39,656 nucleotides of DNA from Actinomycetota bacterium (GTDB lineage: Bacteria; Actinomycetota; UBA4738; HRBIN12): positions 1-39,656 of the forward strand of contig DATBMU010000035.1 in NCBI GenBank assembly GCA_036554665.1, given 5' to 3'. The translations under genes and the position numbers were made by a program. Below are positions 1 to 39,656 of the stretch, piece by piece. The notes under the pieces are model-generated. The model searched no databases, was not told the DNA's origin, and was given only the letters and a program-made list of their open reading frames with translations. Each line of letters opens with the position of its first letter. The stretch's first letter is position 1.

Positions 1-12
1 CGATCAGCGAGA

Positions 13-33
13 GGACCGTGATGCGGACGGTCC
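13..33 (-). terminator. Candidate stem-loop downstream of the glycine-zipper gene
   Basis: 7-bp inverted repeat GGACCGT (13-19) / ACGGTCC (27-33) with a 7-nt loop, 10 nt past the stop at 43-45. No clear U-tract. Confidence 0.3.
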
Positions 34-42
34 GGCGGAGGC

Positions 43-393
43 TCACGACCGAACGCTACCGCCGCCTGCCGGATCGGCCCGGGGCCGGTCGGCCGCCGGC
101 CCTCGATCGTCCTCCACCGTCCACTCGCCGACGGTTCGACGCGGCAGGGGATCGTCCTCGGGGGCGGGCGGTCCGAGACTGAGGAGCGCGCCCCACAGCG
201 CCCCGCCGATCAGGCCGAGCACGGCGCCCGCGACGAGCGACCCCCACATCCCCGGCGAACCGCCTCCGAACGCGATGGCGCCGACCACGGCGCCGAGCAC
301 GGCGCCCAGGAATGGGCCGACGACCAGTCCGACCGACATCCCCTTCGCCGCTCGTGGGCCGACGCGATCGGATCGATGCGAGTCACCACTCAT
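43..393 (-). CDS. Small glycine-zipper membrane protein (hypothetical)
   Basis: 116-aa ORF. ATG at 393 has TAGGAG 7 nt upstream. GxxxG-rich hydrophobic core (GLVVGPFLGAVLGAVVGAIAFGGG, LVAGAVLGLIGGALWGALL) followed by a Pro/Asp/Arg-rich tail. GC3-rich codons. Confidence 0.6.
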   Translation of the reverse strand: MSGDSHRSDRVGPRAAKGMSVGLVVGPFLGAVLGAVVGAIAFGGGSPGMWGSLVAGAVLGLIGGALWGALLSLGPPAPEDDPLPRRTVGEWTVEDDRGPAADRPRADPAGGGSVRS

Positions 394-417
394 GGCGAAC
401 TCCTACCCGCACTCGAG

Positions 418-447
418 GTGACGCGAACGTGAAGCGGGTCGCGTCAC
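418..447. other. 9-bp perfect inverted repeat between the STAS gene and the glycine-zipper gene
   Basis: GTGACGCGA (418-426) / TCGCGTCAC (439-447), 12-nt loop. Lies downstream of the STAS stop (508) and upstream of the next SD. Could be a terminator or processing hairpin. Confidence 0.35.
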
Positions 448-507
448 GCGCGTTTGGGCACGGTTGAGGGAGGGGACATCTATGGAGCGAGAACGACGAA
501 AACGTCC

Positions 508-843
508 TCAGTTCGCTGGCAGGTCGGCCACCGAGGAGACGACGTCGAAGACGCGGTCCAATCCGGTCAGGGAGAGCACCTTCATGGGAGATCCGGCAAC
601 GCCGACGAGGAGGAACCGGCCGTCCCGTTCGCGCACGCGCTTCAGGCACGTGACGAGCATCCCCAGGCTGCTCGAGTCCATGAAGCCGACCTCGGTGAGG
701 TCGAGCGCGATCCGGACCGGCGGCTCCTCGATCAGCGGGAGGACGTGGTCGCGGAGCTGGGGCGAGGTGTGGAGGTCGAGCTCTCCGGCCACGCGGACGA
801 CGGCCCACGTGCCGGTGGTGTCCACGTCGATGACGAGCTCCAT
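508..843 (-). CDS. STAS-domain anti-sigma-factor antagonist (SpoIIAA/RsbV-like)
   Basis: 111 aa. GGAGGAGG directly upstream of ATG 843. Pattern VVRVAGELDLHTSPQLR ... LDLTEVGFMDSSSLGMLV ... LSLTGLDRVF, including the Ser-containing DSSSLG loop typical of phosphorylatable STAS antagonists. Confidence 0.8.
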   Translation of the reverse strand: MELVIDVDTTGTWAVVRVAGELDLHTSPQLRDHVLPLIEEPPVRIALDLTEVGFMDSSSLGMLVTCLKRVRERDGRFLLVGVAGSPMKVLSLTGLDRVFDVVSSVADLPAN

Positions 844-964
844 GCCTCCTCCGGAGGCTCGGCGCCGGGCACGAACACGACGAGTGGCCAGCGCGCGAAC
901 GCGCGGCAGGGCGGGTCCCCGCCGCGGGCATCATATCGGTGCCGGGTCCGCGGCTCCCCGCCGC

Positions 965-1483
965 TCATGCCCCACCACCCGGCGGCTCGTCGGATCGGGG
1001 AACGAAGGCTCGGACCCGTTCGGGCGTTCCCCGCGCGGGACCCTCGCTCGCGGATCGGGTGCTGGGCGAGGCGGACACGGCCTCCAGCACCTCGCCGACG
1101 GCTCGCTTGGAGGGATCGTTCACCGCCACGTCGCCGAGCGACACGATCCCGACCAGCCGGCCGCCCTTCACGACGGGGAGCCGGCGCACCTTGTGCTCGG
1201 CCATCAGGTCCCGCGCGTCGGCGACGTTGGAGTCCGGCGTGACCGTGACGAGCTTCGTCGTGGCGATATCCCCGAGCGAGATCTCCCGAGGGTCGCGTTG
1301 CTTCGCCAGCACGCGCAGGACCAGGTCGCGATCGGTCACGAGGCCGACCAGGTCGCCGTCCTCGTCGGCGACCGGGACGATCCCGATGTCGTGCTGCTCC
1401 ATCAGGCCCGCGGCGTCGGCGACCGACCGCGCGGGACCGAGGGTCTTCGGCGCTTCCGTCATCACGTGGCGGACGAGGATCAT
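965..1483 (-). CDS. CBS-pair domain protein
   Basis: Start moved to ATG 1483 (GAAGGAG at 1491-1497, 7-nt spacer); the track ORF starts 28 codons further upstream. Two CBS repeats (DIGIVPVADEDGDLVGLVTDRDL; VRRLPVVKGGRLVGIVSLGDV) plus a Ser/Pro-rich C-terminal tail. Confidence 0.8.
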   Translation of the reverse strand: MILVRHVMTEAPKTLGPARSVADAAGLMEQHDIGIVPVADEDGDLVGLVTDRDLVLRVLAKQRDPREISLGDIATTKLVTVTPDSNVADARDLMAEHKVRRLPVVKGGRLVGIVSLGDVAVNDPSKRAVGEVLEAVSASPSTRSASEGPARGTPERVRAFVPRSDEPPGGGA

Positions 1484-1536
1484 CGGTCGTCTCCTTCGGG
1501 TCGATGTCACCGCGCTCGCGTACCCGGCTCGCCGAG

Positions 1537-1569
1537 GGTGGAAACGATGGGTTGAGCCTGGTGGCAACG
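1537..1569. repeat. Direct repeat GGTGG(A/C)AACG x2 in the divergent CBS / topoisomerase-operon intergenic region
   Basis: GGTGGAAACG (1537-1546) and GGTGGCAACG (1560-1569), 9/10 identical, 23 nt apart. A GATGG follows each copy (immediately after copy 1, 6 nt after copy 2). Confidence 0.4.
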
Positions 1570-1611
1570 GGGAAGGATGGTGCCGCGATGGCGGACCGGA
1601 CGGGAGGATCG

Positions 1612-1875
1612 ATGAGCATCGAGGCCGTGGAATGGCTCCGGGATCGCAGGGGGCACGAGCAGGTCAGCTTCGACGACGTCGCCGATCATCTCGAGGACTT
1701 CGTCCGCGTCCGTCCCGAGACGCGAGAGACGATCGCCGCGCTGGCCACGTTCCTGGCTCGGGTCGAGGACCTCTCGCACGAGCACCAGGGTCACGGCCCG
1801 ACGCTGGGCGTCGAGGAGGACGAGGCCACGGTGCCTGGGTCGAAGGGCTCCGAGGATCTCGGCGTCGCCGGATGA
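1612..1875 (+). CDS. Small acidic hypothetical protein, translationally coupled to topoisomerase IB
   Basis: GC3 saturation begins at about 1612 (GGGAGGA just upstream); codons 1504-1611 of the track ORF are GC3-poor. Stop TGA 1873-1875 overlaps the ATG of the next gene (ATGA). The start could alternatively be ATG 1588. Confidence 0.5.
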   Translation: MSIEAVEWLRDRRGHEQVSFDDVADHLEDFVRVRPETRETIAALATFLARVEDLSHEHQGHGPTLGVEEDEATVPGSKGSEDLGVAG

Positions 1876-2903
1876 GGCTCCGCCGGGTCTCGGTCGAAGG
1901 GCCGGGGATCGTCCGGCGCCGGCGCGGCCGGGGGTTCTCCTACGAGGACACCGCCGGACGGGCACCCGACGAGGAGACGTTGGAGCGGATCCGCGCCCTC
2001 GCGATCCCGCCGGCCTGGACCGACGTCTGGATCTGCCCGCAGGACGACGGCCACATCCAGGCGGTCGGGACGGACGCGGCCGGACGGCGTCAGTACCTCT
2101 ACCACGAGCACTGGCGGACCCGCCGAGACGCCGCGAAGTTCGACCGCATGATCGCGTTCGCGAAGGCCCTGCCGGCCCTGCGCGAACGGGTCGACGAGGA
2201 CCTGCATCTGCGAGGCATGCCGAAGGACCGGGCGCTCGCCTGCGCGGTCCGACTGCTCGACCACGCGCTGTTCCGGGTCGGCTCGGAGGTCTACACGAAG
2301 CGGAACGGGTCCTTCGGCCTGGCGACGCTCCGCAAGGACCACGTGCACGTCGGCCGCCACCGGATCGTCTTCGACTTCACGGCCAAGAGCGGGAAGCGCC
2401 AGCGGTTCGAGGTGCGCGACGCCGTCGTCCGCCCCGCGATCGTGACGATGAAGCGTCGTCGCGGTGGCGGCCGGGACCTCCTCGCCTACCGCGAGGGACG
2501 GAGATGGCGCGACGTGCGATCGAGCGACATCAACGAGTACGTCCGCGAGCGCGGGGGCGACGGGTTCACGGCGAAGGACTTCCGGACGTGGCACGCGACC
2601 GTCCTCGCCGCCGCGGCGCTGGCGACGAAGGCGGAGGAGGCGACGCCCCTCACCTCGAAGGCCCGCCAGGTCTCGGCGGCCGTGAAGGAGGTGGCCGCGG
2701 CCCTCGGGAACACGCCGGCCGTCGCGCGCGCCTCGTACATCGACCCGAGGGTGATCGAACGGTTCGAGCAGGGGGCGACGATCTCGCCGACGCTCCGGCG
2801 CCGCGGGATCGACCCGCTGGACCCGGAGCTGCGCGGAGCCGTGGAACGGGCGGTCCTGGAGCTGCTCGAGGAGGAGCCCAGCTCGAGCGTTCGCGCGGCG
2901 TGA
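1872..2903 (+). CDS. DNA topoisomerase IB (poxvirus-like bacterial TopIB)
   Basis: 343 aa. Landmarks: IPPAWTDVWI, RRQYLYHEHW..RD..KF, FRVGSEVYTKRNGSFGLATLRK, FDFTAKSGK, TAKDFRTWHAT, and the active-site Tyr context ARASYIDPRV. The track ORF 939..2903 is over-extended at the N-terminus. Confidence 0.85.
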   Translation: MRLRRVSVEGPGIVRRRRGRGFSYEDTAGRAPDEETLERIRALAIPPAWTDVWICPQDDGHIQAVGTDAAGRRQYLYHEHWRTRRDAAKFDRMIAFAKALPALRERVDEDLHLRGMPKDRALACAVRLLDHALFRVGSEVYTKRNGSFGLATLRKDHVHVGRHRIVFDFTAKSGKRQRFEVRDAVVRPAIVTMKRRRGGGRDLLAYREGRRWRDVRSSDINEYVRERGGDGFTAKDFRTWHATVLAAAALATKAEEATPLTSKARQVSAAVKEVAAALGNTPAVARASYIDPRVIERFEQGATISPTLRRRGIDPLDPELRGAVERAVLELLEEEPSSSVRAA

Positions 2904-2933
2904 GCGACCCGCGCGCTGGGTAGGGATCCGGAG

Positions 2934-3137
2934 ATGAGGTTCGGACAGGCGAGGTGGTGGCTGTTGCTTGCGGCGGGGGTCGCCGCGTTCCTGATCCTCC
3001 GGCGCCGGCCCCCGCGACGCACCGGCGACGTGGTCCCGCCCGATCCCCGCCGGCAGCGCTCGATGGTCGACCAGGCCTCCGAGGACTCCTTCCCGGCGAG
3101 CGACCCGCCCTCCTACTGGGGACGGGACACCGGCTGA
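2934..3137 (+). CDS. Small single-pass membrane protein with a C-terminal SFPASDPP motif
   Basis: 67 aa. TM helix WWLLLAAGVAAFLIL followed by RRRPPRR. C-terminal EDSFPASDPPSYW is a motif I recognise from other small bacterial proteins. Confidence 0.6.
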   Translation: MRFGQARWWLLLAAGVAAFLILRRRPPRRTGDVVPPDPRRQRSMVDQASEDSFPASDPPSYWGRDTG

Positions 3138-3199
3138 TCCGACGCGTAGGTCCGGCGCCCCGGGGGTAGGCCTTCGTGGAGACTCCGAAGGAGGTCGAG

Positions 3200-3853
3200 A
3201 TGCGCACAGCTACGCAGACGGCGGTGGCCACGCCCGGATCCCCGAGCCCGCAGCGGATCCGATGGGGCGCCGTCTTCGGTGGGGGGATCCTCGGGATCGC
3301 GAGCCTGGTGCTGCTCACGGCGCTGTGGTTCGCGCTCGCGTACGGGTCGGGCATGGACTTCATCCGCGACGAGATCGAGTGGTTCGTCGGTGGATCGGCG
3401 ATCCTCTGCCTGTTCATCGCGGGCCTGCTCGCCGGTTGGCTCTCCGGCGTGCACGGGGCCGGGTCGGGGTTCTTCAACGGCGTGACGATCTGGGCGCTGA
3501 TGTTGCTGCTGACGGTCTCCGTGGGCGTCCCGGCGGTCCTGAACGTCCTGAACCTCGGCCGCGTCGAGGCGCTCGACACCACGGGCACCCTGCTGGACCC
3601 GGCCGCGGACACCGTGCTCTGGGCGACGTTCCTCGCGATCCTCGGCGGGCTGGTGGCGTCGGGCCTCGGCGGTGCGGTGGGCGGCGCGTTCGCGCGCCCG
3701 GCGAACGCGGAGCTCGTTCCCGACGCCGTGACGCAGCCGATCGTCCGTCCGGACCGGCCCGACCTCGACGACCGCACCGTCGTCGTGCACGACATCGACG
3801 ACGAGCACGAGCGTGCGAGCGAGGAGGCCGTCCGCTCCCATCGCGTCCCGTAG
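3200..3853 (+). CDS. Integral membrane protein (about 4 TM), hypothetical
   Basis: GAAGGAGG (3187-3194) lies 5 nt before ATG 3200; the track start at 3176 is a GTG inside the SD region. Four Gly-rich hydrophobic helices and an acidic C-terminal tail. Confidence 0.65.
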   Translation: MRTATQTAVATPGSPSPQRIRWGAVFGGGILGIASLVLLTALWFALAYGSGMDFIRDEIEWFVGGSAILCLFIAGLLAGWLSGVHGAGSGFFNGVTIWALMLLLTVSVGVPAVLNVLNLGRVEALDTTGTLLDPAADTVLWATFLAILGGLVASGLGGAVGGAFARPANAELVPDAVTQPIVRPDRPDLDDRTVVVHDIDDEHERASEEAVRSHRVP

Positions 3854-3868
3854 CGCGAGCGGGGACGT

Positions 3869-4783
3869 TCAGGCCGGTCGCAGCGCGGACGCGATCGAGG
3901 CGATGTCGTCCGGCGTGGTCCCGCAGCAGCCGCCGATCAGGCGCGCGCCCGCGTCGCGCCAGTCGAGCGGCCGCAGGGCCGGTCGCGCATCCTGGCGCGG
4001 AGGGTCGACCCAGACCTTGCGCACCGGGTCCCAGAACGCGCCCCGGTTCGGGTAGCACACGACCGGCCGGTCGGTGAGCCGGGAGGCGATCTCGACCAGC
4101 GAGCCCACGTGCAGCGGGGACGTGCAGTTCACGCCGACCGCGACCACGGAGGGCGAGGAGACCGCGGTTTCGACCGCCCGCTCGAACGCGGTGCCGTCGC
4201 ACAGGTGCGCGCCGTCGCGGCAGCTGAAGCTGATCCACGCCGGCAGCTCCGGGACCCGTTCGAGCGCGATCAGGAGCGCCGTCGTCTCCTCGATCGAGGG
4301 GATCGTCTCGACGGCGAACAGATCCGGGGCCGCCTCCGCGAGCGCCTCGAGGCGCGGGGCGTGGAACGCGATCAGCTCCGCCTCGCCGAGGTCGTAGTCG
4401 CCGGTGTACTCGGCGCCGTTGCCGAGGAACGCGCCGTACGGGCCGATCGACGCGGCCACGAGACGGCTCCCCGTGGCGCCGGCGGCCTCGCGGGCGAGCT
4501 CGACGCTCCGACGGAACAGGGCCCCGGCCTCCGAAGGCCCGAACCCCCGAGCGGCGAGGCCCTCGAAGCTCGCCTGGTAGCTCGCGGAGATCGCGACGTC
4601 CGCTCCCGCATCGAAGTACGCGGTGTGGACGTCGCGGATCGCGTCCGGCGCCTCGACGAGCACCCGCGCCGACCACAGGGGGTCGCGGAGGTCGAGGCCG
4701 CGACGGTCGAGCTCGGTCCCCATGCCCCCGTCGAGCACGACGGTGCCGCGCTCGGCGAGGATCGGATCGAAGGGCGTCGGCAT
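3869..4783 (-). CDS. mmuM: Homocysteine S-methyltransferase
   Basis: 304 aa. VLDGGMGTEL N-terminus, GVNCTSP and GGCCGTTPDDI zinc-ligand cysteine motifs. Confidence 0.85.
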   Translation of the reverse strand: MPTPFDPILAERGTVVLDGGMGTELDRRGLDLRDPLWSARVLVEAPDAIRDVHTAYFDAGADVAISASYQASFEGLAARGFGPSEAGALFRRSVELAREAAGATGSRLVAASIGPYGAFLGNGAEYTGDYDLGEAELIAFHAPRLEALAEAAPDLFAVETIPSIEETTALLIALERVPELPAWISFSCRDGAHLCDGTAFERAVETAVSSPSVVAVGVNCTSPLHVGSLVEIASRLTDRPVVCYPNRGAFWDPVRKVWVDPPRQDARPALRPLDWRDAGARLIGGCCGTTPDDIASIASALRPA

Positions 4784-4831
4784 CGCCCCGGGAGCCTACG
4801 TCGTGGGCGCGACCGCGGGTACGCTCGGGCC

Positions 4832-5890
4832 GTGGCCACCGTCTACGACCTCACGCTCGAGGAGCTCACCCGGCGCCTCGCGGACTGGGGCGAGCCCGCC
4901 TTCCGCGCCCGGCAGGTCTACCGGCAGCTCTGGCACCGGGCCGCGACCTACGACCGGATGCCCGACGTCCCGAAGCCGCTCCGGGCGCGCCTGGCCGAGG
5001 AGCTCCCGCTCCAGGTCGAGGTCATCGCCGAGCGGGAGGCCGACGGCGGCGCGACCCGCAAGGCCCTGCTCCGCCTCGGCGGCCGGCACGTGATCGAGAC
5101 CGTCCTGATGGGGTACCGCGACCGCGTCACGGTCTGCGTCTCCTCCCAGGTGGGGTGCGCGATGGGCTGCGGCTTCTGCGCGACGGGGCAGATGGGTCTG
5201 CGCAACAACCTGACGGCGGGGGAGATGGCGGCGCAGGTCGCCTGGGCCAAGCGGGAGGCGGCGAGGCTGCCGACGTCGACCCCGCGCCGCCTCACGAACG
5301 TCGTCTTCATGGGGATGGGCGAGCCGCTCGCGAACGAGCGGCACACCTTCGGTGCGCTCGAGCGCCTCACCGACCCGGCCGCCATGGGGATCGGCGACCG
5401 GCACATCACGGTCTCCACTGTGGGCATCGTCCCGGCGATCGGGCGCCTGGGTGAGCGGTTCCCGCAGGTGGGCCTCGCCGTGAGCTTGCACGCGGCGACC
5501 GAGGAGCTCCGCCGGGCGCTGATCCCGCCCGGCCGGCTGTGGTCGCTCGCCGAGCTCGAGGACGCGGTCGCGGCCTGGCGGGAGCGCACCCGCCGCCGTC
5601 CCTCGATCGAGTGGGCGATGATCGACGGCACGAACGACGCGGACGAGCAGGCCGAGCACCTGGTCCCGATCGCGCTGCGCCTGCATGCGCACGTCAACCT
5701 GATCCCGTTGAACCCCACGCCCGGCTGGCCCACGCGACCGAGCCCCCGGTCCCGGATCGAGGGCTTCGCGCGCGTGCTCGAGGACGCGGGGGTCACCGTC
5801 ACGATCCGCGACACGCGGGGACGCGAGATCGAGGCGGCGTGCGGGCAGCTGCACGCCGAGCTCGAGTCGTCGGTCCGGGCGGCCACGTAG
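4832..5890 (+). CDS. rlmN: 23S rRNA/tRNA (adenine-C2)-methyltransferase RlmN (radical SAM)
   Basis: GTG 4832 is in frame with track ORF 4109..5890. Motifs: FRARQVYRQLW, radical-SAM CAMGCGFCATG, MGMGEPLAN, and C-terminal IEAACGQL. Confidence 0.9.
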   Translation: MATVYDLTLEELTRRLADWGEPAFRARQVYRQLWHRAATYDRMPDVPKPLRARLAEELPLQVEVIAEREADGGATRKALLRLGGRHVIETVLMGYRDRVTVCVSSQVGCAMGCGFCATGQMGLRNNLTAGEMAAQVAWAKREAARLPTSTPRRLTNVVFMGMGEPLANERHTFGALERLTDPAAMGIGDRHITVSTVGIVPAIGRLGERFPQVGLAVSLHAATEELRRALIPPGRLWSLAELEDAVAAWRERTRRRPSIEWAMIDGTNDADEQAEHLVPIALRLHAHVNLIPLNPTPGWPTRPSPRSRIEGFARVLEDAGVTVTIRDTRGREIEAACGQLHAELESSVRAAT

Positions 5891-5944
5891 CGCATCGCCC
5901 GGGCGAGCGGGTCGATCCCGCGGCGGCTGCTAGCGTGGGCCGCC

Positions 5945-7543
5945 ATGGGGTTCCTCGAGCTCACCGACGTCGCGTACTCGTTGCCCGGAGGCTGGACCCT
6001 CTTCGAGGGCGTGAGCTTCCGCGTTCCCGAGGGTGAGCACGCGGCGCTCGTCGGCGCGAACGGGATCGGCAAGTCGACGCTGCTCCGGATCGTCGCCGGG
6101 TTCGACCGACCGACGTCGGGCGTCGTGCGCGCCGATGGACGCGTGGGTCTGATGCGCCAGTTCATCGGCTCGGACGCGAGGCCGACGACCGTGCGCGGGT
6201 TCCTGCTCGCGTACGCGGAGCCGCGGATCGCCGAGGCCGCCGAGCGGCTCACGAAGGCCGAGCGGTGGATGCACGATCACCCCGGCGAGGCCGCGCAGCT
6301 CCGCTACGCCGAGGCGCTCGCGCACTGGGGCGAGGCGGGGGGCTACGAGGCCGACGTCCTGTTCGACACGTGCACCCACGCGGCGTTCGGACAGGGGTAC
6401 CCCGAGTGCGCCGAGCGACCGATCGAGACGCTGTCCGGCGGCGAGCGCAAGCGGCTCGCGCTCGAGGTGATCTTCCGTTCGCCGTTCGACGTGATCCTGC
6501 TGGACGAGCCCGACAACACGCTCGACATCGAGGGCAAGGGGTGGCTCGAGGACACGATGAACGCGTCGGGCAAGACGATCCTGATGGTGAGCCACGACCG
6601 GACCGTGCTCGACCGCACGTGCGGGCGGTTCGTGACGCTCGAGGGCCGGTCGGCGTGGACGCATCTCGGGTCCTTCTCGGGGTACGCGGAGGCGCGCGAC
6701 GCGCGGATCGACCGGCTCGACGAGGACCACCGGCGCTACGCGGAGGAGCGGCGCCGGCTCGCCGAGATGGTGAAGGAGATGAAGCGCAAGGCCGCGTACA
6801 ACGACGGGTGGGCGTCGAAGGCCCGCTCCGCGGAGCATCGGCTCGAGCGGTTCGAGACGCGGAACGCGCCGCCCCCGAAGGCGGAGGTGCAGGACGTCCG
6901 GATGCACATCGAGGGCGGACGGACCGGCAAGGTGGCGTTGCGGATCCACGGGCTCGAGATCGCGGGCATCGTCCGGGCGTTCGACGCCGAGATCTGGTTC
7001 GGCGAGCGCGTCGGCGTGATCGGGCCGAACGGCACTGGCAAGACCCATTTCCTGCGCCTCTTGGCCGGCGAGGACGTCGCGCACACCGGGGACTGGAAGC
7101 TCGGCGCCCGGGTCGAGCCGGCGCTGTTCGCGCAGCTGCACGAGCGGCCCGACGTCGCCGACGGCCCGATCGTCGAGGTGCTCCGTCGCAAGGGCCTCAC
7201 GATGACCGAGTCGATGGCGGCGCTCCGGCGGTACGAGCTCGACCGCGCCGGGCAGAACCCGTTCGCGCTCCTGTCCGGCGGCCAGCAGGCGCGCTTCCAG
7301 CTCCTGCTGATGGAGGTCGACTCGCCGACGATGCTGCTGCTCGACGAGCCGACGGACAACCTCGACGTCGCCTCGGCCGACGCGCTCGAAGAGGCCGTGC
7401 GCCGGTACGAGGGCACCGTGATCGCGGTGACGCACGACCGGTGGTTCATGCAGGGGATGGACCGGTTCCTGTTCTTCGACGAGGACGGAACCGTCCGGGA
7501 GCTGCTCGCGTCCCCCTACGACGTGGGGGCCTCGGTCGGGTGA
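5945..7543 (+). CDS. ABC-F family ATPase (two ABC cassettes, no TM domain)
   Basis: Walker A GANGIGKST and GPNGTGKTH. Signatures LSGGERKRL and LSGGQQARF. Walker B ILLDEPDNTLD and LLLDEPTDNLD. Charged inter-domain linker. Confidence 0.85.
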   Translation: MGFLELTDVAYSLPGGWTLFEGVSFRVPEGEHAALVGANGIGKSTLLRIVAGFDRPTSGVVRADGRVGLMRQFIGSDARPTTVRGFLLAYAEPRIAEAAERLTKAERWMHDHPGEAAQLRYAEALAHWGEAGGYEADVLFDTCTHAAFGQGYPECAERPIETLSGGERKRLALEVIFRSPFDVILLDEPDNTLDIEGKGWLEDTMNASGKTILMVSHDRTVLDRTCGRFVTLEGRSAWTHLGSFSGYAEARDARIDRLDEDHRRYAEERRRLAEMVKEMKRKAAYNDGWASKARSAEHRLERFETRNAPPPKAEVQDVRMHIEGGRTGKVALRIHGLEIAGIVRAFDAEIWFGERVGVIGPNGTGKTHFLRLLAGEDVAHTGDWKLGARVEPALFAQLHERPDVADGPIVEVLRRKGLTMTESMAALRRYELDRAGQNPFALLSGGQQARFQLLLMEVDSPTMLLLDEPTDNLDVASADALEEAVRRYEGTVIAVTHDRWFMQGMDRFLFFDEDGTVRELLASPYDVGASVG

Positions 7544-8481
7544 CGCGTCGCGCGGTCGCGCTGGTCCTGCTGGGCGCGCTGGCCACCGGATGCGTGACGT
7601 CGGAGGCCATGATCCGAGGGAGCGGCCCGACCGCGGCCACGCCGACGGCCACGCCGTCGCCCTCGCCGTCGCCCTCGCCCACCGTCACGCCGACCCCGGA
7701 GCCGGGGGAGGCCCCGCCCGACCCGGACGCGGAGATCCCGGCGCGCGGAGTCGCGCTCGCCCGCGCGTTGGACGAGGCGTACCGCGCGAGGGTCGGCGCC
7801 GTCGATCGCTGGCTCGCCGACGGCGACCCGTCCGCGTGGCCGCCGCCGCGGGACGCCGTCCTGTGGACGCTGTACGAGCAGCGGATCTACCGGTACCTCG
7901 CGGCGCACGAGAAGCTCGCCGGCCGCGTGCTGGGTCGCCTCGCGCCGGAGATCCGCAGGGAGCCGGCGGCGAACGTGCACGCCGGCCGCGCCTTGTTCGA
8001 GCACTTCACGCCGGTCGAGGAGGTGCCCGACTTCCGGATCCGCAAGCCCGAGCCCGCCGACGTCCTGCTCGGTCACTTCCTCGAGGCCGAGGATCGCTTC
8101 GGGGTCGAGTGGGAGGTCCTCGCGGCGATCATGCTCGTCGAGACGCGGATGGGGCGGATCCGCTCGCGCAGCTCGGCCGGCGCTCGGGGGCCGATGCAGT
8201 TCCTCCCGGCGACGTGGGAGGCGTACGGGCTCGGCGGCGACGTGCGGGACCCGCGGGACGCGGTGCTCGGCGCGGCGAACTACCTCGCGGCGTCCGGCGC
8301 CCCGAGCGACTACCGAGCGGCGCTCCACGCGTACAACCCGGTGGATGCCTACGTCACGGCCGTGTGGCGGTACGCGAGGACGATGATGCGATCCCCCGAG
8401 TCGTACTACGCCTACTACGACTGGCAGGTGTTCGTGCGCACCGTCGACGGCGACGTCCGCCTGTCCGGACCCGGCCTGTAG
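7540..8481 (+). CDS. Lytic murein transglycosylase lipoprotein (MltB/SLT_2-like)
   Basis: GTG 7540 overlaps the ABC-F stop (GTGA). Lipobox LGALATGC. Pro/Thr/Ser linker (TPSPSPSPSPTVTPTPEP). Catalytic region VLAAIMLVETRMG ... GARGPMQFLPATWEAYG ... DAVLGAANYLA. Confidence 0.8.
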   Translation: MTRRAVALVLLGALATGCVTSEAMIRGSGPTAATPTATPSPSPSPSPTVTPTPEPGEAPPDPDAEIPARGVALARALDEAYRARVGAVDRWLADGDPSAWPPPRDAVLWTLYEQRIYRYLAAHEKLAGRVLGRLAPEIRREPAANVHAGRALFEHFTPVEEVPDFRIRKPEPADVLLGHFLEAEDRFGVEWEVLAAIMLVETRMGRIRSRSSAGARGPMQFLPATWEAYGLGGDVRDPRDAVLGAANYLAASGAPSDYRAALHAYNPVDAYVTAVWRYARTMMRSPESYYAYYDWQVFVRTVDGDVRLSGPGL

Positions 8482-8522
8482 GCGTGTCCGCGCCGGCCGG
8501 CGGGATAGATTCAACGGGGACG

Positions 8523-10031
8523 ATGACCCCCTCCACGCGCTCGCCCGCGCTCGCTCTCGGCGCCTCCGTCGCGTCCTTCGTGTTCTTCGCGACGGTGGCC
8601 GCGGCACCGGGCTCGCCGTTCACGCCCGTCCACCCGCCCTCGGCCGAGGCCGGTGGCCCGTTCCGGTGGCTCGCCGAGCTCGTGGGGCTCGACGCGGTGC
8701 AGGGCAGCGCCCTGGCGGCGGTCGGCGTCGCCGCGGCCTGCCTCGCGGCGGCCGCGTTCGTGCTGGTGGTGCGGGAGGCGTGGCTGGGCTCGATCGCACC
8801 GCGGACCGTGCTCTGGCTCGCGGTCGCCTACCACGTCGTCCTCCTGTTCCTGCCGCTGCTGTTCTCGCGCGACGTCTACTCGTACGCGTACTACGGCAGG
8901 ATCGCGAGCGTGTACCACGCGAACCCGTACGTCGCCACGCCGGCCGACTTCCCGCAGGACGCCCTCGCGGCGTACGTCGGCCCGAAGTGGGTCGACACCG
9001 CCGCGGTCTACGGTCCGCTCTGGACGCAGATCTCTGCCCTCGTGACCCGCCTGGTCGACGGGGTCACCGCGTCGATCGTCGCCTTCCGGGTGATCGCCGT
9101 CACGGCGAGCCTGGCCACGATCGCGGTCGTCGCCCGGCTCGTCCGTCGGCAGCGGCCCGAGCGCGAGGCGTTCGCGATCGCGGTCATCGGCCTGAACCCG
9201 GTGGTCCTGTTCCAGAGCGTGGCGAGCGGGCACAACGACCTGCTGGTCGCGCTCTCCGTGGCCGCGGCGGTCGCGCTCGTCTTCGCGAGGCGCGACCTGC
9301 TCGCGACGGCCGTGCTCGCGCTGGGGATGCTCGTGAAGGCGACGGTCGCGATCCCGCTCCTCCTGCTGATCGTCGCCGCGGTCGCGGCGCGGCCGAAGGG
9401 CGAGCGCTGGCGGGCCCTGTCCCGGCACGCCGCGGTCGCCGGCGGCCTCGTGGTCGTCGCGGCGCTGCCGTTCCTGAACGCGAGCGACCCGACGCTCGGC
9501 ATCGTGGAGCTCTCGACCCACGAAGGGTGGCTCGCACCCTCGCGGTTCTTCCGGCGGATCTTCGACGCGGTCTCGGGCGACCTGCTGGGCATCGTCCCTC
9601 GGATCGTGTTCCCGCTGATCCTGCTCGCCGCCCTCTACCTGATCGCGCGCGAGCTCGTGCGGCGAGCCCCGGCCACGCCGTGGCTCGGCGGAGCCGCATG
9701 GGGATGGGGGCTGCTATGCCTGCTGCTGCTCGGCCCCGTGCTGCTGCCCTGGTACGTCACGTGGGCGCTCCCGCTCGCGTGGCTGCTGCCGCAGTTCCCG
9801 CGCGCCATGCTCCTCGGAGCGAGCGTCGCGCTGACGGTGTCGCAGTGGACGTCGGAACGGGCGGGGTTCACGACCGCGTACGACGCGAACATCCTGTTCG
9901 GGCACTACGTGCTCACGCCGCTCCTGATCGCGATGGCGTGGCTACTGGTCGACCTGTGGCGTCGGACGCACGGGGGCGAACCGCTCGAGGACGCGCCAGG
10001 CGACGTAGCCGCCACCGCCGGCGGCCGCTGA
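8523..10031 (+). CDS. Polytopic GT-C glycosyltransferase, DUF2029/GT87-like (PimE/MptB-type, polyprenyl-phosphate-mannose dependent)
   Basis: ATG 8523 is in frame with track ORF 7590..10031. More than 10 TM helices. First-loop motif FSRDVYSYAYYGR, then NPYVATP and YGPLW, typical of mycobacterial MptB/PimE-type enzymes. Confidence 0.6.
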   Translation: MTPSTRSPALALGASVASFVFFATVAAAPGSPFTPVHPPSAEAGGPFRWLAELVGLDAVQGSALAAVGVAAACLAAAAFVLVVREAWLGSIAPRTVLWLAVAYHVVLLFLPLLFSRDVYSYAYYGRIASVYHANPYVATPADFPQDALAAYVGPKWVDTAAVYGPLWTQISALVTRLVDGVTASIVAFRVIAVTASLATIAVVARLVRRQRPEREAFAIAVIGLNPVVLFQSVASGHNDLLVALSVAAAVALVFARRDLLATAVLALGMLVKATVAIPLLLLIVAAVAARPKGERWRALSRHAAVAGGLVVVAALPFLNASDPTLGIVELSTHEGWLAPSRFFRRIFDAVSGDLLGIVPRIVFPLILLAALYLIARELVRRAPATPWLGGAAWGWGLLCLLLLGPVLLPWYVTWALPLAWLLPQFPRAMLLGASVALTVSQWTSERAGFTTAYDANILFGHYVLTPLLIAMAWLLVDLWRRTHGGEPLEDAPGDVAATAGGR

Positions 10032-11663
10032 CACGACCCACGCGCCGGGGGTCGTCCCGATCGCGAGGCCGAGGCGCTCGAGGGCGATCGCGACCAGGAC
10101 GAGCGCGGCGGCCCCGAGCGCCGGAGCGACGGCCGCGGCGGCGACCGCGTCGGGGACCGCGATCCGGGCCCACCCGTAGCCGACGGCGGCGAGGAGCGCC
10201 AGCGCCAGCACGCTCGAGACCCCGATCGCGCCGGCCGACGAGGGCTCGAGCGGATCCGTCTGCCCGAGGAGGTCCTTCACCGGTGACGAGGGGTCGATCG
10301 CGACGGCGTCCGCCGGCCGGTCGACCGGATCGAACGGCACGAGGACGAACCGCACCGCAGGTGTCCCCGAGACCGTCTCCGCACGGCGGAGATCGCTCGC
10401 GGTGAGCTCCTCGAGCGCCCGGCGTTCCGCGCTCGCCGGTCCGTCGCCCGCAGCAGGGACGACGACGACCACGTCGCGGATCCGATCGGCGGGCACGCCC
10501 GCGCGGATCACGTTCCCGGCGCGCGTCGCCAGGAAGCTGACGGTCCGGTCGGGGTCGTTCACGAGGAACGCCAGGGGCGTGGCCAGCTCGACCTCCGCCA
10601 CCGCCTCGCCCGCGATCGTCACCGCGCGCACCTCGTCCACGGACAGGAACGGCTCCTGTCGGTTCCACGCGATGAACGAACCGGCGAGCATCGCGAGCAC
10701 GGCCCCGGCCGCCACGGCGAGCGCGAGGGCCCGACGTCGCCCCAGCCACCTCGAGACGCGGACGACCCCGAGCGCCGCGAGGATCGGGACGACGAAGCCG
10801 AACGTGACGACGCGGTCGGCCGGGAACCATCCGGTCAGGAGCCCGATCGCCACGCCGGCCACGAGCGCGACGCCCCACGCGCGCAGGAACCGGCCGACGA
10901 ACCCGTCCGCCTCGCCGATCCCGACGACCGCGAGCGGCACCGAGACCCACTGCACGTAGCGCGTCCAGCGGTGCACGAAGCGATCGAGGTAGGAGGCGCG
11001 CAGCTCCGCCGTCAGCCCGGCGCGGCGCAGGAACGCGTCGCGCGACGTGTCGACGTCGAGCGGCGCCGGCCCGGCGAGCAGGGCCACGAGGCCGATCCCG
11101 ACGACCGAGCCCCCTCCCGCCACGGCCGCGGCGACCCGCGTGGCCTCGTCGCGGTGGCGGCGCCACGCGCTCGCCGCGGTCAACAGGAGGACGACGGCGC
11201 TCAGGAGGAAGAAGAGCGGATGGGCGAGGCCGCCGGCCGCGAGGGCGCCCGCGGCGACCCACGCCCCGCGCCGGGTCCCGCCGGCGAGCGCGACGGCCGC
11301 CGCCAGGAACGCCGTGATCTCGAGCAGGTTCGCCAGGTACCCCGCGGCGAGGTGGACGGCGAACGTGCCCGCGAGCGCGCCGGCGAGCACCCATCCCGCC
11401 GTCGTCGTGCGACCCCGCAGGAGCGCCGCGGACGCGAGGCCCACCGCGACCCCGAGCGAGATCTCCAGGGCCGCCACCGCCGCGACCACGGAGACCCTGA
11501 GCGTGCCCTGCAGCACGAGCGCGAGCGCCGGCGCGCCGGCCCGGCCGCCGACGGCCGACAGCCCCTCCGCACCCGCGATGCGCGTCCACCACAGGTAGAC
11601 GGGGGCGTCGGGCCCGAGGGGGAACGCGGCGCCCTGCGCGACGAAGGGCCACAGGAGCCACAC
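9942..11663 (-). CDS. Polytopic membrane protein with a central soluble domain (possible GT-C-like)
   Basis: 573-aa track ORF (GTG 11663). About 9 N-terminal TM helices, a roughly 130-aa soluble segment, and 2 C-terminal TM helices. GPDAPVYLWW lies in the first loop. The hydrophobic helix continues upstream of the GTG, so the true start may be CTG 11727-11729 (see findings). Confidence 0.55.
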   Translation of the reverse strand: MWLLWPFVAQGAAFPLGPDAPVYLWWTRIAGAEGLSAVGGRAGAPALALVLQGTLRVSVVAAVAALEISLGVAVGLASAALLRGRTTTAGWVLAGALAGTFAVHLAAGYLANLLEITAFLAAAVALAGGTRRGAWVAAGALAAGGLAHPLFFLLSAVVLLLTAASAWRRHRDEATRVAAAVAGGGSVVGIGLVALLAGPAPLDVDTSRDAFLRRAGLTAELRASYLDRFVHRWTRYVQWVSVPLAVVGIGEADGFVGRFLRAWGVALVAGVAIGLLTGWFPADRVVTFGFVVPILAALGVVRVSRWLGRRRALALAVAAGAVLAMLAGSFIAWNRQEPFLSVDEVRAVTIAGEAVAEVELATPLAFLVNDPDRTVSFLATRAGNVIRAGVPADRIRDVVVVVPAAGDGPASAERRALEELTASDLRRAETVSGTPAVRFVLVPFDPVDRPADAVAIDPSSPVKDLLGQTDPLEPSSAGAIGVSSVLALALLAAVGYGWARIAVPDAVAAAAVAPALGAAALVLVAIALERLGLAIGTTPGAWVVSAAAGGGGYVAWRVLERFAPVRPTPQVDQ

Positions 11664-11733
11664 CCCCAGGCCGACCGTGAGGGCGGCGAGGGGGAGCCAG
11701 CCGGAGCGCGCCGGGGCTCCCGAACGCAGCGTC

Positions 11734-12354
11734 CTAGACCTCGGCGTCGAACGAGCCCGAGGCGTCGACCACCTGACCCGTCGGGTCGGTGAGGTCGGAG
11801 CACTCGAACGTGCCCGCGAGCCCCTCCTCCGTCGCCGAGTCGATCGTGATCTCGCACTCGCCGTTGCGTGACTGGAAGGCGCCCACCGCGCCGGAGGTCT
11901 GGAGCACGATCGTCAGCGTCAGGCTCGACGAGGTCGGCATCGTCCCGACGAAGGTCGTCCCGCCCAGGCTCAGCGTGGTGGCGCTGCCCTCGCCCGCCGT
12001 CCAGGTGAGCGCGAGCGTGCCGGGGGGAGGCTCGTACACGCTCGTCACCAGCTCGCTGATCGTCCTTCGCACCCGGATGTCCCCGGTCGTGCGGATCGTG
12101 ACGGTCCCGCTCGAGACGGAGCCGAGCCCCGAACCCGTAGGCGCGGTGGCGCCCGTGGCGCCGGTGGCGCCCGTCGACGTCGAGCCCGTGGCGCCGGTGG
12201 CGCCTGTACCTTCGGTCGGGCCCGTGGGCTCACCGGTCGTCCCCGACGGGAACGCCGACGAGGGCGACGGGCTCACCTCGTCGTCGCCGGAGCACGCGAC
12301 CGCGAGCGCGGCGATCGCGAGGAGGGCGAGCGAGATCCGAACCGTCCTGGTCAT
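11734..12354 (-). CDS. Secreted lipoprotein with a GAT-repeat linker
   Basis: ATG 12354 with GGAGG 3 nt upstream. Signal peptide and lipobox LAIAALAVAC. Gly/Thr/Ala repeat GATGATGSTSTGATGATGAT. Two Cys in the C-terminal beta-rich part. The track ORF 11734..13992 is over-extended. Confidence 0.7.
   Translation of the reverse strand: MTRTVRISLALLAIAALAVACSGDDEVSPSPSSAFPSGTTGEPTGPTEGTGATGATGSTSTGATGATGATAPTGSGLGSVSSGTVTIRTTGDIRVRRTISELVTSVYEPPPGTLALTWTAGEGSATTLSLGGTTFVGTMPTSSSLTLTIVLQTSGAVGAFQSRNGECEITIDSATEEGLAGTFECSDLTDPTGQVVDASGSFDAEV
12145..12204. repeat. In-frame 9-bp tandem repeats inside the lipoprotein gene
   Basis: (G/C)GTGGCGCC three times (12145-12171), a 15-bp spacer, then twice more (12187-12204). 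Encodes the (GAT)n stretch on the minus strand. Confidence 0.8.
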
Positions 12355-12381
12355 GAGCCTCCGGCCGGCGAACCTACCAAA

Positions 12382-12402
12382 CGTGCCCCGGTTCGGGGCA
12401 CG
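12382..12402. promoter_or_regulatory. Perfect 9-bp palindrome (3-nt spacer) in the divergent lipoprotein/tldD promoter region
   Basis: CGTGCCCCG gtt CGGGGCACG. Both flanking genes read away from it, so it is not a terminator. Candidate operator. Confidence 0.45.
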
Positions 12403-12407
12403 CCCGG

Positions 12408-12450
12408 GGCGTCGCCCGACGGCGTCGCCCGACGGCGTCGCCCGACGGCG
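12408..12450. repeat. Perfect 13-bp tandem repeat, 3 full copies plus 4 nt
   Basis: GGCGTCGCCCGAC at 12408-12420, 12421-12433 and 12434-12446, then GGCG. Non-coding position just upstream of the tldD SD (GGGAGG 12455-12460). Confidence 0.9.
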
Positions 12451-12459
12451 GACCGGGAG

Positions 12460-13869
12460 GTGCCCGCTGCTAGCATCGCCCGCATGCTCGACCGCGACCT
12501 CGTCGAGGAGGTCCTGCGAGCCGCCCGCGTCCGAGGTGGCTCGTTCGCGGAGTTGTTCGTCGAGGAGCGGATCGGGGTCTCCGTCCGGCTCGACGACGGG
12601 AGGATCGAGGAGCTCACGACCGGGACCGACCGGGGCGCCGGCGTCCGGGTCGGCCACGGGACGTCGTTCGGCTACGCGTACTCGAACCGGCTCGATCGCG
12701 ACTCGCTGCTCCTCGCGGCCGAGGCGGCGGCCGCCTCGGTGACCGGTGACGGGCCCGGGGGCGTGGTGGACCTCCGCTCGCTCGAGCCCACCGTGGTGCA
12801 CGAGGCGATGCGGGACGCGGCCTCGGCGAGCGCGCAGGACAAGGTCGGCTGGACGCGCGAGGCCGACGACGCCGCCCGGTCCTTCAGCCCCGAGGTGCGC
12901 CAGGTGACGGCGGTGTACGCGGACTCGATGCAGCGCCTGCTCGTCGCGGCGTCCGACGGACGCTGGGTGGAGGAGGTCCGGCCGCGCGTGCGTCTCGTCG
13001 TGAGCGTCGTCGCGGCCCGCGACGGGGCGATCCAGACCGGGTTCCACGGCCCGGCGGGGCTCGCTGGGCTCGAGCTCCTCGACGCGAACCCGCCGGCGGC
13101 GACGGCCGAGGTCGCGGCGAGGCGCGCCGTGACGATGCTCGACGCCCGCCCGGCGCCGGCGGGGGAGATGGCCGCGGTGCTCGCTCCCGGGATGGGGGGC
13201 GTCCTGTTCCACGAGGCGGTCGGCCACCCGCTCGAGGCCGACATCGTGGACAAGGAGGCGAGCGTGTACCGGGGACGGGTCGGCGAGCGGCTCGCCTCGG
13301 AGATCCTGAACGGCGTCGACGACGCCACCGTCCCGAACGCGTGGGGCTCGTGCTCGTTCGACGACGAGGGGGCGCCGGCGCAGCGGACGGTGGTGTTCGA
13401 GGAGGGCGTCCTGCGCGGGTGGCTCTACGACCGGTTGCGTGCGGAGAAGGACGGTGTGCCCTCGACCGGCAACGGCCGGCGCCAGTCCTACGCGCATCCC
13501 CCGATCCCGCGCATGACCAACACCTACATCCTGCCCGGCGGGTCCCGGCCCGACGACTTGATCCGGTCGACCGATCGCGGGGTGTTCGTCACGGCGCTCG
13601 CCGGGGGGCAGACGAACCCCGCGACCGGGGACTTCGTCTTCGGGTGCTCCGAGGCGTTCCTGATCGAGCGCGGGGAGGTGACGGCGCCCGTCCGCGGCGC
13701 CAACCTGATCGGCCGCGCGATCGAGGTGATGTCCAACGTCGACGGCATCGCCGACGACTTCGACATCTGGCCGGGCGTGTGCGGGAAGGACGGCCAGGGG
13801 GTCCCCGTCGGTAGCGGCTCGCCGACGCTGCGGATCTCCCGGATCACCGTGGGGGGCACGGGTGCCTGA
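12460..13869 (+). CDS. tldD: Metalloprotease TldD
   Basis: 469 aa. GSFAELFVEE, GAGVRV, and the HExxxH zinc motif in FHEAVGHPLEAD. C-terminal GxC and PTLRI. Start is uncertain (GTG 12460 or ATG 12484). Confidence 0.85.
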   Translation: MPAASIARMLDRDLVEEVLRAARVRGGSFAELFVEERIGVSVRLDDGRIEELTTGTDRGAGVRVGHGTSFGYAYSNRLDRDSLLLAAEAAAASVTGDGPGGVVDLRSLEPTVVHEAMRDAASASAQDKVGWTREADDAARSFSPEVRQVTAVYADSMQRLLVAASDGRWVEEVRPRVRLVVSVVAARDGAIQTGFHGPAGLAGLELLDANPPAATAEVAARRAVTMLDARPAPAGEMAAVLAPGMGGVLFHEAVGHPLEADIVDKEASVYRGRVGERLASEILNGVDDATVPNAWGSCSFDDEGAPAQRTVVFEEGVLRGWLYDRLRAEKDGVPSTGNGRRQSYAHPPIPRMTNTYILPGGSRPDDLIRSTDRGVFVTALAGGQTNPATGDFVFGCSEAFLIERGEVTAPVRGANLIGRAIEVMSNVDGIADDFDIWPGVCGKDGQGVPVGSGSPTLRISRITVGGTGA

Positions 13870-15199
13870 CCTGGAGGACCTCGTCTCGGCCGCGATCGCG
13901 GGCGCTCGGGACGGCGAGTCGGTCGAGGCCTTCGCGGAGGAGTCGCGACACACGGAGGTGGAGGCGCGGCTCGGCGAGGTCGAGGGCCTCACGTCCGCCG
14001 AGAGCCGAGGCCTCGGCGTGCGTGTGATCGCGGGCGGCAGGCTCGGGTTCGCCTACGCCGCCGACCCGTCCTCCGAGGAGGTCCACCGGACGGTGGAACG
14101 CGCGCGGGAGAACGCCGCGCTCGCGACCGAGGACGAGCACAACGTCCTACCCGACGCGGCCACCTACGAGCCGATCGACGGGCTGTACTTCGACGAGCAG
14201 GCGTCGATGCCGCCTGGGGACAAGGTCGCGCTCGCGCTCGACCTCGAGCGCGTCGCGATCTCGACCGACCCGCGCGTTCGGAAGGTGGAGGCCTGCTCGT
14301 TCGGCGACGCGGTCGGCCGTGTCGTGATCGCGTCGTCGTCCGGCGTGCGGGCGGAGTTCGAGCGGACCGGATGCTGGTGCGTCGCGGTCACGCTCGCCGA
14401 GCAGGACGGAGATACGCAGACCGGCTTCTCGTTCCAGGTCGGGCACCGCGTCGCCGACCTCGATCCGGACGCGGTCGCCCGCGAGGCCGCCGATCGCGCC
14501 GCGCGGATGCTCGGCGCGACCAAGCCCGAGACGCGGAGGGTCCCGGTGCTGCTCGATCCCTTCGCGGCGTCCTCCTTCCTCGGCGTGCTCGCCGGCGCGC
14601 TCTCGGCCGAGGCCGTGCAGAAGGGACGCTCGCTCTTCGCCGACCTCGTGGGCGAGACGGTCGGGGCGGAGGCCTTCACGCTCGTCGACGACGGGCGGCT
14701 GCTCGCCGGCCCGGCGGCCTCCCCGTTCGACGACGAGGGGGTGCCGACCGGGCGGACCGAGGTGATCACGCGGGGCGTCCTCGGAGGGTTCCTCCACAAC
14801 ACGTACACGGCCCGCCGCGGCGGGACGGCCTCCACCGGCAACGCGAGCCGCGCCGGCTACCGCTCCACGCCGGGGGTCGGGACCACGAACCTGTTCGTCG
14901 AGCCGGGTACGCAGCCGCTCGAGGAGCTGCTCCGGGCGGCGGAGGGCGGCGTCGTGATCCAGGACGTCTCGGGCGTCCACTCGGGCGCGAACCCGATCAG
15001 CGGCGAGTTCTCCGTGGGCGCGACCGGCCTGCGGATCTCCGGCGGCGCGCTCGGCGAGCCCGTGCGCGAGATGACGATCGCGAGCACCGTTCCCGAGATG
15101 CTCCGCTCGATCACCGCGGTCGGGAGCGACCTCCGGTTCTTCTCCTCGGTCGGAACGCCGTCGATCCTGATCGGCGAGATGACCCTCGCCGGCGTCTGA
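13862..15199 (+). CDS. pmbA: TldD partner protein PmbA/TldE
   Basis: GTG 13862 overlaps the tldD stop by 8 nt. Same fold signature (GLGVRVIAGGRLGFAY, GVHSGANPISGEFS) but lacks HExxxH. Confidence 0.8.
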   Translation: MPDLEDLVSAAIAGARDGESVEAFAEESRHTEVEARLGEVEGLTSAESRGLGVRVIAGGRLGFAYAADPSSEEVHRTVERARENAALATEDEHNVLPDAATYEPIDGLYFDEQASMPPGDKVALALDLERVAISTDPRVRKVEACSFGDAVGRVVIASSSGVRAEFERTGCWCVAVTLAEQDGDTQTGFSFQVGHRVADLDPDAVAREAADRAARMLGATKPETRRVPVLLDPFAASSFLGVLAGALSAEAVQKGRSLFADLVGETVGAEAFTLVDDGRLLAGPAASPFDDEGVPTGRTEVITRGVLGGFLHNTYTARRGGTASTGNASRAGYRSTPGVGTTNLFVEPGTQPLEELLRAAEGGVVIQDVSGVHSGANPISGEFSVGATGLRISGGALGEPVREMTIASTVPEMLRSITAVGSDLRFFSSVGTPSILIGEMTLAGV

Positions 15200-15211
15200 G
15201 CGGCGCCGGGG

Positions 15212-16429
15212 TCACCGTTCGGCGACGCCGGGCAGGAAGATCGCGAACCGCGATCCCCGCGAGAGCTCGCTCTCGGCGGAGATGCGCCCGCCGAGCGCCT
15301 CCACGATGCGCTTGGCGAGCGCGAGCCCCAGCCCGGCACCCGCGCCGTGCCGGGACGGATCGGATCGGTAGAAGACGTCGAACACGTGATCCAGGTCCTC
15401 CGGGGCGATGCCCTCGCCGGTGTCGGCGACGGCCACCTCGAGCCCCGTCGCCGACCGCCGTGCCTCGACGCGCACGCTCCCGTCGGCCGGCGTGTGCCGA
15501 ACCGCGTTGACGAGCAGGTTCTGCAGCACCCGGACGAGGCGGGGCGAGCACGGCGCATCGTCGGCCCCGTTCAACCGCGTGACGAGCTCGAGGCGCTTCG
15601 TTTCGGCCTGGAGCCGGACGGTGGCGACCGCCGAGTCGACGAGCTCGCCGAGACGCGCGCGCTCGGACTCGGCCTCGATCGCTCCGGCGTCCAGCTGCAC
15701 GAGCTCGAAGAGGTCGTCGACCATCCCGACGAGCTGGTTCACCGAGCGGCGCATCTCACCGGCGTACCGGCGCATCGTCGGCGGGTCGTCGACGATGCCG
15801 TCGTCCACAGCCTCGACCATCGCGCGCACGCTCGCGAGCGGCGTCCGCAGATCGTGCGAGACGGCGCTGATCAGGTCCCGGCGGGTCGACTCGGCGTCGC
15901 GTTCCCTGCGCTGCGCCTCCTGGAGCCGGGACGCCATCTCGTCGAGCGTCCGAGCGAGCGTGTCGAGCTCGGGCCCCGCGTCGAGCGCACCGGTGCGCGC
16001 CTCGAGGTCTCCCTCGCCCAGCGCTCGCGCCGTGGCGGTCAACCGTCCGAGCGCTCTCGTCGACGTCCGCGCGGTGACGAGCGCGGCGCCGACCCCGGCG
16101 CCCAGCGAGTAGAGCAGCAGCACGCCGAGCAGCGTCGCATCGTGCTCGCTCACGAACATCTGCCGGGAGAGCACCCACAGGTTCGCCAACGCGATGGCCG
16201 TGCCGACCGCGCCGACCGCGACGAACCGCTGGGCGAGCGTGGCGCGCGCGAGCCACCGGCCGGCGAGGGCCATCGCGGCCACCGTCACCAGCAGCGCCGG
16301 GACGACGAACGCGGCGAGGTCGCCCAGCTCGCCGCCGTCCATGCCGGTGGCCGCGCCGACGACGAACGTGCCGGCGGCGCCGACCGCGGCCGCGGCGGCC
16401 AGGAGCAGGAGCGTGCGCCAGATCGTCAT
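15212..16429 (-). CDS. Sensor histidine kinase, membrane-embedded sensor with HAMP
   Basis: Start ATG 16429 overlaps the regulator stop (ATGA). About 4-5 TM helices with minimal loops. H-box SHDLRTPL, N-box LLVNAVRHTP, G1 VADTGEGI, G2 GAGLGLALAK. Confidence 0.85.
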   Translation of the reverse strand: MTIWRTLLLLAAAAAVGAAGTFVVGAATGMDGGELGDLAAFVVPALLVTVAAMALAGRWLARATLAQRFVAVGAVGTAIALANLWVLSRQMFVSEHDATLLGVLLLYSLGAGVGAALVTARTSTRALGRLTATARALGEGDLEARTGALDAGPELDTLARTLDEMASRLQEAQRRERDAESTRRDLISAVSHDLRTPLASVRAMVEAVDDGIVDDPPTMRRYAGEMRRSVNQLVGMVDDLFELVQLDAGAIEAESERARLGELVDSAVATVRLQAETKRLELVTRLNGADDAPCSPRLVRVLQNLLVNAVRHTPADGSVRVEARRSATGLEVAVADTGEGIAPEDLDHVFDVFYRSDPSRHGAGAGLGLALAKRIVEALGGRISAESELSRGSRFAIFLPGVAER

Positions 16430-17121
16430 GGGTCGAACCGGTAGCCGACCCCCCACACCGTGACGAGGTGTCGAGGATCCGACGGAGAGTCCTCGATCTT
16501 CTCGCGGAGCCGTCGCACGTGGACCGTCACCGTCGACGTGTCGCCGTCCCACGCGAAGTCCCAGACCTCCTCGAGGAGCTCCGACCGGGTGAGCGCCCGT
16601 CCCGGGTTCGTCGCGAGCAGGTACAGCAAGTCGAACTCCTTGCGCGTGAGCCGGATCGGCTCGCCGCCACGTCGCAGCTCGCGTCGCGGGCCGTCGATCT
16701 CGAGCTCGCCCGCGACGACGACGCGTCCGGGCGCGGTCGGGACGCGCGAGGACCGACGCAGCACGGCGCGGACGCGCGCGACCACCTCGCGTGGCGAGAA
16801 CGGCTTCGTGATGTAGTCGTCGGCCCCGAGCTCCAGCCCGACGACGCGGTCGGTCTCCTCGCCCTTGGCGGTGAGCATGATGACCGGGGTCGGGGTCCGC
16901 TCCCGGAGGCGGCGGAAGACCTCGAGGCCGTCGATCCTCGGCAGCATCAGGTCGAGGAGCACGAGGTCCGGCATCGTCGAGGCGGAGACCACGAGCGCTC
17001 GCTCGCCGTCCTCGGCGACGTCGACGGCGTACCCCTCCTTCTGCAGGTACCGGGCGAGCACGTCGCGGACCATCGGCTCGTCGTCAACCACGAGCACGCG
17101 GGGAGCGGCCACGGCATCCAT
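16426..17121 (-). CDS. OmpR/PhoB-family response regulator
   Basis: VLVVDDEP, DLVLLDLMLP, MLTAKGEE, and the winged-helix C-terminus TRKEFDLLYLL ... VWGVGYRF. AAGGTG SD upstream of ATG 17121. Confidence 0.9.
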   Translation of the reverse strand: MDAVAAPRVLVVDDEPMVRDVLARYLQKEGYAVDVAEDGERALVVSASTMPDLVLLDLMLPRIDGLEVFRRLRERTPTPVIMLTAKGEETDRVVGLELGADDYITKPFSPREVVARVRAVLRRSSRVPTAPGRVVVAGELEIDGPRRELRRGGEPIRLTRKEFDLLYLLATNPGRALTRSELLEEVWDFAWDGDTSTVTVHVRRLREKIEDSPSDPRHLVTVWGVGYRFDP

Positions 17122-17145
17122 GATGCACCTTGGAGGTTGCGGAAG

Positions 17146-17200
17146 CCTTAACGGGCTCGCCCGGTCGGGGATTCAAGCGTTCCGACGGCAGCCCGTAAGG
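17146..17200. other. Long imperfect hairpin in the divergent regulator / GT2-operon intergenic region
   Basis: Outer arms CCTTA(A)CGGGCT (17146-17157) / AGCCCGTAAGG (17190-17200). Inner arms CCG(G)TCGG (17161-17168) / CCGACGG (17182-17188). About 18 bp in total with two 1-nt bulges. Confidence 0.35.
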
Positions 17201-17233
17201 ATCCGATAACGACCCCGACGTCAGGCTGGCGGC

Positions 17234-17875
17234 ATGCCCGACGTCATCCTTCCCGTCCTCGATGAGGCCGAGGCCCTTCCGTGGGTGCTCCGGCGCTTCC
17301 CGGCGGGCTTCACCCCGATCGTGGTCGACAACGGCTCGACCGACGGATCGGGCCGGATCGCCCGGGCCCTCGGCGCCCGCGTCGTCCTCGAGCCGCTCCG
17401 GGGGTTCGGCGCCGCGTGCGCCGCGGGGCTCATCGCCGCCACCTCCGAGGTCGTGGCCTTCATGGACGCGGACGGATCGCTCGATCCCGTCGATCTGCCG
17501 TCGGTGACCGGCCCGGTGGAGCATCGGGAGGCGGATCTCGTCCTCGGTGAGCGGGTGGCCGAAGCGGGCGCCTGGCCGCTCCACGCCCGGGTCGGGAACC
17601 GCGCGGTGGCGTGGGAGGTCCGGCGCCGGACCAGGGTGTCACTGCGCGACCTCGGCCCGATGCGGGCCGCGCGCCGCGATGCACTGCGATCCCTCGGCAT
17701 CGGGGATCGGCGCTTCGGCTGGCCGCTCGAGATGGTCGTGCGCGCCGCGGAGGCCGGCTGGCGGATCCGGGAGGTGCCGGTGCCGTACCGCGCCCGCGCG
17801 GGCCGTTCGAAGGTGACGGGGACGGTCCGCGGGACCGCGAGGACGGTGCGGGACATGGCGAAGGTGCTGCGGTGA
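17234..17875 (+). CDS. Family-2 glycosyltransferase (short, soluble, polyprenyl-phosphate sugar synthase-like)
   Basis: 213 aa. VILPVLDEAEALP, VVDNGSTDGS, FMDADGS (DxD), and RGFGAACAAG acceptor-loop-like motif. Confidence 0.8.
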   Translation: MPDVILPVLDEAEALPWVLRRFPAGFTPIVVDNGSTDGSGRIARALGARVVLEPLRGFGAACAAGLIAATSEVVAFMDADGSLDPVDLPSVTGPVEHREADLVLGERVAEAGAWPLHARVGNRAVAWEVRRRTRVSLRDLGPMRAARRDALRSLGIGDRRFGWPLEMVVRAAEAGWRIREVPVPYRARAGRSKVTGTVRGTARTVRDMAKVLR

Positions 17876-18519
17876 GCGTGGCGCTGCTCGTGCTCGCGAA
17901 GTCCCCCGCGCCGGGCCGGTCGAAGACGCGGCTCTGCCCACCCTGCTCCTTCGATCAGGCGGCGTGCCTCGCCGAGGCGGCGCTCCTCGACACGCTCGAA
18001 GCGGTCGAGGCCGCGCGCACCCCGGGGAGGAGGGTGCTCGTGCTCGACGGTGAGCCGGGACCCTGGCGGCGACCGGGATGGGACGTCCTCGCCCAGCGGG
18101 GCCGGGGTATGGACGAACGGCTCGCGAACGCGTTCGCCGACGCGGGAGGCCCGGGGCTGCTCGTCGGCATGGACACGCCGCAGATCACGCCGGCGCTCCT
18201 CCGCGCATCCGTCGACACGCTGTGCGACCGCGGCGCGGTGCTCGGCCGCGCGGAGGACGGTGGCTACTGGGCGATCGGGCTTCGCGAGCCGGACCCGGCG
18301 GTGTTCCTCGGCGTCCCGATGAGCACCGCCAGCACGTTCCGGGCCCAACGCTGCAGGTTGCGGTCCCTGGGGATCGGATGCGAGGAGCTCCCGCCGCTCC
18401 GAGACGTGGACACGATCGACGACGCGTGGGCTGTGGCCGCGCGGGCGCCCACGTCCCGGTTCGCGCGGACGCTCGACGCGATCGGGAGCTCGATCCGACC
18501 GGCCGGGGCCATCGCGTGA
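17872..18519 (+). CDS. DUF2064 / CofC-like nucleotidyltransferase-fold protein
   Basis: GTG 17872 overlaps the upstream stop (GTGA). N-terminal LVLAKSPAPGRSKTRL is the DUF2064 hallmark. Also GMDTPQIT and DGGYWAIGL. Confidence 0.75.
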   Translation: MSVALLVLAKSPAPGRSKTRLCPPCSFDQAACLAEAALLDTLEAVEAARTPGRRVLVLDGEPGPWRRPGWDVLAQRGRGMDERLANAFADAGGPGLLVGMDTPQITPALLRASVDTLCDRGAVLGRAEDGGYWAIGLREPDPAVFLGVPMSTASTFRAQRCRLRSLGIGCEELPPLRDVDTIDDAWAVAARAPTSRFARTLDAIGSSIRPAGAIA

Positions 18520-19142
18520 GCGTCGTCGCCGACGAGGTCCGCGCCGTGGCCCGGCCGGCCGTCCGGCTCCGATCGGATCGAGGCGATCTCCTGCCGCTCG
18601 AGGTGGATCGGTGGTACGCCGAGCCGAGCGACGCCGAGCACGAGGTGCTGTCGCGCGCCATCCCACCTGTGCTCGATGTCGGCTGCGGTCCTGCCCGCCA
18701 CACGCTCGCGCTCCGGGCGCGCGGGGTCCCGGCGGTCGGGGTCGACGTCGCAGCCGGGGCCGTCCGCGTCGCGCGGGGTCGGGGCGCGCCGGTGCTGCAC
18801 CGCTCCGTGTTCGATCGGCTCCCGAACGAAGGTGCCTGGGGGACGGCGCTCCTGCTGGACGGGAACATCGGCATCGGCGGTGACCCCGTGTCCCTCCTCG
18901 CCCGGATCCGGCGCGTGCTCCGATCACGGGGGCGCGTGCTGCTCGAGCTGGATCGGCCGGGGACGCCGACCGATTCCTTCCTCGCGCGGATCGAGGGCTC
19001 CGGCTCGGGCTCCTGGTTCCCGTGGGCCCGGGTCGGAACGGACGCGATCGCGACGGTCGCTCGGGAGGCGGGGCTCGTGCTCCGCGAGGTATGGGAGGCG
19101 GACGACCGCTGGTTCGGGTGCCTCGACCGGCGACCGCCGTGA
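18516..19142 (+). CDS. Class I SAM-dependent methyltransferase
   Basis: GTG 18516 overlaps the upstream stop (GTGA). Motif I VLDVGCGPARH, and post-I acidic GVDV. Confidence 0.75.
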   Translation: MSVVADEVRAVARPAVRLRSDRGDLLPLEVDRWYAEPSDAEHEVLSRAIPPVLDVGCGPARHTLALRARGVPAVGVDVAAGAVRVARGRGAPVLHRSVFDRLPNEGAWGTALLLDGNIGIGGDPVSLLARIRRVLRSRGRVLLELDRPGTPTDSFLARIEGSGSGSWFPWARVGTDAIATVAREAGLVLREVWEADDRWFGCLDRRPP

Positions 19143-20335
19143 CCGGTCGCACCGAACGTCCACCGGCCTCCCGTCTGCGGCGGCTCGCGCCCCCGCGGGT
19201 GGGACCGTTCCGAGAGGGCGCGTTCCGGAGCGCGCTGCATTCCGTACGCAACGCCGCGTGGCTCGGCATCGCGCTCGGCGTCGCGTTCTCCGTCTGCTTC
19301 CTGACGGGTCTGCTCTCCCACCTGATCCAGCATCCGCCCGCCTGGTTCGGGTGGCCCGCCCGCCCGGCGTGGCTGTACCGCGTGACCCAGGGCGTGCACG
19401 TCGCGACCGGGCTGGCGGCGATCCCGCTACTGCTCGCCAAGCTGTGGGTGGTCGCGCCTCGCTTCTGGACCTGGCCACCGTTCCGGAGCCGCTCCCATCT
19501 GCTCGAGCGGCTGACGTTGCTCCCGTTGGTCGGCGGCAGCCTGTTCCTGCTCTTCACCGGCATCGGCAGCATCAACCGGTTCCGTCCTTGGAGCTTCTCG
19601 TTCCCGGCCGCCCACTACGCGGCGGCGTGGATCGCGATCGGCGGTCTCGTCGCCCACGTCGGTGCGAAGCTGCACGTGGCGGCGCGCGCGCTGTCGCGGC
19701 AGCACCTCCCGGAGACCCGGGCGCGGGAGACGGCGGCGCTCTCGCGACGCGGCTTCCTCGGTGCGGCCGCCGCGGCGGCGCTCGCGGTGACGGTGGCCAC
19801 CGTCGGACAGACCCTGCGTCCCCTCCGGCGCGTCTCCGTGCTCGCTCCGCGCGACCCGGCCGTGGGGCCCCAGGGCGTGCCGGTGAACCGGACGGCGCGC
19901 TCGGCCGGCGTCACGGCGACGGCCACGAGCCCCGACTACCGGCTCACCGTCGTGGGGAACGTGCGGACGCCGCTGTCGCTCTCCCTGGCAGAGCTCCGCG
20001 GGCTCCCCTCGCGCGAGGCCGATCTCACGGTGACGTGCGTCGACGGCTGGAGCGCCACCGCCGCGTGGCGCGGCATCCCCGTCCGCGACCTCCTCGCGCT
20101 CGCCGGGGTCGGTGCGCGACCGACGGTCGAGGTCGTCTCGCTCCAGGCACCCGGGTCGGCGTACGCGACCTCGATCCTCGACGCGGACCACGTCGCCGAT
20201 CCCGACACGTTGCTCGCGTTCGACCTCAACGGCGAGCCGCTCGTGCTCGACCACGGGTTCCCGGTTCGCCTGATCGCGCCGAACCGACCGGGCGTCATGC
20301 AGACGAAGTGGGTGACGGAGGTGGTCGTCTCATGA
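19139..20335 (+). CDS. Membrane-anchored molybdopterin oxidoreductase (5 TM plus SUOX-fold Moco domain)
   Basis: GTG 19139 overlaps the upstream stop (GTGA). Four His-containing TM helices, then the twin-arginine motif SRRGFLGAAAAAA (19742-19762 onward) forming TM5. C-terminal domain: DYRLTVVG, LTVTCVDGWS (Mo-ligand Cys context), LNGEPL..DHGFPVRLI.P...G...KWV. Confidence 0.8.
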   Translation: MTGRTERPPASRLRRLAPPRVGPFREGAFRSALHSVRNAAWLGIALGVAFSVCFLTGLLSHLIQHPPAWFGWPARPAWLYRVTQGVHVATGLAAIPLLLAKLWVVAPRFWTWPPFRSRSHLLERLTLLPLVGGSLFLLFTGIGSINRFRPWSFSFPAAHYAAAWIAIGGLVAHVGAKLHVAARALSRQHLPETRARETAALSRRGFLGAAAAAALAVTVATVGQTLRPLRRVSVLAPRDPAVGPQGVPVNRTARSAGVTATATSPDYRLTVVGNVRTPLSLSLAELRGLPSREADLTVTCVDGWSATAAWRGIPVRDLLALAGVGARPTVEVVSLQAPGSAYATSILDADHVADPDTLLAFDLNGEPLVLDHGFPVRLIAPNRPGVMQTKWVTEVVVS

Positions 20336-20787
20336 GCGCCGCCGACCGGATCTCGGGGACCGAGCCCGAGGACCCCGGCGGCCGGCTCTTCTGGTGCTGT
20401 TCCGTCGTCGGGTGGATCTCGATCGGGTTCGGGATCTGGACGCTGTTCGCCCGCGCCGGAGCGACCAGGCCCGCGGGCTTCGCGGCCTGGTTCGTGGGGC
20501 TCGCGGTTGCGCACGATCTCCTCGTCGTTCCCGCGGTCTCGCTCGTCGCCGTGTGGCTGGTCCCGCGCGTCCCCCGGCGGGTCGCCGGTCCGGTGGTGGG
20601 TGCCGCGATCGTGAGCGCGATCCTCGCGCTCGTCTCGCTCCCACCGCTGCTTGGCGACCCGGCCGACAACCCGTCCCTCCTCCCGAGGAACTACGTCGCC
20701 GGCCTGGTCGTCGCGCTGGTGGTCGTCTGGGGGGCCACGGCGACGTGGATCGGTGCGTCGCTCGTCCGTCGCCGGAGGGCGTCGTGA
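20332..20787 (+). CDS. Small 4-TM membrane protein (hypothetical)
   Basis: ATG 20332 overlaps the upstream stop (ATGA). 151 aa with four hydrophobic helices. Confidence 0.6.
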   Translation: MSAADRISGTEPEDPGGRLFWCCSVVGWISIGFGIWTLFARAGATRPAGFAAWFVGLAVAHDLLVVPAVSLVAVWLVPRVPRRVAGPVVGAAIVSAILALVSLPPLLGDPADNPSLLPRNYVAGLVVALVVVWGATATWIGASLVRRRRAS

Positions 20788-22106
20788 GGGCGCCCACCCT
20801 GGAGCGCGTCGCGCGGCCCGGTCCGGCATCCGGCGGCGCGGGCGGCACCTCCGCGTGGGTGGCCGTGGCGGCCACCGCGCTGGCCGTGGTCGCGGTGCAC
20901 GTCTGGGGCCGCTGGCTCCAGGCCCGTGGGCACCGGCTGTTCGTGAACCTCCCGCCGCTCACGGGGCACCTCGACCTCCGCCTCGGGTGGCAGGCGGTCG
21001 CCGCGCCCGTGGCGGCCGTGGCGGCGGTGGTCTGGGGGCCGGCGCTCGCCGCCCGTCTGCGCTGGCGTCGCCTGCTGGTCCTCTGCCTGCTCGCCGCCGC
21101 GACGTGGGCGCTCGCGCTCGCGATCACGGAAGGCGTCGGCGGCGTCCTGCGCTCGCCGGCGAGCCCGCGCGACTACCTGAGCGACGCCCCCTCGATCGAG
21201 GGACCGGTGCCGTTCCTCCGCACCTACGTCGACGAGATCGATCGCTACGCGACCCACGTGCGAGCCCACCCGCCCGGCATGACGCTGCTCGCCTGGGCGC
21301 TCGACCGTGCCGGCGGCGGGCCGGCCTGGCTCGCGGGCCTCGAGATCGTGATCGGTGCCTCGGCGATCCCCGCGGCGCTGATCGCGCTCCGCGAGACGTC
21401 CGGGGAACGGAGCGCCCGCGCGGCGGCGCCCTTCCTCGTGTTCGCGCCGGCCGCGATCACGCTCGGCTCCTCGGGCGATGCGCTCTTCGCCGGGGTCGGC
21501 GCGTGGGCCGTGACCCTGGTCGTGCTCGCGACCGGGCGCCACGGTAGCCGCGCCGACGCGCTCGCGGTCGCCGGTGGCTCGCTGTTCGGCGCGGCCGCGT
21601 TCCTGTCCTACGGGCTCGTGCTCCTGGCGGCGATCCCGCTCGCCGTCGCCGGTTCCCGGCGTCGGGCTCGTCCGATCCTGCTCGCCGGGCTCGGTGCCGT
21701 GCCCGTGTTCGCCGCCTTCTGGGTGGGCGGGTTCTCGTGGCTCGACGGGCTCGCCGCGACGCGCGTGGAATACGCGGAGAGCGTGGCCCGCTTCCGCCCG
21801 TACGCGTACTTCCTGGTCGCGAACCTCGCTGCGTTCGCCCTCGTGCTCGGGCCGGCCGGCGTGGCGGGCCTGGCCCGGCTGCGCCGGCGCTCGACGTGGG
21901 TGCTCGTCGGAGGGGCGCTCGTCGCGGTCGCGCTCGCGGACCTGTCCGGGATGTCCAAGGCCGAGGTCGAGCGGATCTGGCTGCCGTTCGTCCCGTGGGT
22001 GCTCCTCGCGACGAGCGCGCTGCCGCGCGGTGCCGCTCGTGGCTGGCTGGCCGCGAACGTCGGGACGGCGTTGGCGCTCGAGGTGGCGGTGACGCAACCG
22101 TGGTGA
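20784..22106 (+). CDS. Polytopic membrane protein, GT-C (ArnT/PMT)-like candidate
   Basis: GTG 20784 overlaps the upstream stop (GTGA). 440 aa with 10 or more TM helices. The first large loop carries YVDEIDRYATHVRAHPPGMTLL, resembling the DExxH ... HPPL loop motif of ArnT/PMT-type GT-C enzymes. Confidence 0.5.
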   Translation: MRAPTLERVARPGPASGGAGGTSAWVAVAATALAVVAVHVWGRWLQARGHRLFVNLPPLTGHLDLRLGWQAVAAPVAAVAAVVWGPALAARLRWRRLLVLCLLAAATWALALAITEGVGGVLRSPASPRDYLSDAPSIEGPVPFLRTYVDEIDRYATHVRAHPPGMTLLAWALDRAGGGPAWLAGLEIVIGASAIPAALIALRETSGERSARAAAPFLVFAPAAITLGSSGDALFAGVGAWAVTLVVLATGRHGSRADALAVAGGSLFGAAAFLSYGLVLLAAIPLAVAGSRRRARPILLAGLGAVPVFAAFWVGGFSWLDGLAATRVEYAESVARFRPYAYFLVANLAAFALVLGPAGVAGLARLRRRSTWVLVGGALVAVALADLSGMSKAEVERIWLPFVPWVLLATSALPRGAARGWLAANVGTALALEVAVTQPW

Positions 22107-23167
22107 GCCGCGTGCTCGTCACCGGTGGCGCGGGCTTCATCGGGTCGCACGTGGTCGACGAGCTCGTGGAACGCGGGGTCGAGGTCGTCGTGCTCGACGC
22201 CCTGATCCCACAGGCGCATGCGGCTCGACCGCCGTACCTGAACCCGGCCGCCGAGCTGGTGCTCGGCGATCTCCGGGACGGCGAGCTCCTCGAGCGCGCG
22301 CTCCGTGGCGTCGACGCGGTGTGTCACCAGGCCTCGATGGTGGGTCTCGGCGTCGACCTGCGCGATCTGACCGACTACGCGGCGCACAACGACCTCGGGA
22401 CCGCGAGCCTGCTCCGGGCGATGCACCGATGCGGCTCCGCCGGACGGATCGTGCTCGCGAGCAGCATGGTCGTCTACGGCGACGGGCGGTACCGGTGCCC
22501 CGTGCACGGCGACGTCCGACCGGGGCCGCGGCCCGTGGAGCGGCTCGCGGTCGGGGCGTTCGACCCCGTCTGCCCGAGCTGCGATCGCGACCTCGAGCCG
22601 CTCGCCGTCGGCGAGGACGCCCCCGGCGATCCGCGGAGCGTCTACGCGGCGACGAAGCTCCACCAGGAGCACCTGTGTGCCGTGTTCGGGCGCGAGACCG
22701 GGACGCCCGTGACGGTGCTCCGCTACCACAACGTGTTCGGGCCTCGGATGCCGCATCGGACGCCGTACGCGGGGGTCGCGAGCGTGTTCCGGAGCGCGCT
22801 CGAGGCGGGTCGACCGCCCCGCGTGTTCGAGGACGGGCGCCAGATCCGGGACTTCGTGCACGTCGAGGACGTCGCGCGAGCGAACGCGCTCGCGCTGCTC
22901 GCCGAGCCCGCGGTCCCCGGCGCGCTCAACGTCGCCAGCGGATCGCCGCGGACGATCGGAGCGATGGCGAACGCGATCTCGGCCGCGTTCGGCGAGCGGG
23001 CGCCGTCCCCGGTCGTGACCGGGGACTTCCGGCTGGGCGACGTGCGCCACGTGTTCGCGTCGACCGCGCGAGCGGAGCGCGAGCTCGGGTTCCGCGCGCG
23101 CGTGGACTTCGAGACGGGGATGCGCGGGTTCGCCCGGGCACGGCTCCGAGCCGCGGCGAACGCGTAA
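22103..23167 (+). CDS. NAD-dependent epimerase/dehydratase (extended SDR) with a Cys/His insertion
   Basis: GTG 22103 overlaps the upstream stop (GTGA). VTGGAGFIGSH Rossmann motif and catalytic YAATK. About 45-aa insertion containing CPVH ... CPSC. Confidence 0.85.
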   Translation: MSRVLVTGGAGFIGSHVVDELVERGVEVVVLDALIPQAHAARPPYLNPAAELVLGDLRDGELLERALRGVDAVCHQASMVGLGVDLRDLTDYAAHNDLGTASLLRAMHRCGSAGRIVLASSMVVYGDGRYRCPVHGDVRPGPRPVERLAVGAFDPVCPSCDRDLEPLAVGEDAPGDPRSVYAATKLHQEHLCAVFGRETGTPVTVLRYHNVFGPRMPHRTPYAGVASVFRSALEAGRPPRVFEDGRQIRDFVHVEDVARANALALLAEPAVPGALNVASGSPRTIGAMANAISAAFGERAPSPVVTGDFRLGDVRHVFASTARAERELGFRARVDFETGMRGFARARLRAAANA

Positions 23168-23201
23168 CGGACGGGTCCGGACGGAGGACGGAGGGGACGG
23201 G

Positions 23202-23813
23202 ATGCGGGACGCGGCGAGCCTGACGAGGACGATCCGGCGTCACCCGTGGCGGTGGGCGCTCGCCGTGGTGCTCGTGGCCGGCGCGATCGGGTTCGCCCTG
23301 TACTGGTTCGCGCCGTGGAACCTGATCGTGGACCGCCGCGTCGACGAGGCGCTGCCCACCGTCACGAGCGACGCGGGGGACCCCCCCGCGTCGACCTCGG
23401 GTGAGGGGACCGGCACCGGAACCGAAGGGACCGACGACGAGCCCGCTGTGGATGCTCCTGCCCGGATCGCGCTGGCGCGGGGGGCGTTCCGCGGCCTCGA
23501 GCACGCGACCTCGGGGACCGCGCTCCTCGTCCAGCTCGCGGACGGGTCCCGGTTCCTGCGGCTGGAGGACCTCGAGACCTCGAACGGACCGGACCTGCGC
23601 GTGATCGTCACCGACCGGCCGCTCTCGCAGGACTGGCACGTCTGGGACGACGGCGAGTACGTCGACCTCGGCCCGTTGAAGGGGAACCTCGGGAGCTCGA
23701 ACTACCGGATCCCGGCCGATCTCGACCTCTCGGGGTTCCGCACGGCGGTGATCTGGTGCCGGCGCTTCAGCGTCGGCTTCGGCGTGGCCCCGCTGGCCGC
23801 CGTGCCGGGATGA
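23202..23813 (+). CDS. Membrane-anchored DM13-domain protein
   Basis: GGAGGGGA SD before ATG 23202. N-terminal anchor WRWALAVVLVAGAIGFALYWF. DM13 pattern GAFRGLEH.TSGTA...DGSRFLRLEDLETSNGPDLRV ... LGPLKGNLGSSNYRIP ... AVIWCRRFSVGFGVAPL. Confidence 0.75.
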   Translation: MRDAASLTRTIRRHPWRWALAVVLVAGAIGFALYWFAPWNLIVDRRVDEALPTVTSDAGDPPASTSGEGTGTGTEGTDDEPAVDAPARIALARGAFRGLEHATSGTALLVQLADGSRFLRLEDLETSNGPDLRVIVTDRPLSQDWHVWDDGEYVDLGPLKGNLGSSNYRIPADLDLSGFRTAVIWCRRFSVGFGVAPLAAVPG

Positions 23814-23816
23814 TCC

Positions 23817-24659
23817 TCAGATCGTGGCCGGCCGCACCCCGGTCGCGATCAGCGTGAAGCAGACCGCGGCCGCCGCGAGCCGGTACCACAGGAAGATCGC
23901 GAAGTCGCGCGTCCGCAGGTACGACAGGAGGAACGCGATCACCATGAACCCGGAGACGGCCGACGCGATCGTCCCCGCGAGGAACGCGCCGCCCATGCCG
24001 GCCGGGATCCCTTCGCGCAGCAGGTCGATCCCCTTGTAGAGGCCGGCCCCCGCGATGATCGGCAGCGACAGCAGGAACGAGAACCGGGCCGCGGTCGGCC
24101 GGTCGAAGGACATCAGGCGCGCGGCCGACATCGTGACGCCGGAGCGGGAGATACCGGGCTGCAACGCGGCGGCCTGCGCGACCCCGAGCCACCAGCCGTT
24201 GGCGACCGACAGGTCGTCGAGGTGGCGTCGTGTCGAGGCGAGCCGGTCGATCACGTAGATCACGACGCCGAACACGGCGAGCATCAGCGCGATCAGCCAC
24301 GGCTGCCCGAGCTCGTCCTGGATCACGCCCTCGAGGGCCACACCGAGCACGACGCCCGGGATCGTGCCGACGACGAGCGCCCAGGCGAGCCGCTCGTCCG
24401 TCCCGGAGACGCTCCTCACGCGGATCGAGCCGAGCCACGCCCGCGCGTAGCGCACGACGTCGTGACGGAAGTAGACGAGCGCCCCGACGAGCGTCCCCAT
24501 GTGCAGCGCCACGTCGAACGTCTTGTTGAGGTCGGGGTCGTTCAGGATCGGCCACTCGAACAGCCACGGGACCAGGATCAGATGGCCCGAGCTCGAGACC
24601 GGGGCGAACTCGGTCACACCCTGGGTGATGCCGAGCACGATCGCCTGCAGGATGCTCAG
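23817..24659 (-). CDS. uppP: Undecaprenyl-diphosphate phosphatase
   Basis: QGVTEFAPVSSSGHL and the rest of the BacA/UppP fold. The track start (GTG 24638) removes most of TM1. The in-frame upstream codons read LSILQAIV, as in UppP N-termini. GGAGGAAGG lies 8 nt (counted from the GGAGG core) before CTG 24657-24659, so I place the start there. Confidence 0.8.
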   Translation of the reverse strand: MSILQAIVLGITQGVTEFAPVSSSGHLILVPWLFEWPILNDPDLNKTFDVALHMGTLVGALVYFRHDVVRYARAWLGSIRVRSVSGTDERLAWALVVGTIPGVVLGVALEGVIQDELGQPWLIALMLAVFGVVIYVIDRLASTRRHLDDLSVANGWWLGVAQAAALQPGISRSGVTMSAARLMSFDRPTAARFSFLLSLPIIAGAGLYKGIDLLREGIPAGMGGAFLAGTIASAVSGFMVIAFLLSYLRTRDFAIFLWYRLAAAAVCFTLIATGVRPATI

Positions 24660-24668
24660 GGGACCTTC

Positions 24669-24715
24669 CTCCGGGAGCGGGCCGGCGCAATCCTAGACGG
24701 GGCGCGCTCCCGGAG
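24669..24715 (-). other. 11-bp perfect stem-loop overlapping the uppP Shine-Dalgarno
   Basis: CTCCGGGAGCG (24669-24679) / CGCTCCCGGAG (24705-24715), 25-nt loop. On the minus-strand RNA the 3' arm ends in the GGAG of the uppP SD. It also lies 10 nt past the CpaB-like gene stop. Confidence 0.45.
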
Positions 24716-24724
24716 CCCGGTGGC

Positions 24725-25393
24725 TCACGCGATCGATGACGCCGGGGCGATCGCGACGGCGAGGTCGGCGAACGCCGAGGCGTAGGCGAGCTCCTCCGCG
24801 ATCTCGGGGCCGACGAGGAGCACGAGCGTCGGGCCGGCGGAGCCGCCGGCCGCGAACGTCCCCTCGTCCGGCTCCAGGACGGTGAGCACCTCGAGGCCGC
24901 TCGCGACCGTGTCGGTGTAGGGGCGGGGACCCCCGAACGTCGCGAGCACGTCGACGAGGTCGCCCGGGCGGACCGCGCCCGCGGCGCCGCCGACGGCGAC
25001 GGGGAACGCGCGGAGACCCTGGGGCACGAGCGAGGCGACCGGCCCGCCCGCCACGCCTACCCGGGTCTGGGTGATCGCCTCGCCCTCGGCGACGTCGGAG
25101 ACGAGCGTCCGCCCGGCGAGCGAGCCCGGCGCCGCGACCCGTCCCGGCGGCGCGAACGCGGCCGGCACGAGGTCCACGCGGAGCGCCTCCTCCGAGAGCA
25201 CCGCGCCCCGCGAGAGCGCCGTGGCGGCCACGACGACCGCGACCGGCTCGCCGACCACCGGACGGAGCGCCTCGAGGCGGGCCGCGTACCCGTCGACGAG
25301 CGCGTACGCGCCGGCCGCGGAGACGACGGCGAGCGCCGCGAAGACCTTCGACCGCCGGGACCACTTCCGAGCGAGCAGACCGCGCGCCAACAC
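24725..25393 (-). CDS. SAF-domain / CpaB (RcpC)-like protein, N-terminally anchored
   Basis: 222 aa, GTG start. TM VFAALAVVSAAGAYALV. SAF-like VAVVVAATALSRGAVLSEEAL, then the RcpC-like segment GLRAFPVAV ... VRPGDLVDVLATF. Confidence 0.6.
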   Translation of the reverse strand: MLARGLLARKWSRRSKVFAALAVVSAAGAYALVDGYAARLEALRPVVGEPVAVVVAATALSRGAVLSEEALRVDLVPAAFAPPGRVAAPGSLAGRTLVSDVAEGEAITQTRVGVAGGPVASLVPQGLRAFPVAVGGAAGAVRPGDLVDVLATFGGPRPYTDTVASGLEVLTVLEPDEGTFAAGGSAGPTLVLLVGPEIAEELAYASAFADLAVAIAPASSIA

Positions 25394-25441
25394 GACGAGC
25401 GCGACGCTAGCGCCGGGCGAGCGCCCGCGCCGTGAACGAGG

Positions 25442-25618
25442 TCACACCGGGCGCGGCTTCTTCGGCGGAGCGAGCGGGAGCACCCGGACGCGGTAGTCCT
25501 CGAGCCGCTCCCGGCCCACGATCATCGAGATCGACTCGCGCACCCGGTCGGCGAGCTGCTCGGGGTCCTCGTCCGCCGTGAAGCGGACCTCGATCGTCAC
25601 GAGGACGGGCTCGCCCAC
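25442..25618 (-). CDS. 58-aa hypothetical protein (absent from the ORF track)
   Basis: GTG 25616-25618 immediately follows the mtnP TAG in the same frame. Translation: VGEPVLVTIEVRFTADEDPEQLADRVRESISMIVGRERLEDYRVRVLPLAPPKKPRPV, stop TGA 25442-25444. Nearly every codon ends in G or C, as in the neighbouring genes. Confidence 0.5.
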   Translation of the reverse strand: MGEPVLVTIEVRFTADEDPEQLADRVRESISMIVGRERLEDYRVRVLPLAPPKKPRPV

Positions 25619-26413
25619 CTAGGCCTCGAAGCTCGCGCCCTCGAGGGCCGAGGCGCACGGGCAGTCGCGGGTCTCGGGGATCGCCGGGACGATCTCGAAG
25701 AGCAGGTCGCGGAGCCTGGCGTTGTTCTCGCCGAACACGCGCACGACCTCGTCGTTCGTCACCGGCGGGACGCCCTCGACGCCGACGTCGTAGTCCGTGA
25801 TGAGGGAGATGTTCGCGTAGCAGAGCTCGAGCTCGCGCGCGAGCAGCGACTCGGGGTACTGGGTCATGTTGATGACCTCCCAGCCGGCCGCCTTGAACCA
25901 CGCCGACTCGGCCCGGGTCGAGAACCGCGGGCCCTCGATCACGACGACGGTCCCGCGATCGTGCACCGGGATGCCGAGCGCGCGCGCCCGGTCGATCGCG
26001 ATGCCGCGCATCGTCGGGCAGTACGGGTCGGCGAACGAGACGTGCGTGGTCACCGGGCCGTCGTAGAACGTGTGCGGGCGCAGCCGGGTGCGGTCGACGA
26101 CCTGGTCGCAGATCACGAAGTCGCCAGGCGTGACGTGCTCCTGGAGCGAGCCGCACGCGTTCGGCCCGATGATCCGCGTGACCCCGAGCTCCTTCATCGC
26201 CCAGGCGTTCGCGAGGTACGGGATCCGGTGCGGCGGCAGCTCGTGCCGGGTCCCGTGCCGCGGGATGAACGCGACCCGCCGCCCACCGACCTCGCCGACC
26301 ACCGGCGGCGCGGAGGGCCTGCCGTAGGGCGTGTCCACGTCGACGGTCTCGGTGTCCTCCAGGAAGGAGGTGAACCCCGACCCCCCGAACACCCCGATCT
26401 CGGCGGTGCTCAC
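25619..26413 (-). CDS. mtnP: S-methyl-5'-thioadenosine phosphorylase
   Basis: GTG 26413 overlaps the upstream stop (GTGA). GVFGGSGF, FIPRHG..H..PPH.IPY.AN, IIGPNACGSL, EGPRFST.AES, INMT..PE, and the C-terminal DCPCASAL. Confidence 0.85.
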   Translation of the reverse strand: MSTAEIGVFGGSGFTSFLEDTETVDVDTPYGRPSAPPVVGEVGGRRVAFIPRHGTRHELPPHRIPYLANAWAMKELGVTRIIGPNACGSLQEHVTPGDFVICDQVVDRTRLRPHTFYDGPVTTHVSFADPYCPTMRGIAIDRARALGIPVHDRGTVVVIEGPRFSTRAESAWFKAAGWEVINMTQYPESLLARELELCYANISLITDYDVGVEGVPPVTNDEVVRVFGENNARLRDLLFEIVPAIPETRDCPCASALEGASFEA

Positions 26414-26760
26414 GACTCCGTCGACCCCTTCGAGCCCTTCGAGCCCGACCCCTTGGAGCTCTTCTCCTTCGAGCCGGACGAGCCCGCGTCCGTCCCCGAC
26501 GAGGTTTCCGAGGACGAGGTCGCCGTCGACGTCGTCGACGAGCCGGCGTCGTCCTTCTTCTCCTTCGCGGCGGGCTTGGAGCCCGAGCGGCTGTCGGTCG
26601 CGTAGAAGCCGGAGCCCTTGAAGACGATCCCCGCCGGGTGGAACACCTTGCGGAGCGGGCCGCCGCAGGCGCCGCACGTGGTGAGCGGGTCCTCCGTGAT
26701 CCGCTGGAAGACCTCGATGTGCTGGCCACAGGACGTGCACTCGTACTCGTACGTGGGCAT
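26410..26760 (-). CDS. FmdB-family zinc-ribbon protein with a Ser/Gly/Lys-rich tail
   Basis: MPTYEYECTSCG ... TCGACGG (CxxC ... CxxC), FKGSGFY, then about 60 aa of low-complexity S/T/G/K tail. Confidence 0.8.
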   Translation of the reverse strand: MPTYEYECTSCGQHIEVFQRITEDPLTTCGACGGPLRKVFHPAGIVFKGSGFYATDSRSGSKPAAKEKKDDAGSSTTSTATSSSETSSGTDAGSSGSKEKSSKGSGSKGSKGSTES

Positions 26761-26859
26761 GGGCCACGAGTCTAGCCGAGGCGTTGTCGGCCACCGGGGG
26801 GATGTATCGCCGAGCGGCGTCGGGGGTATCCTGCGCTTCCCCCGCTGTGGAGAGGCGAC

Positions 26860-27753
26860 ATGGCGAAGGCGCACAAGGTCCGCAAGGCGGTCATCCCGGC
26901 CGCCGGCCTCGGGACCCGGTTCCTGCCGGCCACGAAGGCCCAGCCGAAGGAGATGCTCCCGCTCCTGGACAAGCCGGCGATCCAGTACGTCGTCGAGGAG
27001 GCCGTCCGGGCGGGGTTGACGGACATCCTCATCATCACGGGGCGCGGCAAGCGATCGATCGAGGACCACTTCGACCGGTCGATCGAGCTCGAGCACTTCC
27101 TGGAGTCCAAGGGCAAGTTCGACGAGCTCAAGCAGGTCCGACAGATCTCGGACATGGCGACGATCCACTACATCCGCCAGCGCGATCCGCTCGGGCTCGG
27201 TCACGCGGTCGCGGTGGCCGAGGAGCACGTGGGGGACGAGCCGTTCGCCGTCCTGCTCGGCGACGACATCATGTCGGAGACGCACCCGCTCCTCCCGGAG
27301 ATGCTGCGGATCCACGATCGCTACGGACGGAGCGTCCTGTCGGCGATGCAGGTCGCGCGCGACGAGATCTCGCTCTACGGGTGCATCGAGCCGGAGTTCG
27401 TCGAGGAGGACCGGCTCGCGCGCGTGCTCTCGATCGTGGAGAAGCCCGACCCTGAGCAGGCGCCCTCGAACCTCGCGGTGATCGGTCGGTACATCCTCAC
27501 GCCGGAGGTCTTCGACGCCCTGCGCGATCTCGAGCCCGGCGTCGGCAACGAGGTCCAGCTGACCGACGCGATCAACGTCCTCGCGCAGGAGCAGGCCGTG
27601 TACGCGCACGTGTTCGAGGGCGGGCGCTACGACGTCGGCAACAAGCTGGACTACGTCAAGGCCACGATCGAGCTCGCGATCGACCGCGATGACATCGGCA
27701 AGGACCTGCGCCGCTGGCTCGCCGACCTCGCCGAGCGCCGCAAGCTCCTGTAG
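26860..27753 (+). CDS. galU: UTP--glucose-1-phosphate uridylyltransferase
   Basis: AVIPAAGLGTRFLPATKAQPKEMLP, ITGRGKRSIEDHFD, IRQ..P.GLGHAV, VEKP. Confidence 0.9.
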   Translation: MAKAHKVRKAVIPAAGLGTRFLPATKAQPKEMLPLLDKPAIQYVVEEAVRAGLTDILIITGRGKRSIEDHFDRSIELEHFLESKGKFDELKQVRQISDMATIHYIRQRDPLGLGHAVAVAEEHVGDEPFAVLLGDDIMSETHPLLPEMLRIHDRYGRSVLSAMQVARDEISLYGCIEPEFVEEDRLARVLSIVEKPDPEQAPSNLAVIGRYILTPEVFDALRDLEPGVGNEVQLTDAINVLAQEQAVYAHVFEGGRYDVGNKLDYVKATIELAIDRDDIGKDLRRWLADLAERRKLL

Positions 27754-27793
27754 ATCCGGTCGTCCCGGCCGGCGCCGATAGACTGGGTGGCCC

Positions 27794-29053
27794 ATGGCGC
27801 ACGCCCACGTGCACGACCACGACAGCGGCGAGGGCCTCGTCCCGGTGGACGAGGCTCGCGAGCGGCTCCTCGGCAGCCTGGATCCGCTCCAGCCGCTCGA
27901 GCTCCCGCTCACCGAGGCTTACGGATGCGTGCTGGTCCAGGACGTGGTCTCCGACGTGGACATCCCCGCGTTCGCGAGCTCGGCGATGGACGGGTTCGCG
28001 CTCCGTTCCTCGGACGTGGCCGCCGCGACGCCGCTCGACCCCGTCGAGCTGCGGATCGCGGGCCGGGCGCTGATCGGTCAGCGGCCGGAAGGGACGGTCG
28101 GCGGGGGCGAGGCGATCCGGATCGCGACCGGGGCCCCGATCCCGGCGGGCGCCGACACGATCGTGCCGATCGAGAACTGCGAGCTCCAGGGTGACGCCGT
28201 CCGGATCCTGGCCGCCTCGCCGGAGGGCAAGCACATCCGCCCGGCGGGCGAGGACGTGCGCGCCGGCGATCCGCTCGTCCCTGCCGGGCGACGGCTCCAG
28301 GCGCCCGAGCTCGGCCTGCTCGCGGCGGCCGGTGTGTCGCACCCGCTGGTCCGGCCGCGGGCCCGCGTCGTCGTGCTCTCGACCGGGGACGAGCTCGTCC
28401 CGCCGACGCAGACGCCGGAGTTCGGCCAGGTGCACGACTCCAACGCCTACCTGCTGTTCGCCGCGATCCGCGAGGCGGGCGCCGTGCCGATGCTCGCCGG
28501 CGTCGTCCCCGACGACGTCGACGCGCTCAAGGACGCCGTGCTGTCGCACCTCGTGCAGGCGGACGCCTTCGTCTCCTCCGGCGGGGTCTCTGTGGGGGAG
28601 CGCGACGTTGTGAAGGCCGCGTTCTTCCGGCGGGGGGACGTGGACTTCTACCGGGTCGCGATGCAGCCGGGGATGCCGCAGGGCTTCGGCCACGTCGAGG
28701 GCAAGCCGTACTTCGGCCTGCCGGGCAACCCGGTGAGCGTGTTCGTGAGCTTCGAGGTCTTCATCCGGCCCGCGCTGATGAAGATGATGGGGCGCCGGAA
28801 CCTGTTCCGCCCCGAGGTCACGGCGCGCCTGGAGACCGACGTCTCCGGACCTCGCGGCAAGACGCAGTACGCGCGGGTCCGCGTGAAGCGCACGCGCGAG
28901 GGGTGGACGGCCACCCCGACCGGCGCGCGCGGCTCGAACCTCATCGCGACGGTCGCGCGCGCCAACGGGCTCGCGATGGTCCCCGCGGGCGTCGAGACCG
29001 CCGAGGCCGGCTCGGAGGTCCGCGTGATGCTCTTCCGGTCGATGGAGGAGTAG
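27794..29053 (+). CDS. moeA: MoeA-fold molybdopterin molybdotransferase (gephyrin-like; Glp-type by synteny)
   Basis: 419 aa. FASSAMDGFA, IATGAPIPAGADTIV, VVVLSTGDELV, SGGVSVGERD, GLPGNPVS. Confidence 0.85.
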   Translation: MAHAHVHDHDSGEGLVPVDEARERLLGSLDPLQPLELPLTEAYGCVLVQDVVSDVDIPAFASSAMDGFALRSSDVAAATPLDPVELRIAGRALIGQRPEGTVGGGEAIRIATGAPIPAGADTIVPIENCELQGDAVRILAASPEGKHIRPAGEDVRAGDPLVPAGRRLQAPELGLLAAAGVSHPLVRPRARVVVLSTGDELVPPTQTPEFGQVHDSNAYLLFAAIREAGAVPMLAGVVPDDVDALKDAVLSHLVQADAFVSSGGVSVGERDVVKAAFFRRGDVDFYRVAMQPGMPQGFGHVEGKPYFGLPGNPVSVFVSFEVFIRPALMKMMGRRNLFRPEVTARLETDVSGPRGKTQYARVRVKRTREGWTATPTGARGSNLIATVARANGLAMVPAGVETAEAGSEVRVMLFRSMEE

Positions 29054-29054
29054 G

Positions 29055-29549
29055 GTGGCCGACCCCGGCGGCTCGGCCCCTGGCCGCTCGACTCCCGGCG
29101 GCTCGGCGCGGATCGTCGAGGTCGGCGCGAAGGAGATCACCGACCGCGAGGCGGTGGCGGGCTGCCTCGTGACGATGACGCCGGAGGCCTGCGCGCGGCT
29201 CGTCGAGGGCACGCCCAAGGGCAACCCGATCGAGGCCGCGAGGATCGCCGGCGTGATGGGCGTGAAGCGCACGCCCGACCTCCTGCCGTTCTGCCATCCG
29301 ATCGCCGTGACGGGCGCCGAGGTCACGGTCACGCCGGAGCCCGACGCCGGGCGGATCCACGTCCGGGCGACCGTCCGCGCGCGGGACCGGACGGGCGTCG
29401 AGATGGAGGCCCTCACCGCCGCGGCGGTCGCCGCGCTGTCCCTGTACGACACCGCGAAGGCCTACGACCGCGCCGCGAGGATCGACGGCCTGCGCCTGCT
29501 CGAGAAGCGCGGCGGCAAGTCCGGCCACTACGTCGCCGCGCCCGACTGA
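29055..29549 (+). CDS. moaC: Cyclic pyranopterin monophosphate synthase MoaC
   Basis: GTG 29055 lies 1 nt after the moeA stop. VEVGAKEITDREA, LLPFCHPI, GVEMEALTAAAVAALSLYD. Confidence 0.85.
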   Translation: MADPGGSAPGRSTPGGSARIVEVGAKEITDREAVAGCLVTMTPEACARLVEGTPKGNPIEAARIAGVMGVKRTPDLLPFCHPIAVTGAEVTVTPEPDAGRIHVRATVRARDRTGVEMEALTAAAVAALSLYDTAKAYDRAARIDGLRLLEKRGGKSGHYVAAPD

Positions 29550-29552
29550 CGT

Positions 29553-29571
29553 TCGTCGCGCAACGCGACGA
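29553..29571 (+). terminator. Candidate terminator hairpin after moaC
   Basis: TCGTCGCG caa CGCGACGA: 8-bp stem, 3-nt loop, starting 3 nt after the stop at 29547-29549. No U-tract. Confidence 0.4.
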
Positions 29572-29714
29572 GGCCCCATCGTGCCCGTGACCTGCGATCT
29601 CGGTGCTCCGAGGAAGTTGACCGTTGGTATTTGTAGCTCTATCGGAGGCCTGTTAGGTTGCGCGGAGCCCAACGAGGGTGGGACCGGGGATCCGATCGCG
29701 GGGGGCTGGGGCGT

Positions 29715-30269
29715 ATGGGGTGGTTGTTGGTGGCGGCCCTGAGCGTGGTGTGGGCCGCGTTCCTGCTTCCCCGCCGCAGACGCTCCGCGCACCAGAGCGT
29801 GCAAGACTTCGGGAGGACGATGGAGCTGCTAGCGGACACGGGGAGCGACGGGCAGGGGCGCTGGATCGTCACCCCCCGCAAGGGGATGGCGTTCGTCGGG
29901 CGCAAGGAGCGAGCCCGGGAGCGGGCCCGCGAGCGCCGTCGCCGCGTCTTCGTGTTCATGCTCGAGAGCATCGTCCTCACGTTCCTGATCGGGCTCGTCC
30001 CGCCGCTGCGATCGATGTGGTACGCGACCGGCGTCCTCGTGATGCTCCTCGGGCTGTACGTGTGGTTGCTCGTGTCGCTGAAGGCTCGCGGCGAGACCGA
30101 CCCGCTCACCACGGCCGCCCCGGCATCGCCGGCGCGCCAGCGCTACGCGGCCGACGCGGCCAGCCGAACGCCCCGGGCGGCGTTCAACGGGCTGTCGACG
30201 TTCGGCGCCGACGACCTCGTGAACATCGTGGTCAAGCCCGCCGGGCAGGTCGGCGTCGCGCGCGTCTAG
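29715..30269 (+). CDS. 3-TM membrane protein, SepX/GlpR-like (putative divisome receptor of the gephyrin-like MoeA)
   Basis: ATG 29715 is in frame with the track ORF. TM1 GWLLVAALSVVWAAFLLP, then RRRRS..SVQDFGRTMELL, an Arg/Glu-rich helix, and two more TM helices. Its position downstream of galU-moeA matches the actinobacterial glp/glpR arrangement. Confidence 0.55.
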   Translation: MGWLLVAALSVVWAAFLLPRRRRSAHQSVQDFGRTMELLADTGSDGQGRWIVTPRKGMAFVGRKERARERARERRRRVFVFMLESIVLTFLIGLVPPLRSMWYATGVLVMLLGLYVWLLVSLKARGETDPLTTAAPASPARQRYAADAASRTPRAAFNGLSTFGADDLVNIVVKPAGQVGVARV

Positions 30270-30276
30270 GCGCGCC

Positions 30277-30912
30277 GTGGACCTCGACGAGACCTCCGAG
30301 CGGATCCGCCGCCGCTTCGACGCACGCATGGAGGCGCGCGAGCGCGCCCTCCCGGCCTCCCGCGCCGCGATCCGCTCCTGCGCGAACGCGATCCGCGCGA
30401 TCCACCGGGGCGACCTCGACCTCGCGCACCGGCTGATGGACGAGGCCAGGGCCTCGATCGACGCGGGCCTGGAGGCCGTCGCCGACCAGCCCGAGATCCG
30501 CTTCGCCGGCTACCTCCAGGACGCGCAGAAGGAGTACGCGGAGGCGAGGATCACCGAGGCGGTCGTGACCGGCGCCGGCCATGTGCCGACCCCCGAGGAG
30601 CTCGACATCGAGGACGCCCCGTACCTGAACGGCGTGGCCGAGGCGATCGGCGAGGCCCGCCGCCACGCGCTCGACCTGCTCCGGCATCGGCGCGTCGCCG
30701 AGGCGGAGTCGATGCTCACCACGATGGACGACCTCTACACGATGCTCGTGACGATGGACTATCCGGACGCGATCACCGCGAACCTGCGCCGCAGCACCGA
30801 CGTCGCGCGGAGCCTGATCGAGAAGACGCGCGGCGACCTCTCGGTCGCGCGGGTGAGCCAGGACCTCCACGACGCGCTCGACCGGCACGCGAAGGACGTC
30901 CTCGGCGGGTGA
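30277..30912 (+). CDS. Translin-family (translin/TRAX, C3PO-like) protein
   Basis: GTG 30277, 7 nt after the upstream stop. 211 aa, all-helical. DIEDAPYLNGVAEAIGEARRHALD and ANLRRSTDVARSLIEKTRGDLSVA align by eye with the translin DVEDYLSGV..ELSR and LRKRYD..KKVEEVVYDLSI regions. ExxE in QKEYAEA. Confidence 0.6.
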   Translation: MDLDETSERIRRRFDARMEARERALPASRAAIRSCANAIRAIHRGDLDLAHRLMDEARASIDAGLEAVADQPEIRFAGYLQDAQKEYAEARITEAVVTGAGHVPTPEELDIEDAPYLNGVAEAIGEARRHALDLLRHRRVAEAESMLTTMDDLYTMLVTMDYPDAITANLRRSTDVARSLIEKTRGDLSVARVSQDLHDALDRHAKDVLGG

Positions 30913-30919
30913 GCCGAGC

Positions 30920-30938
30920 GGCCTCGGGCGAGGCCTTT
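30920..30938 (+). terminator. Candidate intrinsic terminator after the translin-like gene
   Basis: GGCCTC gggc GAGGCC (30920-30935) followed by TTT, 8 nt after the stop at 30910-30912. Confidence 0.45.
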
Positions 30939-30957
30939 GCTACGCTACCCGCCTCTT

Positions 30958-31031
30958 GGGGGTGTAGCTCAGTCCGGTAGAGCGCTGCCTTCGCACGGCA
31001 GAGGTCGGCGGTTCGAGTCCGCTCACCTCCA
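30958..31031 (+). tRNA. tRNA-Ala (anticodon CGC)
   Basis: Manual cloverleaf. Acceptor GGGGGTG/CACCTCC with the G3:U70 Ala identity pair. D arm GCTC-AGTCCGGTA-GAGC. Anticodon arm CTGCC-TTCGCAC-GGCAG. T arm GGCGG-TTCGAGT-CCGCT. Discriminator A. CCA is not encoded. A TACGCT -10-like hexamer lies at 30941-30946. Confidence 0.95.
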
Positions 31032-31063
31032 CTCGACCTTCCGGCGCGCGAACCAGTGCCGGA

Positions 31064-31465
31064 TCAGGGGACCAGCACCACTGCGGTGTGTGCCTCCACC
31101 GCGCGACCGAGTCGGTCATCCGAGGTGAGCAACTCGGCATCGATCACCTCGGCGAGCGCGACGTAGGTCGCGTCGTACGCGGAGAAGTTGGCTCTGAGAT
31201 CGAGCATCCGCCCCCCGAGTGAGGCATGGCCGTGCCTGGTCAGCGGCAGATCCAGGTAGTCCTCGAGCGCCTCGGTAGCGCGACCCTCGGTCAGGGAGCG
31301 CCGGATCATCGCTCCACGCAACCCCGAAACGATCTCGACATCGCACAGCGCCGGGACGTGGAGGTCGACGTCCGGCAGTCGGATGGTGTCGCGTACGCGA
31401 TGCATCGAGCCGGTTCCCAGCAGGTAGTCGAGCAACGCCGACGCATCGGGGACGACGATCCTCAG
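31064..31465 (-). CDS. vapC: PIN-domain toxin VapC
   Basis: The track ORF (TTG 31435) lacks the first catalytic Asp. In-frame upstream codons read L-R-I-V-V-P-D-A-S-A, the canonical VapC N-terminus. CTG 31463-31465 overlaps the vapB stop (CTGA). With this start all four PIN acidic residues are present (PDAS, DVEIV, AYDATY, TSDDRL). Confidence 0.75.
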   Translation of the reverse strand: MRIVVPDASALLDYLLGTGSMHRVRDTIRLPDVDLHVPALCDVEIVSGLRGAMIRRSLTEGRATEALEDYLDLPLTRHGHASLGGRMLDLRANFSAYDATYVALAEVIDAELLTSDDRLGRAVEAHTAVVLVP

Positions 31466-31701
31466 GAGGCCTCCCGGCGCTGCCGCTCCTCTCGGATGAG
31501 CTCCGACGTCCGGCGATCCAGCTTCACCGGCGCTCGTGCCTCGATCCGATCGAACACCTCGGAGGCCGGTGGCCTGGCCACCTCACGTTCCAGGATGTCC
31601 TGGATGTAGTCGGTCAGGGCCTGGCCACGCGCCTTGGCACGCCTCCTGAGCTCGCGATGAAGGCGATCCGGGACGTTCCGCACCTGGATCATCTTCGACA
31701 T
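31462..31701 (-). CDS. vapB: Ribbon-helix-helix antitoxin (VapB/FitA-like)
   Basis: 79 aa. MIQVRNVPDRLHRELRRRAKARGQALTDYIQDIL is a typical RHH N-terminus. Lies directly upstream of and overlapping the PIN gene. Confidence 0.8.
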   Translation of the reverse strand: MSKMIQVRNVPDRLHRELRRRAKARGQALTDYIQDILEREVARPPASEVFDRIEARAPVKLDRRTSELIREERQRREAS

Positions 31702-31731
31702 GTGGGGAGCATGTCACATGTGTTGAGCATG
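31698..31731 (-). promoter_or_regulatory. Repeat/palindrome cluster abutting the vapB start codon (candidate operator)
   Basis: GAGCATG at 31707-31713 and 31725-31731 flank the perfect palindrome CACATGTG (31715-31722). CATGT recurs at 31699, 31710 and 31717. There is no room for an SD before ATG 31701. Confidence 0.4.
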
Positions 31732-31835
31732 GGCAAGCCCGAGGATTCCGCCAAGCGGCGAGGAGATGGTTCGCTCACCGTTCAGTTCACGACCACACGG
31801 ACATCGCACGGTGCGTGAACCCGTGCTCGTGGTGC

Positions 31836-32114
31836 TCACCGACGCCGTCGAGGTCGGCCGTAGGCGACGCCTCTGTGACGGATCGCTCGCACGATGACGC
31901 GCCGTCGAGCCGTGCCTCCCTCGATCGTGTACAGGGTCCGGTAGTTGCCCACGCGGCACGACCATAGGCCTCGCAGTCGTCCACGCAGTTGCCTGCCGGA
32001 CTCCTCGGGGTCGACCTCCAGGACAGTGAGCGTCTCGACGACCGCCTCTTGGATCGTCCGTGGCAGGGCCGCCAGATCCTGTTCGGCCCGGCGGGTGAGG
32101 AGCAGCCTAGGCAA
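31836..32114 (-). CDS. RelE/ParE-family toxin
   Basis: 92 aa, TTG start overlapping the antitoxin stop by 8 nt. AEQDLAALP ... LRGRLRGLWSCRVGNYRTLYTIEG ... VIVRAIRHR. Confidence 0.8.
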   Translation of the reverse strand: MPRLLLTRRAEQDLAALPRTIQEAVVETLTVLEVDPEESGRQLRGRLRGLWSCRVGNYRTLYTIEGGTARRRVIVRAIRHRGVAYGRPRRRR

Positions 32115-32379
32115 GGCCGAGGTCTCGTCTGACCTCGCGGAGCGTCCCCAGCCGGCCGGCCTTCACGTCTTCCTCGCTCTCCCGGAGGGCTTCCAGGACG
32201 TCCTCGTCCTGCAAGATCTCCAGTGTCTCCTCGAGGACCTCTTGCTCGTCGGCCGGGACGAGGATGGCGGTCGGCCGTCCGTTGCGCGTGATGATGACGT
32301 GCTCGTGGCGCCGCTCCAGCTCGTCGAGGAGCTCGCTGAGCCTGGCTCGTGCCTCCGTCAGCGGAACCGTCTTCGCCAT
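32107..32379 (-). CDS. Phd/YefM-family antitoxin
   Basis: MAKTVPLTEARARLSELLDELERRHEHVIITRNGRPTAILVP ... ETLEIL. Confidence 0.85.
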   Translation of the reverse strand: MAKTVPLTEARARLSELLDELERRHEHVIITRNGRPTAILVPADEQEVLEETLEILQDEDVLEALRESEEDVKAGRLGTLREVRRDLGLA

Positions 32380-32387
32380 CAGGGGCG

Positions 32388-32407
32388 AGTGTACAGAATC
32401 CTGTCCA
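32388..32407 (-). promoter_or_regulatory. TGTACA-core operator-like half-sites and -10-like hexamer upstream of the Phd/YefM gene
   Basis: TGTACA (32390-32395) and TGTCCA (32402-32407), 12 bp centre to centre. Minus-strand TACACT (32388-32393) ends 8 nt before the ATG, which implies a leaderless or near-leaderless mRNA. Confidence 0.45.
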
Positions 32408-32452
32408 ACGGGGGAACCCCAGGATAAGGCTCGACGGGGGTCGGGACTGTCA

Positions 32453-34090
32453 TCAGCCTCCGGGCGCCGCGGCCGCCGGGTCGCGTGCCGAACCGGGTGG
32501 CTCCTCCGGGATCCGCCGCGTGAAGTACAACGCGATCATCGCGAACACGGCGAGCAGGGACAGGGCCGTGCGGAGGCCGGCCAGCCTCGCCTGGCCGTAC
32601 TCGTCCTCGATCGCCGCCGACGTCTGTTCGTCCACCCCTGCATCCTCGAGCGCCGACGCGAGGTCGGCGTCGGAGATGAACTGGATCCCGCTCGCGAGCT
32701 CGACGTTGGCCTGACGGACCACCTCGGGCGGGACGTCCGGGTTCGCCGCGATCCCGCTCAGGAACGACGTGGTGAGGGCCCCGATCAGCACCGACCCGGC
32801 GAGCGCGGTCCCGAGCGAGGCGCCGAACTGCGACGCGGTGTTCTGGAGCCCGCCCACCTCGGGGCTCAGCTCCTCGGGCGCTGCCGAGACGGTGACGGCA
32901 CCCAGCTGCGAGGCGAGGGCGCCCATGCCGAGACCGACCAGGAGCAGCGGCACGGTCACCACGCCGGCGCTCGCATCGGCGTCCAGCGCGCCGATCAGCG
33001 CGACGATCCCGACGAGCACGGCGATGAACCCCAGGGCTACCACCCGCCGTGGTGAGGCCGTCGGGAAGAACCTGGGGACGCCCGCGGCCGCGAGGAGCAT
33101 CGTCACCGAGAGCGGCGTGAGCTTGATCCCGGTGTCGATCGCCGACAGGCCGAGCGCGACCGACAGGAACAGCGGCATGACGAAGAAGACGCCCATCATC
33201 ACGACGAACTGGAAGAAGAACATGAGCAGCCCGCCGTTCAGCTTCTGGTCGATCAACGACGGGCTGAACAGCGGCTCCTTGCCGGCTTCGACCAGACGGC
33301 GGACGTGCATGCCGAACAGCCGGAGCGAGACGAGGCCCGCGATGATCAGCCAGAGCACGGGCGACATGCCGAACACCGACGGCGCGTCCGCCGAGGGGAT
33401 GAACCATCCCCACTCGCCGGACTTCAGCACGGCAATCACGATCAGGCCCATCCCGACCGCCCACAGCACGGCGCCCAGGAGGTCGAGGTGCGGCCGCTGG
33501 TCGACGGGCGCATCGGTCATCCGGCGCGAGAACACGAAGATCCCCACCCCGACCAGGACCTCGCCGGCGAACACCCATCGCCAGGACGCGTACGTCGTCG
33601 CGAGCCCTCCGATCAGCGGCCCGACGGCGATCGCGATCGCGCCGGCCGCCCCGACCAGGCCGTAGGCCCGAGGCCGTCCCTGTGGCGGGAAATTCCCCGC
33701 GACGAGCGCGACGATCGCCGGCATGATCAGGGCCGCCCCGATCCCCTCGAGCACCGACCAGCCGAGGAGCAGGACGCCGAGGTTCGGCGCGAGCGCCGTG
33801 GTGAGCGAGCCCGTGCAGTAGATCAGCAGCCCGATCAGGAACGCCCGCTTGCGGCCGATCATCGAGCCGACCTTGCCGCCCGTGACCATCAACATCGCCA
33901 TCACGAGCGTGTACAGGACGATCGCGCTCTGGATCCCGGTGATCGACGTGTCGAGGTCGTCGGCGACGGTCGCGATCGAGACGTTCATGACCGAGCTGTC
34001 GAGGGCCATGAGGAACTGCCCCGCGCACAGCGTTAACAGCACCGCGCTCCCGGCCGCCGCCCGCTCGCTCCTGGTCGTGGTCTCAGTCAT
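32453..34090 (-). CDS. MFS transporter, DHA2 (EmrB/QacA, 14-TMS) family
   Basis: Start ATG 34090 (MTETTT). LCAGQFLMALDSSVMNVSI, motif A GKVGSMIGRKRAFLIG, and 14 hydrophobic segments. Confidence 0.85.
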   Translation of the reverse strand: MTETTTRSERAAAGSAVLLTLCAGQFLMALDSSVMNVSIATVADDLDTSITGIQSAIVLYTLVMAMLMVTGGKVGSMIGRKRAFLIGLLIYCTGSLTTALAPNLGVLLLGWSVLEGIGAALIMPAIVALVAGNFPPQGRPRAYGLVGAAGAIAIAVGPLIGGLATTYASWRWVFAGEVLVGVGIFVFSRRMTDAPVDQRPHLDLLGAVLWAVGMGLIVIAVLKSGEWGWFIPSADAPSVFGMSPVLWLIIAGLVSLRLFGMHVRRLVEAGKEPLFSPSLIDQKLNGGLLMFFFQFVVMMGVFFVMPLFLSVALGLSAIDTGIKLTPLSVTMLLAAAGVPRFFPTASPRRVVALGFIAVLVGIVALIGALDADASAGVVTVPLLLVGLGMGALASQLGAVTVSAAPEELSPEVGGLQNTASQFGASLGTALAGSVLIGALTTSFLSGIAANPDVPPEVVRQANVELASGIQFISDADLASALEDAGVDEQTSAAIEDEYGQARLAGLRTALSLLAVFAMIALYFTRRIPEEPPGSARDPAAAAPGG

Positions 34091-34256
34091 CCCCCGCCTC
34101 GATCCGATCGGCGGAGACGATACCCGAGGTTCCACCCATGGCGGGAACGGCGGGCTCGCGGTCCGCCGCAGGGCCTTCGGGTCGGTGGCCCAGAGGCCAT
34201 CGGCCCTGGCCGCCTGCGCGACGAGCGCGAAGCATCGCGGCCGGAAGGAGGTCTCG

Positions 34257-34802
34257 ATGGCTATCGATTCGAAGACATCGTTGGAGGTGCCCGCCGTCCA
34301 GATCGATCGGCCGGAGCCTGAAGGGATCGGGGAGTCGCGCTACCTGTTCGCCGGGATCGCCGTCCTGGCGATCTGGTTGGCGGCCGCTGCGGCGAGCATC
34401 TGGTCGCCGGATCTCGTCAGCGGCACGCAACAGGAGCACATCCCGCTCGCCGCGATCTTCGACTGGTTCTACGCGGCGCTCGCGACCGGTCTGGTGTTGA
34501 TGGCGTTCGGTCGGCGCTCTCCGGGCGCGAGCCGATCGTTGTGGCTGGGGTTCACCGTCGCCGTCGCCGGCATCTGGTTCGTGGTCGCGGTGGCGAGCAT
34601 CTTCGCGCCCTCGATCGAGACCGGCAGCGACCCGACGACGCTCCCGATCGCGGCGCTGGCGACTCCGATCGCAGGCGTGATCACCACCGCGTTCGTGTCG
34701 GTGTTCGTGGCGGGAAGCGCCGGCGAGTCGAGCGGTAGCGTCACCGGCGATCCGCGCGTCGCGGTTCTGACTGCTCGGGGCGGTCGACCCGTCCCGTCCT
34801 AG
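34257..34802 (+). CDS. 4-TM membrane protein with an internal 2-TM duplication (hypothetical)
   Basis: GGAAGGAGG (34243-34251) 5 nt before ATG 34257. 181 aa with two similar halves (see findings). Confidence 0.65.
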   Translation: MAIDSKTSLEVPAVQIDRPEPEGIGESRYLFAGIAVLAIWLAAAAASIWSPDLVSGTQQEHIPLAAIFDWFYAALATGLVLMAFGRRSPGASRSLWLGFTVAVAGIWFVVAVASIFAPSIETGSDPTTLPIAALATPIAGVITTAFVSVFVAGSAGESSGSVTGDPRVAVLTARGGRPVPS

Positions 34803-36541
34803 GACGATCGAGGGCCGTCGTCGGGTTCGGACGGCCCCGCGTCCATCGGCAGGTCGGCGAGCGCCTGCTCGATCGAGTCGTAGAAGCGGTCTCGGTCGAT
34901 CGTCTCGTGCAGACCGTAGCGGAAGACGAGGTCCTGGAGCCGGTGCCGGAGCTCGACGAACGCGAGGTGGACGCCTTGGGCGTTCAGCTCGAGGTCCAGC
35001 CGCTCGAGCATGTCGGCCGCGGTGACGTCGATGTCGGTGACGGCCTCGCACTGGAGCACCACCCACCGCGGGTGCTCCATCCGGACGAGCCGCCGAACGG
35101 CCTGACGGAAGATGCCGCTGTTGGCGAAGAAGAGCGGTGCGCCCCAGCGGAAGATGACGATGCCGGGCGGACGCACGGCGTCGGGGAACCGCTCCAGGCT
35201 GTGCCACCCCTCGAGCCCGACGACGCGGCCGAGCACCGCGCCGCGCGGCCACCAGCTCCGCCGGAAGAACTGGAGGATCGAGAGCACCACCGCGAGCAGG
35301 ATGCCCTCGAGCACGCCGAGCAGCACCACGCCGATCGTGGCGGTCACCGACAGGAGCAGCGCGGACCGTCGCACCCGGAAGTACGTTCGGAGCCGGGCCA
35401 CCGACGCGAGCGAGATCGCCGCCGAGATGACCACGGCGGCGAGCGCGGTCTGCGGCAGGTTCCGCAGCAGTCCCGGCAGGAACACCAGGAGGAGCGCCAC
35501 GATGCCGGCCCCGACGAGTCCCGTGACCTGGCTCCTGGATCCCGCCGACTCCGCCACGGCGCTTCGCGACCCGCTGACGGAGACCGCGAACCCCTGGAAC
35601 AGCCCCGCCGCGACGTTCGACGAGCCGACGCCGATCAGCTCCTGGTTCGGATCCACCTCGTCGCCCCGGCGGGCGGCGAAGCTGGTGGACGTGGCGATCG
35701 TGTCGGTGAGCGAGACGAGCACGATACCGACCGCGGCCGCGAGCAGCGGCCCCACGTCGGAGACCTGCGTCCACGGGATCTCCGGGGCCGGGAGCCCCTG
35801 TGGGAGGGTCCCCACCACGTCGACGCCCTCCGAGGCGAGGTCGAGCAGGCCGACGGCGGCGGTCGCGCCGACCACGGCCACGAGGACGGCCGGCACCTTC
35901 TTCGACACCCGCGGGATCAGGAGCAGCACCGCGAGCGTGGCGAGCCCGAGCACGAGCGTGGTGGCGTCCGTCCCGTCGAGGCCGGTGACGAACGCCTCGA
36001 CCTCCTCGACGAAGCCGTCGGCGTCGGTCGAGAAGCCGAACAGCTTGGGGAGCTGGCCGACCACGATCGTGATCGCGAGCCCGTTCATGTACCCGATCTG
36101 GACCTCCTGCGAGAGCAGGTCCGCGACGAACCCGAGCTTCGCGAGCCCGAGGACGATCTCGATCGCGCCGACGAACAGGGCGAGCATCCCCGCGAGCGCG
36201 ATCGCCTCGTCCACACCGCCGCCGGCCACGAGCGGGACGATGGCCGCGAAGATCAGCGGTGATACCGACGAGTCCGGGCCGAGCACGAGGACGCGCGAGG
36301 GCCCCATCAGGGCGTAGCCGACGAGGCAGGCGACGGTCGTGTACAGGCCGGTCACGGGGGGAAGCCCGGCGAGCTCGGCGTACGCCATCCCCTGCGGCAC
36401 GAGGATCGCGGCCAGGACCACGCCGGCGACGAGGTCTGGGCCGAACCAGCTCCGACGGTAGGTGGCCGCCGTCCGCAATCCCGGCACCCAACGCTGCAGC
36501 CCGGTCGGGCCGACCTGATCTCCGAGTGTCTGCGCGCTCAC
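34799..36541 (-). CDS. SulP-family anion permease with a C-terminal STAS domain
   Basis: LVAGVVLAAILVPQGMAYAELAGLPPVTGLYT, and the STAS tail VVLQCEAVTDIDVTAADMLERL. Start is uncertain: GTG 36541 is preferred, with ATG 36586 as the alternative. Confidence 0.85.
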   Translation of the reverse strand: MSAQTLGDQVGPTGLQRWVPGLRTAATYRRSWFGPDLVAGVVLAAILVPQGMAYAELAGLPPVTGLYTTVACLVGYALMGPSRVLVLGPDSSVSPLIFAAIVPLVAGGGVDEAIALAGMLALFVGAIEIVLGLAKLGFVADLLSQEVQIGYMNGLAITIVVGQLPKLFGFSTDADGFVEEVEAFVTGLDGTDATTLVLGLATLAVLLLIPRVSKKVPAVLVAVVGATAAVGLLDLASEGVDVVGTLPQGLPAPEIPWTQVSDVGPLLAAAVGIVLVSLTDTIATSTSFAARRGDEVDPNQELIGVGSSNVAAGLFQGFAVSVSGSRSAVAESAGSRSQVTGLVGAGIVALLLVFLPGLLRNLPQTALAAVVISAAISLASVARLRTYFRVRRSALLLSVTATIGVVLLGVLEGILLAVVLSILQFFRRSWWPRGAVLGRVVGLEGWHSLERFPDAVRPPGIVIFRWGAPLFFANSGIFRQAVRRLVRMEHPRWVVLQCEAVTDIDVTAADMLERLDLELNAQGVHLAFVELRHRLQDLVFRYGLHETIDRDRFYDSIEQALADLPMDAGPSEPDDGPRSS

Positions 36542-36593
36542 AGTCCCCCCGATCCGGTGAACCGTACCGCGGCCGACGGGTAGCATCCGAGCC

Positions 36594-37286
36594 GTGTCGG
36601 ACGAGGAACGGGCGGAGCGAGGGACGGGCGACGCGACGAGACCGGCATCCGCCGCGGAACGGCTGGCGGCCAGGGTCCAGCGCGCGAGGGTCCCGCTCCG
36701 ATCGACCGCGTCGGCCGTCCTGCGCCACATCGGGCGGTTGGACGTGGCCGTCTACCAAGCGGTTGCCGCCACCCCGACCCCCTCGCTCGACGGGCCGCTC
36801 CGGCGCCTGACCGGCTGGGCGAACAACTCCAAGCTCTGGCTCGCGATCGCCGCCGGCCTGTTCGCGGTGGGGGGCAAGCCGGGGCGGCGCGCCGCGATCA
36901 CGGGCGTCGTCGCCATCGGCGTGAACTCGGCGGTCGTGAACCTGCCGCTCAAGCTCTCGAGCGGGCGCTCCCGACCCGATCGCGAGGCGGCAAGTGTCCC
37001 GGAGGAGCGACGCGTCCCGATGCCGACCTCGACGTCGTTCCCCTCCGGACACTCGGCGTCCGGCTTCGCCTTCGCCGACGCCGTGGCCACCACGTTGCCG
37101 GCGGTCGCCGTGCCCCTCCGTGGTCTGGCGGCCGTCGTGGCGTACTCACGGGTACATAGCGGCGTGCACTACCCCGGCGACGTGATCGGGGGAGCGTTGA
37201 TCGGCGCGACGATCGGTGAGGCGACCGGGAGCCTCGCTCGACGCGTGATCCGCCGGGGCGAGCGATCCCGGACCGCATCCGCATGA
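36594..37286 (+). CDS. PAP2-family (acid/lipid) phosphatase, membrane-bound
   Basis: KLSSGRSRP (KxxxxxxRP), FPSGHS, SRVHSGVHYPGD. Confidence 0.8.
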   Translation: MSDEERAERGTGDATRPASAAERLAARVQRARVPLRSTASAVLRHIGRLDVAVYQAVAATPTPSLDGPLRRLTGWANNSKLWLAIAAGLFAVGGKPGRRAAITGVVAIGVNSAVVNLPLKLSSGRSRPDREAASVPEERRVPMPTSTSFPSGHSASGFAFADAVATTLPAVAVPLRGLAAVVAYSRVHSGVHYPGDVIGGALIGATIGEATGSLARRVIRRGERSRTASA

Positions 37287-38209
37287 ACCTGCTGCGCAGC
37301 GTGGTCCTGTGGGCGGCGGACAACGTGTGGCTTCGCGAGCACCTGCCGCGGTACCGGTTCGTCCGTCGGAGCGTCGCGCGGTTCATGCCCGGCGAACGGG
37401 TCGACGACGCCCTCGACGCCGCCGCCCAGCTCGGGACCCAGGGCGTGCCGACGACGTTCACCGCGCTCGGCGAGAACGTGACGACGGCGGACGAGGCCGG
37501 ACGGGTCCGCCAGCACTACCAGGACGCCTACGATCGGGTCGTCGAGCGCGGGCTCGACACCGAGATCTCCGTGAAGCCGACCCACCTCGGCCTCGACGTC
37601 GACCGGGACCTGGCCGCGAGGAACCTCGCGCGCCTGGCCGAGCTGGCGGGCGGGCGGGGGAACTGGCTCTGGCTCGACATGGAGTCGAGCTCCTACGTCG
37701 AGGCGACCGTGGAGCTCTACCGCGAGCTCCGCACGACGCACCCCAACACCGGCATCTGCCTCCAGGCGTACCTGCGCCGGACCGCCGGCGACGTCGAGTC
37801 GCTCCTGCCGCTCGACCCGTCGGTGCGGCTCGTGAAGGGCGCTTACAAGGAGCCGCCGGACCTGTTGGTCGGCGGCCGCGCGCTGGTCGACGAGTCCTTC
37901 CGCGTGCTGTCGCTCCGGCTCCTCGAGGCGGGGGGGCCGAACGGGCGCGTCGTGCTCGGGACCCACGACCTCGACCTGATCGAGCGGATCGAGGGCGACG
38001 CGGCGGTGCGAGGTCTCGGGCGGGACGCGTTCGAGGTGGCGATGCTGTTCGGGATCCGGGCCGCCGACCAGGTGCGCCTGGCCGGCGAGGGTTATCGCGT
38101 CCGGACGCTGATCGCCTACGGCTCCTACTGGTACCCGTGGTTCATGCGCCGGATCGCCGAGAAGCCTGTCGAGAACACGCTCCTCGCGCTGCGCAACCTC
38201 CTCGGCTGA
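37283..38209 (+). CDS. Monofunctional proline dehydrogenase
   Basis: ATG 37283 overlaps the PAP2 stop (ATGA). FTALGENV, ISVKPTHLGL, LDMESS, CLQAYLRRT, RLVKGAY, AYGSYWYPWFMRRIAEKP. Confidence 0.8.
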   Translation: MNLLRSVVLWAADNVWLREHLPRYRFVRRSVARFMPGERVDDALDAAAQLGTQGVPTTFTALGENVTTADEAGRVRQHYQDAYDRVVERGLDTEISVKPTHLGLDVDRDLAARNLARLAELAGGRGNWLWLDMESSSYVEATVELYRELRTTHPNTGICLQAYLRRTAGDVESLLPLDPSVRLVKGAYKEPPDLLVGGRALVDESFRVLSLRLLEAGGPNGRVVLGTHDLDLIERIEGDAAVRGLGRDAFEVAMLFGIRAADQVRLAGEGYRVRTLIAYGSYWYPWFMRRIAEKPVENTLLALRNLLG

Positions 38210-38212
38210 GCC

Positions 38213-39364
38213 TCACCCGAGGATCCGCGCGTCGCCGTAGCCGGCCGCGAGGTCCTCGTGATCCGCGAACCGGCGCGGGTCGAACTGCGCGAGCCCCGGG
38301 TCGGTCTCGGCGCCGGTGACGAGGTCGGCCACGTGCCGCCCGAGCGCCGGCGCGAGCTTGAACCCGTGCCCGCTCGTCCCGGCGTCGACGAACACGCCGT
38401 CGGCGATCTCGCCGATCACCGGCTGCCAGTCCGGGCTGACGTCGTACAGGCTCGCCCACCCGCCTCGGGGCTCCGCCCGCTCGAGCGCCGGGACGCGACG
38501 GACGACGCGGCCGCCGAGGTCGGCGGACTCGGGCTCCCCGAGGCGTTCGTCGTACCGGTCGGGATCGATCTGCGGCTCGGGGTGCAGCGGCCCGACGAGG
38601 AACAGCTCCTCGCCCTCGGGGCGGAAGTAGTAGCCGTTCGGCAGGTCGCCGTGCGCCGGCATCGGCTCGGCGCCTCCCCACGCGAACGTCGCGACCACGT
38701 GGCGCTCGACCGTCAGTGGCAGGTCGCCGCCCACGCGCGCCGCGAGCGGCTTCGTCCAGGGTCCGGCCGCGAGCAGCACGCGCCCGGCGGAGATCCGTTC
38801 GCCGTCCTCGGTCACGACCGCCCAGCCCGAGCCGTCGCGCACGAGGTCGGTCGCGCGGCGTCCCAGCCGCGGGGTCATGCCGAACTCCCGTGCCCGGTCG
38901 AACAGCCCCTGCGTGGTGAGGACCGGGTCGGCGTGGCCCGCGTCCCGCTCATGCGCGCCGATCGCGATGCCCTGGAGGTCGAACGCCGGCCACTCGGCCG
39001 AGATCTCCTCCGGCGTGAGCAGGTCCGTCGGGATGCCCTGGCCGTTGAGCCGAGGCACGACCTCGCGCACCTGCGCCTCGTCCTCGGGCGGGTGGAGCAC
39101 GAGCAGCCCGGTCTCGCGGAACGCCGCGTCGCGGCCCGTGTGCTCGGCGAAGTCGCGGAACATCGCGATGCTCTCCCGGGCGACGTCGGCGAGGAACGGG
39201 TTCGTGTAGTAGGCGCGGCAGATCGCGCTCGATCGACCGGTCGGGCCGGCGGCCGGCGCGTCCTTCTCGATCACCGCGACGTCGACGCCGCGCCCCGCCA
39301 GGTGGAACGCGACGGCAGCGCCGTGCACCCCGGCGCCCACGACCGCGACGTCGAAGGACCTCAT
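38213..39364 (-). CDS. FAD-dependent oxidoreductase (DAO / sarcosine-oxidase-beta-like)
   Basis: Start ATG 39364 (MRSFDVAVVGAGVHGAAVAFHLA, a GxGxxG dinucleotide fold). C-terminal GTSGHGFKLAP. The track ORF is 36 codons longer. Confidence 0.8.
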   Translation of the reverse strand: MRSFDVAVVGAGVHGAAVAFHLAGRGVDVAVIEKDAPAAGPTGRSSAICRAYYTNPFLADVARESIAMFRDFAEHTGRDAAFRETGLLVLHPPEDEAQVREVVPRLNGQGIPTDLLTPEEISAEWPAFDLQGIAIGAHERDAGHADPVLTTQGLFDRAREFGMTPRLGRRATDLVRDGSGWAVVTEDGERISAGRVLLAAGPWTKPLAARVGGDLPLTVERHVVATFAWGGAEPMPAHGDLPNGYYFRPEGEELFLVGPLHPEPQIDPDRYDERLGEPESADLGGRVVRRVPALERAEPRGGWASLYDVSPDWQPVIGEIADGVFVDAGTSGHGFKLAPALGRHVADLVTGAETDPGLAQFDPRRFADHEDLAAGYGDARILG

Positions 39365-39555
39365 AGCGTCAGTTCCCGGACCTGCCCGATCCCATGGCTG
39401 GGTCAAACGACGAAGAGGAAGCCAGCGATGGCAGGTCGGCCACGTCACCTTTCCTCGGTACAACGCGAGCACGCACGCGCTTGAGGAGCTTGGACATGTC
39501 CGAGGTCCCTCCGTAATGGATACGCGGAGCGTCGCCGGGCTCCTAGGATACCTGC

Positions 39556-39656
39556 ATGGCTGCGTGCCCTCGGTGCGGGCACGAACCCCCGCCCGACGCG
39601 CTCTTCGGCCCCGCCTGTGGGGCCAGCCTGGCGGCGGACGTCACGCGAGAAGAGCG
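39556..39656 (+). CDS. 5' end of a gene with a zinc-ribbon-like N-terminus (partial, runs off the window)
   Basis: AGGA 7 nt before ATG 39556. MAACPRCGHEPPPDALFGPACGASL. Only 33 codons are visible. Confidence 0.35.
   Translation, partial: MAACPRCGHEPPPDALFGPACGASLAADVTREE

Follow-up and report, generated by a model that had tools for sequence, protein, structure and literature searches.

The lipoarabinomannan of Mycobacterium tuberculosis is reportedly capped with methylthioxylose (MTX) by the GT2 synthase MtxS (Rv0539) and the GT-C transferase MtxT (Rv0541c). The corresponding gene cluster also includes Rv0535 (pnp), Rv0536 (galE3) and Rv0540, and is not known to contain a methyltransferase gene, a Moco gene or a two-component system. 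The passage of PMC10503756 that cites its refs 44-47 presents anti-oxidative properties of MTX as a proposal and gives a carbohydrate of this kind as a natural substrate of M. tuberculosis MsrA. Extracytoplasmic, quinol-driven sulfoxide reduction is the task of Escherichia coli MsrPQ (YedYZ), which is induced by HprRS and acts on protein methionine sulfoxide. The membrane Moco proteins of the dual Sec/Tat-inserted Sco3746 family have been studied with respect to membrane insertion only, and no physiological function or genomic association was assigned to them (Tooke et al. 2017).

Here we analyse a 39,656-nt stretch of actinomycetotal DNA (the window) in which an eight-gene operon combines a sugar relay with a Moco oxidoreductase. 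On balance, we favour the reading that this operon, together with a divergent two-component system and a nearby S-methyl-5'-thioadenosine phosphorylase (MTAP) gene, encodes an extended MTX-type pathway of glycan decoration, with the Moco module perhaps serving as a quinol-driven methylsulfinyl-sugar reductase.

The operon and its sugar relay

Eight CDS of the forward strand, all of them open, span positions 17234-23813. As the first-pass annotation had described, six of the junctions are 4-nt start/stop overlaps (GTGA at 17872, 18516, 19139, 20784 and 22103; ATGA at 20332) and one is a 34-nt gap ahead of the eighth CDS. Such overlaps are common in this genome, given that they join 4 of the remaining 17 pairs of adjacent same-strand genes in the window; a run of six supports an operon without being extraordinary. 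Two orthologous clusters also have tight overlaps, and the single overlap-chained operon distinguishes the window from the M. tuberculosis MTX locus. The long starts of the fourth and sixth genes are supported by homologues aligned over the whole query (100%); the codon-composition score alone favours later starts (19199 and 20859, respectively), the former of which is used in one JGI gene call.

The first gene (17234..17875) encodes a 213-aa GT2 protein (Glycos_transf_2, 7e-17) resembling MtxS. Its best partial NCBIfam matches, all below their cut-offs, are AglJ, a dolichyl-P-hexose transferase and PpgS, in line with the initial comparison to polyprenyl-phosphate sugar synthases. The protein shares 50% identity with its counterpart in the M. 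rutilum cluster, and its gene is co-localised with the GT-C gene in 37 of 45 well-flanked loci. The second gene (17872..18519) encodes a 215-aa, Rv0540-like DUF2064 protein of the CofC-like nucleotidyltransferase fold (Pfam DUF2064, 3e-25; PDB 3cgx, 1e-13), which may activate 5-methylthioribose-1-phosphate to a nucleotide sugar. This protein scores 134.1 against TIGR04282 (cut-off 134), a family that NCBI ties to arsenosugar, another 5-substituted 5-deoxy-pentose. Four natural fusions of 638-643 aa join DUF2064 to the GT-C protein.

The 440-aa protein (20784..22106), MtxT (Rv0541c)-like, matches no family in the domain searches. Its homologues (52-72% identity) carry the JGI name 'methylthioxylose transferase', as do its mycolicibacterial relatives, and its AF2 model (pLDDT 86.5) bears out the GT-C fold that had been suspected from a loop motif: the best ~30 Foldseek matches in the PDB are all GT-C enzymes, among them AftA, AglB, ArnT, STT3, EmbB, Pmt4, ALG9 and PimE. 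The loop motif H158-x3-H162-P-P-G165 is invariant. The adjoining SDR gene (22103..23167) encodes a 354-aa extended nucleotide-sugar epimerase (Epimerase, 6e-49), GalE3 (Rv0536)-like, with a Cys/His insertion at residues ~128-172 (C-x2-H...C-P-x-C) that most of the aligned cluster SDRs, the M. rutilum one among them, have kept. On the reverse strand, 1.8 kb downstream of the operon, lies the MTAP gene (25619..26413; Rv0535/pnp-like), whose product scores 356.5 against NF005876 (cut-off 306) and 302.5 against TIGR01694 (cut-off 274.85). In roughly one locus in four, an MTAP gene lies no more than 10 kb from the cluster; in M. rutilum, the MTAP gene adjoins the SDR gene.

Thus, the five enzyme classes of the MTX cluster all lie within 9 kb, and the corresponding proteins are of similar sizes in M. 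tuberculosis. We assign the core to an MTX-type pathway because the DUF2064 protein, MTAP and the 'methylthioxylose transferase' names point there, and this assignment, as opposed to a nameless Arn-like system, is well supported. It corrects the original view that DUF2064 belongs to no lipid-linked glycosylation pathway that could be named: GT2, DUF2064, SDR, GT-C and the nearby MTAP largely reproduce the M. tuberculosis cluster. The link between the two loci runs by synteny through the mycolicibacterial cluster. In M. rutilum, the same genes form one cluster flanked by pitA/DUF3349/menE-like and pnp/epimerase genes, and the proteins of the window and of M. rutilum are 39-52% identical; a search seeded with the Mycolicibacterium orthologue yielded matches exclusively in Mycolicibacterium or unclassified Mycobacterium sp. 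Orthology to Rv0539-0541c and Rv0218/0219 is what third-party names, synteny and the M. tuberculosis gene order suggest.

The Moco oxidoreductase and its small partner

The fourth gene (19139..20335) encodes a 398-aa membrane oxidoreductase (Oxidored_molyb, 2.5e-30) in which four TM segments with conserved His residues are followed by an internal twin-arginine motif (TAT_signal at residues 201-221, 18.6 against a cut-off of 16.7), TM5 and a C-terminal SUOX-fold Moco domain. This architecture matches that of the Sco3746 family, with its five TMDs, membrane His, twin-arginine motif before TMD5 and C-terminal Moco domain, and, by description, that of M. tuberculosis Rv0218. The likeness is one of architecture. 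The topology of Sco3746 has been mapped, and export of the domain after TMD5 was found to be Tat-dependent with reporter fusions in its place (Tooke et al. 2017). The outward orientation proposed earlier for the window protein fits this family. H87, H159, H173 and C300 are invariant, as is the motif C-V-D-G-W-S; the protein is predicted to bind two haem b, and the haem ligands and a quinol site are likewise predictions, the TM part of the model being of low confidence.

Foldseek recovers the SUOX fold at ~1e-10 for both YedY and sulfite dehydrogenases and does not separate these families, and by whole-domain sequence score sulfite oxidases rank above YedY. Only with YedY/MsrP of E. coli (1xdq) can the Cys loop (CVDGWS...W.G.P...LLALA) be aligned without gaps; aligning sulfite dehydrogenases to this loop takes an insertion that bears the substrate arginine. 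In this alignment, the surroundings of the Mo-ligand Cys are YedY/MsrP-like and devoid of the sulfite-oxidase arginines. The protein ends directly after the Moco domain and lacks the sulfite-oxidase dimerisation domain. The window enzyme shares with MsrPQ a SUOX-fold Moco domain that is exported by Tat and has the same Cys-loop motif, a membrane haem-b feeder, an adjoining two-component system and, as proposed here, quinol-driven sulfoxide reduction outside the cytoplasm. Unlike in MsrPQ, the haem-b part is not of the MsrQ/FRD type and precedes the Moco domain in the same polypeptide; the latter domain is much shorter (about 150 aa), there is a separate 151-aa partner, and under our proposal the enzyme would act on a glycan sulfoxide rather than on protein methionine sulfoxide.

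The partner is a 151-aa protein with four TM segments (20332..20787), initially taken for an ArnE/F-type flippase subunit. No Pfam model matches it, EamA/SMR included. A profile search placed its gene immediately after the Moco gene in 48 of 52 loci and found it in no locus devoid of a Moco gene; because of this placement, the protein is to be regarded as an obligate companion of the Moco enzyme and not as a flippase. The family comprises 651 clusters at 50% identity and has a conserved His-Asp pair in TM2; HD and AP alone are at least 90% conserved.

Co-inheritance, accessory genes and regulation

Two surveys delimit the unit. Among 37 well-flanked clusters from a GT-C-seeded survey of 80 genomes, the SDR gene is present in 97%, the Moco gene in 89% (it is missing from 11%), the methyltransferase gene in 78% and the two-component system in ~70%. 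An independent survey of metagenomes, seeded with the Moco protein and yielding 20 well-flanked contigs, recovered DUF2064 in 90%, GT2 in 85%, SDR in 80%, the methyltransferase in 75% and the two-component system in 70%. The genes co-localise in dozens of genomes, and cluster arrangements vary, being colinear or divergent, so the linkage is under selection rather than just inherited synteny. The data support a single co-inherited unit. Compared with the M. tuberculosis locus, which is not known to contain them, the window and most of the Actinomycetota sampled have an additional methyltransferase, the Moco oxidoreductase with its small partner, and the two-component system; as M. tuberculosis seems to manage without clustered copies, the Moco and methyltransferase genes would be dispensable for MTX synthesis as such.

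The third gene (18516..19142) encodes a 208-aa cytoplasmic class I SAM methyltransferase (Methyltransf_25/11) with weak matches at best to named families; its best PDB matches are the unnamed methyltransferases 9klx and 9khp. In the clusters that have it, the gene always adjoins the DUF2064 gene. It would be a conserved accessory enzyme, possibly O-methylating the sugar or its donor, and its conservation raises the possibility of a product other than plain MTX. The eighth gene (23202..23813) encodes a 203-aa DM13 protein (7e-25) anchored by one N-terminal TM segment, for which no related solved structure was found. Although DM13 had been counted among the parts of the system, it is present in only 2 of the 80 genome loci, those of the two closest relatives, and is absent from all 20 well-flanked contigs of the metagenome survey; it is a lineage-specific extra, not a core component. 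Similarly, uppP (23817-24638), moeA and moaC (27794-29549) and a PAP2 gene (36594-37286) are indeed close by, as noted before, but are conserved chromosomal neighbours of the lineage and not cluster members.

Divergently from the operon, on the reverse strand, are encoded an OmpR-family response regulator (16426..17097; Response_reg and Trans_reg_C) and a histidine kinase (15212..16429; HAMP-HisKA-HATPase) of the intramembrane-sensing type, with four TM segments and minimal loops, consistent with the first-pass annotation. The kinase gene accompanies the regulator gene at the cluster, of which the latter would be the cognate regulator; in other clusters the regulator gene often has the GT-C gene on one side and the SDR gene on the other. 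On the forward strand, a direct repeat with an 11-bp period, CGTAAGG-N5-ATAACG (17194..17211), begins 40 nt before the GT2 start; it is unique at that position in the window and matches no Rfam family. The motif GTAA[GT][GC] (mostly CGTAAG[GC]) occurs upstream of the GT2 start in 42 of 59 clusters, at a distance of 28-139 nt (mostly 28-68 nt), compared to 2.3% of random 160-nt windows. We infer that this element is a candidate binding site of the response regulator and part of the promoter.

Alternative readings and the proposed pathway

An unlikely alternative is that the same relay handles a different sugar, a further modified 5-substituted pentose such as O-methylated MTX or a deliberately oxidised sulfinyl or sulfonyl sugar, with the methyltransferase and the Moco enzyme acting in biosynthetic tailoring and not in repair. 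The methyltransferase gene is compatible with this, being coupled in translation to the DUF2064 and Moco genes that flank it, found in 75-78% of clusters and not known from the M. tuberculosis cluster; so is the score of the DUF2064 protein exactly at the cut-off of the arsenosugar-linked family. However, the Moco domain is outside and the methyltransferase in the cytoplasm, so the two cannot share a soluble intermediate, and there are clusters with a Moco gene that lack the methyltransferase gene as well as the converse. Moreover, judging by established redox potentials, electron transfer from menaquinol to a sulfoxide is downhill whereas that from a thioether to menaquinone is uphill, which makes thioether oxidation with this acceptor unfavourable.

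We regard as quite improbable a role of the Moco/151-aa module in general envelope repair or detoxification, either as an MsrPQ analogue for protein methionine sulfoxide or as a reductase of sulfite or other S/N-oxides, that would be co-regulated with the sugar genes under envelope stress but would not act on the sugar. The YedY/MsrP-like Cys loop, the COG name 'YedYZ catalytic subunit' that JGI assigns, and the resemblance of the divergent two-component system to the E. coli hprRS-msrPQ arrangement would all fit such a role. Sco3746 homologues are also known from Firmicutes, Chloroflexi and Euryarchaeota (Tooke et al. 2017). Nevertheless, the linkage between Moco and sugar genes is very tight whichever of the two is taken as the seed (85-90%), and it persists through changes of gene order and in three classes of Actinomycetota. 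The Moco gene is itself a link in the translationally coupled chain, between the methyltransferase and GT-C genes.

It is highly improbable that the operon encodes an Arn-type system for aminoarabinose-style modification of lipid A or a teichoic-like polymer, in which an ArnE/F-like flippase would be joined by unrelated extra enzymes: the common logic of nucleotide-sugar tailoring, GT2 loading on polyprenyl phosphate, flipping and GT-C transfer, and the presence of ArnT (5ezm) among the Foldseek matches, are outweighed by an ArnC score of 20.7 bits against a cut-off of 529, the lack of any PMT_2/ArnT or EamA/SMR match or other family-level membership among the components, the lack of an aminotransferase or formyltransferase, a putative 'flippase' that tracks the Moco gene instead of the transferases, and the MTX-indicating MTAP, DUF2064 and transferase names. 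Of the earlier hypothesis of an envelope glycoconjugate modification with an extracytoplasmic redox step, the Arn-type comparison fails; the redox step survives, sharpened to reduction of a thio-sugar sulfoxide.

Under the extended MTX reading, the observed gene content, folds, co-inheritance and conserved motifs suggest a route whose chemistry, regulation, and direction and substrate of Moco catalysis would be as follows. In the cytoplasm, by homology to the M. tuberculosis model, MTAP would convert methylthioadenosine to 5-methylthioribose-1-phosphate, the DUF2064 protein would turn this into a nucleotide sugar, the SDR would epimerise it to the xylo form, and the GT2 would attach the sugar to polyprenyl phosphate. 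Outside the membrane, the GT-C protein would hand the sugar on to an acceptor of the mannan or lipoglycan type. The loop-less kinase would sense a membrane or envelope signal, and the OmpR-type regulator would then probably drive the operon from the CGTAAG repeat ahead of the GT2 gene. Our tentative assignment of the Moco protein and its 151-aa partner is that of an extracytoplasmic methylsulfinyl-sugar reductase: with the Moco domain exported via Tat through the internal RR motif, this module would draw electrons from menaquinol and reduce the methylsulfinyl (sulfoxide, MSX) sugar back to the thioether. If so, the thio-sugar coat would be a rechargeable oxidant sink, comparable to the effect of MsrPQ on methionine sulfoxide.

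Gene content and pathway assignment of the operon

All eight reading frames proposed in the first-pass annotation for the operon at 17234-23813(+) are open on translation, with the claimed 4-nt overlaps (GTGA at 17872, 18516, 19139, 20784 and 22103; ATGA at 20332) and the 34-nt gap before the last gene, and the same eight genes are recovered by a codon-composition gene call (the G+C content of the window is 73-75%). This call also permits later starts for genes 4 and 6; homologues reach the full N-termini of both proteins, which supports the overlapping starts. Because a 4-nt overlap is also found in 4 of the 17 other same-strand gene pairs of the window, the overlaps indicate an operon and not anything exceptional; the orthologous clusters are packed equally tightly. 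Searches against Pfam and NCBIfam returned the expected families for six of the genes: GT2 (gene 1), DUF2064 (gene 2), class I methyltransferase (gene 3), Oxidored_molyb, with an internal TAT-signal match ahead of it (gene 4), extended SDR epimerase (gene 7) and DM13 (gene 8). For genes 5 (151 aa) and 6 (440 aa), neither database has a matching family, and PMT_2, also suggested at first, matches none of the cluster proteins. The sole match in an exact look-up of a window protein is a 4.8-kb Logan contig; genes 2-6 recur, identical or at 99-100% identity, in the public run SRR11622295 (Logan contig L001) and in JGI metagenomes (P0001/P0121). Among genomes, the closest is L002 (CAZXFA010000021), the MAG of an uncultured member of the Actinomycetes, which is syntenic over the matched part of the window, with 56-84% protein identity.

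The finding is real and coherent, and its core is known rather than new. In Mycobacterium tuberculosis, the methylthioxylose (MTX) cluster reportedly consists of five genes, encoding pnp/MTAP (S-methyl-5'-thioadenosine phosphorylase), GalE3, a GT2, a DUF2064 protein and a GT-C protein; the route is said to start with methylthioadenosine, to pass via methylthioribose-1-phosphate to a nucleotide sugar that is epimerised, and to reach LAM by way of decaprenyl-phosphate-MTX. Each of the five enzyme classes is found here; the first-pass annotation could name no lipid-linked glycosylation pathway for four of the parts, DUF2064 among them, yet the gene set largely matches one already characterised. 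The MTAP gene at 25619-26413(-), whose product would provide the sugar precursor, scores above the curated cut-offs of NF005876 (356.5 against 306) and TIGR01694 (302.5 against 274.85). The DUF2064/CofC-like protein, of the Rv0540 type, scores 88.6 bits in Pfam (cut-off 25.8), and its gene shares 4 nt with the GT2 gene; the best partial matches of the GT2 protein are polyprenyl/dolichyl-phosphate sugar synthases, and its identity with the counterpart in the M. rutilum cluster is 50%. The SDR (gene 7) belongs to the Epimerase family (167 bits), is co-localised in 97% of the clusters compared and would be a GalE3-type epimerase for the ribo-to-xylo step, with putative C-3 epimerase activity.

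The 440-aa protein had been guessed to be a GT-C transferase, and this proved right. An AlphaFold model built from 22 homologues (pLDDT 86.5, pTM 0.89) has approximately 30 best PDB matches, all of the GT-C type (AftA, AglB, ArnT, STT3, EmbB, Pmt4, ALG9, PimE, PglB). The loop reading that accompanied the guess held in part: the motif H-x3-H-P-P-G is invariant, as are Y131, F144 and L145, and the acidic residues then named are conserved only partially. There is no curated HMM for MtxT-like GT-C proteins in Pfam or NCBIfam; many relatives of the 440-aa protein at 52-72% identity bear the JGI name 'methylthioxylose transferase'. The best 120 matches of a search seeded from the Mycolicibacterium orthologue all come from Mycolicibacterium or unclassified Mycobacterium sp. 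The operon shares with the M. tuberculosis cluster the MTAP, the DUF2064 gene adjoining the GT2 gene, the SDR epimerase and the GT-C fold; JGI names and synteny suggest a putative orthology to Rv0539 (MtxS) and Rv0541c (MtxT). It is very probable that the operon belongs to an MTX-type pathway; with noticeably less assurance, we expect the product to be exactly MTX, a pathway that would place 5-deoxy-5-methylthio-xylofuranose on a lipoglycan.

Several observations bear on the individual enzymes and their surroundings. The SDR (22103-23167) contains, at residues ~128-172, an insertion of ~45 residues with a conserved, zinc-ribbon-like C-x2-H ... C-P-x-C pattern that is common to most of 12 other aligned cluster SDRs, including that of M. 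rutilum; this insertion, foreign to ordinary GalE enzymes, may mark a ribo-to-xylo epimerase subfamily. DUF2064 and the MtxT-like GT-C are naturally fused in four homologous proteins (P0059, P0074, P0077 and P0115, 638-643 aa), which independently supports a functional tie of activation in the cytoplasm to transfer at the membrane. At 8523-10031(+) lies a gene for a polytopic, mannosyltransferase-like protein of the GT87 family, adjoining an unannotated gene for a 573-aa polytopic membrane protein at 9942-11663(-); the pair is syntenic in loci L008 and L020, the 573-aa gene alone also occurs in L002, and the two proteins may build the mannan or lipoglycan acceptor of the thio-sugar. The window further contains one tRNA gene (30958-31031(+)) and encodes a homocysteine S-methyltransferase (3869-4783(-)) and a SulP/STAS sulfate permease (34799-36478(-)). 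The sulfur and methionine metabolism genes are 13 kb away from the operon, and their linkage to it is not conserved.

Two other pathways were weighed. The 'arsenosugar' gene pair TIGR04282/TIGR04283 is suggested by the DUF2064 protein (17872-18519), which sits at the TIGR04282 cut-off (134.1 against 134), so that automatic annotation would name it 'arsenosugar biosynthesis glycosyltransferase'. The GT2 protein, however, reaches only 32.9 against the 182 required for TIGR04283, and the cluster encodes no ArsS-type radical SAM protein, the sole radical SAM gene of the window being RlmN-like (4625-5890). Membership of the pair is rejected, and the arsenosugar name that pipelines would give is flagged as a probable misannotation here, although both pathways would handle SAM-derived 5-substituted 5-deoxy-pentoses. 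An Arn pathway (ArnC/ArnT/ArnE/F) is rejected given an ArnC score of 20.7 against a cut-off of 529, no PMT_2 or EamA/SMR matches, and a 151-aa gene that tracks the gene for the molybdenum cofactor (Moco) protein.

Conservation of the neighbourhood and its regulation

A scan seeded with the GT-C alignment, with one genome per species, found a relative in more than 500 genomes. The 80 loci that it returned, at 35-70% identity, belong to Acidimicrobiia, Thermoleophilia and Actinomycetes, with Pseudonocardia, Amycolatopsis, Williamsia and Mycolicibacterium represented. These loci were compared with the window proteins by tblastn, and 45 of them have at least 6 kb on each side. The GT2 and DUF2064 genes adjoin the GT-C gene in 37 of the 45; among those 37, the SDR is present in 97%, the Moco protein in 89%, the methyltransferase in 78%, the regulator and kinase of the two-component system in ~70%, MTAP in 27% and DM13 in 5%. 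The layouts vary, some loci being colinear with the window and others divergent, with the regulator and kinase genes between the GT-C and SDR genes; such differing gene orders imply that the linkage is kept by selection. The sugar genes also co-localise when the search starts from the Moco protein, a check proposed in the first-pass annotation: in 20 well-flanked contigs from an independently seeded metagenome scan, DUF2064 is found in 90%, GT2 in 85%, SDR in 80%, the methyltransferase in 75% and the two-component system in 70%. Unbiased clustering of the flanking ORFs in the 80 loci yielded no further strongly conserved cluster gene, with the single exception of a beta-propeller ORF.

The complete genome of M. 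rutilum, a cultured carrier, contains, at 441706-463061 of LT629971.1, the GT-C, Moco and small partner genes, the methyltransferase, DUF2064 and GT2 genes on the opposite strand, then the regulator and kinase, with an epimerase and a PNP gene a few genes off; on its flanks, the cluster has pitA, DUF3349 and an AMP-binding (menE-like) gene, and the window proteins are 39-52% identical to their counterparts. This setting agrees with the Rv0535-Rv0545c region of M. tuberculosis, which is not known to contain the Moco, partner, methyltransferase, regulator and kinase genes. A literature search joining 'methylthioxylose' with molybdenum terms found no relevant paper, and, within the literature searched, there appears to be novelty in the near-universal tie of MTX-type genes to an outward Moco enzyme of the Sco3746/Rv0218 type with its small partner, to a methyltransferase and to a two-component system of their own.

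The MtxT-like gene also occurs on its own. Locus L020 (JALYLM010000066.1) shares the flanks of the window (TldD, UppP, CpaB-like, MTAP, GalU, MoeA, GT87) and lacks the GT2, DUF2064, Moco and SDR genes, a lone MtxT-like gene (49% identical) being all that it keeps at the same site; a solitary MtxT-like paralogue is present in seven other loci as well.

The methyltransferase is cytoplasmic and conserved; it has no evident place in the route reported for M. tuberculosis and may tailor the sugar. Its best matches in a PDB sequence search are unnamed entries, on which a literature search found nothing relevant. In a Thermoleophilia/Solirubrobacterales-type sub-lineage (L017, 7494-8534(-), and likewise L019, L025, L035, L050 and L067), the methyltransferase is absent, and what separates the DUF2064 gene from a divergent Moco gene (~40% identical) is an ORF for a lipoprotein-like protein of ~340 aa with NHL/beta-propeller repeats. 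The DM13 protein, initially counted as part of the system, occurs, among the 80 loci, only in L002 and L026, the two nearest relatives, and is therefore not a core component; a PDB sequence search with it returned nothing informative.

Divergently from the operon, an OmpR-type regulator (16426..17097(-)) and a kinase (15212..16429(-)) with four TM segments, minimal loops and a following HAMP domain are encoded. In 42 of 59 clusters, the motif GTAA[GT][GC], mostly CGTAAG[GC], precedes the GT2 start at a distance of 28-139 nt (mostly 28-68 nt); the share of random windows that contain it is 2.3%. The candidate regulator site of the window, at 17194-17211, reads CGTAAGGATCCGATAACG, a direct repeat with an 11-bp period; the consensus of divergent-type loci is GAGTTTCGCGAAtCGTAAGC, with a TAnnnT-like element ~40 nt later, by the start codon. 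The CGTAAG element fits the expected look of an OmpR-family activator site and would be bound by the regulator. Consensus scans of 16900-24800 detected no promoter or terminator, and the leader matched no RNA family in Rfam.

The Moco protein and its 151-aa partner

The Moco protein (398 aa) passes the TAT_signal cut-off (18.6 against 16.7) and has an RR pair at 203-204, ahead of the last TM segment (204-224). Hydropathy gives four TM segments, to which the AF2 model adds a fifth helix at 157-184. Invariant in an alignment of 28 homologues are H87, H159, H173, C300 and the C-V-D-G-W-S motif. This architecture, with five TMDs, conserved TM histidines, RR directly before TMD5 and a C-terminal Moco domain, matches the description of the Sco3746 family. 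For that family, experiments have established the five TMDs, the cytoplasmic position of the RR motif ahead of TMD5 and, from reporter fusions replacing it, Tat-dependent export of the domain that follows TMD5; two haems b were predicted, and the paper assigns no function (Tooke et al. 2017).

Whole-domain sequence and fold searches match sulfite oxidases, sulfite dehydrogenases and YedY about equally, and Foldseek does not separate YedY from the sulfite dehydrogenases; a sequence search with the Cys loop does. The 60-residue segment around the Mo-ligand Cys aligns without gaps only to E. coli YedY/MsrP (CVDGWS/CVEAWS against 1xdq), whereas the sulfite-oxidising enzymes need an insertion holding the substrate arginine; against chicken sulfite oxidase, the gaps total ~19 residues over the CAGNRR... 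segment. Furthermore, the protein stops at the Moco domain, without a dimerisation domain, and scores far under the cut-offs of the SorA, SoxC and SorT models. The lack of the arginine insertion and of the dimerisation domain leads us to reject a sulfite oxidase role (SorA/SorT/SUOX) and favours an MsrP-like reductase. The NCBIfam MsrP model matches residues 263-394 with 38.7 bits, under its cut-off of 207, so that the loop is MsrP-like and the protein is not an MsrP equivalog. As in MsrPQ (YedYZ), there is a SUOX-fold Moco subunit that is exported by Tat and has an active-site loop of the YedY type. Unlike MsrPQ, which has a separate FRD-type haem-b subunit, MsrQ, the haem-b-like TM domain is here fused to the Moco protein; no cluster protein matches Ferric_reduct/MsrQ in Pfam or NCBIfam, and the TM domain of the M. 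rutilum orthologue gives only a faint hint of cytochrome b561 (E 0.012).

A profile of the 151-aa protein detected a homologue directly downstream of the Moco gene in 48 of 52 loci and never elsewhere; of the remaining four loci, two are accounted for by contig ends and two by divergent Moco genes. The protein is thus a partner of the Moco protein and not, as previously proposed, an ArnE/F-like flippase subunit, in line with its lack of EamA/SMR matches and, even at E<=1, of any Pfam or NCBIfam match. The family, for which Pfam offers no model, numbers 651 clusters at 50% identity; conservation in at least 90% of the members is limited to His-Asp in TM2 and Ala-Pro.

A possible sulfoxide reductase and its significance

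The Moco module might be a glycan sulfoxide reductase, a tentative assignment under which it would reduce, outside the cytoplasm, methylsulfinyl-xylose (MSX) to methylthio-xylose. Electron flow from menaquinol to a sulfoxide is thermodynamically favourable according to the established potentials, and the reverse is unfavourable. MTX has been proposed to be anti-oxidative, and the sulfoxide form of the sugar is described as an MsrA substrate, in both cases by references cited in PMC10503756. These points favour an MsrP-like reductase, with reduction of MSX as the working model. In its widest form, which we consider rather unlikely, the model would make the Moco/haem-b protein, together with the 151-aa partner, the first enzyme devoted to repairing an oxidised carbohydrate, driven by menaquinol, converting MSX to MTX on envelope glycans outside the cytoplasm under its own two-component switch, with a function extending to Rv0218/Rv0219 of M. 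tuberculosis. If true, actinobacteria would possess a rechargeable antioxidant sugar coat. Rv0218, described as a multi-TM protein with a C-terminal molybdopterin domain, is reported to be needed in vivo and to be associated with meningeal TB; it may be an unlinked counterpart of the Moco protein. The model offers a candidate function for the Sco3746/Rv0218 family, whose study has so far been confined to its unusual Sec/Tat membrane insertion.

MTX on lipoarabinomannan serves as the epitope in those urine tests for TB that are most sensitive, and it also allows selective labelling. With a GT-C relative in the genomes of more than 500 species, MTX-type genes appear widespread in Actinomycetota, and in the sampled clusters they are usually accompanied by an MsrP-like molybdoenzyme that faces outward and by a two-component system of their own, an association that makes the idea of an 'antioxidant sugar' a hypothesis accessible to genetic and biochemical tests.
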